Shown: positions 1 through 64,000 of the stretch, piece after piece
How positions within the stretch are numbered: the first letter of the stretch is position 1
Layout: each line of letters starts with the position of its first letter
NCBI GenBank assembly: GCA_945883905.1
Contig: CAMCYL010000002.1
Location: 7,464 to 71,463, forward strand
Origin: Akkermansia muciniphila
Lineage (GTDB): Bacteria; Verrucomicrobiota; Verrucomicrobiia; Methylacidiphilales; CAMAQI01
Reading direction: 5' to 3'
Length of the DNA: 64,000 nucleotides
The notes under the pieces: model-generated
Told to the model about the DNA's origin: nothing
Seen by the model: the letters and a program-made list of their open reading frames with translations, nothing else
Databases searched by the model: none
Translations under genes and position numbers: made by a program

Positions 1-56
1 AAATAGGAAACTTTAACAACCATTTCCGATCCAAACTCAACCCTTGGATTTTGGGA

Positions 57-3000
57 TTAAGCGACCTCTTCTAAGATCACAGGCTTCGATGAAGGCGATT
101 GATCCTCTGGTTTATCTCTCGAAACGAGAGGCTCACCGACAGGTTCACCTAACTCAATAAGTCGAATCTTATTGTTCGTCTTAAATCCAGTACCCGCAGG
201 GATCAAATGACCCATGATGATATTTTCTTTAAAGCCCTTAAGATTATCCACTTTTCCAAGGGTTGCAGCATCGGTCAAAATACGCGTCGTATCTTGGAAA
301 GAGGCGGCAGAGATAAAGCTCTCTGTTTCCAACGAAGCTTTTGTAATTCCCAACAATACAGGAGTTGCTTCAGCCGGTTTCCCACCCTTTTCTTCGATTT
401 GACGATTTTCCTCTTGGAAGGCCAAACGATCCACTTGATCGCCCCAGAGGAAGGAGGTATCTCCAGGCTCTGTGATCTTCACCTTACGCAACATCTGACG
501 AATAATAATTTCAATATGCTTATCATTAATTTCAACACCTTGGAGACGATAAACTTCTTGAACTTCATTGACCAAGTACTCTTGGAGTTCTTGAGGTCCG
601 CAAACCTCGAGAATTTCATGAGGAATGACAGGTCCTTCAGTCAACTGTTGTCCCTTACGAACAAAGTCACCTTTATAAACGATCAAGTGTTTGGAGAGAG
701 GAATCAAATGCTCCTCTTCAACCCCAGTCTCAACATCTTTAACGATCAAACGCTTTTTACCGCGTGCAATCCCCGCAATATCAATCACACCATCGATCTT
801 CGCAATCTCTGCCGCATCTTTAGGCTTACGCGCCTCAAAGAGTTCCGCAACACGAGGAAGACCCCCGGTAATATCCTTTGTCTTTGAAATCTTACGAGGC
901 GTTTTCGCCAAACGAACACCGGCTTGCACCTTCTGCCCTGACTTCACTTCAATGTGAGCGCCAGCAGGAATACTATAAGAAGCAATCACTTCTTTCGCCT
1001 CGTCACGAATGACGATCTGCGGATGTAAATCTTCTTTGTGCTCAATGATAATCGTTCCAACTTGTTTAGTGTCAGCATCGAGCTCACGTTTCATCGTGAC
1101 CCCTTCAATAATATCATGAAACTCAATGAGTCCTGCTTTTTCTGTCAAAATAGGAACATTATACGGATCCCATTGAACGAAGACGCTTCCCTTCTTGACC
1201 CGTTCTCCTTCTGCGACTGAAATCACAGAACCGATCACAACCGTATAGCGTTCAAGCTCACGTCCTTGATCATCATGGAGACTCACCGCACCGTTCTTAT
1301 TTAAAACGATGTAGTTTCCTTCAATCGATTTTACGACACGAAGATCGGTAAACTGAATCTTACCATCATTTTTGGCTTTGATCATCGGTTGTTTGAAAAC
1401 CTGAGATGCCGTTCCTCCAATGTGGAAGGTACGCATCGTCAATTGAGTTCCCGGTTCACCAATCGATTGTGCCGCAATAACTCCGACGGCCTCTCCACAT
1501 TTAACCATCCGGTTTGCCGCGAGATTTTGTCCGTAACAACGTCCACAAATTCCACCACGAGTCTCACAAGTTAATACTGAGCGAAGTTTAACTCGCTCTG
1601 TTCCAATGCGAACGATTTCTAATGAGGTCTTCTCATCAATCAATCCACCGGCTGCCACTAATAATTTTTTGCCAACAGGATCATGAATATCATCACAAGA
1701 AACACGACCGACAAGACGATCGTTCAATTTAACAACCTCTTCATCTCCTTCGTAAATCGATTTAACCCAAATACCATTGACGGTACCGCAATCCTCTTCG
1801 ATCACGATGACATCTTGAGAGACGTCATGAAGTTTACGTGTCATATAACCGGAATCCGCAGTCTTTAATGCAGTATCCGCTAATCCCTTACGGGCTCCGT
1901 GACTACTAATGAAATATTCAAGAACGGTTAATCCTTCGCGGAAATTTGAGATAATCGGACGTTCGATAATATCTCCGGAAGGTTTCGCCATTAATCCACG
2001 CATCCCCGCCAACTGACGCATCTGTTGACGATTTCCGCGGGCTCCAGAATCCACCATGAGGTAAAGAGGATTAAACTCCTCTTTTCCTTGATTGTATTCG
2101 AGAGTGCGATACATCACGCTTGAAATTTCATCGGTTGCTTGAGTCCAGATATCAACGATCTTATTATAACGTTCACCATCCGTGATCGCACCTGAACGAT
2201 ATTGTTTTTCAACAACGGTAATCGAATTGTAAGCCTTCGTGACAACGCTCCCCTTTTCTTGAGGAATAATCATGTCATCGATACCAATCGAAACACCGGC
2301 TTTCGTGGCTTCCGCAAATCCAAATTCTTTGAGACGATCGAGAGCGACAACCGTGGCTTCGTGTCCAGAAACTTGATAAGTACGAAGAATAATATCTCCG
2401 ATCTGCTTCTTGCTCGCCACTTTGTTATAAAAACCGATCTCTTTTGGCCAAATTTGACTAAAAATGACGCGACCTGGAGTCGTCTCAATCATCTTCTTCT
2501 CTTTATCACCAAAGATCGTTACTTTTCCAAAGTCTGGATTCTTCAAAAGGATCCAGTCATGAGTTTTTACGCCCCCTTCAGCATGAGCAAAAAGCACCTC
2601 ATCGACATCGCTAAAGAGTTGACGACGTGTTTTCTTTTCCTCCTCTTGACTTCCCAACTTACGAGGGGATTGAGTGAGGTAATAACTTCCCAATGTAATA
2701 TCTTGGCTCGGGGTCGTGACAGGACGTCCACTCGAAGGGGAGAAGATATTCAAAGGAGCAAACATCAAAAGACGTGCTTCGAGTTGTGCCTCAACCGAGA
2801 GAGGAACGTGAACCGCCATTTGATCTCCGTCGAAATCCGCATTATAAGCAGTACAAACGAGAGGATGAATTCGGATCGCTTCGCCTTCAATCAACTTCGG
2901 CTCAAATGCCTGAATTGAAAGACGATGTAAAGTCGGTGCACGATTCAACATCACAGGGTGACCTTTCGTCACATCTTCAAGAATATCCCAAACAGCACTT

Positions 3001-4235
3001 TCTTGACGCTCAATCATCTTCTTCGCACTTCGAACGGTATGAACATAACCGAGCTCTTTTAAACGACGAATAATGAACGGCTCAAACAAAACAAGTGCCA
3101 TCTTCTTTGGTAAACCACATTGGTTCAATTTCAAATCAGGACCAATGACGATCACAGAACGACCCGAATAATCGACCCGTTTACCGAGAAGATTCATTCG
3201 GAAACGACCGGTCTTTCCTTTGAGCATATCTGAGAGGGACTTCAAAGGACGATTTCCAGCCCCCGTCACGGCACGACCATGACGTCCGTTATCCATCAAC
3301 GCATCTACCGATTCTTGAAGCATCCGTTTTTCGTTACGGATAATCACTTCAGGAGTCTTGAGTTGGAGGAGATTACGAAGACGGTTATTCCGGTTAATAA
3401 CGCGACGATAAAGATCATTCAAATCGGAAGTCGCAAAACGCCCCCCCTCTAAAGGAACCAACGGACGTAAGTCCGGAGGAATCACAGGAAGAACTGTTAA
3501 AATCATCCATTCAGGACGAGTTTTCGATTGTAAAAATCCTTGAGCTAGCTTTAGGCGTTTCGCCACTTTTTTACGAGTCTGCTTACTTTTCGTCGTATCG
3601 AGCTGAACGGCTAAGTCTTGAACCAAAGTATCCAAATCAATTTTACCCAAAACTTCACGAATCGCTTCTGCCCCCATCTTCGCTTGGAAGGAATCCATTC
3701 CGTATTGCTCTTGCGCTTCACGAAGTTGGCTCTCACTTAAAAGCTGTTTGAATTGAAGCGGTGTCTTTCCTTGATCGATAACGAGATAATCCTCGTAATA
3801 AATCACACGCTCGAGCTCACGAGCAGTCATATCCATCATCAAACCGATACGACTTGGCATACATTTGTAGAACCAAATATGGGTCACTGGAACCGCAAGT
3901 TCAATGTGCCCCATACGCTCACGACGGACACGAGCTAAGGTCACTTCAACGCCGCAACGATCACAAATAACCCCTTTATACTTAATCCGTTTGTACTTCC
4001 CGCAAGCACACTCCCAATCTTTGGTTGGTCCATAGATCCGTTCGCAGAATAGTCCCCCTTTTTCAGGCTTAAAAGTACGATAGTTGATCGTCTCAGGATT
4101 CTTCACCTCTCCCTTACTCCAAGAGCGGATATTATCAGGGGCGGCGACGGTAATTCCAACTTGGTCAAAACCAACGGAACGTTCCAAACCTAAAACTTCA
4201 CGGACATTCGATTCACGATTCAATGTGGTGCTCAT
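57..4235 (-). CDS. rpoC: DNA-directed RNA polymerase subunit beta'
   Basis: 1392-aa ORF. N-terminal Zn-ribbon [23 protein letters not shown] and catalytic NADFDGDQM motif. Lies immediately downstream of rpoB. Confidence 0.98.
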
Positions 4236-4279
4236 AGCGATACCTCGTTTTGTGATATTTCTTTTCGTTGACGACTGAA

Positions 4280-7200
4280 TTAAGCGACTTCTTGCTCCAA
4301 GATGATCCGTTGATCGGGAACATCAGGAACATCTGCAGGCGCAGGTAATGTTTCACCAGTATCAACGATCGGACCAGGGGCTCTGCCCCCAACCTTCACA
4401 TCTAGACACAAGCTCTGCATTTCTTTAATCAAGACGTTGAATGATTCAGGGGTTCCTGCCTCAAGAGTGTTATCTCCCTTAACAATACTCTCGTAAATTC
4501 GAGTACGTCCAGAGACGTCATCCGATTTAACAGTGAGAAGTTCTTGTAAGGTATAAGCGGCCCCATAAGCCTCCATCGCCCATACTTCCATTTCTCCGAA
4601 ACGTTGACCTCCGTATTGCGCTTTACCGCCCAACGGTTGTTGTGTGACGAGAGAGTAAGGCCCAACCGCACGAGCATGGATCTTATCGGCAACTAAGTGA
4701 CCTAATTTCAACATGTAGATGACACCGACCACCACTCGTTGATCAAAACGCTCCCCTGAACGTCCATCATAGAGATAGGTCTTTCCATCTTCATCATATC
4801 CCGCCTCTTTCAAATAAGCACGGATTTGAGGTTCTTTGATACTATCAAACACAGGAGTCGCAATCTTAAAGCCTAAAGATCGTGCCGCGATTCCTAAGTG
4901 AGTCTCTAAAACCTGTCCGACGTTCATTCGTGAAGGCACTCCAAGCGGATTCAATACGATATCCACTGGCGTTCCATCAGGTAAATAAGGCATGTCCTCT
5001 TCAGGAACAATCTTAGCGACAACTCCCTTATTTCCGTGACGTCCAGCCATTTTATCCCCGACGCTCAGCTTACGCTTGCTCGCAACATAGACCTTCACTT
5101 GTTTCACGATACCAGGCTCAAAATCCTCTCCGGCCTCAATTCGATCGGACTCCGACTCACGCTCATTTTTGAGCTGCTCGAATCGATTCTCAAAGTTTCC
5201 AATGATCTCACGAATCTTAATACGAATAGGACTTGGATCGATTTCAATATGATTATAGCAATTCGCCATCTTACGAAGAAGAGTCTTCGTGATCTTACGA
5301 TTCGCAGGAATAATGATTTCTCCGGTCTCCGCATTGACAACGTCGAGAGGAATCTTCTCATTCAAGAGAATATTGGAAAGAGCTTGTGTCAACTCTTCGC
5401 TCAAGGCGTTTTCTTTAGCCGAGTACTTCGTTTCAATATCTTTTAATTGACGCTTTGCTTCAGTCGGAGAAAGCTTCAGGCGATTTGCCTTTACATTTCC
5501 TGCCGCCACTTTGACGTCCATCACAATTCCTGTGACTCCTGAGGGAACGGTGAGGGATGAATCCTTCACATCCGCCGCTTTTTCTCCGAAGATCGCACGA
5601 AGGAGGCGTTCTTCAGGGGCAAGCTCCGTTTCACTCTTTGGAGTAATCTTACCCACAAGAATATCCCCAGGTCTAACCTCTGCACCAATACGAACAACCC
5701 CATCCGGTCCGAGGTTCTTCAGAGCCTCATCACCGACGTTCGGAATATCACGAGTAATCTCCTCAGGGCCTAGTTTCGTATCACGAGCTGTAATTTCAAA
5801 TTCTTCAATATGGATACTTGTATAGACGTCATCTTTAACAATCCGTTCCGAGATCAGAATCGCATCTTCAAAGTTATATCCGTTCCAAGGCATGAAGGCG
5901 ACCAAGACATTACGTCCAAGTGCCAACTCACCCGCTTGCGTACAAGGACCATCCGCCAATACTTGTCCTTTAGCGATCTTCTGACCCTTTTTGACAATCG
6001 GTTTTTGGTTGTAGCAGGTTCCCACGTTTGAACGGAGAAATTTACGAAGGGTGTAAACATAAACCCCCTCTTCAGGCGCATGCTTCAGTTTTTTCTTGCT
6101 TTCAGGCATCTCACCATCCGCTGTCACAATAATTTGTGAAGCCGTCACTGAAGCCACTTTACCCGCTCCCTCTGAAACAACGACTGCCAAGGAGTCACGA
6201 GCGACCTTCGCCTCCATTCCCGTACCAACGACCGGAGAATCGGTGACAACCAAGGGAACCCCTTGGCGTTGCATATTCGATCCCATCAAAGCACGATTCG
6301 CATCATCATGTTCCAAGAAAGGAATCAAGCTAGCAGAAACCGAGATCAGCTGTTTCGGTGAAACTTCTTTGTAGTTAACCTCTTCAGGTTCCACTTCAAT
6401 GAACTCTCCTTTTGAACGCACGACTACTTTATCAGCAGTGAAGTTCATCTTGGCATCAAACTTAGAATCCGCTTGAGCAACAATAAAATTCTCTTCTTGA
6501 TCGGCGGTAAGATAATCGATCTTATCCGTGATTTTTCCATCTTGGCATTTTGCGTAAGGAGTTTCGATAAAACCGAACTCATTGATACGGGCATAACAAG
6601 ACATTGAAGAGATCAAACCGATGTTTGGACCTTCCGGTGTTTCAATCGGACAGATACGACCATAATGTGAAGGATGGACGTCACGAACTTCAAATCCAGC
6701 ACGTTCACGAGAGAGACCCCCAGGTCCAAGAGCCGAGAGACGCCGTTTGTGCGTCATCTCAGAAAGCGGATTCGTTTGATCCATCAACTGTGAAAGTTGG
6801 CTACGACCGAAGAAGTCACGAATGACAGCCGAAAGTGCCTTCGGGTTAATCAATTTTTGAGGAGTCATTCCCTCGGTGTTCACGTCAAATAACGTCATCC
6901 GCTCTTTCACTAAACGTTCCGTACGGGAAAGCCCAGTACGACATTGATTTGCCAGTAATTCACCAACCGCACGTACACGACGACTCCCTAAGTGATCGAT
7001 ATCATCCGTGCTGCCTTGACCTTTATGAAGCCCAATAATGTGCTTCGTCGCTGCGACCACATCTTCATTCATCAAAGTGCGATTTTCATAATCAACACCA
7101 AGACCCAATTTTTGATTGATCTTATAACGACCGACACGACTTAAATCATAACGCTTGTTGTCAAAGAAAAGACGTTTGAGCAAAAGCTTTGCATTCGCCA

Positions 7201-8152
7201 CGGTTGGTGGATCTCCAGGGCGTAAACGACGATAGATATCTTTCAACGCATCATCTTGATCTTTCGTTGCATCTTTCTTCAAACATTTAACAATCGAATC
7301 ATCTTCGCGAATATCAACCACTTGAACGGTCTTAATTCCGAGTTCCATCAATTGACGAATAACCGCTTTGGTCATCGGCTCATAAGCACGAGCAAGTACC
7401 GTGTCTTGACTTTCAGGATCACGAATTTCTTTTACCAAAACTTTAGCTCCAACGAGCTCTTCATCCAAATCCGCCTTCAGTTTTAAATCTTCGATCGGCA
7501 TGAACAATTTAATAATCTCTTCATCTGTGCTATATCCAAGCGCACGAAGGAAGGTGGTCACTAAGAATTTACGACGACGTTTACGACGATCTAAATGAAC
7601 GTAAAGTAAGTCGGTCGTATCATAAGAAACTTCAAGCCATGAACCACGATCCGGAATAATACGATAAGAGTAAAGTGTTTTTCCATTGGTATGAATTGAA
7701 GACTCAAAACAGATCCCAGGAGAACGATGTAACTGACTGACCACCACACGTTCAGCTCCATTAATAATAAAGCTTCCGCCGAGAGTCATCATCGGAAGTT
7801 CACCCATGTAAACGCGCTCTTCCTTCGTACTGGAATCATCACGAAGTTTAAAGGTCACATAAAGTGGAGCGGCATAAGTGACTCCCTCACGAAGAGCCTC
7901 CCAACAATCCATCTTCGGCTCACCAATTTCAAATTGATGGAACTCGAGCTTGATTTTTCCATCATAGCTTTCGATCGGAAAGGTCTCTTGAAAAACAGAT
8001 TGCAGCCCTTCGCCTTTACGCTTATTGGCCGCGATTCCTTTTTGCAGAAAATCGGCATAAGAGCGGATTTGGGATTCAATGAGATTTGGCATTTCAATCG
8101 ATTCTTGAATATGCCCAAAGTTACGTCGTTCAGTGAAGTTCATCATAGTCAT
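4280..8152 (-). CDS. rpoB: DNA-directed RNA polymerase subunit beta
   Basis: 1290-aa ORF with conserved beta motifs ([36 protein letters not shown]). Sits in the rplL-rpoB-rpoC order. Confidence 0.98.
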
Positions 8153-8182
8153 CTCGTGTTAGGTTCGGCTGCAGGATGGATC

Positions 8183-8227
8183 GGAAAACAAGGAAAGGAG
8201 AGCTCCCTCCATCCGAGAGAGCTCCCC
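8183..8227 (-). terminator. Candidate rplL-rpoB intergenic attenuator hairpin
   Basis: On the minus strand GGGGAGCTC (8219-8227) pairs with GAGCTCTCC (8197-8205): 9 bp including one G-U, with a 13-nt loop. It is followed by UUUCCUUGUUUUCC. It lies between rplL and rpoB, where partial terminators are known in other bacteria. Confidence 0.35.
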
Positions 8228-8243
8228 TTTGAAAATCAAAGGT

Positions 8244-8621
8244 TTATTTGATTTCGACTTTGGCGCCAGCGGCTTCGATCTTTTTCTTGATCTCTTCTGC
8301 TTCTTCCTTCGTCACACCTTCTTTGATCGCTTTAGGAGCCGATTCAACTAAGGTTTTGGCTTCAGCTAAACCGAGGCCAGCCACTGCGGCACGAACTTCT
8401 TTGATGACGCTAATTTTAGTAGCGCCGGCATCAATTAAGATGACATCGAAAGAGGTTTTTGCTTCAGCCACTGGAGCTGCGGCTCCACCACCCGCTGCGG
8501 CAACAGCCACAGGTGCAGCGGCAGTAACGCCCCATTTTTCTTCAAGTTGTTTAACGAGGTCTGCCGCTTCGATAACGGTCAAGGCACTCAATTGATCAAT
8601 GATTTTTGATAAGTCTGACAT
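8244..8621 (-). CDS. rplL: 50S ribosomal protein L7/L12
   Basis: 125 aa with an Ala-rich hinge ([18 protein letters not shown]) and a C-terminal domain [21 protein letters not shown]...[12 protein letters not shown]. Follows rplJ. Confidence 0.95.
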
Positions 8622-8774
8622 AGTATTTTTTTTATTTTATTCTGATATTCCTAGAGTCCAGCACCCGCCAGACAATTAACCTTGAAGGGCTTCAAGGCTA
8701 GGGAAATCAGGGGATTTGCCCTTAAGAGTAAGGAATCAAGCTTTCGCTCTTTTCCTACTCTAAATTGTTTTGAT

Positions 8775-9281
8775 TTAAGCGACCTCAGCGACTTTAGTCG
8801 CCTCTTCGTCCTTTTCGAGTTTCGCCTTGATCACACGAGCCAATTGTGAGGCAGGTGCTTGCAAGACAGCCAAGATCTTTCCGAGGAGAACTTCGCGGGA
8901 AGGAAGATCGGCCAACTCAAGAACTTGTTCCTTGGAGATGACATTACGATCTAAAATTCCGATGCGAATTTCCGGCTTTTTAAACTCATTTTGAAAAGTC
9001 TTCAAAATTCGACAAGCCGCAACCACATCCTTTTCTCCAATCACAACAGCCGATTGACCATTCAGATGAGACTCTAAATCCGGAAGATTTTCGTTTTGAA
9101 GCGCCTTGCGAAGCAAAGTGTTTTTGACAACACGGCATTCGGATTGAACCCCATAAAGACGGTGACGCAATTCAGTAAACTCGGAGACTTTAAGGCCCGC
9201 GTAATTTACAAGGATCACAAAAGGGGAGTGATTCACCTTTTGTTGAACATCTGCAATAATCGATACTTTTTCTACACGCAT
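8775..9281 (-). CDS. rplJ: 50S ribosomal protein L10
   Basis: 168-aa ORF between rplA and rplL. Size and N-terminal sequence are typical of L10. Confidence 0.92.
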   Translation of the reverse strand: MRVEKVSIIADVQQKVNHSPFVILVNYAGLKVSEFTELRHRLYGVQSECRVVKNTLLRKALQNENLPDLESHLNGQSAVVIGEKDVVAACRILKTFQNEFKKPEIRIGILDRNVISKEQVLELADLPSREVLLGKILAVLQAPASQLARVIKAKLEKDEEATKVAEVA

Positions 9282-9296
9282 GGTTTTATCTCCAGT

Positions 9297-9998
9297 TTAG
9301 CTCTTCAAGAAAGCACTCACGTCGAGACGGATGCTCGGTGAAAAGGTTGAAGAGAGAGCACAGTTATGAATAAAGCGACCTTTCGCTGTATTCGGACGTG
9401 AACGAACAACGGCATCAATAACCGCTTTTCCGTTCGCTAAGATGTCATCCGTTGCAAATGAAAACTTGCCCAAGATGACATGTAAATTCGCAGATTTATC
9501 CATCTTGAACTCAACACGACCGGCTTTACATTCCTTGACGGCCTTTGCGGTATCATCGGTCACTGTTCCGATTTTCGGATTCGGCATCAAACCACGAGGT
9601 CCGAGAACCTTCCCCAACTTACGAACTTCTGACATCGCATCCGGTGTCGCAACGCAAACATCGAAATCTTGAAATCCATCGGTCACTTGTTTGATCAAAT
9701 CTTCGAATCCGACAAATTCAGCCCCAGCGGCCTTTGCAGCATCCGCAGCAGCTCCTTTTGCGAAAACGAGGACACGAACATTCTTTCCAGTCCCCTTCGG
9801 TAAAGAAACGGTTCCACGAACCATTTGATCACTTTGCTTCGGATCAACCCCAAGTTTAAATGCGAGATCAACCGTTTGATCGGCCTTTGTTGCCGCAATT
9901 TGTTTCAAAACCTTGACGGCCTCGACCAATGTATAAGCACGATTGCTGTCGATCAATTTGACCGCTGCCTGATAGCGCTTGCTCCGTTTTTGAGCCAT
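9297..9998 (-). CDS. rplA: 50S ribosomal protein L1
   Basis: 233 aa with the L1 signature [20 protein letters not shown] and [15 protein letters not shown]. Confidence 0.95.
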
Positions 9999-10054
9999 AG
10001 TTACTTCTCCATGTGGTTCAAACGATCCGAAGATCTCCCACGTTTGTGTTGTTA

Positions 10055-10480
10055 TTATTCAGCAATTTCAATACCCATGTTACGAGCAGTTCCAGCAATA
10101 ATGCGAAACGCTGCTTCATCGGTCTTTGCTGTTAAATCTTTACGTTTAATCTTAACGATATCCATGACTTGCTTCTTAGAAATCTTCGCAACCTTCACTG
10201 TGTTTGATTTCGCAGATCCACTGGCAACATTTGCTACTTTTTTGAGCAATACTGAAGCGGGAGGGGATTTCGTAATAAATGAAAATGATTTGTCTTTATA
10301 GACCGTAATGACCACAGGAAGGATATTTCCTGAATCCTTTTGAGTCGCAGCGTTGAACTCTTTGCAGAACGCCATGATGTTCACACCTTGCTGACCCAAC
10401 GCAGGTCCTACGGGAGGGGCGGGATTCGCCTGTCCTGCGGGGATCTGCAACTTAATTTGTCCAACGATTTCTTTTGCCAT
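10055..10480 (-). CDS. rplK: 50S ribosomal protein L11
   Basis: 141 aa. The N-terminus [36 protein letters not shown] is a canonical L11 sequence. Confidence 0.96.
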
Positions 10481-10500
10481 ATTTTTTCCTTAGGACGTAA

Positions 10501-11106
10501 TTACGTCGCTTTTTCAACTTGCCAGAATTCGAGTTCCACGGGTGTGAAACGACCAAAGATACTAACCGAAACTTTTAATTTTCCGCGCTCCGCGTCAATC
10601 TCATCGATAACACCTTCGGAACTTTGGAACGGACCGTCACCGACTTTGACTTTATCGCCAATATTAAACGCAATGCGAGGAACGACACGCTCTTCACGAT
10701 CGCGCATCTGCCAGAGCATTGCTTCGATCTCATGCGGACGCATTGGAGAAGGACGGTCACCATCAGCAAAACCGATCACTCCGTGAGTCTCTTGAATAAA
10801 ATACCATGAACGTCCAACAAATTTTTTATCGACGTCATGAAGAAACATCTTCACAAAAACATATCCAGGATAAAGCTTCCGTTCTGTCTCCACTTTCTTT
10901 CCGCGTTTCACTTCAGAAACACGCTCGACAGGAACAATCACTTCAAAAATCAAATCGGATATCTCTTCCGTCTTGATCCGCTTTTCCATGCTCTCTTTAA
11001 CTCGCTTTTCCAAACCAGAAAGAACGTGAAGGGCATACCATTGCGGCTCCAATCCCTCGAGATTGTTGCTATCTGCATCCGCTGTTTGATCAACTATTTC
11101 GCTCAT
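10501..11106 (-). CDS. nusG: Transcription termination/antitermination factor NusG
   Basis: 201 aa with an NGN region (WYALHVLSGLEKRV) and a KOW motif (GDKVKVGDGPFQSSEGVIDEID). Sits in the secE-nusG-rplK order. Confidence 0.93.
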   Translation of the reverse strand: MSEIVDQTADADSNNLEGLEPQWYALHVLSGLEKRVKESMEKRIKTEEISDLIFEVIVPVERVSEVKRGKKVETERKLYPGYVFVKMFLHDVDKKFVGRSWYFIQETHGVIGFADGDRPSPMRPHEIEAMLWQMRDREERVVPRIAFNIGDKVKVGDGPFQSSEGVIDEIDAERGKLKVSVSIFGRFTPVELEFWQVEKAT

Positions 11107-11115
11107 CGGTTTCCT

Positions 11116-11421
11116 TTAATGAAGACGGGTCACTAACCCAATTACTTTCAACAAAATAAAATCTGAAAATGTCACAATCGCTGAAAGTAAAATCGTCGAA
11201 ACAATGACGACAACGGTGGAATCAAATAATTCACGGTATTTTGCAAATCCGGTTTTATTTTCGTCCCAAGGCCACGAGCACTTTTTCAGCTCTGCAGCGA
11301 CCTCACTGATAAATTTCTGAATCGATTTTCCGGATTTAAACCACACGAATGCAGTCAATAATACCGAAAATACAACCCAAAATGTACCCCACCAACTTCC
11401 CCCGATTTTTAATGCTTCCAT
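11116..11421 (-). CDS. secE: Preprotein translocase subunit SecE
   Basis: 101-aa membrane protein directly upstream of nusG. Has the SecE-like ISEVAAELKKCSWP motif followed by the TM segment VVVIVSTILLSAIV. Confidence 0.75.
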   Translation of the reverse strand: MEALKIGGSWWGTFWVVFSVLLTAFVWFKSGKSIQKFISEVAAELKKCSWPWDENKTGFAKYRELFDSTVVVIVSTILLSAIVTFSDFILLKVIGLVTRLH

Positions 11422-11436
11422 GATCTTTTATGACTC

Positions 11437-11509
11437 CAGGGCAGGAGGGACTCGAACCCCCAACTTACGGTTTTGGAGACCGTCGCTCTACCAATTGAAC
11501 TACTGCCCT
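11437..11509 (-). tRNA. trnW: tRNA-Trp (anticodon CCA)
   Basis: The reverse complement reads AGGGCAGTAGTTCAATTGGTAGAGCGACGGTCTCCAAAACCGTAAGTTGGGGGTTCGAGTCCCTCCTGCCCTG. Acceptor stem is AGGGCAG/CTGCCCT, the anticodon loop CTCCAAA carries CCA, and the T-loop is GGTTCGAGTCC. Confidence 0.9.
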
Positions 11510-11589
11510 TTATAAAATACTCTGTCTTTTTTTGGAGACAGCAAAGCTCCCCAAGGTTTTATCCTTGGAGAGCGTTTAAATTTTGCCGA

Positions 11590-12774
11590 TTATTGGATGA
11601 TTTCGACAACACGACCTGCGCCGACTGTCTTACCACCTTCACGAATCGCAAAGCGCATTGCTTTTTCCATCGCGATTGGGGAGAGTAATTCGACTTCACA
11701 TTCGATATTGTCACCAGGCATCACCATTTCAACACCCTCTTTAAGAGTCACTGAACCAGTCACGTCCGTTGTACGGAAATAAAACTGAGGGCGATATCCT
11801 TTGAAGAATGGAGTATGTCGACCTCCCTCTTCTTTGCTCAAGACGTAAATTTGTGCTTTGAACTTGGTATGCGGTTTGATCGATCCAACCTTAGAAATCA
11901 CTTGACCACGTTCGATATCCTCTTTCTTCACACCACGAAGCAAGAGACCGACGTTGTCTCCAGCCTCTGCGCTATCGAGAAGCTTACGGAACATTTCGAT
12001 ATCCGTACAAGTCGTTTTAACTGTCGGACGAAGTCCAACGATTTCAACTTCTTCCATTTTCTTAAGGACACCACGCTCAACACGACCAGTACAAACAGTT
12101 CCACGACCTTCAATATTGAAAACGTCTTCAACCGACATCAAGAAAGGCTGATCTTTTGGACGCTCAGGAAGAGGAATATAGGTATCCACTGCCTCCATCA
12201 AATTCAAAATCTCTTTTTCGTAAGTCGCATCGCCTTCAAGTGCCTTGAGTGCGCTTCCCTTTACGATCGGAATCGTGTCACCAGGAAATTCATATTGGGT
12301 GAGGAGCTCACGAACTTCGAGCTCTACGAGATCAAGAAGCTCTTTGTCATCGACCATATCCACCTTGTTCATGAAAACAACGAGAGAAGGTACACCGACT
12401 TGACGAGCTAATAGAATATGCTCGCGAGTTTGAGGCATTGGACCGTCTGCTGCGCTAACAACAAGAATCGCTCCATCCATTTGAGCGGCACCCGTGATCA
12501 TGTTTTTCACATAATCCGCGTGACCGGGACAATCCACGTGTGCGTAGTGACGAGCAGCGGTTTCATACTCAACGTGAGTCGTGTTAATCGTGATTCCACG
12601 CTCTTTTTCTTCTGGAGCGTTATCAATTTGATCGTAACCGCGAGCTTGAGCTAATCCTGATTTTGCCAAGACGCTTGTGATCGCCGCTGTTAAAGTTGTT
12701 TTTCCATGATCAACGTGACCGATGGTTCCCACGTTTACGTGAGGTTTATTCCGACTAAATGCTTCCTTGGCCAT
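11590..12774 (-). CDS. tuf: Elongation factor Tu
   Basis: 394 aa with [18 protein letters not shown] and NKVD GTPase motifs. Full-length EF-Tu. Confidence 0.98.
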
Positions 12775-12871
12775 ACTACTCCTTAAAGTGCAATTGTTTT
12801 ACAACTGTTATTACGTTCGTTTCAGGTTGCATTCTCCTCCTCGGAGTCCGCATTCTACCTGCCAGCGAGAC

Positions 12872-12944
12872 AGCCCACGATCGGGATTGAACCGACGACC
12901 TCGTCCTTACCAAGGACGTGCTCTACCAACTGAGCTACGTGGGC
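12872..12944 (-). tRNA. trnT: tRNA-Thr (anticodon GGT)
   Basis: The reverse complement reads GCCCACGTAGCTCAGTTGGTAGAGCACGTCCTTGGTAAGGACGAGGTCGTCGGTTCAATCCCGATCGTGGGCT. Anticodon stem is CGTCC/GGACG with loop TTGGTAA. Sits in the classical position upstream of tuf. Confidence 0.9.
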
Positions 12945-13166
12945 AATTAAGCCCCGCGCTTTCGCGCATGACGCGGACTGTATATCATCTTTTCCCTCGG
13001 TATTTAAGCTCCGAAAAAAGACAATAAAACCCTAGAACCTCTCTTTTTTTATCAAGAGCGGTTCCAAAGTCATGGTAGAGCGGGAGATAGAATCAGTTTT
13101 TTAGGTCTCGTCAACCCAAATTTAAAAATATTTAGATATATTTTTCCAAACTTGGCATAAAATTAT

Positions 13167-13763
13167 CTAAGAATTAATCCTTAAATTATTTTTTGATATT
13201 TTTACTAGAATTTCAGTAAAAAGAAGATGTTCTGCTTTTTGAATCCGTGCATGAAGTGATTCTGCCGAGTCTCCTTTTTCAACAGGAACCCGCATTTGTC
13301 CTAGGATCTCCCCTTCATCCACCCCCTCATTAACCTCGTGAACAGTACAGCCGGCCTCACTCACCCCCGCCAGAAGAGCCTGCTTCCATGCCTCTAATCC
13401 TTTGAAAGCAGGAAGAAGTGAAGGATGAATATTCAAAATCCGATGAGGATAGGCCTCTAAAAGCGGTTTCTTAACGACTCTCATATAGCCCGCCAAAATA
13501 ACCCACTCGACCTCATAACTTTTTAAAAGTCGAACAAGCTCCAGTTCTATCTCAGGCTCAAGCTTTGTTTTAAATTGGCTAGGAGGTAATGCCCGCGCTG
13601 GAATCCCATAAGCTTTCGCCCTCTCTAAAATACCGGCAGTTGCATGGTCACTGATAACGACTTTAATCTCAGCCTCAAGTTCCCCTCTCAAGATCGAATC
13701 TTGAATCGCCACAAAATTGCTCCCCTTTCCAGAGCCGAGCACACCGAGTTTAAGTTTTGTCAT
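13167..13763 (-). CDS. purN: Phosphoribosylglycinamide formyltransferase
   Basis: 198 aa with GSGKGSNF, ILNIHPSLLPAFKG and CTVHEVNEGVDEGEIL, as in PurN. Confidence 0.9.
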   Translation of the reverse strand: MTKLKLGVLGSGKGSNFVAIQDSILRGELEAEIKVVISDHATAGILERAKAYGIPARALPPSQFKTKLEPEIELELVRLLKSYEVEWVILAGYMRVVKKPLLEAYPHRILNIHPSLLPAFKGLEAWKQALLAGVSEAGCTVHEVNEGVDEGEILGQMRVPVEKGDSAESLHARIQKAEHLLFTEILVKISKNNLRINS

Positions 13764-14042
13764 TCAATGGATCCTTATGTCGATTTCCCTGACTAATAAA
13801 GAAAATTCTTTCCGAGGAGAGGTGAAGCCGATCCCCTCCAGAGAAACTCGATCGTTTTTTGAAAATCCTTTTTTCAAAGAAACGGGAGAGATTCTCTGGA
13901 GGCAGTAGCCGACAAAGGAGGGGCCGAAAGGAATGAGATCACGATCCTCTCCCTCTCTGACGTTGCGTCGTAGCGGCGTTTCGTGAGAACTGTTTTAGAA
14001 TTTCCGTGACGAGAGATTGTCGGTTGGCATGATTTACGGGTC

Positions 14043-16625
14043 ATGACGTTAACGGAAAGAAGATGCCTTTGGGCTGCAATTTTAGGAACCCTTCTCCTTC
14101 AACTTTTGATGACCGGTTTTTTTTCCTTCGGATCAACGGTTCCTCTGACGATCGATACTCACCTCGGTAATTATCATCAATCTCAATTTCACTTTCCCCC
14201 TCAAGGTGATTTTAATACCGACTACTGGCTTGGTCTCCCTCAACTCCCCAATGGACTTCACCCCCTCTCTCTCTTTTCTCATCTCCCCTTTTGGATCTTT
14301 GCCACAACCTTTTATCCTCTTTGTGCAAGTGCCTCTGTTTATTTTACCTTTATTCTTTTTCAAGCTTGGGGATTTCGAGTCTTCTCTTCAATTTTTGCAG
14401 GAATCCTTTTTGCCTGGCAAGGCAGCTTCCTGAGCAATCTTCTCCCCGCTCACTTTTCTCCCGCCGCATTATTCGCTTTTTTCCCACTCACCTTCTACTG
14501 GATCACAAAGGCCCGTCAAAAAAACTCGCTCCTCTCCTGGGGGTGGGCGGGGGTGGGCAGCGGGATGATGATGCTCTTTCTTCCAGATCAAGGATTCTTG
14601 GCCAATCTATTAATCGCAATCTATCTCGTTCTTTTCACGACGATCCAATATTTTTCAAAAAATGGAATCGCTTCTCCAGACTCCCCCTTTTCCTTTCGTC
14701 AATTCACTTTGGGATTCGTCCTTTGGGCTCTGGTCACTTTTGCAATCGCCCTCCCCGGATTGGAAAATATCGTCCTTCAAAACTTTAAAGGAGTCCAACA
14801 GGGAACCTCCGAAAATCCGGATCAAAAATATGACTGGGCCACCCAATGGAGCTTCCCTCCCGAAGAGATTATACAATACATCGTTCCTGGATTTTTAGGA
14901 TGGCATAATCTCTCCACAGAGGGACCTTATTGGGGACGTATCGGACAGTCTTCCCATTGGAATAGCAAAGACCAAGGAATGAGAAATTACATGCTTGGAA
15001 TTAATACTTTGGGAACCGTTCCCTTTTTATTAGCGCTCCTTGGACTTCACTTTCTCTTCAGGCGCTCTAAAACTCATCGCTCGCTCCTCGCGAGCGATGA
15101 GTTACGACAAACAGTTCTTTTGATGGTTGTGATCGGAACCGTTTTTGCGCTCCTCGGACTCGGAAAATATACTCCCCTTTATCGTTTGTTTTATGAGATT
15201 CCCGGAATGGATCATTGGAGAAATCCGTTAAAATTTATTCTTCTTCCCGGAAACTTCTGCCTCCTCCTTCTCGCTGTTTATGGAGCCGAACAAACCTATC
15301 GCACGATTGAATCAAAAATCTCTGACCCGCACTCTCTTCAAAGAATAAAATCACTCTCCTTACTCTTAGGCGGATCGCTTCTTTTTTTGATTCCTTTCTA
15401 TCTCCTTCTCACCATTCTACTCCCAGCAATTCTTCCCCTCTTTCAATATTCTCCTGTCGAATCCGGCCATATTGTAGGAACGATTCTCGGATCGATCCTC
15501 GTAACTCTTTTCATGACCGCCTTATGGATTTCTCTATTTCTCCTTCTTGAAAAAAACAGTCGAGTCCGTCATTTTCCGATTTTAAATCCATGGATTTCAC
15601 GTCTTCGAGATCTCTCCTTTCGAGAGAAAAACCTTGAATGCACTTGGTTTGTCAGTCTGATTCTCCTCGTCCTGCTTCAGCTCATTTGGATCCACCAACA
15701 CTATCTCTTTTCACGTCCCCTTAAAAATCTCTCTCAATCCTCTGATCTCATTCGATATCTCACTTTAGAGAAAGAACCGGTTCGGGTGAAGTTTTTCTCC
15801 CGAGACTCTTTTCTTGATGAACACTTAAATATTCGATTTCCACTCAACAACATCGCCTCAGCCGATATCCCTGCCGCCTCCCGCACCCCGCTCGATTATC
15901 AGCTTTTCTTCGAAAAGATGTCCCCCTTTCCACTTCGTCTCTCTGAACTTTGTGCGGTTCAATATGTTCTCGGTCAAAGCTCTGCATGGGCTCAATATAG
16001 TCAAGATCCACAATTTAAAACAGGACTCGGTAAAACCGTTTTCTTTGCTCCAGGTCAAACGGAAGAGAACCTCCTCGTCCAACTCCCTGATCCGAATGGA
16101 TCTCTTTACGCCGTCACAACTCTCAAAAATGCCCTTTCACGAATCTCGATCATCCCAAACAGTGAAAGGTTTCCTTCCGAAGAATCTCTTTTCGTTCGAA
16201 TGCAAGATCCGCTTTGGAATCCCAAAACATCGATTCTACTCCTCGACAACCCTTCTTCGATAATTCCCTCTGATCCCCCCACTTCTGCTCCGCTTTCTTC
16301 GACCCTTAAAATTCAAATTTATAATACACAAAAAATTCACTGCACTGTCGAGACCTCAACCCCCTCTTTCCTGTTAATTGCAGATCGATTTGATCCTTAT
16401 TGGAAGGCCCAGATCAATGGAAAAAAGATCGAAATTCTTCGAGCAAACTTTATTCAACGAGCGATTGCGCTACCGGCGGGAAAATCAGAGATTATTCTGG
16501 ACTACTCTCCACCCACTTTTTCAATCTATCTTCAACTTTTCACACTGTTGAGCTTGACGCTTGTAACCGTTCGAGTAACTCGTTTCGCTCACTCATGCGA
16601 CTCAACACCTCACAACAAGCTGTAG
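14043..16625 (+). CDS. Large polytopic membrane protein, YfhO-like (GT-C type glycosyltransferase-like)
   Basis: 860 aa with more than 10 hydrophobic segments. The C-terminal soluble part ends in ADRFDPYWKAQINGKKIEILRANFIQRAIALPAGKSEIILDYSP, which resembles the YfhO C-terminal signature. Family assignment is from memory. Confidence 0.5.
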   Translation: MTLTERRCLWAAILGTLLLQLLMTGFFSFGSTVPLTIDTHLGNYHQSQFHFPPQGDFNTDYWLGLPQLPNGLHPLSLFSHLPFWIFATTFYPLCASASVYFTFILFQAWGFRVFSSIFAGILFAWQGSFLSNLLPAHFSPAALFAFFPLTFYWITKARQKNSLLSWGWAGVGSGMMMLFLPDQGFLANLLIAIYLVLFTTIQYFSKNGIASPDSPFSFRQFTLGFVLWALVTFAIALPGLENIVLQNFKGVQQGTSENPDQKYDWATQWSFPPEEIIQYIVPGFLGWHNLSTEGPYWGRIGQSSHWNSKDQGMRNYMLGINTLGTVPFLLALLGLHFLFRRSKTHRSLLASDELRQTVLLMVVIGTVFALLGLGKYTPLYRLFYEIPGMDHWRNPLKFILLPGNFCLLLLAVYGAEQTYRTIESKISDPHSLQRIKSLSLLLGGSLLFLIPFYLLLTILLPAILPLFQYSPVESGHIVGTILGSILVTLFMTALWISLFLLLEKNSRVRHFPILNPWISRLRDLSFREKNLECTWFVSLILLVLLQLIWIHQHYLFSRPLKNLSQSSDLIRYLTLEKEPVRVKFFSRDSFLDEHLNIRFPLNNIASADIPAASRTPLDYQLFFEKMSPFPLRLSELCAVQYVLGQSSAWAQYSQDPQFKTGLGKTVFFAPGQTEENLLVQLPDPNGSLYAVTTLKNALSRISIIPNSERFPSEESLFVRMQDPLWNPKTSILLLDNPSSIIPSDPPTSAPLSSTLKIQIYNTQKIHCTVETSTPSFLLIADRFDPYWKAQINGKKIEILRANFIQRAIALPAGKSEIILDYSPPTFSIYLQLFTLLSLTLVTVRVTRFAHSCDSTPHNKL

Positions 16626-18421
16626 CCCAATCTCACGATCCCCGAGTCCTTGTTCTCGCAGGAGCGGGAACAGGAAAGACCGCCACCAGCGTCCATTGGG
16701 TCTCCAATCTTATTCGCGGAGGAGCAAAGCGACATCAATTCTTAATGATCACCTTCACCCGAAAAGGGGCCTCCGAAATGGGCAAGCGAATCGAAAAGTT
16801 GATTCAAGACACCCCCAAGAGCTCTCTCCAAGACTCGATCACGATTGGGACTTATCATGCCGTAGCGGGCATTCTCCTTCGTAAAGAGGCCCTTGGCTTT
16901 GGACTTCCTCATAAAACCTTTACAACGATCGATGAGTCAGAGGCGAACTCAATCTGGAAATCGGCCCTGAAACAAATTGGGCTTACCTCCAAATCAACGC
17001 TTTATGTCCCCGATCGATTAAACGCGCTCTACTCCTACTCCCGAAATACCTGTAAAAATCCCGCGGAGGTTTTTGAACCCATCTTTAAAGGTCATACCAA
17101 AAAAATGACTAAAGCCGTTCAACTTTACGAAGAGCTCAAACGAGCCGCGAATGTCGTCGATTATGATGATCTCCTTGTTCTCTGGGTCAAACGAATGATC
17201 AACGATCCCGCTTATGCGCTTCAACTTCGCGAACGATGGAAATATGTTCTCGTCGATGAAATGCAAGATAATAACCGTCTCAATGAAGCGGTGCTCGATG
17301 CCCTAAATCCCTCCTTTTTAATGGCCGTCGGAGATGCCAATCAATCGATCTACGGCTTTCGGGGTTCAGATGTTCGAATTATTTCTGAATTCGGCGCCAA
17401 AAATAAAGAGACTAAAATTCTAAAACTCGAAAATAACTACCGGAGTGGACAACGTATCCTTGATCTCGCCAATATTATTGTCTCTAAAACAGAGTGCCCC
17501 TTAATTCTCACCAGTAATCAAGAATCCCCTGGAAGAATTGAATACACCTCCTTTACGAATCCTCAGCAAGAAGCGATCGCCATCACGGAATGGATTCAAA
17601 AGCAAGTCGAAGCCGGAAAGCACCATTCTCATCTCGCCATCCTCGCTCGCTCTTCAAGACATCTCGATCCGGTTGAAATCGCCCTGATGACGAAGAAAAT
17701 ATTTTTTAAAAAATATGGAGGTCAATCGCTTGCCGACTCTGCGGAGGTTAAAGACTTCATTAGTTTTCTTCGTGTGGCCCACAATCCGCTCGATAAAATT
17801 GCTCTCTTACGTGCCCTCATGCTTTTCCCTGGTATTGGAGAGGGAACGGCCGCAAAAACCATTGAAGCGCATGTCGGTGAAAAGTTTAACAGTGAGGAGT
17901 GGCCTGTAAGCGCCAAAGAACTTATCGAATGGGTCACTGAAATTCAAAAGATTAAAAAAATCGGGGAGCAAGGTCAATACCTCTACGACAAAATACGACC
18001 CCTCATTCTTTCCAATTATCCCAAAGATTGTGAAAAAAGAAATAATACGATTCACAATTTGGTCGAAGCGATGAAAAGCACGCCAGAGACTCCCTTAGCT
18101 GAATTTTTGGATGGATTTGTTTTAAGTCGATCCAGCGATGATTTTCATCCCGATGATGCCGTCGTTCTTTCGACGGTTCATTCTGCAAAAGGACTTGAAT
18201 GGGAGGGGGTCTGGATCGTCGGCTGTGGATCCACACAAATCCCTCACCCTAGAACCCTTAATGATAAAGTCGGTCAAGAGGAGGAACGACGACTCTTCTA
18301 CGTCGCCGTCACCCGAGCAAAGCAACATCTTGTGATCTCCTATCCTGGGGTAACCGATCGCAAACAAAATCAAGGACCCTCTCCCTTCATCCCAGAGAAT
18401 AGTCCTTGGCGCTTTGCTTAA
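16595..18421 (+). CDS. UvrD/Rep/PcrA-family ATP-dependent DNA helicase
   Basis: The track ORF starts at 16400, but homology begins at the internal ATG at 16595 (MRLNTSQQAV..VLAGAGTGKTAT Walker A). Also has motif II VLVDEMQD, and GDANQSIYGFRG, YRSGQRIL, TVHSAKGLEWEGV and LFYVAVTRAK. Confidence 0.85.
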   Translation: MRLNTSQQAVAQSHDPRVLVLAGAGTGKTATSVHWVSNLIRGGAKRHQFLMITFTRKGASEMGKRIEKLIQDTPKSSLQDSITIGTYHAVAGILLRKEALGFGLPHKTFTTIDESEANSIWKSALKQIGLTSKSTLYVPDRLNALYSYSRNTCKNPAEVFEPIFKGHTKKMTKAVQLYEELKRAANVVDYDDLLVLWVKRMINDPAYALQLRERWKYVLVDEMQDNNRLNEAVLDALNPSFLMAVGDANQSIYGFRGSDVRIISEFGAKNKETKILKLENNYRSGQRILDLANIIVSKTECPLILTSNQESPGRIEYTSFTNPQQEAIAITEWIQKQVEAGKHHSHLAILARSSRHLDPVEIALMTKKIFFKKYGGQSLADSAEVKDFISFLRVAHNPLDKIALLRALMLFPGIGEGTAAKTIEAHVGEKFNSEEWPVSAKELIEWVTEIQKIKKIGEQGQYLYDKIRPLILSNYPKDCEKRNNTIHNLVEAMKSTPETPLAEFLDGFVLSRSSDDFHPDDAVVLSTVHSAKGLEWEGVWIVGCGSTQIPHPRTLNDKVGQEEERRLFYVAVTRAKQHLVISYPGVTDRKQNQGPSPFIPENSPWRFA

Positions 18422-18484
18422 GCCCAGTTCTGCATTGCGAATGTGTTATCGACTCCTTTTCTCTCTTCATTCTGGGTCCTAAAA

Positions 18485-19321
18485 TTAATCGTGCAGTTCC
18501 CGTTTAATATTTCGATATCCAGATGGAGAGCGTTTCGTTTTAGACCTAAATACTCTTGAAAAATAGAGAGGGTTTTCATATCCCGCCTTCTCAGCGACCT
18601 CTTTTACTGAAAGAGAGGTATTAGAAAGAAGATCTCGAGCGCGATTGAGTCGCTCCTCTAACATATATTCAAAAGGGGTCATTCCAAAAATCGATTTAAA
18701 TTGCCGATGAAAATAATTCGGCGCCAAGTGAACTTGTTGAGCGACTCTCTTAAGTGAAGGATTATTGGTTGAATTCAATTGCATGTACTCCAATGCCGGT
18801 TTCAATCGTTCATACTCAGGCTGAAATTTTAATATAGTCGATGGATCTAATTTCTCTAAAACTTTAGAAAGAATCAACAACGCCCCTCCTTGAATACGAC
18901 AAAAAGCAGAAATCGGTCGATCCTCTTTAGGTTGTTGAAACGATCCCGTAAAAGGAGGAAACATACTTTTAATTTCCTGACTGATCTCCCCCATCCACTC
19001 CACCTCCTCTCGACGCCAAGAAATGAAAGCAGGAGTAAACGCAAGCAGATGCCGGAGATAAAGGGACTCAGGGTTAAAATGAAGCCAGTATAAATCCATT
19101 TGTTTTTGACACAATTGAGATCGAATTTGCGCCCCAGAAAGAAAATAGACATGACCCGCTTTTAGCGGGTAACTCCCCGAATTCATTTGAATCGATCCCT
19201 CCCCTCGATCGACTAAATAAAGTTTATAACAGGGATGAACCATCTGATGCGGCCGACTCCAATCCGGCGAACATTGATGATATCCCCCCGATATTAAAGT
19301 AATTTTAGAATGATCGATCAA
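18485..19321 (-). CDS. AraC-family transcriptional regulator
   Basis: 278 aa with an N-terminal cupin-like sensor region and a C-terminal double HTH (LKRVAQQVHLAPNYFHRQFKSIFGMTPFEY...VKEVAEKAGYENPLYFSRVFR). Confidence 0.85.
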   Translation of the reverse strand: MIDHSKITLISGGYHQCSPDWSRPHQMVHPCYKLYLVDRGEGSIQMNSGSYPLKAGHVYFLSGAQIRSQLCQKQMDLYWLHFNPESLYLRHLLAFTPAFISWRREEVEWMGEISQEIKSMFPPFTGSFQQPKEDRPISAFCRIQGGALLILSKVLEKLDPSTILKFQPEYERLKPALEYMQLNSTNNPSLKRVAQQVHLAPNYFHRQFKSIFGMTPFEYMLEERLNRARDLLSNTSLSVKEVAEKAGYENPLYFSRVFRSKTKRSPSGYRNIKRELHD

Positions 19322-19413
19322 TCCAATAAAGTTAAGATCGTGTATGTTTTAGTCAAGATTGTTTATTTATAAATAGTCATTATGGAGTTAAGATCATAGT
19401 CAAATAAATTATT

Positions 19414-20082
19414 ATGAATAACGAAATCAACTACACGGATGGTTACGCTGAACGACTCGAAAAATTTTACTCTGGAGCCGTCTATGATGTCTTAAGATCC
19501 ATGGGGAAACCGGATCAAATTCTTCCTCGAACGATTGCCCCTCTTGATTCCTCTAAACGTTTAGGAGGCCGAATTTTTACCTTTAGCGGTCACTCTGATT
19601 TCACCGTGGACCCTCATACCACTTTATTAGAATGGACCAAAATGCTTTCACGAGCCCCCAAGGGGAGTGTTGTTATTTGCCAACCCCACGACGACACCCT
19701 GGCACACATGGGAGAGCTTTCAGCGGAGACCTTTGTCTATAAAGGGGTTCGCGGTTATTTATGTGATGGAGGATGTCGAGACACCCCCTTAATTGCCAAA
19801 ACAGGTCTCCCGGTCTGGTTTCGCTATCATACACCACGCGATGTTGTCGGTCGATGGGTCCCCGATCGATTCGCAGAGCCGATTCTGATTGGAAATGTTC
19901 TCATTCGGACCGGAGACTATCTCATGGCAGATCGAGATGGAGCCTTAGTGATCCCACAGGAGATGATCGAAGAGGTCACCACTCGAGTGGAAGAGGTTTT
20001 AAAAACAGAAAATAAAGTGCGAACCGCAATATTAAAGGGAACAGATCCCGTCGAGGCCTATCTCCAATATCGAAAATTTTAA
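19414..20082 (+). CDS. RraA-family protein (RraA / HMG-CHA aldolase / oxaloacetate decarboxylase-like)
   Basis: 222 aa with HMGELSAETFVYKGVRGYLCDGGCRD and GDYLMADRDGALVIP, typical of the RraA/dimethylmenaquinone-methyltransferase-like fold. Confidence 0.7.
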   Translation: MNNEINYTDGYAERLEKFYSGAVYDVLRSMGKPDQILPRTIAPLDSSKRLGGRIFTFSGHSDFTVDPHTTLLEWTKMLSRAPKGSVVICQPHDDTLAHMGELSAETFVYKGVRGYLCDGGCRDTPLIAKTGLPVWFRYHTPRDVVGRWVPDRFAEPILIGNVLIRTGDYLMADRDGALVIPQEMIEEVTTRVEEVLKTENKVRTAILKGTDPVEAYLQYRKF

Positions 20083-20130
20083 TCGAATGAATACAATCAA
20101 TCTCTCATCTCAGTAAAATAGAAAAATAGC

Positions 20131-21273
20131 CTACAACTTAAATTCCTGCTGAATCTTAAGATTATGCTCTCCAATTTTAGGAGAGCCTTGGGGAGATTTT
20201 AAAATGACTCCATCCACACGAATAGGACAACGCGTCGTCGATATCGAGACTCCATTTTCACGATGAATCGTCTGAATAAAATCGAGCGATTTAAATCCCT
20301 CATGTTCTAATAGCTTTTCCCAACTCATCACCTCTGCACACCAAATATCCGCAGGATCCAAAATCGCAAGCCAGTATGCGGTCGTTTCTAATTTCAAATG
20401 CTCCACTAAAACAGATTTAATTTCATCACGATGCGTGAACCACGTTTTACAATCCGTATATTTCTCTAAAGCAGAACAATTCAAAAGCCGCCCTAAATGA
20501 GGAACCTCTCCCATCGCTAATGATAAGTATCCATCACTTGTTGCATAAACCCCATAGGGAGCGCCTAAATAAGCATGCGCATTATTAACCTCACATCGCT
20601 GCGGCCTCTTTCCCCCATCATTTAAATGAGTCGTCAAAACTTCAAATTGAAGATCTAAAATCGACTCCATTAAATTCACCTCGATATACCCCCCTTTTCC
20701 CGTTACCGCTCGACGCACTAAACAGGCTAATATTCCTTGAACACAGTGAGCCCCTGTAAATAAATCGGCCACCGCAATCCCCATGGGAGTTGGATTAGAA
20801 TCCGCATTCCCAGTCAACCAGGTCAATCCCGACAACGATTGGGCCAATAAGTCCTGTCCAGGTTTTGTCACCCACGGCCCCTCTTTTCCGTACCCCGTCA
20901 CAGAGGCATAAACTAAACGAGGATTCAGCGCCTGAACTTTATCAAAATCAAGACCCAGTTTTTTCATAATTCCAGGCCGAAAATTTTCAATCATCACATC
21001 TGCTTTTTCAATCAGCTGCTCAATCTTTTTTCGATCGACAGGATCCTTGAGATTTGCCGAATAACTCTCCTTATTTCGATTAATCGAATGAAATAAGGTG
21101 CTGTCGCCGTCAAGCTCAAGATTCGAAATATAAAGACGTCGACAAAGATCTCCCCCATCGGGACGCTCGACCTTAATCACACGTGCCCCAAGATCAGCCA
21201 GCCTCATCGCCGCAGACGGTCCTGCCAAAAACTGACTAAAATCAAGAACCATTAATCCCTCTAACGGTCTCAT
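20131..21273 (-). CDS. Family III CoA-transferase (CaiB/BaiF-like)
   Basis: 380 aa. The N-terminus [40 protein letters not shown] and the motif [13 protein letters not shown] are hallmarks of family III CoA-transferases. Confidence 0.88.
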
Positions 21274-22421
21274 AAAGCCTCTTTCTGTGAACTTTGATAG
21301 AGTGACTCTAACTCTTGAATCGTCTCTTTTTCATTTGCTGATCCATACAGAAATTGATTAATCACGGGACCAGCATGTTCTTGAAACTGATCATAACCCG
21401 CATAGCGTGGACGCAAAAAGGCTCGATCCAATATCGGTAACGTCCGGTTAAAATAATCAAGACTTAATCGATTGTTCTCCTGATCTGTCCACGCCTGACG
21501 ATGAGCGGGCTGTCCCCCTGCATCAGTAAAAAGTGTCCGCTGAATCTCGGAGCTTGCCGTATAACGACTATAATCAACCGCCTCTTTCAAATGTTTGGTT
21601 TTTGCAGAAATCGCAATCCCTGTCCCTCCAATTGTTGTTTTGAAAGGCTTTCCTAAAAAAGTAGGGAGCTCCCCAAATTCGAGCAGATGATCCGCATACC
21701 CTCTCTTTGAATAATTTGAATATCCGTACGGAAATAAAGAGTAAATCTTTTTCTTGTTTGCGTGAGAACTCAATAAATTAAGGGACTCAATCGGATTATG
21801 ACGACGCCCCTCTGGATCTCCTCGTTTAACCAGTTCTTTCATCGAGGATAAGGCCCGAATGGCAACCTCCTCAGAACAAATCAATGAAGTTGAATTAAAA
21901 GGAGTCTCACCCCAAACCTGAATAAAACCGTACCAATTCATCAAAGCATTAATATCTTCCATCACAACATCGACAATCCCTTGATCGCACCACTCTAATA
22001 ACTCCTCCCAACTCTGAGGAAGACTCCCCCCCTTCGCCGATAAAAGATCCGGTCTCCAAGCCCCAACCGGAGTGGCCGCATCAATAGGCAAAGCCCATAA
22101 CTTATCATTCCATTCATAAGAACGATAAGAGGCTCCTACGGTGTGTTTCGATTGATCCTCAAGATATGCACGATCTAAATAGTCTGAAATCGGATAAAAA
22201 ACAGAATGCTTTGCCGCATAACCCACATAAGGATGATCAATAACCATTAAATCGTAATCATCCATCAAACGATGAACTGGAAACTCCCCAAAATGCTTGA
22301 GAGATCTCTTTTCCCAAATAATTTCAACCTCTGGATGAATTTCCTGATACCGCTGTGCCGTCGCCACAACCGAGAGAAATCCCCGAGTATGGTTCCATGT
22401 CATTCCTTTTAGTGTTGTCAT
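21270..22421 (-). CDS. Solute-binding-protein (family 1) homolog without a signal peptide
   Basis: 383 aa starting [15 protein letters not shown]..., with an SBP_bac_1-like layout ([30 protein letters not shown]). No N-terminal hydrophobic or lipobox segment is visible. 4-nt overlap with the downstream CoA-transferase gene. Confidence 0.6.
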
Positions 22422-22424
22422 AAA

Positions 22425-23498
22425 TTATAAAAATTTTTCTGGAGAAACTCCTCCTTGGAGACTTGATTCATACGCCGCTTCAACACAGGCCATGGTATGA
22501 ATACAATCCTCTACAGAGGTACAAAGAGATAAATCACTCCCTTCATGGAAGCGCATCATCTGCGACATCGTGCCAATAAAAGCCTCAGGAAACCAACTGC
22601 CTTTAAAGGGAACTTCCTGCCATTCATATTCACCCTGAGAATTTTTGACCGCATATTCAAGGCAATCCGGAACACCGTGCGGATAATTCATTAAAAGCCC
22701 CATTTTCGCTTTTATCGCCCCCTTGGATCCTTCCCACTTAATATAACTTTCTTGATGCTTAGATCCATAACAATGAAAATGATTCGTCTGAACATTGGCC
22801 CTTACCGAGTCCCCATAGTCGAGAATAACTGTTGATCGACTTTCTGGCATTGAAGGAAGTGTCGGATGGCGCAATGTCTTCGCGTAAATTCCCTTTGGGT
22901 TTCCTAAAAAAAACCGAATACAATCAATGTGATGAACACTGTGATAAAGAATCTCTAAACGAGCCACATTTTTGAGAAATTCAAAATGATCCCAGGGAGT
23001 CTGAACATTGACCCTAATCTCCATATCATAAAGATCCCCAATAATACCCCGATCAATCAAATGCTTTGCCGCAATCACAAAGGGAGCAAAACGAAGTTGA
23101 AAGTTGATCGCTGCTTTTAACTTTTTCTGACGACAAATACGAAGAATCTCCTGCGCCTGCTCCATGGTCTCCCCCATCGGCTTCTGAATAAGAACAAGAG
23201 CTCCATCAGGAAGTTTTTGAAGATATTCTGGAAAAAAACTAGCCGGTAGGGTTAAATCGAAAACGACCTCTGGGGGAAGATGCGGGAGAGCCTCTTCAAT
23301 TGTATTATAGACTTGTGTGATCCCAAAACTAACTGCTAATTCCTCTGCTTTTTTTCGATTTCGATTCGTAATTCCGACCACTTTAAATCCCGCCTGACGG
23401 TAAGCAGGAAGATGCGCATCTTTAACGATACTCCCCGCACCAATGATCATGATCGGGAGCTTATTCTGAGGTAGTTCAGGCAAATAAGGAATAGTCAT
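22425..23498 (-). CDS. Gfo/Idh/MocA-family NAD(P)-dependent oxidoreductase
   Basis: 357 aa with an N-terminal Rossmann motif IMIIGAGSIVKDAHLPAY and QKPMGETMEQAQEI, typical of the family. Confidence 0.8.
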   Translation of the reverse strand: MTIPYLPELPQNKLPIMIIGAGSIVKDAHLPAYRQAGFKVVGITNRNRKKAEELAVSFGITQVYNTIEEALPHLPPEVVFDLTLPASFFPEYLQKLPDGALVLIQKPMGETMEQAQEILRICRQKKLKAAINFQLRFAPFVIAAKHLIDRGIIGDLYDMEIRVNVQTPWDHFEFLKNVARLEILYHSVHHIDCIRFFLGNPKGIYAKTLRHPTLPSMPESRSTVILDYGDSVRANVQTNHFHCYGSKHQESYIKWEGSKGAIKAKMGLLMNYPHGVPDCLEYAVKNSQGEYEWQEVPFKGSWFPEAFIGTMSQMMRFHEGSDLSLCTSVEDCIHTMACVEAAYESSLQGGVSPEKFL

Positions 23499-23548
23499 AT
23501 GTTTTATTGAAAAAACATCGTTTTAAATGTAAATTTGTCAAGTCTTAA

Positions 23549-24316
23549 ATGAAAAAAACAGCCTCCTACTCAGTGCCAGCGTTAGAAAAGGGTCTTTTGA
23601 TCTTAGAGATGATTGCACACTCTTCCGCTCCACTCTCCCTAGCCGACCTTTCACAAAAACTGAAAAAAAGTAGAAACGAGCTTTTTCGAATGCTTAACTG
23701 CCTAGAGTCCCAAGGATATCTACACCGCGACTTGACCTCCTCGAAATACTCGCTTTCATTAAAACTTTTCGATCTCACACACATTAATAATCCCATCGAA
23801 AAACTTCGCCAAGCTGCACGAGACCCCATGCAAAACCTCGCCCAGGCAATCCGTGAAAGCTGTCACCTCTGCGTCCTGCACCAAGGTCAAATATCGGTTG
23901 TTGATCAAGTCGAAAGCCCCGAACGTATTCGAATGACCTGCGCAATTGGAAGTCTTTTTGATCCTCTCAAGACAAGCTCAGGAAAACTTCTCCTTTCACA
24001 ACTCCCCAAAAACGAGCAAAATGAAATCCTTCAAAAATCTGACTTCTGGACAAATTTAGACTCCCCCACTCGAAAAAATATTTACAATAAAATCCAACAA
24101 ATTTCTCCAAGCAAAATCTATCATCAAATCAGTGACCTTCATCCAAGCATTGAAGATATCGTTATGACGATTGAGGGAAAATCGACAGGCTTTAAAGCAA
24201 CCCTAGCTGTTACACGATTAATCGATCGACGCAACGCTTACTCTTCCGAAAAAATCCATATTGCGATTTCAAAAGCCGTTCAACAAATCAGCCAAAACCT
24301 AGGACGAAAATCATGA
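23549..24316 (+). CDS. IclR-family transcriptional regulator
   Basis: 255 aa with an N-terminal wHTH ([50 protein letters not shown]) and a C-terminal effector domain. Confidence 0.85.
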
Positions 24317-24744
24317 CCCCCATCCCTTATTCTCAAATTGAAATAGGAAAAGAGCGTACGACAGGAGGGCGGACGATAACCGAAACGGATATCGTCATGC
24401 ATGCAGGACAAACAGGGGATTTCTATCCCCATCACATGGACGCAGAATGGTGTAAAACACAAGAGTTCAAACAACGCATTGCCCATGGAACTCTGATTTT
24501 TTCGATCGCCATCGGAATGACCGCAGGCGAGATAAATCCTTTAGCGATGTCCTACGGCTACGATAAAATGAGATTCATTCGACCTGTATTCATCGGAGAT
24601 ACCATTCATTGCAAAGTAACGCTTACCGCAAAAAGAGAGCACAAAAAACCAGGATACGGAATTGTGGATGAAACGGTCGAAGTCTTTAACCAAAATAACG
24701 AACTCGTCCTTGTCTGCGTCCACCTTCTTTTAGTCAAATTTTAA
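24313..24744 (+). CDS. MaoC-like (R)-hydratase / hot-dog fold dehydratase
   Basis: 143 aa with [24 protein letters not shown] and [13 protein letters not shown] motifs. 4-nt overlap with the iclR-like gene. Confidence 0.85.
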
Positions 24745-24756
24745 CTCTAAAAAAGA

Positions 24757-25068
24757 GTTCGAATCCTTTTGAACATTGTCGCTGCCGCGACCAAAGACTG
24801 GTGAGAGAGGGATTGACTTCGTCTGGACTATTTTGAGCTTACGCTCTTATTTTTAATCCTTCGGATTGGTACTCGAACTGCAAGTTCGAATCCTTTAAAC
24901 TATTGTCGCTGCCGCGACCAAAGACTGGTGAGAGAGGGATTGACTTCGTCTGGACTGTTTTGAGCTTACGCTCTTATTTTTAATCCTTCGGATTGGTACT
25001 CGAACTGCAAGTTCGAATCCTTTTAAACATTGTCGCTACCGCGACCAAAGACTGGTGAGAGAGGGATT
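24757..25068. repeat. Tandem 127-bp repeat (2 full units plus a partial third). Each unit carries the last 16 nt of tRNA-Ser plus about 42 nt of its 3' flank.
   Basis: Units start at 24757, 24884 and 25011 (period 127) and differ at only a few positions. TGGTGAGAGAGGGATT occurs at 24799-24814, 24926-24941 and 25053-25068; the last copy is the genuine tRNA 3' end. Confidence 0.9.
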
Positions 25069-25141
25069 CGAACCCTCGGTACGGTTTAACCCGTACAACG
25101 GTTTAGCAAACCGTCGCTTTCGACCACTCAGCCATCTCACC
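25053..25141 (-). tRNA. trnS: tRNA-Ser (anticodon GCT), class II with long variable arm
   Basis: The reverse complement reads GGTGAGATGGCTGAGTGGTCGAAAGCGACGGTTTGCTAAACCGTTGTACGGGTTAAACCGTACCGAGGGTTCGAATCCCTCTCTCACCA. Anticodon stem is ACGGT/ACCGT with loop TTGCTAA. The variable arm is GTACGG/CCGTAC and the T arm is GAGGG-TTCGAAT-CCCTC. Confidence 0.9.
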
Positions 25142-25178
25142 TGAGTAGAAAGGTCACCCTACCGAGTCCGAAGGGGGT
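25102..25178. repeat. 77-bp perfect direct repeat, copy 1 (the 5' 40 nt of tRNA-Ser plus 37 nt of upstream flank)
   Basis: TTTAGCAAACCGTCGCTTTCGACCACTCAGCCATCTCACCTGAGTAGAAAGGTCACCCTACCGAGTCCGAAGGGGGT is identical at 26082-26158. Confidence 0.95.
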
Positions 25179-25235
25179 TGAAAAGATTTTTTTCCAAGAA
25201 TGTTGCATTAGTGTCCAGCTAAAACAAAAAAACCT

Positions 25236-25261
25236 TAAATACATTGTCTCACGCAACGTTA
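25236..25261. repeat. 26-nt motif TAAATACATTGTCTCACGCAACGTTA, copy 1 (similarity extends to about 25215-25261)
   Basis: Identical 26-mer at 43194-43219. The flanking CCA(G)CTAAAACAAAA is also shared. Lies about 95 nt upstream of the minus-strand tRNA-Ser 5' end. Confidence 0.9.
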
Positions 25262-26081
25262 AATCCCTCCTCCCCCCTCATTCTGACTATGGCTCCTCCG
25301 AGCCTCCTCCCTATTTTTAAAATGCTCTCGAAAACGAGCTTTCGATCTCTTTTTAAAAATAGGGATCTATCGCTTAAGCTCTTGGGATCAGAACGTCCCC
25401 TCCCTTCATACAAAAATAATCTGAGGATTTATTTTGAAGAAATCAATTCCCATTGTTCACTGCTGTGGAGTACTGTCATTTATCTAATTAGGATTCGCCG
25501 CCATCATATAATATTTATTTTTACAAAAAACAAATCATGAGGTATTTTCAAAGTAGCAATACCAATGGCTTCTAATGAAAAAAATCTCTTACAGAAAACG
25601 AACTCGAACCGAAAACTTGAATTCGTGCAAAGGTTACTCCGAGACAGAACTTCTTCGGTCGTGGCTCCGAAGTCCGAGACGCCTTGGGAGAGAGCCGAAC
25701 GATCAAGAGTTGAGCAAAGCACGCTCCGCATCATCTCAAATCAAATTGGTTTTCGCTTAAAGTCCTTTCCTTTTTCTGTAGAAGATCAAGGTCAGGAACA
25801 TCAGATCGAGAAATGATTTCGAAGTATTTTAAATCTAAAAAGTTCACCCCTTTCTCACATGACCCAGAGACTTCTTTTGAAAATAAACGTTACATTATCT
25901 GGGATGCTCATGAAAACAATGTTCATATTCTTCCCAATAGAACATTGATGCCTTTTGACGTGAATATTACCGAAAAGTAATTTACCCAAAATTTACTTTT
26001 TTTCGTGTAATACTGTCTGTTTCTGACCTTCCTCGTCTTTTACTGTCCTGCGTAAGTGATTGATAGGAAATGATTTAAATA

Positions 26082-26158
26082 TTTAGCAAACCGTCGCTTT
26101 CGACCACTCAGCCATCTCACCTGAGTAGAAAGGTCACCCTACCGAGTCCGAAGGGGGT
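26082..26158. repeat. 77-bp perfect direct repeat, copy 2 (orphan 5' half of tRNA-Ser plus flank)
   Basis: Identical to 25102-25178. It lacks the tRNA 3' half, so it is a tRNA fragment and not a gene. Confidence 0.95.
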
Positions 26159-26525
26159 GATGGTTTACTTGTTTACATGAAAGCCACTTTCGAATTTGAC
26201 GATCAGCTTTATAAAGAGTTGAAACTTGGCTCGATCTTCTTCTGCTTGGAGATTGACGATCGCTCCTTTTTACAATCGGTTTTCCCTCGGCTCTCTCCGT
26301 CAGCTGACCATGAGCGTCAACTTAAGAGAAATACAATGATCTCTTAGGAAGGTTAGAAAACAGGAATTTTAAAAAAGAGCAACTTCACTGTTTTTTTCAT
26401 GTTTTCATAACTTCCTAAGAGAGAGATCGGGATTCGCATGGTTCCCACTGCTTTTTCTAGGTTTAAAAATGTTTTTCTTTCATCTCTAAAACGACCCCTT
26501 AACCTTTCCCAATAGGAATAATTAA

Positions 26526-27497
26526 ATGAGCCAACTGATTGTCATCACCGGGGCCTCTGGATTTATCGGCCGTAATGTCGTCGAACTTCTCAACAGAAGA
26601 GGTCTCGACCATCTTCTCCTCGTCGATTCTCTCGGCACGGACGACAAATGGAAAAATTTACGAGGTCTCCTCTACGAGGATATTTATCAACCCGATCAGT
26701 TCCTCCAAAAGATCGAATCCGGAAAGCTCCCTCCAATTCGATCGATTATCCATCTCGGCGCATGCAGTGCCACGACGGAACGGAATGCCGATTTCCTGTT
26801 GGAAAACAACTACCGCTACACCCGCACTCTCGCCGAATGGAGCCTCGCCCACGGCACCCGCTTTGTCTATGCCTCCAGCGGTTCCACCTATGGCAGCGGC
26901 GAGCTCGGTTACAGTGATGCGGATCACGTGACGCCGCAGTTAGTGCCACAGCATATGTACGGGTACTCCAAACACATGTTCGATCTCTGGGCGCTCCGAC
27001 GGGGATTACTCAAACAGATCGTCGGCCTGAAATATTTCAATGTCTATGGTCCCTACGAAGATCACAAAGGCGATATGCGGACACTCGTGAACAAAGCCTA
27101 CACGCAGATCAAGAGCCGAGGTTATCTCGAACTCTTCAAGTCGGAGCGACCCGACTACAAGGATGGCGAGCAGAAACGTGATTTCGTATATGTGAAAGAC
27201 GTGGCGAAGGTGACGGTCCACTTCGCGCTCGACTCTCAAGTGGGGGGATTGTTCAACTGCGGAGCGGGAGAGGCCCGAACTTGGATCGACCTCGCCCAAG
27301 CACTCTTTGCCGCGATGGATCTCAAACCGGACATCCGGTTTATCGATCTCCCGGAAAACCTGCGCGGCCAGTACCAATATTTCACCCAGGCGGAGGCCGC
27401 GAAATTGAAGACCCTCGGCGGTTATACCGAGCCCTTCACCTCCATCGAAGTGGGTGTCAGTGATTACGTGAAGAGCTATCTCGAAAAAGTGAAATAA
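26526..27497 (+). CDS. hldD: ADP-L-glycero-D-manno-heptose-6-epimerase
   Basis: 323 aa collinear with HldD/RfaD: VITGASGFIGRNVV, HLGACSATTE, YASSGSTYG, YGYSKHMFD, YFNVYGPYEDHKG, KRDFVYVKDV, YQYFTQAEAAKL. Confidence 0.88.
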   Translation: MSQLIVITGASGFIGRNVVELLNRRGLDHLLLVDSLGTDDKWKNLRGLLYEDIYQPDQFLQKIESGKLPPIRSIIHLGACSATTERNADFLLENNYRYTRTLAEWSLAHGTRFVYASSGSTYGSGELGYSDADHVTPQLVPQHMYGYSKHMFDLWALRRGLLKQIVGLKYFNVYGPYEDHKGDMRTLVNKAYTQIKSRGYLELFKSERPDYKDGEQKRDFVYVKDVAKVTVHFALDSQVGGLFNCGAGEARTWIDLAQALFAAMDLKPDIRFIDLPENLRGQYQYFTQAEAAKLKTLGGYTEPFTSIEVGVSDYVKSYLEKVK

Positions 27498-27638
27498 GCA
27501 GAAAATTAAATTTAAAGCCACTTTCTCGCACGACGTCTTGGGGATGATCACCAACGGACGGGGAGAATTTCAACAACGCACGATTTCCAAACTCCAATTA
27601 GGTCATTACTTCCAAGTCATCCTTTCATCCAACCGCAC

Positions 27639-29486
27639 CTATTCCACCGTCACACTCTTCGCAAGATTGCGGGGTTTATCCACATCACGTCCTAAAAGAA
27701 CCGCGGTGTGGTAAGAGAGTAACTGAAGGGGAACTACTGTCAAAAGGGGCATTAACGGCTCTAAGGTCGCTGGGACGTAAATGACATCATCGGCAAATTT
27801 CGCAATCTCCAAATCCCCCTCGGTCGCAATCGCAATGACTTTTCCTTTACGGGCCTTCACCTCTTGAAGATTGCTCATGTTTTTCTCGTACACGGAATCT
27901 TTCGGACAGAGAAATACGGTCGGAGTCTCCTCATCGATCAACGCAATCACTCCGTGCTTCAGCTCCGCAGAAGGATAGGCCTCCGCATGAATATAAGAGA
28001 TCTCCTTCATCTTGAGCGCCCCTTCCATCGCCACCGCTTTTTGATACTGTCGCCCTAAGAAAAGCATACTTCGATAGCTCTTATATTTATCTGCAATCAA
28101 TTTAATCGAATCACTCATCGCTAAAATCTGCTCGACTTGTGAAGGAATTCTCTCGATCGCTTGAATGATCTCCTTCCCTTGAGAGGCCGACAGAAATCGC
28201 ATTCTCCCCAAATTCAATGCGAGAAGGGTAAAAATCATCACCTGAGAGGTAAAAGACTTTGTCGCAGCAACTCCAATCTCAGGTCCCGCGTGCATATAGA
28301 CCCCGCCATCTGACTCCCGTGCAATGGTACTTCCGACTCGATTGCAAATCCCAAGGGCTCTAAAGCCCTTTCGACGTGCCTCTCTCAATGCCGCTAACGT
28401 ATCTGCCGTCTCTCCGGATTGACTCACAACAAGCACTAAGGTCCGACGATCCATCGGACAATTGCGATAGCGAAACTCGCTGGCAAAATCGGTCTCCACA
28501 GGGATCTGTGCCAAAGATTCGATCAAATATTCGCCGACCATTGCCGAATGAAGCGCGGTTCCACAGGCAAATATATTAATCCGATCAATCTCAAGCAACT
28601 CTTTGGGAGTCATATTCAACCCCCCAAGCTTGGCCGCATACTCCTCATGATCAAGGCGACCTCGAAACGCGTTTTGAATCGCTTGTGGTTGCTCAAAAAT
28701 TTCCTTGAGCATGTAATGAGGAAACGCCCCCATCTCTGCTTGTGCATCAGCAAGATCCACTTTTGTCACTTCATAGCCGACATGCGGCTTCGTGAGGGAG
28801 GAAATTTGGAATTGGGTCCCCTTCACATTCACAATGTCGTAATCGTTGAGATAAACAACCTTCTGGGTATGGGCTATAATCGCCGATACATCGCTAGTTA
28901 AAAAATGTTCACGATCTCCAATCGCTAAAACAAGTGGACTTCCTCGGCGTGCTCCCACGAATTGATCCGGATGATCTTCATGGATCACCGCCACTCCATA
29001 AGTGCCATTCACCTCTTTAAGCGCTGCTTTTAATGCATTTTCAAGACGATTCTGATCGGTCGAAGGAATTTGCTGATAGTGCTCTCCCACTAAATGAGCC
29101 AACACCTCGGTGTCGGTCTCAGATATAAACTGATGACCCTTCGCCAAAAAACCGGTTTTTAACGAGTGATAGTTTTCAATGACCCCATTATGAACCAAGG
29201 CTAATTTTCCAGATTGATCCCGATGGGGATGCGCATTCTCATCACTCGGTCCTCCATGGGTGGCCCAACGAGTATGACTAATTCCCAACTTTCCCGAAAG
29301 CGGAGAGGCTTGAAGCGCCTCCTCCAGAAATTGAATACGACCCTTTTTTTTCAAAATCTTCATTCCACGTGGATTAATCACCGCCATCCCCGAAGAGTCG
29401 TAGCCCCGATATTCTAACCGGAAAAGCCCCTCCAATAAAATGGGTTGAGCCTCTCGTTCCCCTAAATAAGCAACAATTCCACACAT
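27639..29486 (-). CDS. glmS: Glutamine--fructose-6-phosphate aminotransferase (isomerizing)
   Basis: 615 aa with the MCGIVAY N-terminal nucleophile, two SIS domains (VSQSGETADTL) and a C-terminal KSVTVE. Confidence 0.97.
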   Translation of the reverse strand: MCGIVAYLGEREAQPILLEGLFRLEYRGYDSSGMAVINPRGMKILKKKGRIQFLEEALQASPLSGKLGISHTRWATHGGPSDENAHPHRDQSGKLALVHNGVIENYHSLKTGFLAKGHQFISETDTEVLAHLVGEHYQQIPSTDQNRLENALKAALKEVNGTYGVAVIHEDHPDQFVGARRGSPLVLAIGDREHFLTSDVSAIIAHTQKVVYLNDYDIVNVKGTQFQISSLTKPHVGYEVTKVDLADAQAEMGAFPHYMLKEIFEQPQAIQNAFRGRLDHEEYAAKLGGLNMTPKELLEIDRINIFACGTALHSAMVGEYLIESLAQIPVETDFASEFRYRNCPMDRRTLVLVVSQSGETADTLAALREARRKGFRALGICNRVGSTIARESDGGVYMHAGPEIGVAATKSFTSQVMIFTLLALNLGRMRFLSASQGKEIIQAIERIPSQVEQILAMSDSIKLIADKYKSYRSMLFLGRQYQKAVAMEGALKMKEISYIHAEAYPSAELKHGVIALIDEETPTVFLCPKDSVYEKNMSNLQEVKARKGKVIAIATEGDLEIAKFADDVIYVPATLEPLMPLLTVVPLQLLSYHTAVLLGRDVDKPRNLAKSVTVE

Positions 29487-29687
29487 AAAGTCCAGAAGAG
29501 TACCAAGAAACCATCACTTGGGTAAAATAAAAAAAACGCCGATTTTTAGTTGCCTTCGGCATGGGCAATGCTTACCTAAGGAGGCTCAGTTGAAAGTTTG
29601 GCGATCTCTCCTGCGTGCGGGTGCCCGTAGGAGTCTCAAGGTTCCAGGTCTGATACGGGCATTGTTTAAGTAATAATAAGAGGTCTT

Positions 29688-30074
29688 ATGAATTCTAAAT
29701 TGTATGTAGGGAACCTTCCGTTCTCTGCTGATGAATCCCAAATTGAATCCGCTTTCGCCGAATTTGGCGCGGTTTCTCAAGTTCAAATCGTCCGTGATCG
29801 TGAAACGCAACGCCCTCGTGGATTTGCCTTCGTCACGATGGGTACAGCCGAAGAAGCTCAAGCAGCCATCAGTGGACTGCATGGCAAAGACTTAGGCGGT
29901 CGCTCAATCACGGTGAATGAAGCACGTCCGAAAGAAGATCGTCCTCAACGCTCCTTTGACGGTCCTCGCGGGGGCGGCGGTGGATACGGTGGCGGAGAAC
30001 GTCGTGGCGGTGGTGGCGGATACGGCGGCGGAGAACGTCGTGGCGGCGGTGGCGGACATCGCGATCGTTACTAA
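29688..30074 (+). CDS. RRM-type RNA-binding protein with glycine/arginine-rich tail
   Basis: 128 aa with RNP2 LYVGNL and RNP1 RGFAFVTM. The C-terminal tail is GGGGYGGGERRGGGGGYGGGERRGGGGGHRDRY. Confidence 0.9.
   Translation: MNSKLYVGNLPFSADESQIESAFAEFGAVSQVQIVRDRETQRPRGFAFVTMGTAEEAQAAISGLHGKDLGGRSITVNEARPKEDRPQRSFDGPRGGGGGYGGGERRGGGGGYGGGERRGGGGGHRDRY
29971..30056 (+). repeat. In-frame 36-bp tandem repeat encoding GYGGGERRGGGG twice
   Basis: GGATACGG(T/C)GGCGGAGAACGTCGTGGCGG occurs at 29982 and 30018 (period 36 bp), inside the RRM protein tail. Confidence 0.85.
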
Positions 30075-30112
30075 AAGACCTCAAACGTCTCTTTATTTTT
30101 AATATCATTTAA

Positions 30113-30147
30113 CACCCCTCCTGAGTCAATGCTGAGGAGGGGTTTTT
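30113..30147 (+). terminator. Rho-independent terminator of the RRM protein gene
   Basis: CCCCTCCT (30115-30122) pairs with AGGAGGGG (30135-30142) and is followed by TTTTT. Confidence 0.7.
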
Positions 30148-30189
30148 GTGGGGTTAGTTAAGTTTCACCGACCCTGTTTTTATCCCCAT

Positions 30190-30220
30190 AAAAAGTTGAG
30201 GGGCTCAACTCCCTTTTTTA
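30190..30220. terminator. Bidirectional hairpin terminator
   Basis: AGTTGAG-GGG-CTCAACT (30194-30210) is flanked by AAAAA on the left and CCCTTTTTT on the right. On the minus strand it sits 13 nt past the stop of the 30223-30606 gene and is followed by UUUUAU. Confidence 0.6.
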
Positions 30221-30222
30221 GG

Positions 30223-30606
30223 CTAAAATAAGTCCTTTCCATACTTATTCATCCATTTCTTTTCACGCTCAATTTGCTCCACGGCCCTCTTCGCCATCAT
30301 CGGCTCGATCCAACGTCGCTCCCATTGAACAAAAATAAAAAAGAGGAATGAGCCAACACTCAAAAGCCAAAAGATCCCCGCAAATAAAGCCGCAAAAAAT
30401 CGGTCGCAAAAAATCAAATACCCCCACGAGGTCGGATAGGCAATTAACGTCTCTACGAATCCCTCCGCCCCTCTTTTAAAACAAACCTGATCTCCTAAAA
30501 AAAGGAGAAAGAAGACGATTATTAAAATAAAAAATAAAAAAAATTTATGAGGATCAGAAACTCCATTCCAGGAGGGATTAGGGACTTGCGGATTGGGGAT
30601 TTTCAT
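30223..30606 (-). CDS. Small integral membrane protein (about 3 TM), last gene of the coupling-protein operon
   Basis: 127 aa with hydrophobic stretches FFLFFILIIVFFLLFLG and FFAALFAGIFWLLSVGSFLFFIFV. 4-nt overlap with the upstream ATPase gene. No family recognised. Confidence 0.5.
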   Translation of the reverse strand: MKIPNPQVPNPSWNGVSDPHKFFLFFILIIVFFLLFLGDQVCFKRGAEGFVETLIAYPTSWGYLIFCDRFFAALFAGIFWLLSVGSFLFFIFVQWERRWIEPMMAKRAVEQIEREKKWMNKYGKDLF

Positions 30607-32558
30607 AAATGAATCGGATTAAAATCAAATCGAACCTGACGAACCATAAACGCCCCAAAGCGAGCCGGCAGTCGCAACACCCCCTCTCCAACGCGTAAGC
30701 TAACAAAATGATCCGAGGAATATCGCAGGCTCCGTTCATAACTCGTCGAATAAGATCTCGCCCCCCATTTCTTCTGCGAATCCATCCAATGTTCAGTGGC
30801 TCCCTGATTCTGATTTAATCTCACTTTAATTTCTGATCCGAGTGCTCGTGATGCGTAATCATTGGTCTTCGGATCATCATTTCTTAAAAAAATCTTGATT
30901 CCGCAATTTTGGAGAAGCGTCTCAACCTCCATCTCTGGAATTTTACGCAATAAACTTGGAACTCCCTGCATCGCTAAAATACAACTACAACGATACTCCC
31001 TTACTTTATCGAGAAAACTCGCCTCCCCCGTTTGATCTCCTGATGTTGCAATGGTTCCAAATTCATCACATAAATAAATTAGATCTCTCTCTTGATTCAC
31101 AAGCCGATTTTCCTGAATATCGATTAATCGAGGTCGATTTAAAGTCATCCTAAAAAAGTCGATCTTTAATACTAAAGAGACGAATCGTTGAGCGACTCCA
31201 TATTGAGCCGAAGGCATATCTAATACAACAAGATCCCCCGCATCGATGACTTTTCTAAAGTTAAAAGTTCCCTCGGGAGCAAACATTCGATTCAAGGGGG
31301 CCGTCACAAATGGCATCAATGCATTTGAAACGACCATCGCAATGGAAGCGGAGGTCTTTTCATTTACAGGATTAAAATATTCATTTTTAAAATAATTATA
31401 AATCCAATCCGACTCCAAACTCTCCCCCCGTTTTTTTAATAAATCGACATATTGATCTAACAACTTCGTCAGGGTCCCACTCTCCTTTTTCTCAGATAAC
31501 GACTGTGCGAGCTTCCTCCAAACAAATTGGATCTCCTCAACTTGCTCAAAGAGTAATGTTTTTTTTCTCCTCAAACGCTGCCCCGCCTCTAAAGGAAGCA
31601 GACGTAAAGTTCGAGACCAACTCTCTCTCGTTGAATCCAGTTCATTCAAAATCCATTTTCCCCCATGATTGTCAAATCCTTGTGAATGATCCCCTTGCAT
31701 CTTCCTTATTTTTGTTTGAATCAATAATAACTGCTCCCTGAGATTTCTTGACTCATCCTCTTCGAATTGTACCCCCTCCCACTCTTCTTGAATCTCCTCT
31801 AATACCCTCCGTATCGACCGAAAGCTCTCCCGAATCTGACGAAATTGTTCCATCACCTCCATTTCACTGGAATCATTTTGATGCCGATCCAAACAGAGTA
31901 AATTTAAATATGGAAAGGAGATCGCAGGAATAGGAACCCCTGCTTTTAAAAGATGATCGTGAAGAATAAAAACGCTCGTCATCCACTTTTGGGAGGCCTG
32001 ACTCCAAAAAGGATCTCCCCCCTCCTTACCCGAGTTCGCCGCCTTTATTAACTCGTTAATCTTATGGGCTTTTTGCAGAGGGAGCTCATCAGGATCACCA
32101 AACGGATCGTAAACAGATTCTGGATGCTCTGGACCAAAATAAACGATCGATTCCTCTCTTTGATAGCGTTGGGCGAGTCTCTGAGTTTTGGGGGTGAAAT
32201 CCCCTTTTGCCTCAATGACCAATCCCCCGACTTGTGCCCGCTGCCGGATCGATCTCTCTGAATGAAATCCGGCACGAAAAACAAGCCCTTCATAAATCTG
32301 AAGAAGAACGGTCGATGTTTTTCCGGAACCTGATCCCCCTGTAATTAATAAATGCTCATTGAAATCTTTCCATGAAAGCTCAAGCGAATCCTCGACACTT
32401 CCCCCGTTCTCTTGTTGAAAACGAAACTTAAAACCTCCGACTTTTTCTTGAAAATCCGGGCTCTCGCTCTTTTTTTTGCTTAAATCTTTATTTGCTTTCC
32501 GAAGAAATAACCAATCTCTCATTCCCTTTCCTTGGGAGAGAGAGCCGCCAGTCGTCAA
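30603..32558 (-). CDS. VirD4/TraG/TraD-like (type IV coupling protein family) P-loop ATPase, soluble, orphan
   Basis: 651 aa. Walker A is LLITGGSGSGKTSTVLL and Walker B is LIYLCDEFGTIA. Downstream come REYRCSCILAMQGVPSL and CGIKIFLRNDDPKTNDYASRALG, which follow the T4CP C-terminal pattern. A long helical insertion separates the motifs. No N-terminal TM segment. Confidence 0.65.
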   Translation of the reverse strand: MTTGGSLSQGKGMRDWLFLRKANKDLSKKKSESPDFQEKVGGFKFRFQQENGGSVEDSLELSWKDFNEHLLITGGSGSGKTSTVLLQIYEGLVFRAGFHSERSIRQRAQVGGLVIEAKGDFTPKTQRLAQRYQREESIVYFGPEHPESVYDPFGDPDELPLQKAHKINELIKAANSGKEGGDPFWSQASQKWMTSVFILHDHLLKAGVPIPAISFPYLNLLCLDRHQNDSSEMEVMEQFRQIRESFRSIRRVLEEIQEEWEGVQFEEDESRNLREQLLLIQTKIRKMQGDHSQGFDNHGGKWILNELDSTRESWSRTLRLLPLEAGQRLRRKKTLLFEQVEEIQFVWRKLAQSLSEKKESGTLTKLLDQYVDLLKKRGESLESDWIYNYFKNEYFNPVNEKTSASIAMVVSNALMPFVTAPLNRMFAPEGTFNFRKVIDAGDLVVLDMPSAQYGVAQRFVSLVLKIDFFRMTLNRPRLIDIQENRLVNQERDLIYLCDEFGTIATSGDQTGEASFLDKVREYRCSCILAMQGVPSLLRKIPEMEVETLLQNCGIKIFLRNDDPKTNDYASRALGSEIKVRLNQNQGATEHWMDSQKKWGARSYSTSYERSLRYSSDHFVSLRVGEGVLRLPARFGAFMVRQVRFDFNPIHL

Positions 32559-33400
32559 GGCTCAATAAAGATACGCTCCACTTCCAAAAACTGCCGATCA
32601 ATCTCCTCACAAAGTTTCGGAAGAATTTCCACATCAAGCCCTAATTGTGTCCAAGCACTCTCCTCAAAAGGAGGTGGAATATCCTCTCCAGAACTTCCAA
32701 TCCCCATCGCATGAACTAATAAATTAGCCACATGCACTACCGATAATTCAATGGGACCGGATTGAATTTTCTTAAAATTATGATGCCCTCTCACAATATC
32801 AATTAATTTTTGGGGCATTTTCCATTCATTCAAAATCAAAGCCCCGACTTCAGTATGATCGTAGCCCAAATGCTGCCGCTCAACCTCATCCATGGCTCTC
32901 CCGCTGGCAATCACCTCTTTTAAAATTGTCTCAAATAAATCAGGAAGATTCATCGCAATCGTTATTTTTCCGATATCATGAACCAATCCCATGATAAAAT
33001 ATTGTTCGATATTTTTTTGATTTCTAAATTGAGCCAGCGAACGTGCGGCAATGCCACAAGCAATATTATGCCTCCAAAAATGATCTAAAAAATGGGGATC
33101 AACCTTATTTTTTGGAAAAAGTGGAATTAAAACCGTCCCAAAACAGAGATCTCGAACTTGCTTTAATCCGATCAATCGGACCGATTCACTCAAACTATTG
33201 ATCTGCTGGGGAAAACCGTAAAAACTACTATTCGCCAAACGAAGCAATCGAACGGTTAAGCTAGGATCCTCTCCTATAATCTCAACAATCGACTCCATAT
33301 TTGCATCGGGATCATTAACAACTCGTTGAATATGATGATAAACCATCGGCAACGAGGGAAGCGCTCCGGAATTTTTTAAAAGAATTTCAAGATCTTTCAT
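32555..33400 (-). CDS. HDOD-domain signalling protein
   Basis: 281 aa. The sequences LPSLPMVYHHIQRVVNDPDANMESIVEIIGEDPSLTVRLLRLANSSFYG and GLVHDIGK...HLGYDHTEVGALIL are the classical HDOD pattern. Confidence 0.85.
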   Translation of the reverse strand: MKDLEILLKNSGALPSLPMVYHHIQRVVNDPDANMESIVEIIGEDPSLTVRLLRLANSSFYGFPQQINSLSESVRLIGLKQVRDLCFGTVLIPLFPKNKVDPHFLDHFWRHNIACGIAARSLAQFRNQKNIEQYFIMGLVHDIGKITIAMNLPDLFETILKEVIASGRAMDEVERQHLGYDHTEVGALILNEWKMPQKLIDIVRGHHNFKKIQSGPIELSVVHVANLLVHAMGIGSSGEDIPPPFEESAWTQLGLDVEILPKLCEEIDRQFLEVERIFIEP

Positions 33401-33743
33401 GACTCACGAGTCTTGTCTGTTTTGATTTCGATAAACGCTCAACACAGCATTTAAATAACGATTCGATCATCTTGGATTGAAGATTTAAATTTTTAAAACG
33501 ATCCTTCACTTTGTCGACCCATTGGGGATCAACCCCCTTCATCGGATCTTCGTTTTTTTCATCCTCTTCCGAAACAACCACATTAATGACTCCAAAAGAT
33601 TTAAAAACTTCCAATAAACGCGCGTTCACCAGTTGCTCCTTTTTGGCCAATACAATACCCTTGGAGGATTCCACATCCGCCCCAAGCCTTAATCCCAGCT
33701 TTAAATCCTTCAGGTTAATTGACTTTAAACTCATTAATATCAA
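33387..33743 (-). CDS. Small hypothetical protein (N-terminus reminiscent of the DUF3391-type region found ahead of HD-GYP domains)
   Basis: 118 aa. SINLKDLKLGLRLGADVESSKGIVLAKKEQLVNARLLEVFKSFGVINVVV gives only a weak resemblance. 14-nt overlap with the HDOD gene. Confidence 0.35.
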   Translation of the reverse strand: MILMSLKSINLKDLKLGLRLGADVESSKGIVLAKKEQLVNARLLEVFKSFGVINVVVSEEDEKNEDPMKGVDPQWVDKVKDRFKNLNLQSKMIESLFKCCVERLSKSKQTRLVSHERS

Positions 33744-33852
33744 TTAGATACCTATATTTTTATTTAAAAAAAGTTAAAAATTATTAAATTTTAAAATAAT
33801 CTCCTTTCTTCAATTATATTGTTCAGCGTCCAGAAAGTGATTTAATGAAAAC

Positions 33853-35166
33853 ATGGCATTAAATCCCCTCGACAACGCCACTCTCTTTATCCCTCAAGAG
33901 CCGAACTCGGCAGAAAAACTCGATATTCAAACCCCCATGATTGAAGGGTTGATTATGCGACTGCTCTACACTCGTTCCGTTCTCCAAGGGCACGAAATCG
34001 CAACCACGATATGTCTCCCTTTTTTTGGCATTCTCGAACCGATCATTGAAGCCCTCAAAGAACAAAAAATGATCGAGGTGATCAAAGGGGAAAGAAGCTC
34101 AATTACTTATACCTACGGGATCACGGACCTTGGTCGAGAACGCGCCGTTCAATATTTTGAACAAACGACTTATATTGGTCCGGCTCCGATCTCACTCGAC
34201 TCTTATCGAAAAGCGATTCATGAGCAAAGCATTCATCGTATTAGCATCAATGCCGAAAAACTTCTTGAAGCCTTTGAAGGGCTTATTTTTGAATCTGAAA
34301 TCTTGAATCAAGTCGGACCCGCAGTAAATTCCGGGCGCTCCATATTTCTCTATGGTCCTCCCGGAAATGGAAAAACATCTATTTGCGAACGTATTGTCGC
34401 CTCACTCGGTGGCGCAATCTTTATTCCCTTTGCTATTGAGGCTCAAGGCCAAATCATCAAACTTTACGACGAATACAATCATCAAGCCGTTCAAGAAAAT
34501 GATGATATTCGCTTACAATCCAAATACGATCCCCGCTATAAACTAATTCGACGCCCGATGATTATCGTTGGGGGTGAATTAACCTTAAATACCCTCGACC
34601 TCATTTGGAACCCCGATTCACGTTATTACGAAGCCCCCCTTCAACTTAAATCGAATGGAGGTGCCTTTATGATCGACGATTTTGGACGACAAAGAATCGA
34701 GCCGAAAGTGCTCCTCAATCGTTGGATCGTTCCCCTTGAAAAAAGAGTCGACTATCTCACCACCCATACTGGAACAAAAATCGATGTCCCGTTTGATGAA
34801 CTCATCGTTTTTTCAACCAATTTAAATCCGAATGAATTAGTTGATGAAGCTTTTTTAAGACGTATTCGTTATAAAATCGGCATTCATAATCCAACCCCTG
34901 AAAATTTTATTAAAATATGGGAGCTCGTGAGCGCCGGGAAAAAAGTCCCCTTTGATCACTCTGTTCCAGAATATTTCATTCAAAAACATATGATCGAAAA
35001 AAATCGCCCCCTCCGTGGCTGTATCCCTCGCGATATTATCGACTATATCATTGATGTTTGTCGCTTTAAACAAATTGAGCCGACAATGAGCGCAGAACTC
35101 CTTGATGAAGCGGCAGAGGCCTACTTTGTGACCTTTAAAAGCACCGACTACGTCATGGCTAAATAG
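33853..35166 (+). CDS. AAA+ ATPase with an N-terminal winged-helix-like region
   Basis: 437 aa. Walker A is IFLYGPPGNGKTSI and Walker B is GAFMIDDFGRQ. Also has NRWIVPLEKRVDYL...VFSTNLNPNELVDEAFLRRIRYKI, a sensor / arginine-finger-like sequence. Confidence 0.75.
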   Translation: MALNPLDNATLFIPQEPNSAEKLDIQTPMIEGLIMRLLYTRSVLQGHEIATTICLPFFGILEPIIEALKEQKMIEVIKGERSSITYTYGITDLGRERAVQYFEQTTYIGPAPISLDSYRKAIHEQSIHRISINAEKLLEAFEGLIFESEILNQVGPAVNSGRSIFLYGPPGNGKTSICERIVASLGGAIFIPFAIEAQGQIIKLYDEYNHQAVQENDDIRLQSKYDPRYKLIRRPMIIVGGELTLNTLDLIWNPDSRYYEAPLQLKSNGGAFMIDDFGRQRIEPKVLLNRWIVPLEKRVDYLTTHTGTKIDVPFDELIVFSTNLNPNELVDEAFLRRIRYKIGIHNPTPENFIKIWELVSAGKKVPFDHSVPEYFIQKHMIEKNRPLRGCIPRDIIDYIIDVCRFKQIEPTMSAELLDEAAEAYFVTFKSTDYVMAK

Positions 35167-35333
35167 AGTCTGTCCTAACGGAACATTAGCCACGCTCGCT
35201 CTACTCCCCTTTTCCTTCCACAGTCAACTGACGGATCGGGGTTAAAACACCGCCAACTCCGGAACCATTCGGAAGAAGAAATCGGCCTCACTCCGAAAGC
35301 TTTTGGAGTTCTGAGATGAGGCAAAATTTGGAT

Positions 35334-35765
35334 TTAACCTAAAATCAATAGGTTAAACTTTGTCGGAAATTTCTCGAAGCCTTGGTCCAGAGTGACAAGT
35401 CGAACCCGAGCGACTTCAGCCAGCGTCGCTAGATAGGCATCGGTCCAATCGCTCGGAGAAATATTCCAAGTCCTTGCATGATTTTCCCAGAGACTTTCAA
35501 AATGGTCCTGCTCATGAATCCAAAAAACGCCGAGACTTTTCTCCATTTTTCTGAGATAAAGAAAAGCCTCCGCAGTCTTCATCGTTTTTTTTCCCATCAC
35601 CTTGGAGTTCGTCAGGAGTCGAAGCACTCCAAGCTGAGTAATTCGACAAAAAGCGGGCCTTTCCGGGAAATCCAACACCTTTCTCGCTTTTTCATGTTGT
35701 GGATGATCTTCGAGAATGAGGGAGATCCAGACATTCACATCATATAGATCGACCGAAGCGCTCAT
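35334..35765 (-). CDS. vapC: PIN-domain toxin (VapC-like)
   Basis: Starting at MSASVDLYDVNVWISL gives 143 aa. The conserved acidic positions (D near the N-terminus, and TDAYLATLAEVARVRLVTLDQGF) fit PIN. The track ORF starts 18 nt further upstream. Confidence 0.7.
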   Translation of the reverse strand: MSASVDLYDVNVWISLILEDHPQHEKARKVLDFPERPAFCRITQLGVLRLLTNSKVMGKKTMKTAEAFLYLRKMEKSLGVFWIHEQDHFESLWENHARTWNISPSDWTDAYLATLAEVARVRLVTLDQGFEKFPTKFNLLILG

Positions 35766-36000
35766 GATCCCCTTCCATTTCAAGCTTTTTAACGAGTTCT
35801 GGTGTGAGTTGACTCAAAAGCACCCCATTTGCCCCAGAGATCGTAGGAAAATCCCTAGCCTTCTGCTTGGACTCAGAAGACACCCTCATGCCGTTCGTCA
35901 CTAATTGCAAAAACTCCTCTTTCAATGATCTGCGCTGACGAACCGCACGTGATTTGATTTCCTGAAAGAGATCGTCTGGGAGATCAATCGTCGTTCGCAT
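35740..36000 (-). CDS. vapB: Antitoxin (VapB-like)
   Basis: Starting at MRTTIDLPDDLFQEIKSRAV, a typical antitoxin N-terminus, gives 86 aa. Its 3' end overlaps the vapC start. Confidence 0.55.
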   Translation of the reverse strand: MRTTIDLPDDLFQEIKSRAVRQRRSLKEEFLQLVTNGMRVSSESKQKARDFPTISGANGVLLSQLTPELVKKLEMEGDHERFGRSI

Positions 36001-36119
36001 AAACGCATTTTTACACTTTACCATCAAATTTCAAGGAAAATGTGTATGCGTCAAGCTTGTATTTGATGCGCGAGTTGCAAAATTTTGGTTTATAAGAAAA
36101 GTCACTCCAATCCCAGCGA

Positions 36120-36833
36120 TCACTCCCCTAAATAAGCTCTTCGAACCTCATCGCTTTCGAGAAGATTCTTTCCTGTATCCGAATGAACAATAGTTCCTGT
36201 GACCATGACATATCCGCGATGGGCAATCTTCAATGCCTGACGGGCATTCTGTTCAATCAGTAAAATCGGCACCCCCGAACGATTGATCTTCAAAAGAATC
36301 TCAAAAATCTTCTCCACGATTAAAGGCGCTAAACCTAAAGAAGGCTCATCTAACATTAATAACTTCGGCTCACTCATCAACGAACGACCAATCGCCAACA
36401 TCTGTTGCTCACCCCCACTTAAAGTCCCCCCCAGTTGACTTTTCCTTTCGGCAAGTTTTGGAAAATAATCAAAGATCTGCTCCACTTTTTCCCCCTCTCT
36501 TCGAGAGTCTAAAAGATAGGCTCCTATCTTTAAATTCTCCTCTACTGACATCAAAGGAAAAATCCGCCGTGCCTCAGGACACAATACAATCCCTCGAGCC
36601 AAAACTCCATCGGGTGTCCCTTCATTCAAATGAGTTCCTTGCCAAATAATTTTCCCTTTTTGAGGACGAATGATCGACATAATCAAGGAAAGAGTCGTCG
36701 TCTTTCCCGCTCCATTCCCCCCCAAAAGAGTCACAATTTCACCCGAATAAACCTCTAAACTGACTCCTTTTAAAACCTCCGAAGCCCCATAGCCCCCATG
36801 AAGATCTTTCAACTCAAGCAACGGAACACTCAT
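36120..36833 (-). CDS. livF: Branched-chain amino acid ABC transporter ATP-binding protein LivF
   Basis: 237 aa with GGNGAGKTT, LSGGEQQMLAIGRSL, LLMLDEPSLGLAP and a C-terminal VRRAYLG. Confidence 0.9.
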   Translation of the reverse strand: MSVPLLELKDLHGGYGASEVLKGVSLEVYSGEIVTLLGGNGAGKTTTLSLIMSIIRPQKGKIIWQGTHLNEGTPDGVLARGIVLCPEARRIFPLMSVEENLKIGAYLLDSRREGEKVEQIFDYFPKLAERKSQLGGTLSGGEQQMLAIGRSLMSEPKLLMLDEPSLGLAPLIVEKIFEILLKINRSGVPILLIEQNARQALKIAHRGYVMVTGTIVHSDTGKNLLESDEVRRAYLGE

Positions 36834-37615
36834 AAGTCCGCTCCTCTTTCTTTTTCTCCCCCTAAATAGGCCTCAATCACCCGAGGATGATTTTGAATCT
36901 CCAACGGAGTTCCCACCGCAAGCTCCTCTCCATGATCTAAAACTAAAATTCGATCTGAAATATCCATCACCACCTTCATATGATGCTCAATTAAAATCAC
37001 CGTAATTCCCAACTTTTTAATTTTTGAAATCAACTCAATCATTCCCGCAATCTCGCTCGGATTCATCCCCGCCCCCGGTTCATCCAATAAAATAACTTGA
37101 GGATCGGTTGCTAACGCACGAGCAATCTCCAGTCGTCGCTGATTTCCATAAGATAAATGACCCGCCTTCGTTCTTCCCTCTGCCTCTATCCCCACAAATG
37201 ACAACCACTTCATCGCCCTCTCTCTAGCTAAATGCTGATAAGTACGATGAGCCACCGTTCGAAATAAGATTCCAAAAAAAGTCGTTTGATGATGATTGCT
37301 ATCGCCCACTAAAATATTATCTAAAAGACTCAGATGATCAAAAAGCCGTATATTTTGAAAAGTTCGAGCCATTCCTAATCGACAAATCTGATACGGTTTC
37401 TGACCCACAATGGACTTTCCTCCTAAAAAAATAGCTCCCTCATCCGGTCGATAAAATCCTGAAAGACAGTTAAACAACGTGGTCTTTCCAGCCCCATTCG
37501 GCCCGATGACACTCAAAATTTCCCCCTCAAAAAGTTGAAAAAAAATTCGATCAATCGCCCGCAATCCTCCAAATCCCTTCCCCACATTTTGAACATCTAA
37601 AACTAACCTCTTCAT
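36830..37615 (-). CDS. livG: Branched-chain amino acid ABC transporter ATP-binding protein LivG
   Basis: 261 aa with GPNGAGKTTLFNCLSGFYRPDEG, LSYGNQRRLEIARAL, LLDEPGAGMNP and a C-terminal VIEAYLG. Confidence 0.9.
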   Translation of the reverse strand: MKRLVLDVQNVGKGFGGLRAIDRIFFQLFEGEILSVIGPNGAGKTTLFNCLSGFYRPDEGAIFLGGKSIVGQKPYQICRLGMARTFQNIRLFDHLSLLDNILVGDSNHHQTTFFGILFRTVAHRTYQHLARERAMKWLSFVGIEAEGRTKAGHLSYGNQRRLEIARALATDPQVILLDEPGAGMNPSEIAGMIELISKIKKLGITVILIEHHMKVVMDISDRILVLDHGEELAVGTPLEIQNHPRVIEAYLGGEKERGADL

Positions 37616-38811
37616 ACCCGATCCTTTGATCCCAAGAGCCCTTGAGGACGAACCAACATCATCACCACCATAATCATTCCAAAAAGAAGTAAACGATATT
37701 CGGAGATCGCCGGAATATAATCACGCAAAATAGTCGGAATATAATAAAGTAAAAAGCTCCCTAACAAGGCTCCAGGAATACTTCCCAAACCTCCTAAAAT
37801 AACCATCGCAAGAATTAAAACAGAGATCTCAAAAGCACTTGATTCAGGATTCAAAAATCCGGTATGAGCCGTATAAAGCACTCCCGCGACAGCCGCAAAA
37901 ACAGCACTTAATGAAAAGGCAAATAACTTCATTTTAACCACAGGAATCCCCATCGCCTCAGCGGCAATCTCATTCTCCCGAATCGCGGTCCACGCACGAC
38001 CCAAAGGAGAGTAGTACAATCGATGTAAAATCATCACGACTAAAAAAACCGCCAATAATACCCATAAATAAACGCTCGATATAACGCCTAATCCCAAGAT
38101 CTTTCCCACCTTTGAAACGGAGGCGATACTAATTCCAATATCCCCTCCAGTAATTGACGGTAAATTACGAACGAGCTCTCGAAAGGACTCTGCAAAACCC
38201 AAAGTCACAATCGCTAAATAATCCCCTCTCAATCTCAAACAAGGAAGTCCCACCATCCATCCCATTGACCCTCCCACTAAACAAGCCACTGGAATTGCCA
38301 TCCACCAGGTAAAACCGGGAATCCATTGCTGCAAGATTGCAAAAACATATCCCCCTAATGAAAAAAATCCGGCATATCCTAAAACCAAAAGCCCCGTCAT
38401 CCCGATCGTGATATTTAGTCCCAATGCTAAAATCATATAAATTCCGACCATGATTAAAACATTCAATGTTTTTGGCCCTGCGATCCAAGAAATACTCGCC
38501 AATAATAAAAAAAGTGTCATCGAATAATACTTTTTTTTCCGAGCTCTTTTATAGAGACTATAAATCGAACTTAACTTCTTTTGAGTAAAACCGTTTCCCT
38601 TTAAAAAAAGCGAGATCAAATAAAGAAGAAACCCTCCTAACAAAATCGGCGTTAACCCTGTAAAAAATAATTTTGCTCGATTGAAATCAATTTTCGCACT
38701 CAGGAACCCTGAAAGAGGCTCATAAGAAAGCTTAAGCCAAATAAAGGGATAGGTCATCGCGACGACTAATAAAATAAGTAAAAACGTCGATAGTAAAGGA
38801 GCTCGCTTCAT
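37612..38811 (-). CDS. livM: Branched-chain amino acid ABC transporter permease LivM
   Basis: 399-aa polytopic protein with GYAGFFSLGGYVFA and LRLRGDYLAIVTLGFAE motifs. Sits in the livH-livM-livG-livF order with 4-nt overlaps. Confidence 0.85.
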   Translation of the reverse strand: MKRAPLLSTFLLILLVVAMTYPFIWLKLSYEPLSGFLSAKIDFNRAKLFFTGLTPILLGGFLLYLISLFLKGNGFTQKKLSSIYSLYKRARKKKYYSMTLFLLLASISWIAGPKTLNVLIMVGIYMILALGLNITIGMTGLLVLGYAGFFSLGGYVFAILQQWIPGFTWWMAIPVACLVGGSMGWMVGLPCLRLRGDYLAIVTLGFAESFRELVRNLPSITGGDIGISIASVSKVGKILGLGVISSVYLWVLLAVFLVVMILHRLYYSPLGRAWTAIRENEIAAEAMGIPVVKMKLFAFSLSAVFAAVAGVLYTAHTGFLNPESSAFEISVLILAMVILGGLGSIPGALLGSFLLYYIPTILRDYIPAISEYRLLLFGMIMVVMMLVRPQGLLGSKDRV

Positions 38812-39716
38812 ACCTTATGCGCCGTCCTCTCCCCCAACAAACCACGGGGCCTCACCAATAACACCACCATCAATATCATAAAGGTCGTGAGATTCTTCCA
38901 ATCACTCCCAACCCCATAGCTTGTTAAATCCTCTGTAAGCCCAAGAATGAATCCCCCTAAAACCGCCCCCGGAATATTTCCAATCCCCCCCAAAACAGCG
39001 GCCGTAAAGGCCTTTAATCCCATTAAATAACCAGAATCAAATCGAGCGATTCCCTGATACATCGAAACCATTGCCCCTGCAATCGCCGCTAATGCCGATC
39101 CCACCACAAAAGTCGTCGTAATCGTTTTATTCACCGATATCCCCACCAACTGCGCCATCGTCCGATCCTGCGCAACGGCTCTCATCGCTAAACCTAATTT
39201 CGTCCGATGAATCACCCAAAATAAAATCCCCATCACGAGAAATGAAGCCCCTAAAATCAAAAGTTGAAGATAAGAAATCGATAATCCAGCACAAACCTCC
39301 CATTGATTCTCTGAAAAAAAACGACTCTGCGCTTGTGGAAAATCAATTTTATCCTTCGTCACACTCAACATAATAAAGTTCTGTAAAACGATCGATAAAC
39401 CAATCGCACTTGTTAAGGGAGCCATAATATGAGCCCCTCGAAGTCGACGATAAGCAATCCGTTCATTCGAATAACCAAAGGCCGAGGCAATAACAATCGC
39501 TAAGGTAACCCCAAGACAAAGCGAAAGAACAATCGAACCCGGAAGTAATGTACTCGCAATTCCGATTCCAAAAACAGTCGCAAACATTCCTATCATAAAA
39601 ACTTCACCATGAGCAAAATTAATCATCCCTAAAATCCCATAAACCATGGTGTAGCCTAAGGCCACAAGGGCATAACAGGCCCCTCGAACAAGTCCATTGA
39701 GAATAACTTCCATCAT
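38808..39716 (-). CDS. livH: Branched-chain amino acid ABC transporter permease LivH
   Basis: 302 aa. The N-terminus LNGLVRGACYALVALGYTMVYGILGMINFAHGEVFMIG is canonical LivH. Confidence 0.9.
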   Translation of the reverse strand: MMEVILNGLVRGACYALVALGYTMVYGILGMINFAHGEVFMIGMFATVFGIGIASTLLPGSIVLSLCLGVTLAIVIASAFGYSNERIAYRRLRGAHIMAPLTSAIGLSIVLQNFIMLSVTKDKIDFPQAQSRFFSENQWEVCAGLSISYLQLLILGASFLVMGILFWVIHRTKLGLAMRAVAQDRTMAQLVGISVNKTITTTFVVGSALAAIAGAMVSMYQGIARFDSGYLMGLKAFTAAVLGGIGNIPGAVLGGFILGLTEDLTSYGVGSDWKNLTTFMILMVVLLVRPRGLLGERTAHKV

Positions 39717-39853
39717 AATGCTTCGCTGAAAAATTTAACGAATCATGAATGAGATAAAAGAAAAAACAGAAATTATTAATCCCAGATTCGTCATGAGGAA
39801 CGTAGAAACCACAAAATAGTCACCATTTTGCGAAAGATTACAAGAGCGAGGGA

Positions 39854-40690
39854 CTAACTGTTATTATGAAATAGGTAGTCAACCAGCTCTCTCATGTGCT
39901 CTACATAGCGATTCATCCACACATCTCCCCCCATCATCCAAACAATCGCCGCTATTGAAATATACGGTCCGTAAGGCATCCGCAACCCCATCGCTCGTTT
40001 TTTTTGAATCACAATCGCTATTCCGATCAACGATCCAAACACCGATGATAACCCTAAAACAAAAGCCGCTCCCCAAGGACCAAAAAATGCTCCAATGGCC
40101 GCTAATAACTTAACATCCCCTAATCCCATCGCTTCACGACGAAAAACCCATGTTCCAACTTTCGCTATTAAAAACAGGATCGCTCCCCCCACAAAGGCCC
40201 CTCTCAAACTCTCCACAAATCCCTTCCAACTCGTCGATTCTTGATGGAGTTGAGGATAAATAAAACTAATCAAAAGCCCCACAACACATCCTCCCAAAGT
40301 AAAACGATCCGGGATGATAAAATAATCTAAATCAATACAACTGGCGACAATCAACCCACAGCTAACAAAAGTATAAATCCAAAAAAGAGGAGTAGGTCCT
40401 TGTTGCCTCCAAATCCACCAAAACAAAAAAGCGGTCGTTGCTTCCACCATCCAATATCGAGCATCAATTCGACTCCCACAGCAATTCGATCTCCCCTTCA
40501 ATACAAACCATCCCAAAATCGGAATATTATACTTCCAAGGAATCGCCGTCCCGCAAGAACCACAATAGGAAGATCTCGAAACTAAATCGACCTCGATCGG
40601 AATACGATAAATACAAACATTTAAAAACGACCCGATACAGGCCCCAAACAAAACAACAAACACTTGAAATAGCGGGAGATCAAATTCCAT
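39854..40690 (-). CDS. pilD: Type IV prepilin peptidase / N-methyltransferase (A24 family)
   Basis: 278 aa with GSFLNVCIYRIP, the Zn motif CGSCGTAIPWKYNIPILGWFVLKGRSNCCGS, and catalytic-Asp contexts IIPDRFT and GLGDVKLLAAIGAFFG. Confidence 0.9.
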   Translation of the reverse strand: MEFDLPLFQVFVVLFGACIGSFLNVCIYRIPIEVDLVSRSSYCGSCGTAIPWKYNIPILGWFVLKGRSNCCGSRIDARYWMVEATTAFLFWWIWRQQGPTPLFWIYTFVSCGLIVASCIDLDYFIIPDRFTLGGCVVGLLISFIYPQLHQESTSWKGFVESLRGAFVGGAILFLIAKVGTWVFRREAMGLGDVKLLAAIGAFFGPWGAAFVLGLSSVFGSLIGIAIVIQKKRAMGLRMPYGPYISIAAIVWMMGGDVWMNRYVEHMRELVDYLFHNNS

Positions 40691-40720
40691 AAATAACGAT
40701 GACCAATCTTAGCTTTTAAC

Positions 40721-41047
40721 TTAAGCTGAACCTACCGCTAACCAAGAAACCTCTACAGACCACATCCGAGTATTCAACCATGTCCGAACTCGTAACGAAA
40801 AACCGTCCGCCGTTATATTTTCAGGACTCAAACTCAAACGAGCATTTCGTGAGTTATCAATATCAAATCCAATCAGCGACAGCTGAACAAGGGGTTGACC
40901 CGAAAATCGTTGATCAAATCGTACATAACGCTCAAAAATCCGATCATGATTCTCAGCAGGAACATCTAACAATACCCAATCGGGCTCCTCAACACTTCCC
41001 ACAACCGTACCATTCAAAAATAAAGGTGCTGGATTCTTATCTGACAT
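40721..41047 (-). CDS. Small H-type-lectin-domain-like protein
   Basis: 108 aa. The pattern VRFDQRFSGQPLVQLSLIGFDIDNSRNARLSLSPENITADGFSLRVRTWLNTRMWSVEVSWLAVG matches H_lectin as recalled from memory. Confidence 0.45.
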   Translation of the reverse strand: MSDKNPAPLFLNGTVVGSVEEPDWVLLDVPAENHDRIFERYVRFDQRFSGQPLVQLSLIGFDIDNSRNARLSLSPENITADGFSLRVRTWLNTRMWSVEVSWLAVGSA

Positions 41048-41110
41048 AGTTAACTCCCCTTTTAATTCAGTTTACTGCAACAACTATAACCGTCAAGATA
41101 CAACAAAAAA

Positions 41111-41136
41111 CCCCGAATAAATCGGGGTTTTTTTTT
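41111..41136. terminator. Bidirectional rho-independent terminator downstream of the bactofilin gene
   Basis: AAAAAA-CCCCGA-ATAAA-TCGGGG-TTTTTTTTT, with a 6-bp GC-rich stem flanked by an A run and a T run. Confidence 0.65.
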
Positions 41137-41150
41137 AAATTAAATTAAGA

Positions 41151-41504
41151 TTAAGAAGCCTTTGGTGCTTGTACCGTTCCCTCTGACATCGGCATCTGAA
41201 TGCTTCCATTCAAAATACCCCCTTGAGAGACAATAAAGCGAGGGGATTTAATATTTCCATTCACAACCCCCGTCGGAGCGACATCAACTTTATCAGAGGA
41301 CTCAATGGAACCGGATACCTTCCCAGAAACCTGAACATTCTTCGCGGATACCTCAGCCTTCACTTCTCCCCCTTGGGAGACAGTTAAATTTTCTTTGATT
41401 TTAATCGTCCCTTCAACATAACCGTCCACGACAATATTTTCGTCGCCAATGACGTCGCCTTTGATTTTAATCGTCTTCCCGATGTAGGTAGGTGTGAGTG
41501 ACAT
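41151..41504 (-). CDS. Bactofilin-family cytoskeletal protein
   Basis: 117 aa of repetitive beta-helix sequence (IKGDVIGDENIVVDGYVEGTIKIKENLTVSQGGEVKAEVSAKNVQVSGKVSGSIES..VVNGNIKSPRFIVSQGGILNGSI). Confidence 0.85.
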   Translation of the reverse strand: MSLTPTYIGKTIKIKGDVIGDENIVVDGYVEGTIKIKENLTVSQGGEVKAEVSAKNVQVSGKVSGSIESSDKVDVAPTGVVNGNIKSPRFIVSQGGILNGSIQMPMSEGTVQAPKAS

Positions 41505-41554
41505 AAAGTTTGTATAGCGATTCTTCTAAAAACCGTCAACGGCAAAAGCGACCC

Positions 41555-43150
41555 TCATTCATCAAAAGTAGGATCCTTCTTAACTCCTAATTCGAGCGAT
41601 CTTTTATAATGAAACTTACACTTTTCTCCATTCCCATCTCCAAGGGATTTCATCGTTTTTGCTAACGCTCGATGAATATCTCCCGAATTCGGGTTTCTCG
41701 TAAGTCCCTCTTGAAGGGATTTCTTCGATTCCTCATACCATCCACGATCGTATAAAATAATCCCCAAACCCAAATAACTTTCCGCAATCTCGGGAGAAAG
41801 TGCAACTGAAGCAATCGCCTCATCAATCGCCTCTTCACTGCGTCCATTTTGACTTTTAACAATCGCTAAAGTTCCATAACTGTATCCATCATAGGGCGCC
41901 AATGCGATCGCCCGTTCAAGATAGCTGATAGAGGCCTCAGAATTACCACAAAGGTATTCAACACTTCCTAAGTTCGAAAGCAAATAAAGTGATTCTTTTT
42001 CCTTTTTATGTAAAGCCTGATAAAGAGATTGCGCTTCCTTATAATGTGCAGAATTAAACGCATTCGCTGCTTTTTTAGAGATCAGTAAATCAGACTTAGG
42101 AATCATAGGAATCAATGAAGGTGAAGGATCGGAATGAGATTGAATAAGATCCAAGATCGATTTTCTTAATTGAAAAACTCGATGATAAATGAGTTGATTT
42201 TCATTTTCTAACGATTCTTTCGCAAAAAGAAAATCTCCTTCTGTCTTATACTGTTGATCTCCCTCCAGCGGCTTCCAAATTTTATCTCCCATCACTTTAT
42301 CAAAGGCATCCGCCGCAATTCCTTCAGGATTCCGTGCAATCTTTAAAGCTCTTTCCAATCCCACCTGTAATCGACTTAAAACTCGATACTGAATCTGCTC
42401 AAAATCAAATCCTTGGATCCACGAAATCTGAAAGGGAGCCCGTTCTTTTACTTCAATCGCAACCTCTTTGATCTCCTCTGGTGGAGGTACTTCCATTTTA
42501 ATCTCTTCGATTGAATCCGATTCAATGCCCAGTTTAGAAACGCTCTCCGTCGTTGAAATCGATAAATCAGGCTGAATGACAACCGCTTCTTGAACGGGGC
42601 TCTCCTCTCTCTCACTGACCACTGCTCTCTCGGACTCTTTTTTAGAACTGACAAAAAGTTCATTAAAACTTGAAAATGCTAAAACGACGATCATCCCATG
42701 CGGTAAAGTTCGTCCGTTCACGATCACCTCCCCTAAATGCCCTGTAATTCCAAATGTTTTTTTCTGATTCGAATCAAAAACAATCGTAAATAGCGAACCT
42801 CCCGACATTTGAATAAAATAACGATCAATAATAAAATTCAGCGACCGTTTTTGAAGATCATTATTTCGAATAAAAATCGCGTGATCTCCATGAATATTAA
42901 ATCCGAAGCTCAAAAGGAATGAATAGTCCGAATGTTCGACTTTGACTTTATAGGTCGATCGAGGAATCGTCTGACGAAGTTCCTGTGACGGCGATAAAAC
43001 AACAAGATCCCTCTGTCTTAATCCAATCGCAAATAATGCTTGAGGTTGAGTAACTTCCTCCGAAAATAACACGCTAAATAAGCAAAAAAATGCAAAAAAA
43101 ATGCGAACTAAATATTTCACAATGAAATACTTATAAATATAAAAATACAA
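41555..43150 (-). CDS. Secreted or membrane-anchored TPR-repeat protein
   Basis: 531 aa with a hydrophobic N-terminus and acidic middle. The C-terminal TPR units include YLERAIALAPYDGYSYGTLAIV, ASVALSPEIAESYLGLGIILY and LQEGLTRNPNSGDIHRALA. The exact start is uncertain. Confidence 0.7.
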   Translation of the reverse strand: MYFYIYKYFIVKYLVRIFFAFFCLFSVLFSEEVTQPQALFAIGLRQRDLVVLSPSQELRQTIPRSTYKVKVEHSDYSFLLSFGFNIHGDHAIFIRNNDLQKRSLNFIIDRYFIQMSGGSLFTIVFDSNQKKTFGITGHLGEVIVNGRTLPHGMIVVLAFSSFNELFVSSKKESERAVVSEREESPVQEAVVIQPDLSISTTESVSKLGIESDSIEEIKMEVPPPEEIKEVAIEVKERAPFQISWIQGFDFEQIQYRVLSRLQVGLERALKIARNPEGIAADAFDKVMGDKIWKPLEGDQQYKTEGDFLFAKESLENENQLIYHRVFQLRKSILDLIQSHSDPSPSLIPMIPKSDLLISKKAANAFNSAHYKEAQSLYQALHKKEKESLYLLSNLGSVEYLCGNSEASISYLERAIALAPYDGYSYGTLAIVKSQNGRSEEAIDEAIASVALSPEIAESYLGLGIILYDRGWYEESKKSLQEGLTRNPNSGDIHRALAKTMKSLGDGNGEKCKFHYKRSLELGVKKDPTFDE

Positions 43151-43193
43151 AAGTCAATCTACGGATGCACAAGTGCCACTAAAACAAAATAAA

Positions 43194-43219
43194 TAAATAC
43201 ATTGTCTCACGCAACGTTA
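43194..43219. repeat. 26-nt motif TAAATACATTGTCTCACGCAACGTTA, copy 2 (similarity extends to about 43176-43219)
   Basis: Identical to 25236-25261. Overlaps the stop codon of the 43217-43870 gene and lies 44 nt upstream of the start of the minus-strand TPR gene (43150). Confidence 0.9.
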
Positions 43220-43870
43220 TTGTATTTTTTTTTCCTCATAGGCAACGACCTTTCCCTCCTTAAATTCCACTCGTCTCTCTCCACGAGGAATACGAATCAT
43301 CGTCGTAACTTGAATGGTTCGCCCATAAATATCCCTCCCATTTCGAATCTCGGGAACCTCCTCATATCGAATATAACTCCAAATCATGGTCTTCCCCTTT
43401 TCATCAATACGAAATGAACTCTCTTTCGGTTTTCCCAAAGATTGCCGAACCTCCTCCTCCGTCATTCCTGGTAAAATGCTCTTTTCTTGTATCGCTACTT
43501 CTACCCGCTTCATTTCTTCAATTTGTTGACGATAGCACTGCAAATCCTTTTCGCTAATCGTTTGAACAGACTCTGCAGAGACCCAACCCTCCCAACTATT
43601 CGAAGATTCTAACGATTGAATAAGCCACCCTTGTGAATGCCAACCGAGGACTCGAGCGGCGCTTCCCGCAGGGAGATTTCGAAGCAAACTACGTAAATCC
43701 TTTTCCGTAAATAAAGGAGTGAGACGTTCTAATTTGATGTTGGGAAACTCACTTAACTTTCCCGGAAAATAAAGAACATCGGGATCTCTTAATGACTCAA
43801 ATGAATTCCCCGCAATAAACTTCACTCCAAAGAGAGAAAGTATCATCAAAATGGAGAATCGATATTTCAT
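43217..43870 (-). CDS. Secreted protein with SH3b-like and BamE/SmpA-like segments
   Basis: 217 aa with signal peptide MKYRFSILMILSLFGVKFIAG. ILPGMTEEEVRQSLGKPKE resembles the BamE/SmpA motif. Domain calls are tentative. Confidence 0.4.
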   Translation of the reverse strand: MKYRFSILMILSLFGVKFIAGNSFESLRDPDVLYFPGKLSEFPNIKLERLTPLFTEKDLRSLLRNLPAGSAARVLGWHSQGWLIQSLESSNSWEGWVSAESVQTISEKDLQCYRQQIEEMKRVEVAIQEKSILPGMTEEEVRQSLGKPKESSFRIDEKGKTMIWSYIRYEEVPEIRNGRDIYGRTIQVTTMIRIPRGERRVEFKEGKVVAYEEKKIQ

Positions 43871-43928
43871 CGAATGAAAATTAAATTTAGAGTGATCGAT
43901 CTTAAGAGTTTAATCAAAACGAATAAAC

Positions 43929-45656
43929 CTATTTTTTTTCAACGAGAACCACATCATCCATATAAAAACTTCCCTCTCCAATAAACGTAAAGGCTAAGCG
44001 AAACTCCTCAGGCTCCTTTTTATCTCCCTTCGTCTTTGTATAACGAACTTTTTTCTTTTGCTGAGACCAAGAGGAGTTAACATTAAAATTTGATTGAGCA
44101 ATTGCATTTAATCCCTCTCCCGCATAACGCTCCTCATTCCCTTTTTTTTCAAGAAAACTGGAACTCCCTGTTAAACTAACCTGACAGTCTCCAAAGCCAT
44201 TTCCCTTCACAAAAAAACTCAACTCATATTCGGTATCCGACTTTAATAAGATTGAGTCTGGATAGTTTAATCCAAAAGTCTTTCCACCAGATTCAGTTAT
44301 AAACCGAGGAACCTCTTTTATGAATTCCTGCTTCGTATCAATAAATTCGAAAAACAAACAAGAATCACCCACAGATCCCTGTGGAAGTTCAAGCTCTGGT
44401 TCATAACCAATTAAATTCTTTTGCGTCTTATAGCGTTCCTTTTTTGATAACGCTTTGAGTAAAAAAAACCGCGCTCCTTCAGGACTACTAATTCCTCCTG
44501 GCACTTCTGAAACCCAAGCGACTGACCTTAAAACATTCGGCAATGTCGACTCCCCTTTAATATTCTCAACTTTATCAAAAACATTCGCTCCTTTCGATCC
44601 CTTATTATAGGCGATCCGAAGATTGCCGGAAGTAGATCCAATAATAAGATCTGGCAACCCGTCATCATTCATATCTTCAAAACAAGGATTAGCGAGAGTC
44701 GTGGTCGCTCCAGTAGATCCAAAACGGATCGTCATCGGATCATTCATCGGTAATGTTTCTTTGTGGAGAGACACGCTAATTTGACCCTTCTCTCGCTCTC
44801 CAAAAACCAAATCCGGCTTTCCATCCTGATTCCAATCGAAGATTAAAGGAACTAAATGCTCCCTCCCCTGACTCGTAATCATCTGTTTTGGAGCATTGAA
44901 ATTTGGCTTCTCATTGGTTCCATTATTGATCAAAAGAAAAATACTATTCGCTGAAAAAGAACCCTCTCCCATAATCAAATCCTTTTTCCCATCTCCATTC
45001 CAATCAAAATAACAGGGAGCTAAATAATTACACCAAAGTTTTCCCTTCGCATTGGTATTCACTTCGTACTCCTTAAGTTCCGTCAAAGTTACAAATTTTG
45101 GAGCGTTGGCCGCTCCCATATTACGGACTAAATAGAGCTTCCCAACAAAATCACCGATCACTAAATCCAACAACCCATCACCGGAAAAATCAACGAGTTG
45201 AATTTTGGGAATTCGAACCCCCGGAAGCCAAAACGGAAGTAATTCACCTCGACTAAATTTAGGCTCTTTGGCCGTCCCTTTATTTAGAAAAATCCAAAAA
45301 TAACCGGCGGAATCAGCGACAAAAAAATCCTTCGCTCCGTCCCCATTTAAATCGACCGCCTGTACGGAAGGAGGGAAAGCATTCCCCGAAACTTGCCCTT
45401 GGGAATTGACGATCGAACCTTGACCCGTAAAAACTCTTAATCCTCCGGAGCTGACCCCATCCCACGGATTCGCATCAACGCTCACCACCTCCATGTCCCC
45501 CCCACGAATCAAATTCACCACTTTCACAGGAGGGGTCTGTGAATAAAGAAAAGTAAAAGTAAATAAGCTGAAAATAAGAGCTCTTTTCATCAACAAAAAA
45601 AAGTACAAGATCGACTCAAACTTTAGATTAATCCCCTGTGGAAAGTTAAATTTCAT
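43929..45656 (-). CDS. FG-GAP/VCBS-repeat beta-propeller protein (secreted)
   Basis: 575 aa with repeated DxNxDGxxD Ca-binding loops: DLNGDGAKDFFVAD, DFSGDGLLDLVIGD, DWNGDGKKDLIMGE, DWNQDGKPDLVFGE, DMNDDGLPDLIIGS. An internal Met at 45590 gives a classical signal peptide, MKRALIFSLFTFTFLYSQ. Confidence 0.8.
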   Translation of the reverse strand: MKFNFPQGINLKFESILYFFLLMKRALIFSLFTFTFLYSQTPPVKVVNLIRGGDMEVVSVDANPWDGVSSGGLRVFTGQGSIVNSQGQVSGNAFPPSVQAVDLNGDGAKDFFVADSAGYFWIFLNKGTAKEPKFSRGELLPFWLPGVRIPKIQLVDFSGDGLLDLVIGDFVGKLYLVRNMGAANAPKFVTLTELKEYEVNTNAKGKLWCNYLAPCYFDWNGDGKKDLIMGEGSFSANSIFLLINNGTNEKPNFNAPKQMITSQGREHLVPLIFDWNQDGKPDLVFGEREKGQISVSLHKETLPMNDPMTIRFGSTGATTTLANPCFEDMNDDGLPDLIIGSTSGNLRIAYNKGSKGANVFDKVENIKGESTLPNVLRSVAWVSEVPGGISSPEGARFFLLKALSKKERYKTQKNLIGYEPELELPQGSVGDSCLFFEFIDTKQEFIKEVPRFITESGGKTFGLNYPDSILLKSDTEYELSFFVKGNGFGDCQVSLTGSSSFLEKKGNEERYAGEGLNAIAQSNFNVNSSWSQQKKKVRYTKTKGDKKEPEEFRLAFTFIGEGSFYMDDVVLVEKK

Positions 45657-45664
45657 AGATCTCC

Positions 45665-46990
45665 TTAAGTTCCTGACAGTAAACGCTCTTGAAAACGAGT
45701 CAAAAGATGGACAATAATATTAATCGAAACTTGAAAAACCTCCTCCGACCCCTCAACTTCAAAATTTCTGAAGTAGGTCTCGCGTGCTCCCCACATTCCA
45801 GAGGGGGTAATAAATTCAATCTCTTTACCATTAATCTTACCGGCCTGTAATTCAACCTCATTTTTAGTCGGCTTTACCGGATCCTTGTAGGCGACCCGCA
45901 TCATATCGGTGTAATTATTAGGGGTATAAAGAACCGCGATTTCATTATCAATTTTAATCACCTCAAAAGGATCTTGTCGGTAGTTCATTCCATCAGGAAC
46001 TCCCTTTAATTGGAAAAAAGATTTTTCCCCGGCAAAAATAGGATGAGTAATGGGAATGATCTCAAATTGTTTATCCGCATCTGGAATCACGCGCTTCATC
46101 TCACGACGAAAGGCGATATCAAATCGTGAACCAACTCCTGCCAATCCGCTATCCCCCCAAATACAACCTCCAGCAATCAAATAGTTTCTGATATTTTCAA
46201 TTTCAGTCGCCGTAAATTTAAAATCTTGCGATCCCGTCATATACACAAAGGGAGGGGCTTTATCCAACAATGTCGCGCTCGACATATCCAAAGGCCGTGC
46301 CTCCACTTTGGCCTTCATTCTCCCTTGACTCCAAACATTAACCATTCGAGTTAAATTCTTAATCGGTCCACGCTCATTTCCAATCTCATCAAATAAAATC
46401 GCCTTTACATTCAACCCCTCAACTTTAGCAACAAAGAGAATAAACTCCGCCTGAACATTACGACCGACTCCAGTCGGACCCGCCCCTCCTGATCCCCCCC
46501 CTCCACTTCCCCACTTGGAAACAGTTCCTTTAATCGCTGAACTCCGCGCTCCAAAGGATTTGGAGGCAGCAGCCTCCGCACTCTTCGCAAGCTCCTGAGT
46601 CACATTTTTAACAGCACTCGTATCAATCGTCGTCGAAATCTGTGTCGATACAGGAACCGTAAATGAGCTCGCATCAGAGGAGTCCACTGAAAGAAGCTCG
46701 GTGCTCGCTGCAGTTGAACTCGAAGGAACTTGCATCTGTGCTTGAGCTTGATCCTGTGCACTACTCGAATCCGGGGTCGAATCGGCCTGACTTGCAGGAG
46801 GAGTAGGTCCTGGATCTCCTCCTCCAATGAGATAAGAGGCACTTTCAAATTCTGTTTTAGTAAAAACCGCCTCAAAAACAACAGCCCCCCCGATCAGAAG
46901 AAATAAAATAACATGGAAAATAATCGACCCTATAAAATACGGGGACCGTTTAAATTTCTCTTTCCAACCTTCTTCTCGTCGCTCGTGCAT
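45665..46990 (-). CDS. Bitopic protein with a TonB-like N-terminal anchor (SxxxH), a low-complexity linker and a DUF4159-like C-terminal domain
   Basis: 441 aa. The TM segment is YFIGSIIFHVILFLLIGGAVVF, containing S-I-I-F-H. A Ser/Ala/Gln/Pro/Gly-rich linker follows. The C-terminus VYMTGSQDFKFTATEIENIRNYLIAGGCIWGDSG...THPIF resembles DUF4159 (from memory). No TonB C-terminal domain pattern was seen. Confidence 0.5.
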   Translation of the reverse strand: MHERREEGWKEKFKRSPYFIGSIIFHVILFLLIGGAVVFEAVFTKTEFESASYLIGGGDPGPTPPASQADSTPDSSSAQDQAQAQMQVPSSSTAASTELLSVDSSDASSFTVPVSTQISTTIDTSAVKNVTQELAKSAEAAASKSFGARSSAIKGTVSKWGSGGGGSGGAGPTGVGRNVQAEFILFVAKVEGLNVKAILFDEIGNERGPIKNLTRMVNVWSQGRMKAKVEARPLDMSSATLLDKAPPFVYMTGSQDFKFTATEIENIRNYLIAGGCIWGDSGLAGVGSRFDIAFRREMKRVIPDADKQFEIIPITHPIFAGEKSFFQLKGVPDGMNYRQDPFEVIKIDNEIAVLYTPNNYTDMMRVAYKDPVKPTKNEVELQAGKINGKEIEFITPSGMWGARETYFRNFEVEGSEEVFQVSINIIVHLLTRFQERLLSGT

Positions 46991-46998
46991 TCGTTTCC

Positions 46999-47430
46999 TT
47001 ACATTGAAGACGTTCCAAAAGCCAAATTCTTAACGCCAGCAGCACTGCAAGCATTTAAAACATCGACGACCCGTTCATGACGCGCCGAAGAGGCAGGGGC
47101 TATAATCACAGGCTGCTTTTCTCCAAATTTAGCAATCAGTCCTTTCAATTCTGCCTTCAAACCATTCATCTCTTTACTATTGGGAGTATCCATCGGTGTT
47201 TGATTTAAAAAAACTTGCCCAAAGGCATTGATATCCAGCTGAGCCGGCGGATTTTCCTCCACCTGACCGGCGGCGGTTTTTCCTCCTGGAATCTTAATTC
47301 CCAGCTCCGCCTCTTTAATTTGTGCCCCCGCACTGGACATAAAAAAGATCAAAAGCACGAACAGGAGATCCAAGATCGGTGCGATCTGGAGTCCGAATTC
47401 ACCTTCTTCACCACCACCTCCTCCGCCCAT
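46999..47430 (-). CDS. exbD: ExbD/TolR-family biopolymer transport protein
   Basis: 143 aa with ILDLLFVLLIFFM and a periplasmic domain ending ERVVDVLNACSAAGVKNLAF. Confidence 0.85.
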   Translation of the reverse strand: MGGGGGGEEGEFGLQIAPILDLLFVLLIFFMSSAGAQIKEAELGIKIPGGKTAAGQVEENPPAQLDINAFGQVFLNQTPMDTPNSKEMNGLKAELKGLIAKFGEKQPVIIAPASSARHERVVDVLNACSAAGVKNLAFGTSSM

Positions 47431-47433
47431 AAT

Positions 47434-47889
47434 TTATCCTTTTTTATTTGCTTCGTTCGTCACGACTGAAAAAGTAATACTCGAAATTTGTGCCTCCGCA
47501 CAAGCTTTCATGACTTGAGAGACATAACTATATTGCGCCTCTTTATCCGCTCGCACCAATACCCGCATTCCTGGATTGATATCAGAACTCTTCTTTAAAA
47601 AAGCCACCGCCTCTTGAGGACTCGAATACTGCTTCTGATCGATCTCGATCGTTCCCTGTTTTTTAGCAGGATCCCAGCTTAGATTGATGACGACTTGAAT
47701 GACATTTTTTGACTTATCCTTCCCATCTTTTGCAACAGGAAGCTCTAATCCTTTGACATTCCGAAGAATCTCCGAGGTCGTAATACTCATGAAGAAAATC
47801 AATAAAACCAACAAAACATCCGCCATCGGCGCAACCTGAAATTCCGGATCGGCCTCAGGCTCTGCATGTTTGATCTTACGTCTTCCCAT
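47434..47889 (-). CDS. exbD: ExbD/TolR-family biopolymer transport protein (second paralog)
   Basis: 151 aa with MADVLLVLLIFFM and VRADKEAQYSYVSQVMKACAEAQISSITF. Confidence 0.85.
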   Translation of the reverse strand: MGRRKIKHAEPEADPEFQVAPMADVLLVLLIFFMSITTSEILRNVKGLELPVAKDGKDKSKNVIQVVINLSWDPAKKQGTIEIDQKQYSSPQEAVAFLKKSSDINPGMRVLVRADKEAQYSYVSQVMKACAEAQISSITFSVVTNEANKKG

Positions 47890-47919
47890 AAATAATCTCA
47901 GTCTCTCTCTTAAACTCGA

Positions 47920-48720
47920 TTAAGCTTGTTGCTCTTCCGTGAAAACCTCAGAGCCGTATTCGCCAATACGAATACCAGAAAGTTGTTCGTAGGGAATATC
48001 CTCTAACAAACGATAGACCAAAGCATCCGCTCTTAAACTAGCGGTCTGCGCTTTTCCTTTTAAGATGTAAAAGAAAATAAAGGCCGGAATCGCCACAACG
48101 AGCCCTGCCGCTGTCGCCACTAAAACCTCACCAATATTCCCCGCAAGCTTAGAGGGATCACTAATTCCCGATTGGCCTAAGGTCGCAAAGGCTTTAATCA
48201 TACCGAGCACGGTTCCGGTTAAACCGACCATCGGCGAGATAACTCCAATAACAGAAAGATAGGTCGTATTTGTTTTTAAAATCGAAGACTCCACGACCGA
48301 ATTTTCCTGAATCGCAAAATCGACCGCATCTTTACTTCTTCCAATCCGCTCAAGACCGGCCGCAAGTAATGTCGAAAGATAACAAGGAGAAGACTGACAC
48401 AATTGCCATGCCTCTTGATAGTTCCCAGAATGAATCTGCTCCTTAAGCTGCGCAACCAATATCGGAGGGGCCAATTTCACTAAACGTAATTTTACAAATC
48501 CCTCCACCGTAAACGCCACAACGCACATCGACATAATCACACAAAAATACATGACACTTCCTCCCTCATGGAAGATATCTTTAACACTCTTTTCCCCCTT
48601 CTTTGTGTCCTCGCCAACAGGAACCTCTTGCGCCATTAAGACCGATGAAAAAAGAATGCATGCGAAGCTCATCGCCAGCACCCATTGACCAAGTTTAGAA
48701 GACACTATTTTGATATTCAT
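47920..48720 (-). CDS. exbB: MotA/TolQ/ExbB proton-channel protein
   Basis: Starting at ATG 48720 (MNIKIVSS...), 1 nt after the upstream stop, gives 266 aa. Has LSVIGVISPMVGLTGTVLGMIKAF and GNIGEVLVATAAGLVVAIPAFIFF signatures. Confidence 0.88.
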   Translation of the reverse strand: MNIKIVSSKLGQWVLAMSFACILFSSVLMAQEVPVGEDTKKGEKSVKDIFHEGGSVMYFCVIMSMCVVAFTVEGFVKLRLVKLAPPILVAQLKEQIHSGNYQEAWQLCQSSPCYLSTLLAAGLERIGRSKDAVDFAIQENSVVESSILKTNTTYLSVIGVISPMVGLTGTVLGMIKAFATLGQSGISDPSKLAGNIGEVLVATAAGLVVAIPAFIFFYILKGKAQTASLRADALVYRLLEDIPYEQLSGIRIGEYGSEVFTEEQQA

Positions 48721-48721
48721 T

Positions 48722-49462
48722 TTAACGCACCACGAGTTGAGGGTTTTGATTACGAAGCTTTTTAGCCTGCTCCTCGGCTTTACCGACGATGTCGACATTC
48801 TGATAAAAAGAGGTCACCGTTGTCAAATAACTTTCGAGTGCCCCCTCTAAATCCTTCTTTTTCTCCAAAATCATTCCTTTCACTAAAAAGGCCTCCCCAT
48901 AAAGCCGCCCCTCTTCAGCAGAGGGAGCTGCAGTCTTATTGGCAGACTCAATTAACGGTTCCAAAAGCTTGAGCGCTTCATCAAGATTATCGGAGGCCAA
49001 TGCCCCTTTAGCCTTACCCACATTCGCTTTAATAAGATACTTCGATCCCGGAAACAACTGCTCAATCTGAGCGTAAAGAGCCGTCGATTCTGCAATCTTT
49101 CCCGTTGCGGTATAGGCATCCGCTAACGTTCCCATCGCATCAATCACCCAATCGGCAGGAAGTCCTTTAAACTTTTTAACCAACGGCTCTAAAACGGTAA
49201 CAACGGAGGAAAAGTCAGATCGGTTCAAGGTCGATATCTCAGAAGGAACGGTCATCTCAATTTTTTGAATCGTTGAAATCGGTATTGGTACACGCCCCTT
49301 TCCAGATCCCACGACGATCTCCACAATCACATTGCTTCCATCTGCTCCAACAATCGTTCCGACTTGCTTTTTATCGGACTTTAAAAAAATCGTATCTTCC
49401 GCAAAAACCATTCCTAATGATAACGAAGCAATAATCCCTAAAATGAATTTTCTCAAATGCAT
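48722..49462 (-). CDS. Secreted TPR-like helical-repeat protein, first gene of the ExbBD operon
   Basis: 246 aa with signal peptide MHLRKFILGIIASLSLGMVFA. The C-terminal helical repeats (AESTALYAQIEQLFPGSKY..., GRLYGEAFLVKGMIL) resemble TPR/YbgF-type units. Confidence 0.5.
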   Translation of the reverse strand: MHLRKFILGIIASLSLGMVFAEDTIFLKSDKKQVGTIVGADGSNVIVEIVVGSGKGRVPIPISTIQKIEMTVPSEISTLNRSDFSSVVTVLEPLVKKFKGLPADWVIDAMGTLADAYTATGKIAESTALYAQIEQLFPGSKYLIKANVGKAKGALASDNLDEALKLLEPLIESANKTAAPSAEEGRLYGEAFLVKGMILEKKKDLEGALESYLTTVTSFYQNVDIVGKAEEQAKKLRNQNPQLVVR

Positions 49463-49649
49463 AAGCAGTATTAATCGAAAATCCTATTTGTTTTATAAAG
49501 ATTGTCAATTATTCGATCGCTATTTTTGTCGCTGAAGAGATTTTCATTTATTCACACAATTATAACTTGTCGATTCGAGACCGATCGACTACTGGCAAAA
49601 GGATGACACCCATGCCTCCCCATCTAAACTTGAGAACGAAATTCTATTT

Positions 49650-50060
49650 ATGACCTCAAATCCCTCCCTCAAAATGGGGTACACTCTCTTAGAGATCACG
49701 ATTGCTCTAGCCACCCTCGTGATCCTACTCACGGCCACCCTCACAACGATTGATTCTTTGAAAACTGAACGTGGCTTGGCGGTCGGAGCGGAACTCCGAA
49801 CACTTCATCTGGCTCAAAAACAGTACCTCATTCAGACCCTCGATCATCCAGGAACCATCGACCTGAGTGCTCTTTCTTTGAGTGAGCTTCAAAATGCAGG
49901 ACTCGTTCCAAAAAGGCTCCCTGGACTCGAAAAAGTGGGGATCTCTACACTTAAAATCAATGTCATCCCTCCTCTTTGTACCTTAGATGGAACTGAAAAA
50001 GATAAGATAAAAATTGATAAAAATTCCGGAGATCTTCTTTATGATATTGGTCCGGAATAA
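49650..50060 (+). CDS. Pilin/pseudopilin with class III signal peptide
   Basis: 136 aa. MTSNPSLKMG|YTLLEITIALATLVILL has Gly at -1, Glu at +5 and a hydrophobic helix. Confidence 0.75.
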   Translation: MTSNPSLKMGYTLLEITIALATLVILLTATLTTIDSLKTERGLAVGAELRTLHLAQKQYLIQTLDHPGTIDLSALSLSELQNAGLVPKRLPGLEKVGISTLKINVIPPLCTLDGTEKDKIKIDKNSGDLLYDIGPE

Positions 50061-50622
50061 AAACTCGCCCACCCTCAATTTTCTTTCACGCAGCTATTCT
50101 CTCATAGAATTAGCCGTTGCCATTGCACTTATCGGATTGCTCCTCCACTCCTCCATCACACTCACCTCATTTACCGGACTATTTTTCCGCCGAATGAAAA
50201 CCGCCTCTGATTACGAATACCAAGTGGCCCCCCTTGATCACCTCCAAAGAACTCAAGTTCGTCAGTGTCAATTTTCAGTTTATTCCGATCGAGCGACCGC
50301 ATTAACCAACCTTCCTCAGGATCGAACGCCAACAGGGACCGTTCTTCGATGCGATCGCTACGATGGCAACGGATGGTTCCTACTCGTTTGGGAGGAAAGC
50401 AAGAAAACCCTTTGGCTCGAGCCCGGAAACGATTCCTCGCTCAATGTGATTAACCACTCCTATCCCTTTGCGACGCTCCATTCGTTAGTCTTCGATGTCT
50501 CCCAAGGAGTTCTGCAAACCTACATTCAACTTCTCGTCGCAATGGATTACACGATGAAATCAAACAACGCCTCTCAACCTCATACAATCGATTATGTCCT
50601 TATCACTCAAAATTATTTCTAA
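50041..50622 (+). CDS. Pseudopilin-like protein with an atypical cleavage motif (Ser at -1)
   Basis: From the internal ATG the protein is 193 aa. MILVRNKNSPTLNFLSRS|YSLIELAVAIALIGLLL has Glu at +5 but Ser instead of Gly at -1. Confidence 0.5.
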   Translation: MILVRNKNSPTLNFLSRSYSLIELAVAIALIGLLLHSSITLTSFTGLFFRRMKTASDYEYQVAPLDHLQRTQVRQCQFSVYSDRATALTNLPQDRTPTGTVLRCDRYDGNGWFLLVWEESKKTLWLEPGNDSSLNVINHSYPFATLHSLVFDVSQGVLQTYIQLLVAMDYTMKSNNASQPHTIDYVLITQNYF

Positions 50623-52165
50623 AAAATCTTCAGCCCTCATGGCGACTTTGATGATCCTCCTTGGACTCTCTGCCTTAATCGGATTTTCATCGCAACAAGC
50701 CCTTTGCTTTTTAGAAAGTCAAAGAACGGGATCCATCGATACGACCCTCACGCAATTCGAAGAAAATCTAATTCAATCAATGCAAGCCTCTTACTACGAG
50801 GTCTATCGATCTGTCTCCTCTGATTCCTCCAAATCCAAAATAATGACAGAGACCGATCTCAAAGCCGTCGCTCAGGAGGGCTATGCTCGGTTGGGAATCA
50901 CAGGAGTTGTCGGAGAAAAAGTAATGATTCCACACTCCACAGGCAACTCGATCGAGGCTTTAATTCAGCTGAAATTTCCTCCTTCGATAACTCAAATCGA
51001 TACTCAAGCGACCACCCCTTATTCTCCAATTCAAGGCACTTACTCTTGGTTGGATGGAGTCTCTGCGATTCAAAAATCGATCGATCTAACCTTAACCCTT
51101 TCCGGAAAAAACGCTTACTCTGGAAAAGTAAGAGCCATCACTCACTCCTATCGACTTCAACTTTTAGAAATTCCCGTCGAAAATATTTCACTAAGTTCCC
51201 TCGGAAACATCACACTTCCGAACGTCTCGATTCAAGCTCGAAACGGTTATTTTGGTGGCTCCCTTCAAGGAGGAAATGGAATCCAATTCCAAAATCGACT
51301 GATTACCGGAAATCGTGAAGACAGCGGAGTCAACCCCCCCTCTGATGAAAAGAGCAATCGAGGAGAATGGAGTGAACGAGGATATTCGGAAATCGTGAGT
51401 ACAAATTCGATTCGAAACCTCTCCTCACAACGTTCCCCTGCACTAGGGACTGTACTCAAAGCGAGCTATCTTTTCCGAGAAGGTCTCGCCGCTGAATCGA
51501 GATTCAGCGATATTGAAAAATCACAGCTCAGAACATTCCAACCATACTACCGAGTGCCCGTCGCTCAACGAATTTATGGAATCCATAATCCCTCTGCAAC
51601 GAATGACGACGACGCCTTCCTCCTATCCTCTGGAGACGGAGAGGAAGAGAGTTGTACAACTCTCCCCTCATGGGCAACGGTACGTCTAAATACGAATTCA
51701 ACACCCAAAGTCCAGTTCCTCATCGACCTCTCTCTGATTTCTCCCGATGCAAATCAAGAGGTCAATCTCTTTATCGGAAGTCGAAACAGGGCGAGTACAG
51801 GACCCTTCTCTCAAGCGGAGATCATTATTATTCCTTGGGAAAACATCCCCTCGGATCGAAAAATCACTGTGATTTCCCCCAATTCGATCGTGATTTCCGG
51901 AGTTTTTAATCAGGGAACCCCTTCGGCTTCAGTCCATTTTTTTGCAAATCGAGTCTATTACGGAAGTAGTTCCACAAGTCAGGTCCATTTTGAGGGAACT
52001 TATTCAAATTACCAGCAACAGGAAACAGGAAGTTCATTGAACTTTCAGTCGAGTGATGGCGCTCTTCCTGAATCTTCAACTCTGCTCATGAACTCAAATG
52101 ATAGTAAAAACATTCATCGTAATCACCATTATTACTATTTAGTCTTAAAATCAAAAATACCTTAA
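50594..52165 (+). CDS. Large minor-pilin-like protein (GspK/PilX-like N-terminus)
   Basis: 523 aa. The N-terminus KKSSALMATLMILLGLSALIGF resembles the GspK-type anchor without Glu+5. The remainder is unrecognised and Ser/Asn/Gln-rich. Confidence 0.35.
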   Translation: MSLSLKIISKKSSALMATLMILLGLSALIGFSSQQALCFLESQRTGSIDTTLTQFEENLIQSMQASYYEVYRSVSSDSSKSKIMTETDLKAVAQEGYARLGITGVVGEKVMIPHSTGNSIEALIQLKFPPSITQIDTQATTPYSPIQGTYSWLDGVSAIQKSIDLTLTLSGKNAYSGKVRAITHSYRLQLLEIPVENISLSSLGNITLPNVSIQARNGYFGGSLQGGNGIQFQNRLITGNREDSGVNPPSDEKSNRGEWSERGYSEIVSTNSIRNLSSQRSPALGTVLKASYLFREGLAAESRFSDIEKSQLRTFQPYYRVPVAQRIYGIHNPSATNDDDAFLLSSGDGEEESCTTLPSWATVRLNTNSTPKVQFLIDLSLISPDANQEVNLFIGSRNRASTGPFSQAEIIIIPWENIPSDRKITVISPNSIVISGVFNQGTPSASVHFFANRVYYGSSSTSQVHFEGTYSNYQQQETGSSLNFQSSDGALPESSTLLMNSNDSKNIHRNHHYYYLVLKSKIP

Positions 52166-52250
52166 AATAAAATAAAAAATACTCTTGTCCTCTTTGAGTT
52201 CAACTACTATTTGAATAGAAATCGATACAATTAAAAAAACAAATCAACAA

Positions 52251-52667
52251 ATGGAGTCTATGAAAAATAATCAAAATAAAAAACGTGCATTCAGCTTAAT
52301 GGAACTCGCTGTTGGCATCGGGGTCGTCGGAATTCTCGCTGCCGTGGCAGCGATTCCTCTCACACGTTATATTGAAGATGGAAAAGGGAATGCCTGTACA
52401 CAACAACTCGCTGAAATCAATCGAGCCACGATCACTTACGTTTCGATCAATAATGTCTCTCAAGGAGATTATAGCTCTACGGTCACTGAAAATGCGATTT
52501 CGGTTTATCTAGGGGGAAAAATAGTCAATACCGATTTTAAATGCCCCATTGATGGAACCTATTCATTAGGAACTTGGGGAGCGGGCGATAGTGGACCTCA
52601 AGATCCGACTTGTAGCTGCAGTAAAAAAGAGATTACAGCTCGGCTTCACAGTCTTGGCAATAAATAG
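52251..52667 (+). CDS. Pilin-like protein, candidate major subunit (Ala at -1)
   Basis: 138 aa. MESMKNNQNKKRA|FSLMELAVGIGVVGILAAVA. C-terminal Cys residues (CPIDG...CSCS) could form pilin disulfides. Preceded by an AT-rich 85-bp gap. Confidence 0.65.
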   Translation: MESMKNNQNKKRAFSLMELAVGIGVVGILAAVAAIPLTRYIEDGKGNACTQQLAEINRATITYVSINNVSQGDYSSTVTENAISVYLGGKIVNTDFKCPIDGTYSLGTWGAGDSGPQDPTCSCSKKEITARLHSLGNK

Positions 52668-52722
52668 AGTCCCTTGCTCTTTTTAAAAATCTAAAACCCT
52701 CGTTTTTCAAAAAACAAGAGAT

Positions 52723-53877
52723 ATGAAAACGACCCCCGATGCTCAAGCAAAAGATCTACTCCATCTCATCTTAACAGCACTTGTCCAACAGGAGGGAAGT
52801 GATTTTCACCTCCGCACCTATCGTGTTCCATTTCTGCGAATTCACGGAGAACTTCAATCAAATCTCACGTCGAGTACGATCCCCACTGATGTACTAGAGT
52901 CGATACTCAAACTACTTCTGATGATGCGATCAGCCGCTTATATGGGGGATCCAGATCTCGCTTCATTTTATGAAGAGTTAAAAAGACAGGGGGCCGTCAA
53001 CTTCTCCTGCTCCTCTGAACTACTGGGAGAAGATTTCCCTAAAACTCGACTCCGAATCCACTCTTTTTTAGATTCGGAAGGGATCAGTATTGTCGGTCGT
53101 GTCTTAAGAAGTGAAATTCCTACTCTTGAAAAACTAGGTTTCGAGTCGAGTATTATTCAAAGAATTCAATCTCAAATACAAAAACCGACCGGTTTGATTC
53201 TCGTCACGGGTCCCACAGGCTCCGGAAAAACAACTACACTCGGGTCGATTATTCAATCGATCAATCTCAACACTTCCAATCATATTATCACCGTCGAAGA
53301 TCCCATTGAAATTCATTACCGCCATTATTCGCCTTTAATTGAAGGCTCAGAAATCTATCGATCTCTCATCACTCAACGGGAAGTTGGAGTGCATACCGAC
53401 TCATTCCGCAACGGCCTCCATGATGCGCTTCGAGAAGATCCGAATATGATTTTATTGGGAGAACTTCGCTCAATGGATACGATTGAAGCCGCCTTGAATG
53501 CCTCTGAAACGGGGCACTTAGTCTTCTCGACGCTCCACACCAATGGCGGCTATAAAACAATTAATCGAATTATCTCTGAATTTCCTGCCGATCGTCGCAA
53601 TTTTATCTGCAATCAACTCGCCTCTAATCTGAATTGCATCATTAGTCAAAGGCTCCTGCCCAGAATCGATCAACCAGGACGAATCCTCGCTTACGAATAT
53701 CTCGAGATCACAGGTCCTGTCAAAGCCGCGTTGATTGCGGGAGACCCCGATCGTATTCCCAACTGCATGGACTCTAAAAACTCCTTTAAATGGAATGATA
53801 ATCTCAAAGGACTTTATCAATCCCAAATCATATCCGAAGAGCTCTTTCAAATGAACCTCATGGAGGAACAAGGATAA
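52723..53877 (+). CDS. pilT: PilT/PilU-type type IV pilus retraction ATPase
   Basis: 384 aa with LVTGPTGSGKTTTL, ITVEDPIEI, ITQREVG, EDPNMILLGELRSMDTIEAALNASETGHLVFSTLHTN. No N-terminal GspE-N domain. Confidence 0.9.
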   Translation: MKTTPDAQAKDLLHLILTALVQQEGSDFHLRTYRVPFLRIHGELQSNLTSSTIPTDVLESILKLLLMMRSAAYMGDPDLASFYEELKRQGAVNFSCSSELLGEDFPKTRLRIHSFLDSEGISIVGRVLRSEIPTLEKLGFESSIIQRIQSQIQKPTGLILVTGPTGSGKTTTLGSIIQSINLNTSNHIITVEDPIEIHYRHYSPLIEGSEIYRSLITQREVGVHTDSFRNGLHDALREDPNMILLGELRSMDTIEAALNASETGHLVFSTLHTNGGYKTINRIISEFPADRRNFICNQLASNLNCIISQRLLPRIDQPGRILAYEYLEITGPVKAALIAGDPDRIPNCMDSKNSFKWNDNLKGLYQSQIISEELFQMNLMEEQG

Positions 53878-53924
53878 TTTTCAAGCCCTTGACGAGTTCA
53901 AACTCGTCGACCAAGGAAGAAGAG

Positions 53925-55472
53925 ATGAGCTCAAAAAAACTTTTTCAAACCTTAAATCAACAGTCCCTCTTAGAATCCCAATGCGGAATCTCCATCGGGA
54001 AAGCCCTCACTTTTGCTCGAGATCAGATTCGAGTCGAACTTCATTCTCAAGGATTTTCTTGGGGAAGGCTTTGCGGCACGCAATGGGAGTGGGGGAATTT
54101 TGAAATTGCGGATTCCTACGAGAACTCACTGAAACTTTTCCAACAAAAAATCGCTTCTCGCTCTCTGATTCGAAATGGACAGGTCTTAATCACAAACCTG
54201 TGGTCACCGAATTTTCAAATTCAACCGATTCATCAACAGTTATCTCAAAAATTTAACTCCCTTTCAGAATTAGATCTTACGGCTCAAGTGGCCCCTTCAC
54301 AACTCAATCTAACGCCAGGATTTATCTATCGAACAATTGAAAAAAAAGCCGATCGGAGCACAATCAAAAATGGGGACTTAATTGGAATTCCAATTATAGG
54401 AATCGAATCCACAGAATCCGCCCTCCCAAGAATCACAAAAGTCTCCCGCCATTGGGGCCCTCTATCTGTTTTACAAGTCATCGTGAATCGTTTTTCGATG
54501 GAACTCCCGGAATCTCTCCTTCTCGGAATTATCGATGCCCATCGTGTTTACTATATCAGCATTCGCAAACTTCAACTCAGTGGACTTCGAAGTTCAGTTC
54601 GATCGAGCCTCAGGGACACGGGCGATCTTCATTCAACGATTACGAGCTTAGGGAGAGAAACCTCCTGCATTCTTTTTGTAAACTTAACAAATAACAGTGA
54701 AGATCTCATTTCGATTGTTCAAGAACTCGAAAAGAATAAAAAATGGACAATCCGAACAATGGGAAGAGCTGAACTTTTACAAGCCTTTCCTGAGCTGCAA
54801 AACTTTTCTCTTGCACCGCTATTTCCTCTGTCTCTTCTCTTCGATCGATCTTTGAGAACCCCCACAGAGATTCCCTCCCCCTCATTTGTCACACCCCAAG
54901 AAGCCCTATCACCTCAAATCACTTCAATGCAAGGGGGATTACTTCGCAGCTTTCGATTATTTAGAATGGTTTTATTTCTATTTTCACTCTCGATCCTCTC
55001 TTGGGGAGGCTACAAAATATACGCACAACTCTCCTCCCCAGAATGGAATGTTTCAGGGGAGCTTGCGAGACAGACAAAAATTAAATATGAACAATTTATC
55101 CAAGACTCACAGGAGTATCAAAAAAAATATAAAACCTTAAAGTCATTCCCTCGTTTTGATTTGATCGCTCATCCTTTATTAGTACCCGGACCGCAAGGAG
55201 TCACGCTTGATGAAATTAAATTTATTTCAAAGTCAGCCCCTAAAAGCAAAAGCGATCGATCTTTTGAACTTTCAATCCAAGGGACAATGCTTAATGGCGA
55301 TCTCCTTAAACTCAGAGAATACGCGAATCATCTTGAGATTCAAATTCAAGAAAACCTTCCCGATTTTATCATTAAGGTGATTGATAGTGGACTCACCGAA
55401 AAAACAAATAGTTCAGGAGCGGCCTTCCGCCTGATCGTTAAAATAGAGTCAAAAAATCATGGATCCATTTAA
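53925..55472 (+). CDS. Bitopic assembly-platform candidate (GspL or PilM-PilN-fusion-like topology)
   Basis: 515 aa from the ATG at 53925 (the track uses a TTG at 53889). About 330 aa are cytoplasmic, followed by one TM (FRMVLFLFSLSILSWGGYKIY) and about 150 aa periplasmic. The call rests on position and topology only. Confidence 0.35.
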   Translation: MSSKKLFQTLNQQSLLESQCGISIGKALTFARDQIRVELHSQGFSWGRLCGTQWEWGNFEIADSYENSLKLFQQKIASRSLIRNGQVLITNLWSPNFQIQPIHQQLSQKFNSLSELDLTAQVAPSQLNLTPGFIYRTIEKKADRSTIKNGDLIGIPIIGIESTESALPRITKVSRHWGPLSVLQVIVNRFSMELPESLLLGIIDAHRVYYISIRKLQLSGLRSSVRSSLRDTGDLHSTITSLGRETSCILFVNLTNNSEDLISIVQELEKNKKWTIRTMGRAELLQAFPELQNFSLAPLFPLSLLFDRSLRTPTEIPSPSFVTPQEALSPQITSMQGGLLRSFRLFRMVLFLFSLSILSWGGYKIYAQLSSPEWNVSGELARQTKIKYEQFIQDSQEYQKKYKTLKSFPRFDLIAHPLLVPGPQGVTLDEIKFISKSAPKSKSDRSFELSIQGTMLNGDLLKLREYANHLEIQIQENLPDFIIKVIDSGLTEKTNSSGAAFRLIVKIESKNHGSI

Positions 55473-55971
55473 AAAATCACTCCTCATTTACGGACTCATG
55501 ATTCCTTTACTCATGACAACGATCATTTGTGTTGGAATGAATACCGTTCAAGGCGATATTCAACGGCAGTATTTACAAAAAAAAATCATTTTTGATGAAA
55601 TGATGAAACAAGAGGCGATCTTAAAAAAGACGACCCAACAACAACAAGTCATAAAACAAGAACTCCCCCTTATTCGCTCCTACTTCCTCCCCACTCATAT
55701 TACCCAAGCAACCGCAACGATTGCCTCACAATGTTCCGAAGAAAAAGGACTTAAACTCGGTGATCTCAAACAAATAGGGAGCAGCGACTCTACCAAATCA
55801 GCCTCTCATCAATTAAAACTTTTAGGTCGATCCGCCCCTCTTTTAGAGATTTTAGGAGAGGCTCAAGGAATTCATCCTGCCCTTCATTTTGATCAATGGT
55901 CGATCGGGCTGCAGATGGACCAAAAGGTGCTTCTTTTTCAGGGAACACTGCAACTTGTAAATATCCCATGA
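55459..55971 (+). CDS. Bitopic PilO/GspM-like candidate
   Basis: 170 aa with an N-terminal TM (LLIYGLMIPLLMTTIICVGM), then a coiled-coil-like segment. The call is based on position. Confidence 0.3.
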   Translation: MDPFKKSLLIYGLMIPLLMTTIICVGMNTVQGDIQRQYLQKKIIFDEMMKQEAILKKTTQQQQVIKQELPLIRSYFLPTHITQATATIASQCSEEKGLKLGDLKQIGSSDSTKSASHQLKLLGRSAPLLEILGEAQGIHPALHFDQWSIGLQMDQKVLLFQGTLQLVNIP

Positions 55972-56528
55972 ACAAAATTGCCGTATCCCTCCTCCTCATC
56001 TCAATCCTGATTCCCGCAGCTCCCTCTCAATCTTTGCCAGATCCGGATCTACTGAAAACCCTGAAGACCTTTGAAGTAATCCCCACTAAAACACTCTCCG
56101 ATCAAGTGAGCCATGACTCTTTTGGACTGATTCCCAGAGGAAGTTTTACTCTTAAAAAAGAAATAACGGCGAGCGAAAACATCAAGACCCTCGTAACCCT
56201 TTCTGATGTTACCTCCACTTTAAAACTTTACGGACTATTTCCCAATCAAGAGGCGATCATCAATTCGATCCTTTGGAAAATAAACAGTCGACTCACTGTT
56301 CGCTATAAAAAACAGGATTACGTACTCCTCTTAAAAGAGATCACTGAAAACTCAATTAAAATTGGATGGCTCGAAAACGATTCTCAACTTCAAATTACGC
56401 TTTCAACTCCCTCCTCTGAAGTACTCGTGGAACAACCCGAACAAATAGAACCTGAGTCCTCGGAAACATTACTGGTGATTGAAACCTCTGAAAGTCAAAT
56501 CCCCTTAAAATTAAACCAAAGAAAATAA
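55968..56528 (+). CDS. Periplasmic PilP/GspC-like candidate
   Basis: 186 aa from an ATG that overlaps the upstream stop (ATGA). Signal peptide MNKIAVSLLLISILIPAAPSQ. Immediately precedes the secretin gene. Confidence 0.3.
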   Translation: MNKIAVSLLLISILIPAAPSQSLPDPDLLKTLKTFEVIPTKTLSDQVSHDSFGLIPRGSFTLKKEITASENIKTLVTLSDVTSTLKLYGLFPNQEAIINSILWKINSRLTVRYKKQDYVLLLKEITENSIKIGWLENDSQLQITLSTPSSEVLVEQPEQIEPESSETLLVIETSESQIPLKLNQRK

Positions 56529-58027
56529 TGAAAACAATAATCCTCTTTGCATTGCTCTCACTTCTCCTCGCAACAGGCCTGACTTGGAGTGAAGTTAAAA
56601 CGTCATCAGACGAAATTAATATTATATTTGATGAAATCCCGGAAAAAACTCCAACGATCGATCTCATATCGAAAGTCCCAGATCATCAAAGCGCCTACCG
56701 AATTCAAAATATGCCGTTAAATGATTTCGTCCTAGCCATGGCACAAAAAGGATCTCTTTCTTATGTGGCTAATCCGAAAGTCACAGGGACGGTCAGCGGT
56801 CGTTTTACTCAAAGCTCCGCTCTCGAAATGATTAAAGTGGCCGCCCGAGCAAACGGCTATGCCGTTCAGGAAAATGGATCAAACATTGAGCTTTATAACG
56901 CTGATACCTTAGCCGCGCTTCCTCAACAGGTTTACACCCGACAACTCAAATACCTTCGTGTCCCAGGAAAGCCCGAGGATCAACAAAAAAAAATGCAGGA
57001 ACTATTTAAGGGATTTCTCTCCTCCGATCGCTCTCAAATTCAATTTGATTCCAAAACCAACACTCTTGTCGTGAGAGATGTCGACTCCAATATTAGTCTC
57101 CTCGACTCGATGATCAACAAACTGGATGTCGATCGACCCAATGTTCTCGTCCGAGTAACGGCGGTCGAGGTTGATGCGAATCCTCGACGAATGTATGGAA
57201 TCGATTGGCAAAATACCTTTGGAGAGGCAGGACTTGATCTTTCCGCAACGACGGTCAATTCACTAGCCTCTCTGCTCACCACTCAATTTGTAGCAACAAC
57301 CGCAACCTCTGCATTACCCACGCATCCAGACTACGCTCTGGTTTTACAACCGGGACAAGTCAAAGGTGTTCTCAGAGCTCTGGAAAAAAAGGGGCTCGCA
57401 GAAATTCGTGCTCAATTTTTTGTTTCAACCGAGGATAATGAACTAGGAATGACGACCGTGGCTCGGCAAGAGCCCATTCCAACCTTTAGTGCCAATCAGC
57501 AAACGGGCGGATTCGATATTACCGGATTTCAATACAAACCCATCGGTGCAACCCTTCAAGTCACGCCTCAATTACTTCCCGATAACATTGTTCGACTCGC
57601 CATTAAACCCTCTTTAAGTTCCTCCAATCAGACGAGAACCTTCACCTCAAATAATGGAGGATTTAGTGCCTCTGTTCCGATCATTGAAGAGAGATCGACG
57701 GAGGTCACGGTACGGGTTCCGATCAATAAATCTCTTCTTCTGGGAGGACTTCAACAACTCTTCGGAACGGATCAATCAAATAAAGTTCCTCTCCTTGGAG
57801 ATATCCCTCTCCTCAAGTTCTTTTTTTCAAGTCGAGATTACGAAAAAAGAACCCGCAACCTCATTCTCGTTGTCGAACCAGGAACACTCGATCCTCAAAA
57901 TCCTGAAAATCTTCAGGAGGAAATTAATAAAATCAAAGATCAAATGAAATTTCACCCCAAAGACTTTAATAAGCCGATCTCGGATCTATCCGCTAAAGCC
58001 TCCGACTTCAGCCCATTCGCTCAATAA
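56528..58027 (+). CDS. Secretin (GspD/PilQ family), short form
   Basis: 499 aa with a signal peptide and an N0-like domain (MPLNDFVLAMAQKGSLSYVANPKVTGTVS). The secretin C-terminus is ERSTEVTVRVPINKSLLLGGL...NKVPLLGDIPLLKFFFSS...NLILVVEP. Confidence 0.88.
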   Translation: MKTIILFALLSLLLATGLTWSEVKTSSDEINIIFDEIPEKTPTIDLISKVPDHQSAYRIQNMPLNDFVLAMAQKGSLSYVANPKVTGTVSGRFTQSSALEMIKVAARANGYAVQENGSNIELYNADTLAALPQQVYTRQLKYLRVPGKPEDQQKKMQELFKGFLSSDRSQIQFDSKTNTLVVRDVDSNISLLDSMINKLDVDRPNVLVRVTAVEVDANPRRMYGIDWQNTFGEAGLDLSATTVNSLASLLTTQFVATTATSALPTHPDYALVLQPGQVKGVLRALEKKGLAEIRAQFFVSTEDNELGMTTVARQEPIPTFSANQQTGGFDITGFQYKPIGATLQVTPQLLPDNIVRLAIKPSLSSSNQTRTFTSNNGGFSASVPIIEERSTEVTVRVPINKSLLLGGLQQLFGTDQSNKVPLLGDIPLLKFFFSSRDYEKRTRNLILVVEPGTLDPQNPENLQEEINKIKDQMKFHPKDFNKPISDLSAKASDFSPFAQ

Positions 58028-58031
58028 TTTT

Positions 58032-58937
58032 ATGATCCATACGCTTCTCAAACGAAAGCAATCTCTCAAACCAGCTGAAAACCCTCCTAAACGAGAGTTC
58101 TCTTTGGGATTTTCGACGAATCAATCGATGGATTCTACTCTTGAAAAAATAATAGAGGATATCACTCAAACCTCGATCCCGCAGAAAGAAACAATCCCTG
58201 TAATCCTCGATCCTCACTCAATCCCGAATGATCGTGGATTTAACTCTCCTCCAATAACTCTCCCCGCCTCAATTTTTACAAAAAAAACGATTTCAAAAAA
58301 TAAAACAATTCGCGGACTGAATAATCCTTTAAAAGTTCCCAGTAATCATCAAAAACTAAACTCTTTTTCGCCCGTCATCCTTAAAAGTAGCGCCTCAAAT
58401 GCCACACAAAAAAATGAAACACAGCTCGCACCTCCTTCTGAGCAATCCCCAATTCCCTCCTTTCGACTTCCCTTAAGTCAATCCAACTCAATAATTCAAA
58501 CCACCCGGATTTCGATTGCCAAAGAACTCCTTAAATCGGCGGCCTCTTGTCAAATGATCTCCATTCAAGAAGCCCATTCCATGGGAAGTAAAATGACCCT
58601 TTCCGCCCAGGGATTAATGCTTCCACTCCTCGCTGAACTCCTTCATCGCAATCCAGAATCAGTTCAAAAAAATCTACTGTTAAAAATTAATAAACCGGTA
58701 GTTCCGATTGATTTCTTTGCCTCACTCATCGGCAATCAAACGGTCCAAAAATTTCATACTCTTTTAATCCCATATAAAATAATTCCCCTTTTTCATCAAG
58801 GAAACTCTCTGACCATTCTTGCGGAACATCCCTTGCTCCTTACTCTTGCGGAAACCATTTTAAAAGAAAATCACTCTCCCGTCGCCTGGATTCATTTTAT
58901 TCCCGCATCGCTGATCGATCTGGAGTCTTTCTCATGA
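58032..58937 (+). CDS. Standalone protein with a C-terminal GspE-N (T2SSE_N / MshEN)-like domain
   Basis: 301 aa. The C-terminal about 140 aa (IAKELLKSAASCQMISIQEAH...KPVVPIDFF...LIPYKIIPLFHQGNSLTILAEHPLLLTLAETI) follow the T2SSE_N pattern. No ATPase motifs. ATGA overlap with the following ATPase gene. Confidence 0.4.
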   Translation: MIHTLLKRKQSLKPAENPPKREFSLGFSTNQSMDSTLEKIIEDITQTSIPQKETIPVILDPHSIPNDRGFNSPPITLPASIFTKKTISKNKTIRGLNNPLKVPSNHQKLNSFSPVILKSSASNATQKNETQLAPPSEQSPIPSFRLPLSQSNSIIQTTRISIAKELLKSAASCQMISIQEAHSMGSKMTLSAQGLMLPLLAELLHRNPESVQKNLLLKINKPVVPIDFFASLIGNQTVQKFHTLLIPYKIIPLFHQGNSLTILAEHPLLLTLAETILKENHSPVAWIHFIPASLIDLESFS

Positions 58938-60610
58938 GTTATGCCGATACAATTCCAGTCATCCTCCGAGAACCGCTCACGGAAATGATCGCCACGGCTC
59001 TTGATAAAAACCCCACTGAAGTCGATCGAAACTTCGATCATCAACGCGAGGAAGATCTCTTAGGTGCCGTTGCACACCACCTTGAAGCTCCCTACTTAGA
59101 TCTTCAAACCTCGATGGTTGATTCAGAACTCTATAAAAAATTTAACCCCGGAGATCTTCATCACCACCGTTTTCTCCCTTTATTCCAACAGGGAAAAACC
59201 CTCTGGTGTGCCTCCCCCAATCCATGGCTCATTCAGATTAAAGATAATATTCAAAATACCCTTCAATCTCCAGAGCTCCACGTCGCCTACTTCACCGTCT
59301 CTGATAACGATCTCAGCGCTTGGATGAGACAGCAAGGACTAAACGGACAGGGCTACGCCAAAACGGCGGAAACCTTACAAGTCGCTCAAGAAAGTGCCGA
59401 TCAAAGTATCTCCCTCTCTCCAGAGACAAAACATGTTTGGGGCGTCATTTCTCAAATCTTTATCGACTGTATTAATAAAAATGCGACCGAACTCCATTTT
59501 GAGCCGGAAGGGGAACGCCTCCGCGTACGAGCAGAAATCAATGGAACCCTCCAAGACTTGGACTCCCTCCCCACAACACTCTCTGGAACCATTGATCACA
59601 TCCTTTACTCGAAAACAAAAACCATGAAAGGAGATCGATGGAGATTTCCTCAAAGCGGGAGCTTTACTTTTCCTTATCAGAATCGACAAATCAATGTCCG
59701 AATTCAAACAGTCGGACGAGATATCGGGATGATTACACAATTAGTCCACACAACCGTTCGATTTCAAGATTCACAACGAAACAAACAAATCTCCCTGGAG
59801 TCACTCCCTTTTGAATCTCAAATTCAACAGCTTATTAAAAATTCCGTTCAAGAACCTGGCTCACTCTCTATTATTGCCGGTCCCACTGGAAGCGGTAAAA
59901 CGACCACTCTGGGAGCGATTCTAAAATTTTTGGCAACAGATGAAAGAATGATTTATGCCGTTGAAGATCCAGTCGAGAATATCTATCCTGGAGTCATTCA
60001 TGTTCTTGCGGATCGTGACTCGGGTATCACTTTTGGATCAATCCTAAAAGCGCTTCTCCGAAAAAAACCGCATGTGATTATGGTTGGAGAGATGCGAGAG
60101 CGAGAAACAGGCGAGGTAGTGATTGAAGGAGCCCTCACCGGACACATCATGTTAACAACCGTTCACTGTGATTTTGCCTGCGAAATCCCTGAACGACTCA
60201 CTTATTTAGGGATTCAGCCTTTTCAAATCGCAAGTAAACTGAAGCTTTGTTCCTCACAACGACTCGTGAAAGAGCTCTGTCCCCACTGTTTAAGCGAGAT
60301 CGAGCTCACTCCTGAATTACAAATTATTAACCGCTACCCTCTGGCCTGGATCGGAAAAAAGATGAAGTTTCATCATCCTTTAGGATGCTCCCGTTGTAAC
60401 CGTGGTTATATGGCTCGAAGACCCATTATTGAAGTGATGCCCACTGATACAAAACTCATTGATCTCATCTATTCGGGAGCGCGTCCTCATGAACTACAAC
60501 GTTATGCCGTTGAAAACCTAAAGATGAAAACCCTGAAACAATCCGCATTCGAATTAATTGAAAAAGGGATAACAGACTACAACGGTGTCAAATCTGGCAT
60601 CTCCCTCTAA
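58934..60610 (+). CDS. GspE/PilB-type type IV filament assembly ATPase
   Basis: 558 aa with its own N-terminal T2SSE_N-like region (FLPLFQQGKTLWCASPNPW). Has Walker A GPTGSGKTTTL, VEDPVE, Walker B VIMVGEMRE and His box GHIMLTTVH. A tetracysteine motif CPHC...CSRC is present. Confidence 0.92.
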   Translation: MSYADTIPVILREPLTEMIATALDKNPTEVDRNFDHQREEDLLGAVAHHLEAPYLDLQTSMVDSELYKKFNPGDLHHHRFLPLFQQGKTLWCASPNPWLIQIKDNIQNTLQSPELHVAYFTVSDNDLSAWMRQQGLNGQGYAKTAETLQVAQESADQSISLSPETKHVWGVISQIFIDCINKNATELHFEPEGERLRVRAEINGTLQDLDSLPTTLSGTIDHILYSKTKTMKGDRWRFPQSGSFTFPYQNRQINVRIQTVGRDIGMITQLVHTTVRFQDSQRNKQISLESLPFESQIQQLIKNSVQEPGSLSIIAGPTGSGKTTTLGAILKFLATDERMIYAVEDPVENIYPGVIHVLADRDSGITFGSILKALLRKKPHVIMVGEMRERETGEVVIEGALTGHIMLTTVHCDFACEIPERLTYLGIQPFQIASKLKLCSSQRLVKELCPHCLSEIELTPELQIINRYPLAWIGKKMKFHHPLGCSRCNRGYMARRPIIEVMPTDTKLIDLIYSGARPHELQRYAVENLKMKTLKQSAFELIEKGITDYNGVKSGISL

Positions 60611-60619
60611 AAGACTTTT

Positions 60620-61825
60620 ATGCCTCTCTATCAAATTATCGGTCTCAACTCAAATGGAGAGAAAGTAGTGACACAATGGAGTGCAAGTCACGAGTCAGAC
60701 TTAAAAGGAATCGCCAATGGTCATAAAATTACACTTCTTCACTCCCAATTAATGAATTCTCAACAACTGTTAAGTTCTCCTAAAAATCAAAAACTAAAGT
60801 CCACACAAGTCGCCGTTTTTTGCGAAAGACTTGCTCCATTACTCGAAATGCGGGTTCCACTCAGCCAAGCCCTTACTTTTTTATATGAAAAATCTCCAGA
60901 TCCTATGATCCGAAGTGTGACTCAAACCCTAAAACTCTCCTTAGAGGAGATGCCCTTTCCGCAAGCCATCGAATCCTGTGGTAAATTTCCCCCGCTTGTT
61001 TCAGGATCGATCAAGGCAGGAAATGATTCCGCACTCCTTCCAGAGGTTTTAAATATTTTAGCCCGCTTCTATCGGGCTCAGGTGACGATGGTCGCCTCTA
61101 TTCGGAATGCGCTTGTTCAACCCTCTTTTGCATTAGTCATTGTCCTTGGCTATCTCCTTTTTTCTTTACTATTTACCGTCCCTAATCTCGCTAAAATGAT
61201 GACGAGTATGAACGCCAAACCTGGGGGCTTCATGGGATTACAAATTTGGATATCAGAAATTCTACGAGATTTTTGGCCGATGACCCTTTTCCTTTCTCTT
61301 TCACTGATGATGATCGTTTTTACCGAGAACTCCGTTCGACGAAAAATCTGGGAAGAGGCCATTCAACGAATCGGATTTTTAAGAGAAGTATTTTGGGGAA
61401 TGCGTCAAACCTCACTCCTCTATGCCATGGCCATTCTCTTTAAAGCCAATGTTCCTCACTCACAAGTTCTTCATTATCTCATTGATGTTGCAAAAGGAAC
61501 TCCGCTTGAAACTCAACTTAAGAAGGCAGAGGATCACTTTCAAAAAGAAGCAAAACTCACCCACGCACTCGAACTCCATGTCGATCTCGATCCTGATATT
61601 CTCTTTGCACTTAAAGCAGGCCACGAATCCTCTCAGCTCCCGGAACAAACGGAAAAAATTGCGAAGCTCTATGAAAAACAGGTCCTTCTTGCCTCCGAAT
61701 CGATCGCTCATAAAATCACCCCCATCATCATTATTCTCACGGCGGTTCTCGCGATCGGTTCTTACCTAATGACCTTTGGAGCGACCATGTCCGTCACTAT
61801 GAAACTCATGCGAGGAGGGATGTAA
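60620..61825 (+). CDS. GspF/PilC-type inner-membrane platform protein
   Basis: 401 aa with two repeated cytoplasmic domains and 3 TM segments. Follows the assembly ATPase. LSQALTFL... and LLYAMAILFKANVPHSQVLHYL are GspF-like. Confidence 0.85.
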   Translation: MPLYQIIGLNSNGEKVVTQWSASHESDLKGIANGHKITLLHSQLMNSQQLLSSPKNQKLKSTQVAVFCERLAPLLEMRVPLSQALTFLYEKSPDPMIRSVTQTLKLSLEEMPFPQAIESCGKFPPLVSGSIKAGNDSALLPEVLNILARFYRAQVTMVASIRNALVQPSFALVIVLGYLLFSLLFTVPNLAKMMTSMNAKPGGFMGLQIWISEILRDFWPMTLFLSLSLMMIVFTENSVRRKIWEEAIQRIGFLREVFWGMRQTSLLYAMAILFKANVPHSQVLHYLIDVAKGTPLETQLKKAEDHFQKEAKLTHALELHVDLDPDILFALKAGHESSQLPEQTEKIAKLYEKQVLLASESIAHKITPIIIILTAVLAIGSYLMTFGATMSVTMKLMRGGM

Positions 61826-61829
61826 TCTT

Positions 61830-62360
61830 ATGGTTTTACGCCTCTTAAAAAATAAAAAATACCGACTGAGAAACGATTCCCCGCCCACCTCTCCTCTCAA
61901 GGTCACTAGAATCAAGGGATTATCTCTTGTCGAAACCGTGGTCGCAATGGTCGTCATGACTCTCGTTGCAGGAGCAATCACGCAAACCATGATTTCGATC
62001 GAAAAAACTCAATTTCTTGCCGATCGTCGATCCGCCTTGATTACCGAATCGGCACGTCAATCAGAGATCCTTCGTGGAATCCCCCTCTCACGTCTCTTGA
62101 CGGAGCTCCCGAACCCCGGACTAAAAACCAAACGCTTATCCGATACCGATGGAAAATTAACTGGAATCATCCTCAATGATTCCGAAAGAGCCTCCGTCTG
62201 GTGGACTCGCACGGAGAGTCTACTTCCAATCTCAGGAGAGAAAATCCAAACTGTCCAAGTCGATCTCTATTACACCCTCTGGGGGGATCAAGTAAAAATG
62301 GGGGTAACCAATCAAGTCATTCGTCTCATGGAACGAGAAACTCGCCTCACGGCAGAGTAG
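61830..62360 (+). CDS. Pseudopilin with a long leader (Gly at -1)
   Basis: 176 aa. ...KVTRIKG|LSLVETVVAMVVMTLVAGAI has Glu at +5. The leader is about 30 aa if the first ATG is used. Confidence 0.65.
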   Translation: MVLRLLKNKKYRLRNDSPPTSPLKVTRIKGLSLVETVVAMVVMTLVAGAITQTMISIEKTQFLADRRSALITESARQSEILRGIPLSRLLTELPNPGLKTKRLSDTDGKLTGIILNDSERASVWWTRTESLLPISGEKIQTVQVDLYYTLWGDQVKMGVTNQVIRLMERETRLTAE

Positions 62361-62470
62361 TAATAAAGGGATTTACCTTCGAATAAATCATTAATTTAAT
62401 TTACAACAATAATGTAATAATTTAATGATTTATAATTGATTTTAACGAACAATTAATATAAACAATCAGC

Positions 62471-64000
62471 ATGATTCATTCCTTTTCCCAAAAAAGTCTA
62501 CGAACGAAGTTAAATTTTATTTTTGGGATTTTGGTCGGAGTTTCGCTTTTAAGCGGGATATTCAGCTACCAAATCACCGTAAATCTCGAGGAGAGCATTA
62601 AGAGTTTAATTAATGTTCATATGAGCGCCTCGGAAAAGGTTCTTCAATCCGATATGGCTCACGATCAATTAAGAGCCATTGCTTTTCGGGCAATCATCGG
62701 AGCACAAACAGGAAACAAGCATGAGATCGATGCCGCAAAAGCTGAATTCATCGAAGCAAAAGCGGCCTTTGAAAAGGGAGTCAGCACAATTAAAGACCTT
62801 CCCGTTTCAGATTCCATCCATCAAGATATTAAAGAGGTTGAACCACGACTTAAAAGTTACATTCAATCGATCGATTCCCTCATCGATATGAGTGAAAAAG
62901 GGGATAAATCCAAAGCAATCGATTCGCTTCCCACATTCGGAACTCTCTTTGAGGAACTTGCTGAAAAAATGGCCAAGCTTGAGGATCATATTTTTACAGA
63001 GGCTCAAAAAACAAGTGACGAAAGTAGCAATCAAGTAATCCTCTCTAAAACAATCACTGGAGGCTCCATCTTCATATTGATCACGATTGGTATTGCCTCG
63101 ATTCTCTTTACTCAAAAATCGATCATTCAATCCCTTGAAAACTGCATTCGTTCGATCGATAGCGTCACCCAAAATGTCTCGACGGCCTCTACGCAAATCG
63201 AATCCGCAAGTAAACACCTTGCCTCAGGTGCCTCAGAGCAATCTGCGGGACTCGAAGAGACCAGTGCAAGTATGGAAGAGATCTCCAGCATGATTCAACA
63301 AAACGTGAATAATGCAAATAACTCTAAAAAAATTTCAATTAACGCCAAAGAATCCTCCGAAAAAGGGATTTCTTATATGAGCGAAATGAATAGTACGATC
63401 AACGGAATTAGAACCTCTGCCACCGAAATGAAGGAGGCTGTCTCGAGCATGCAGAGTGCAGAAAACCAAATCGCCAAAATCGTTAAAGATATCGATGAAA
63501 TCGCCTTTCAAACCAACATCCTCGCCTTAAATGCCGCAGTCGAAGCCGCGCGTGCTGGAGAGGCTGGAGCCGGTTTTGCAGTGGTTGCTGATGAGGTCAG
63601 AAATCTTGCCCAACGAAGCGCCCAAGCAGCACGAGAAACTGCTTTAAAGATTGAGGAATCGATTAAGATTAGTCATCGCAGCGTGATCGCTTCTGAGAAA
63701 GTGAATCAAAGCCTGACTCTCCTTGATCAAACCTCACTTCGAGTTGAATCCGGGTTCCAAGAAATTCTCAGTCAAACTCGTAACGTCAGTGAAGTCGTTA
63801 TTCAAATTTCTCAAGCCACTCAAGAGCAATCGATTGGAGTTCAAGAAACAAAGAAATCTCTCAATCAAATCGATCAAGTTACACAGTCAAATGCCGCTCA
63901 AGCGGAGGAGACCTCGCAGGCGGCACAAAGCCTTATCGAACAGGTCCATGGACTCCACGAGGCCTTAAATCTCTTAAAAAATCTCGTTGAGGGAAGATCA
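62471..64000 (+). CDS. Methyl-accepting chemotaxis protein (3' end beyond the window)
   Basis: Open frame from ATG 62471 to the window edge (510 codons, no stop), so it is absent from the ORF track. Translation runs [29 protein letters not shown], then a periplasmic 4-helix-like region, then TM2. The signalling domain reads [42 protein letters not shown]. Confidence 0.88.

Follow-up and report, generated by a model that had tools for sequence, protein, structure and literature searches.

Thirteen genes encoded on the same strand by an uncultured Verrucomicrobiota bacterium, within an analysed stretch of 64,000 nucleotides (the window), raise the question of what kind of type IV filament machine they specify. 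Our analysis indicated that they probably form one operon for a type IVa-like pilus machine, complete and retractile, of a small, fast-evolving Verrucomicrobiota lineage. All 13 ORFs were verified at positions 49650-62360 (+ strand), with intergenic distances of -76 to +85 nt, and coded for five prepilin-like proteins, a PilT-family ATPase, four envelope proteins (the 499-aa secretin included), a stand-alone MshEN-like protein, a PilB/GspE ATPase with a Zn motif and a PilC/GspF platform. These genes, together with that of the prepilin peptidase, were as follows:

49650..50060, + strand: putative minor pilin, 136 aa (ORF, class III signal KMG·YTLLE, N-terminal TM-like helix)
50041..50622, + strand: putative minor pilin, 193 aa from ATG, or 202 aa from TTG at 50014 (signal SRS·YSLIE)
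50594..52165, + strand: large pilin-like protein, 523 aa (N-terminal hydrophobic helix KKSS·ALMATLMILL, without Glu5)
52251..52667, + strand: candidate major pilin, 138 aa (signal KRA·FSLME, four Cys)
52723..53877, + strand: PilT/PilU-family retraction ATPase, 384 aa (TIGR01420, T2SSE)
53925..55472, + strand: PilM-PilN fusion, 515 aa from ATG, or 527 aa from TTG at 53889 (AlphaFold2 and Foldseek, split genes in relatives)
55459..55971, + strand: PilO-position bitopic protein, 170 aa (N-terminal TM segment; positional)
55968..56528, + strand: PilP-position periplasmic protein, 186 aa from ATG, or 210 aa from 55896 (positional)
56528..58027, + strand: outer-membrane secretin, 499 aa (Pfam Secretin and Secretin_N)
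58032..58937, + strand: protein X, MshEN/GspE-N-like, 301 aa (hhalign, synteny)
58934..60610, + strand: PilB/GspE-type extension ATPase, 558 aa (T2SSE and MshEN, CxxC...CxxC)
60620..61825, + strand: PilC/GspF-type inner-membrane platform protein, 401 aa (Pfam T2SSF)
61830..62360, + strand: putative minor pilin, 176 aa (signal IKG·LSLVE, N_methyl)
39854..40690, - strand: prepilin peptidase of PilD/GspO type, 278 aa (Pfam A24_N_bact and Peptidase_A24)

The thirteen-gene filament cluster proposed in the earlier note was confirmed, with core families recognized by Pfam and NCBIfam models, and its arrangement is not due to chance, since the same 13-gene order was found again in relatives. The ATG of the 515-aa fusion is the start called in public assemblies, and that of the 186-aa PilP-position gene overlaps the stop of the preceding gene as ATGA. 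The system was carried by 3 of 185,579 species representatives, and the carrier lineage is a small, isolated and fast-evolving one within the Verrucomicrobiota. The clade of the 558-aa ATPase was monophyletic in 200/200 bootstraps, on a long branch whose sister group the tree did not settle; it fell outside the PilB-equivalog group, and GspE references did not group with it either. The long branch, the lack of a firm sister and the place outside the PilB-equivalog group were counted against a T4aP-like reading.

The PilT-type ATPase described earlier was corroborated as a member of the PilT/PilU family (TIGR01420, 281 bits with a cut-off of 319; T2SSE), and its closest solved relatives were PilT of Thermus (198 bits), Geobacter (187 bits) and Aquifex (177 bits), with PilU at 147 bits. 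Its gene occupied the same operon place in the relatives L005, L086, L088, L085, L007 and L097, and was flanked by the genes of the major pilin and of M in all relatives with a contig reaching there, down to 39% ATPase identity. The AIRNLIRE motif is required for retraction in P. aeruginosa PilT. At this position the homolog presumably reads PVKAALIA, as judged by eye against the P. aeruginosa sequence, and the changed motif was counted against a retractile T4aP-like reading.

The 558-aa ATPase matched T2SSE with 249 bits and the MshEN domain with 33 bits. Among NCBIfam models PilB (285 bits) scored higher than GspE (240-254 bits), the cut-offs being 617-676 bits; ordinary homologs score 530-800 bits. 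Its best solved relatives were PilB/PilF (180-193 bits), ahead of EpsE (162-165 bits). The CxxC...CxxC motif, previously taken as a T2SS-like trait of a Zn-binding ATPase, is real, and C449, C452, C485 and C488 are invariant across the clade, but it is not diagnostic of T2SS: a tetracysteine Zn motif is also present in T4aP extension ATPases, and the structures of PilB of Geobacter and Myxococcus and PilF of Thermus align to the C-terminus across the motif region. Protein X, which has no TM segment, combines an N-terminal region that is variable and rich in Pro/Ser/Thr with a conserved MshEN/GspE-N-like C-terminal domain of ~140 aa. It gave no Pfam, NCBIfam or PDB sequence match; its C-terminal domain aligned by hhalign with the MshEN domains of 22 diverse PilB-type ATPases (probability 78%, E 1.7e-5, 114 columns), weak matches to the PilB of its own cluster appeared, and a homolog sat between the secretin gene and pilB in every relative. 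The standalone GspE-N-like protein of the earlier description was upheld, and, as a candidate adaptor or regulator, it may act on the extension ATPase. The platform protein, which has TM-like segments, matched Pfam T2SSF in two stretches (99 bits) and scored higher with GspF (107 bits) than with PilC (88 bits), both well under cut-offs.

An actin-like PilM had been considered not evident, and the fused bitopic protein a T2SS-like, L-like platform protein. By sequence the first statement held, as a search with 26 family members returned no PilM, PilN or GspL family with the threshold relaxed to E<=1, nor any match common to more than two of them; by structure it did not. The AlphaFold2 model (26-sequence alignment; pLDDT 88.6, pTM 0.71) comprised an actin-like domain on the cytoplasmic side (~30-306) and a linker in which the N-terminal peptide of PilN type reads SPSFVTPQEAL. 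A long helix (334-369) includes the hydrophobic part that spans the membrane, and the periplasmic domain at the C-terminus is alpha-beta-beta-alpha-beta-beta, the fold of PilN/PilO periplasmic domains. Foldseek against the PDB retrieved the actin-like BT_3980 (E 5e-9) and Thermus PilM (2ych_A, E 4e-8, TM(target) 0.53), along with P. aeruginosa PilM, M. xanthus PilM and FtsA (PilM/FtsA matches, E 4e-8 to 1e-6), whereas the cytoplasmic domain of the T2SS protein PulL matched more weakly (E 2e-5). In relatives the M-like protein (~300 aa) and the N-like protein (~190 aa) are encoded separately, and the fusion junction was mapped; the N-like proteins of these relatives begin with MxxFNVxF(H/Y)TRxEA, a conserved peptide on the cytoplasmic side which remains as the linker in the fusion. 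With PilM/FtsA-type and PilN-type domains whose halves are separate genes in relatives, the T2SS-like interpretation was not supported, and the 527-aa protein is a lineage-specific end-to-end PilM+PilN fusion.

The two following proteins were kept in all relatives. The 170-aa one, joined to the next gene in L085, has a TM-like segment at residues 6-28 and was only weakly related to the N-like domain in hhalign (E 0.008, 115 columns); HofO, HofN and GspM showed no relation to it. The 186-aa one has a hydrophobic N-terminal segment without a lipobox Cys, and neither a significant match to HofP or GspC nor a PDZ or other Pfam domain was found. Gene position suggests that they are PilO and PilP, respectively. 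The PilO, PilP and tip-pilin assignments, made without a sequence or structure match, were counted against a T4aP-like reading.

The secretin (Pfam Secretin, 107 bits; Secretin_N, 31 bits), for which Pfam revealed neither TPR nor any further domain at the N-terminus, had been regarded as T2SS-like for being short. T2SS secretins are longer, not shorter. Residues 58-451 aligned to 7-424 of the 428 positions of TIGR02515 PilQ, and HofQ models also aligned end to end, whereas with the GspD model only 145-452 aligned to 277-588 of 600, i.e., the C-terminal half. The trait therefore fails as a T2SS marker, and the architecture corresponds to a PilQ core or HofQ. NCBIfam scores were higher for GspD (157 bits) than for PilQ (117 bits), followed by MshL (91 bits, cut-off 250) and HofQ (67 bits, cut-offs 554-598); PDB sequence matches were headed by GspD (69-78 bits), with M. 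xanthus PilQ at 64.5 bits. That both secretin and platform scored higher with Gsp than with Pil models was counted against a T4aP-like reading.

A class III signal (G/A/S followed by F/Y/L-S/T-L-x-E) was found by motif scan in four ORFs, and N_methyl motifs in three pilins by Pfam/NCBIfam. Best conserved was the 138-aa pilin (93% to L005), whose gene lies directly upstream of pilT in L005, L088, L085 and L007; it matched Pfam N_methyl (21.6 bits, cut-off 21.2) and TIGR02532 but not the GspG equivalog of NCBIfam, its hhalign match to GspG spanning only the first 54 residues, that is, the N-terminal helix. Likeness of the 136-aa protein to Gsp pseudopilins was likewise restricted to that helix, and size and position suggest that it is possibly of the GspI/PilV class; it is kept in L005 (79% identity) and L097, as is the 193-aa protein (84% in L005; N_methyl 17 bits, under cut-off). 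The 176-aa protein (N_methyl 19 bits), with hhalign matches to GspI/GspG confined to the N-terminal helix, is kept after pilC in L005, L006, L086 and L088. The 523-aa protein, 71% identical to its L005 ortholog, had been called a GspK-like giant minor pilin of T2SS type; Pfam and NCBIfam gave no match, and hhalign detected no significant similarity to the GspK globular domain (E 0.086). Glu5 is missing, but T4aP also have tip pilins without Glu5 (PilX), and the trait is not diagnostic of T2SS. From its position and the absent Glu5, the protein would be a tip or capping pilin in the GspK/PilX position, and possibly an adhesin.

The prepilin peptidase was located, as previously reported, 9 kb away on the opposite strand and unlinked to the operon (A24_N_bact 98 bits, Peptidase_A24 69 bits), and it likely processes the five prepilins. 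The chemoreceptor gene said to follow the cluster is also present (4HB_MCP_1 and MCPsignal), beginning at 62471 and extending past the window end; comparison with relatives showed that it is not a conserved neighbour.

Taken together, no component attained a curated family cut-off of the NCBIfam equivalog or subfamily models, all being far under, and best HMM matches were divided between Pil and Gsp models. For both reasons the clean placement in a single class, with close characterised orthologs, against which the earlier note had set its mixed description was not found. That description, a T2SS/T4aP mixture of undecidable class, was right in that models give no clean placement, but its T2SS-like features are not diagnostic. 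A T4aP-like retractile pilus is favoured because pilT is in the operon, the order is M-N-O-P-secretin and the major pilin is GspG-like only in its N-terminal helix. In such a machine, the unlinked PilD-type peptidase would cleave the five prepilins, and three or four minor pilins, including the 523-aa one, would prime and cap the fibre. The Zn-motif PilB-type ATPase would polymerise the 138-aa pilin on the PilC-type platform, and the fibre would exit via the short secretin, tied to the inner membrane by the PilM-PilN fusion and the PilO- and PilP-position proteins. The PilT-family ATPase would depolymerise the fibre and thereby retract it, and the MshEN-like cytoplasmic protein, whose gene always directly precedes pilB, probably serves to tether or regulate PilB.

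Adhesion or twitching, or else DNA uptake, may be the role of this pilus. Dedication of the same class of machine to DNA uptake, as a competence pilus like Hof/Ppd or ComE/PilQ, is unlikely: the end-to-end fit of the secretin to HofQ DNA-uptake porin models, the small major pilin and the in-operon retraction ATPase, an enzyme that DNA-uptake T4aP use, agree with it, but HofQ scores were very low, ComEA, ComEC and DprA were not found among the part of the window ORFs scanned for families, and the 523-aa tip pilin suggests adhesion. A T2SS, with the 527-aa fusion acting as GspL and a non-retractile periplasmic pseudopilus driving folded exoproteins out via the secretin, is very unlikely. Besides the GspD and GspF scores and the GspD chains heading the PDB matches, the GspL topology of the fused bitopic protein, the PulL match, the single locus and the large Glu5-less pilin after two small ones, comparable to gspI-J-K, speak for it. 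Conversely, the operon has a PilT-family ATPase as an integral and conserved component, M and N are split in relatives, PilM outranks PulL in Foldseek, the GspD model fits only half of the secretin, GspE references do not join the ATPase clade, no GspG-type major pseudopilin is present, and M-N-O-P-secretin differs from the gsp order, as in the E. coli and Comamonas gsp clusters.

An MSH-type pilus, a single-locus relative of T4aP, is highly improbable. The succession of alignment proteins, secretin, ATPase, platform and pilins appears to resemble the msh order (mshI-J-K-L ... mshE-G-pilins), and MshEN-type domains occur in both the 558-aa ATPase and protein X; the MshL model does match the secretin, although far under its cut-off. 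Msh loci are not known to contain pilT, which lies within this operon. The TXSScan MSH model requires MshM, whereas no AAA/ExeA-type protein was found in the cluster by Pfam, and the sole ATPase named MshE by a source (P0060) does not fall close to the clade. Nearly all MSH systems are encoded in a single locus, and PilMNOP homologs are found in them (PMC6668835), which was counted in favour of this reading.

Compared with known systems, the T4aP-like machine proposed here differs from T2SS in that Pfam detected no GspC-like PDZ protein in the cluster. T4aP genes are usually dispersed over several loci (Denise 2019, PMC6668835), whereas here all genes lie in one, which was counted against a T4aP-like reading. 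The M-N-O-P-secretin order is, nevertheless, that of pilMNOPQ, and the cluster appears to be a very divergent, unusual variant of the well-known T4aP-like machine rather than a secretion/pilus hybrid.

The thirteen same-strand genes that the earlier note had placed at 49650-62360 were recovered as 13 close-packed ORFs on the + strand, with intergenic spacing from -76 to +85 nt. A scan for promoters and terminators gave nothing beyond shuffled expectation. The gene sizes given before agreed with ours when alternative starts were permitted (193/202, 515/527, and 186/210 aa), as follows:

50041 (ATG), + strand: minor pilin of 193 aa, or 202 aa from a TTG start
53925 (ATG, the start used in public assemblies), + strand: M+N protein (PilM- and PilN-position proteins in one chain) of 515 aa, or 527 aa from the other start
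55968 (ATG), + strand: PilP-position protein (P) of 186 aa, or 210 aa from the other start

Pfam and NCBIfam models identified the 384-aa protein as a PilT/PilU-family ATPase, the 499-aa one as a secretin, the 401-aa one as a T2SSF platform protein and the 558-aa one as a T2SSE ATPase carrying an MshEN domain, and supported N-methylation motifs in the pilins. Canonical class III signals were present in four ORFs (KMG/YTLLE, SRS/YSLIE, KRA/FSLME, and IKG/LSLVE), whereas the 523-aa pilin-like protein had the hydrophobic helix and lacked Glu5. This protein had been described as GspK-like; its size, its place in the gene order and the missing Glu5 agreed with that description but its sequence displayed no similarity to the globular domain of GspK, so that the name derives from those three features. 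Tip pilins without Glu5 are known in T4aP too. The major pilin aligned with GspG by hhalign only in its N-terminal 54 residues, corresponding to the N-terminal helix, and the GspG model gave no match on it. The prepilin peptidase reported on the opposite strand (39854-40690, - strand) was also real and belonged to the A24 family. Thus, a PilC platform (two T2SSF stretches), class III pilins (the four canonical signals) and a PilD peptidase (the A24 enzyme), all features of T4aP, were present.

The 384-aa ATPase reached 281 bits with TIGR01420 (E 1.5e-83), slightly missing the cut-off of 319 bits, and its best PDB matches were all PilT. The pilT gene lay inside the operon in all relatives whose sequence covers that position. 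Judged from sequence, the protein is therefore a PilT/PilU-family retraction ATPase that is part of the system; its AIRNLIRE motif is apparently not conserved, in a comparison by eye with P. aeruginosa PilT. For the 558-aa ATPase, PilB was the best NCBIfam model (285 bits, cut-off 676), GspE models scoring 240-254 bits (cut-off 630 for the one scoring 240), and the best solved matches were PilB/PilF, at 180-193 bits. These structural matches extended to the C-terminus, the site of the CxxC...CxxC motif, which was confirmed and is invariant throughout the clade formed by this ATPase and its relatives. With the NCBIfam PilB and GspE models, ordinary PilB/GspE homologs from many phyla reached 530-800 bits, about twice the score of the window ATPase. 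A neighbour-joining tree built on the ATPase core recovered the clade as monophyletic in 200/200 bootstraps, on a long branch, with another long PVC branch as its best sister candidate (51/200); the clade stood apart from the two GspE references and from the group passing the PilB equivalog cut-off, and P0060, the sole sequence named MshE by a source, did not group with it either. Identities to plasmid-encoded proteins by tblastn were 26-33% among the matches listed (40 records), and therefore no label could be taken from the nearest neighbour.

The 499-aa secretin carried Secretin and Secretin_N domains and no extra N-terminal domain was detected. It spanned the PilQ-core (TIGR02515) and HofQ models end to end, with scores below their cut-offs, whereas of the GspD model just the C-terminal half (positions 277-588 of 600) was aligned, yet with a higher score (157 bits vs. 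a cut-off of 351). Values were likewise low for MshL (91 bits vs. 250) and for the Amuc_1098 family model (59.5 bits vs. 750) on the secretin, and for GspF on the platform protein (107 vs. 424). A metagenome scan with the secretin alignment gave no confirmed match. The domains and the end-to-end alignments point to a PilQ-type secretin. The earlier note had seen a mixture of T2SS-like and T4aP-like features; no curated cut-off was indeed reached, but the features called T2SS-like do not separate the classes, since the Cys-motif region lies within the PilB/PilF matches and the secretin is covered end to end by PilQ-core and HofQ.

The M+N protein belongs to a rare family, with four homologs among 5.8 billion clustered proteins (a further search with an alignment gave the same 4 proteins and no others) and 23 homologs among 1.84 billion representative proteins. 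Of the 23 representatives some were fused over the full length (499-526 aa), some were M-like (281-322 aa, spanning query positions 30-306) and some were N-like (185-199 aa, spanning positions 318-493). When aligned, the M-like proteins that stand alone ended just past a conserved (F/L)P(L/I)(A/S)LLxGG, and the N-like ones that stand alone began with MxxFNVxF(H/Y)TRxEA, which aligned to SPSFVTPQEAL of the window protein. This indicated a clean end-to-end fusion of M and N, in which the conserved PilN-type N-terminal peptide was kept as the linker. Even at E<=1, none of the 26 proteins of the M/N family matched a PilM, PilN or GspL family, and no Pfam family was common to more than two of them at that threshold.

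Structure prediction with AlphaFold2 from the four close homologs gave a pLDDT of 44 and marginal Foldseek matches, among which Amuc_1100 appeared as a weak fold match of the PilN-type domain; this low-confidence model was replaced by one from the 26-sequence alignment (pLDDT 88.6, pTM 0.71). Foldseek comparison of the latter against the PDB yielded:

BT_3980 (actin-like fold): E 5e-9, TM(target) 0.63
Thermus PilM (2ych_A, from the PilM-PilN complex): E 4e-8, TM(target) 0.53
P. aeruginosa PilM: E about 1e-7
FtsA: E about 1e-7
M. xanthus PilM: E 3e-7
T2SS PulL, cytoplasmic domain: E 2e-5

The PilM matches included 5eou and 3jc8_Ma and ranked above PulL. A long helix (334-369) holds the hydrophobic membrane-spanning stretch, and the chain beyond it runs alpha-beta-beta-alpha-beta-beta, which we take to be the fold type of the periplasmic domains of PilN, PilO, GspL and GspM. 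The earlier statement that no actin-like PilM was evident therefore holds for sequence families but not for the predicted structure, which contains an actin-like PilM-type domain; in T4aP such a PilM binds the N-terminal peptide of bitopic PilN. A more distant M-like member occurred in GCA_049324635.1 (locus L092, 10001-13790), where its operon reads M(310)-N(192)-169-179-188-151-81 aa and has neither a secretin nor an ATPase gene beside it, so the M/N family serves in dispersed layouts too.

The proteins in the PilO (O, 170 aa) and PilP positions were kept in all relatives. The former has a single TM segment at its N-terminus and the latter a hydrophobic N-terminal segment without a lipobox. 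By hhalign O gave E 0.008 against N, and the position, size and topology of both proteins fitted PilO/PilP, whereas their families gave no match to HofO, HofP, GspM or GspC; their identities as PilO and PilP rest on position and topology. Against the E. coli and Comamonas Hof/Gsp proteins, profiles of M, N, O and P yielded no significant hhalign result, which is uninformative because even the structurally PilM-like domain was silent. Iterative searches from E. coli HofM, HofO, HofP, GspL, GspM and GspC against the ORFs of about 90 loci found nothing, and that from HofN found 4 ORFs, none of them in the clade. In one relative (L085, 4286-5344) O and P are joined as one 352-aa protein, a further fusion, besides that of M and N, among the alignment-complex genes of the clade.

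Protein X (301 aa), encoded before pilB, is variable and of low complexity in its N-terminal part, and about 140 aa at the C-terminus form a conserved domain. This domain resembled the MshEN domain of diverse PilB-type ATPases (hhalign probability 78%, E 1.7e-5, 114 columns), which bears out its earlier description as GspE-N-like at moderate strength. The match to its own PilB was weak, and the profile gave no relevant match among PDB sequences.

Relatives of the extension ATPase were few. Close ones (79-100% identity) were found on eight metagenome/MAG contigs, followed by a few at 41-46%, after which identity fell sharply to about 30%; two additional relatives (38-39%) lay on metagenome contigs. 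Among 185,579 species, each represented by one genome, 3 had relatives above 40% identity: a MAG filed as 'Methylacidiphilum sp. Phi' of the series LH-02apr19 (91%), a Verrucomicrobiota MAG (84%) and a Verrucomicrobiia MAG (41%). The closest labelled relative was a freshwater MAG filed under Methylacidiphilum. The order common to the relatives was (minor pilins)-major pilin-pilT-M-N-O-P-secretin-X-pilB-pilC-(ABC-type ATPase in some)-pilin, and the same order around pilT was maintained in L097 (39% ATPase identity, 57% GC), where the major pilin gene was not identified. The ABC-type ATPase gene (ABC_tran) follows pilC in L003 (7611-8291), L085 (10716-11486) and L086 (9078-9632) and is missing from the window. 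In the Verrucomicrobiia relative (L007, 2618-3049) a response-regulator receiver gene lies just 5' of the major pilin gene.

Outside the cluster, the window contained the following:

57-8152, - strand: ORFs of 1392 and 1290 aa, putatively rpoC and rpoB by size and order
11590-12774: ORF of EF-Tu size
14043-16625, + strand: 860-aa ORF with no Pfam match, in a stretch whose strongly negative AT skew (-0.20) is the most extreme in the window
30603-32558, - strand: 651-aa protein with type IV secretion coupling protein domains (TrwB_AAD_bind, TraG-D_C)
40721-41047, - strand: small H-type lectin domain protein, and 41151-41504, - strand: bactofilin, both directly 5' of the prepilin peptidase gene
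41555-43150: 531-aa TPR protein with weak Tgl and PilW matches (25-28 bits)
43929-46990: DUF4159 protein and FG-GAP repeat protein, after the ExbD genes
46999-49462, - strand: operon divergent from the cluster, encoding a secreted 246-aa TPR protein, MotA/ExbB and two ExbD proteins
62471-64000, + strand: methyl-accepting chemotaxis protein (4HB_MCP_1 and MCPsignal), 110 nt past the last pilin gene and running off the window

The putative rpoC/rpoB and EF-Tu ORFs indicate chromosomal core DNA, and the 651-aa coupling protein possibly belongs to a conjugative element or is what is left of one. The chemoreceptor gene that had been noted directly after the cluster is real, but the adjacency is not kept beside the orthologous clusters of L005 and L086 and therefore looks incidental; coupling of the two was rejected. 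The TPR gene upstream also adjoins the pilus cluster in L005. Its product was rejected as a pilotin, as it has no lipobox and no Tgl/PilW/PilF match and heads the opposite-strand ExbB-ExbD operon.

A T2SS would account for several properties that the cluster shares with the GspC-M clusters of E. coli K-12 and Comamonas, used here as references: the single locus, a bitopic protein with an actin-like cytoplasmic and a PilN-type periplasmic part as in GspL, a large minor pilin without Glu5 after two small ones, a Zn-motif ATPase, and GspD and GspF as top NCBIfam matches. However, the GspL-like topology is split into separate M and N genes in the relatives, and so represents a recent fusion within the clade that parallels GspL without being GspL, in keeping with the rank of PilM above PulL in Foldseek. 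A PilT-family gene is conserved in the operon whereas T2SS have no dedicated retraction ATPase, and neither a PDZ domain nor GspC was matched in the cluster. In addition, a GspG-type major pseudopilin is lacking, since the likeness to GspG stops at the N-terminal helix, the secretin covers just the C-terminal half of the GspD model, none of the GspD, GspE and GspF equivalog cut-offs was reached, and the gene order is pilMNOPQ-like, unlike either gsp cluster. As for an MSH pilus, the single locus, the MshEN-domain ATPase and the short secretin are held in common, but pilT lies inside the operon here and the cluster has neither MshN nor MshM nor any AAA/ExeA-like protein, MshM being mandatory in the TXSScan MSH model (PMC6668835); the MshL score of the secretin was also far from its cut-off.

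A retractile T4aP-like pilus is the best-supported reading of the cluster, and we consider it likely. In such a machine PilD would process the pilins and the minor-pilin complex would prime them, PilB would polymerise them on PilC, the PilM-N/O/P scaffold and the short secretin would guide the fibre outward, and PilT would retract it, protein X being a probable partner of PilB. Its biological role may be adhesion or twitching, or else DNA uptake. Less probably, the clade could be a separate, so far unclassified type IV filament branch largely confined to Verrucomicrobiota; its marks may be its own M, N, O and P sequence families, an MshEN-type protein that is conserved as a separate partner for the extension ATPase, the fixed place of pilT in a single operon, and the preservation of both separate and fused PilM/PilN states in the lineage. 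If this were true, the lineage would have repeated, independently and recently, the fusion from which GspL of T2SS is believed to come.

The cluster contributes a T4aP-like machine that is complete and compact and contained in one operon, from a lineage that has been little studied. Its alignment-complex proteins have drifted far, to a PilM fold for which 1.84 billion representative proteins yielded no sequence link to PilM, and such drift is one reason for the 'generic' bin in TXSScan-type classifiers, where this system would quite possibly fall given that no curated cut-off was reached. Current understanding is not overturned, as type IV filament systems fitting no specific model are common (884 'generic' systems in Denise et al. 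2019, PMC6668835). The fused and split PilM/PilN forms within one clade constitute a natural pair for asking what a GspL-type fusion changes mechanistically, and the conserved MshEN-like protein beside pilB is a candidate new accessory factor.

Compared with the T4aP of Myxococcus xanthus, Thermus thermophilus and Pseudomonas aeruginosa, the cluster has likewise extension and retraction ATPases, platform, secretin and prepilin peptidase, a major pilin with four pilin-like proteins (class III signals on all except the 523-aa one), and a PilM-type actin-like cytoplasmic domain coupled to a bitopic module of PilN type; the genes follow the same M-N-O-P-secretin order, and PilT and PilB/PilF are the best solved relatives of its two ATPases. 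In contrast, its scores are all under the curated cut-offs, PilM and PilN form one fused protein in this genome, the O, P and tip-pilin proteins are unrecognisable by sequence, PilY1 is absent, and the MshEN-like protein before pilB is extra. T4aP are usually encoded at multiple loci (Denise et al. 2019, PMC6668835), a tendency and not a requirement, whereas here one operon includes pilT and PilD alone lies outside. The Hof/Ppd genes of E. coli (hofMNOPQ, ppdD-hofB-hofC) have in common with the cluster a short secretin of about 400-500 aa, matched over its whole length by HofQ models, the M-N-O-P-Q order and a small pilin, but they occupy separate loci with pilT (yggR) elsewhere, and the M, N, O and P proteins have no detectable sequence similarity. 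The best studied verrucomicrobial case, the Amuc_1098-1102 cluster of Akkermansia muciniphila, is also a type IV pilus-like locus, with accessory proteins that are difficult to recognise by sequence as well. These are two distinct systems: Amuc_1098, a secretin of 907 residues, has a TPR/BAM-like N-terminal domain (PMC4960237), whereas the 499-aa secretin encoded here is a different type of protein.
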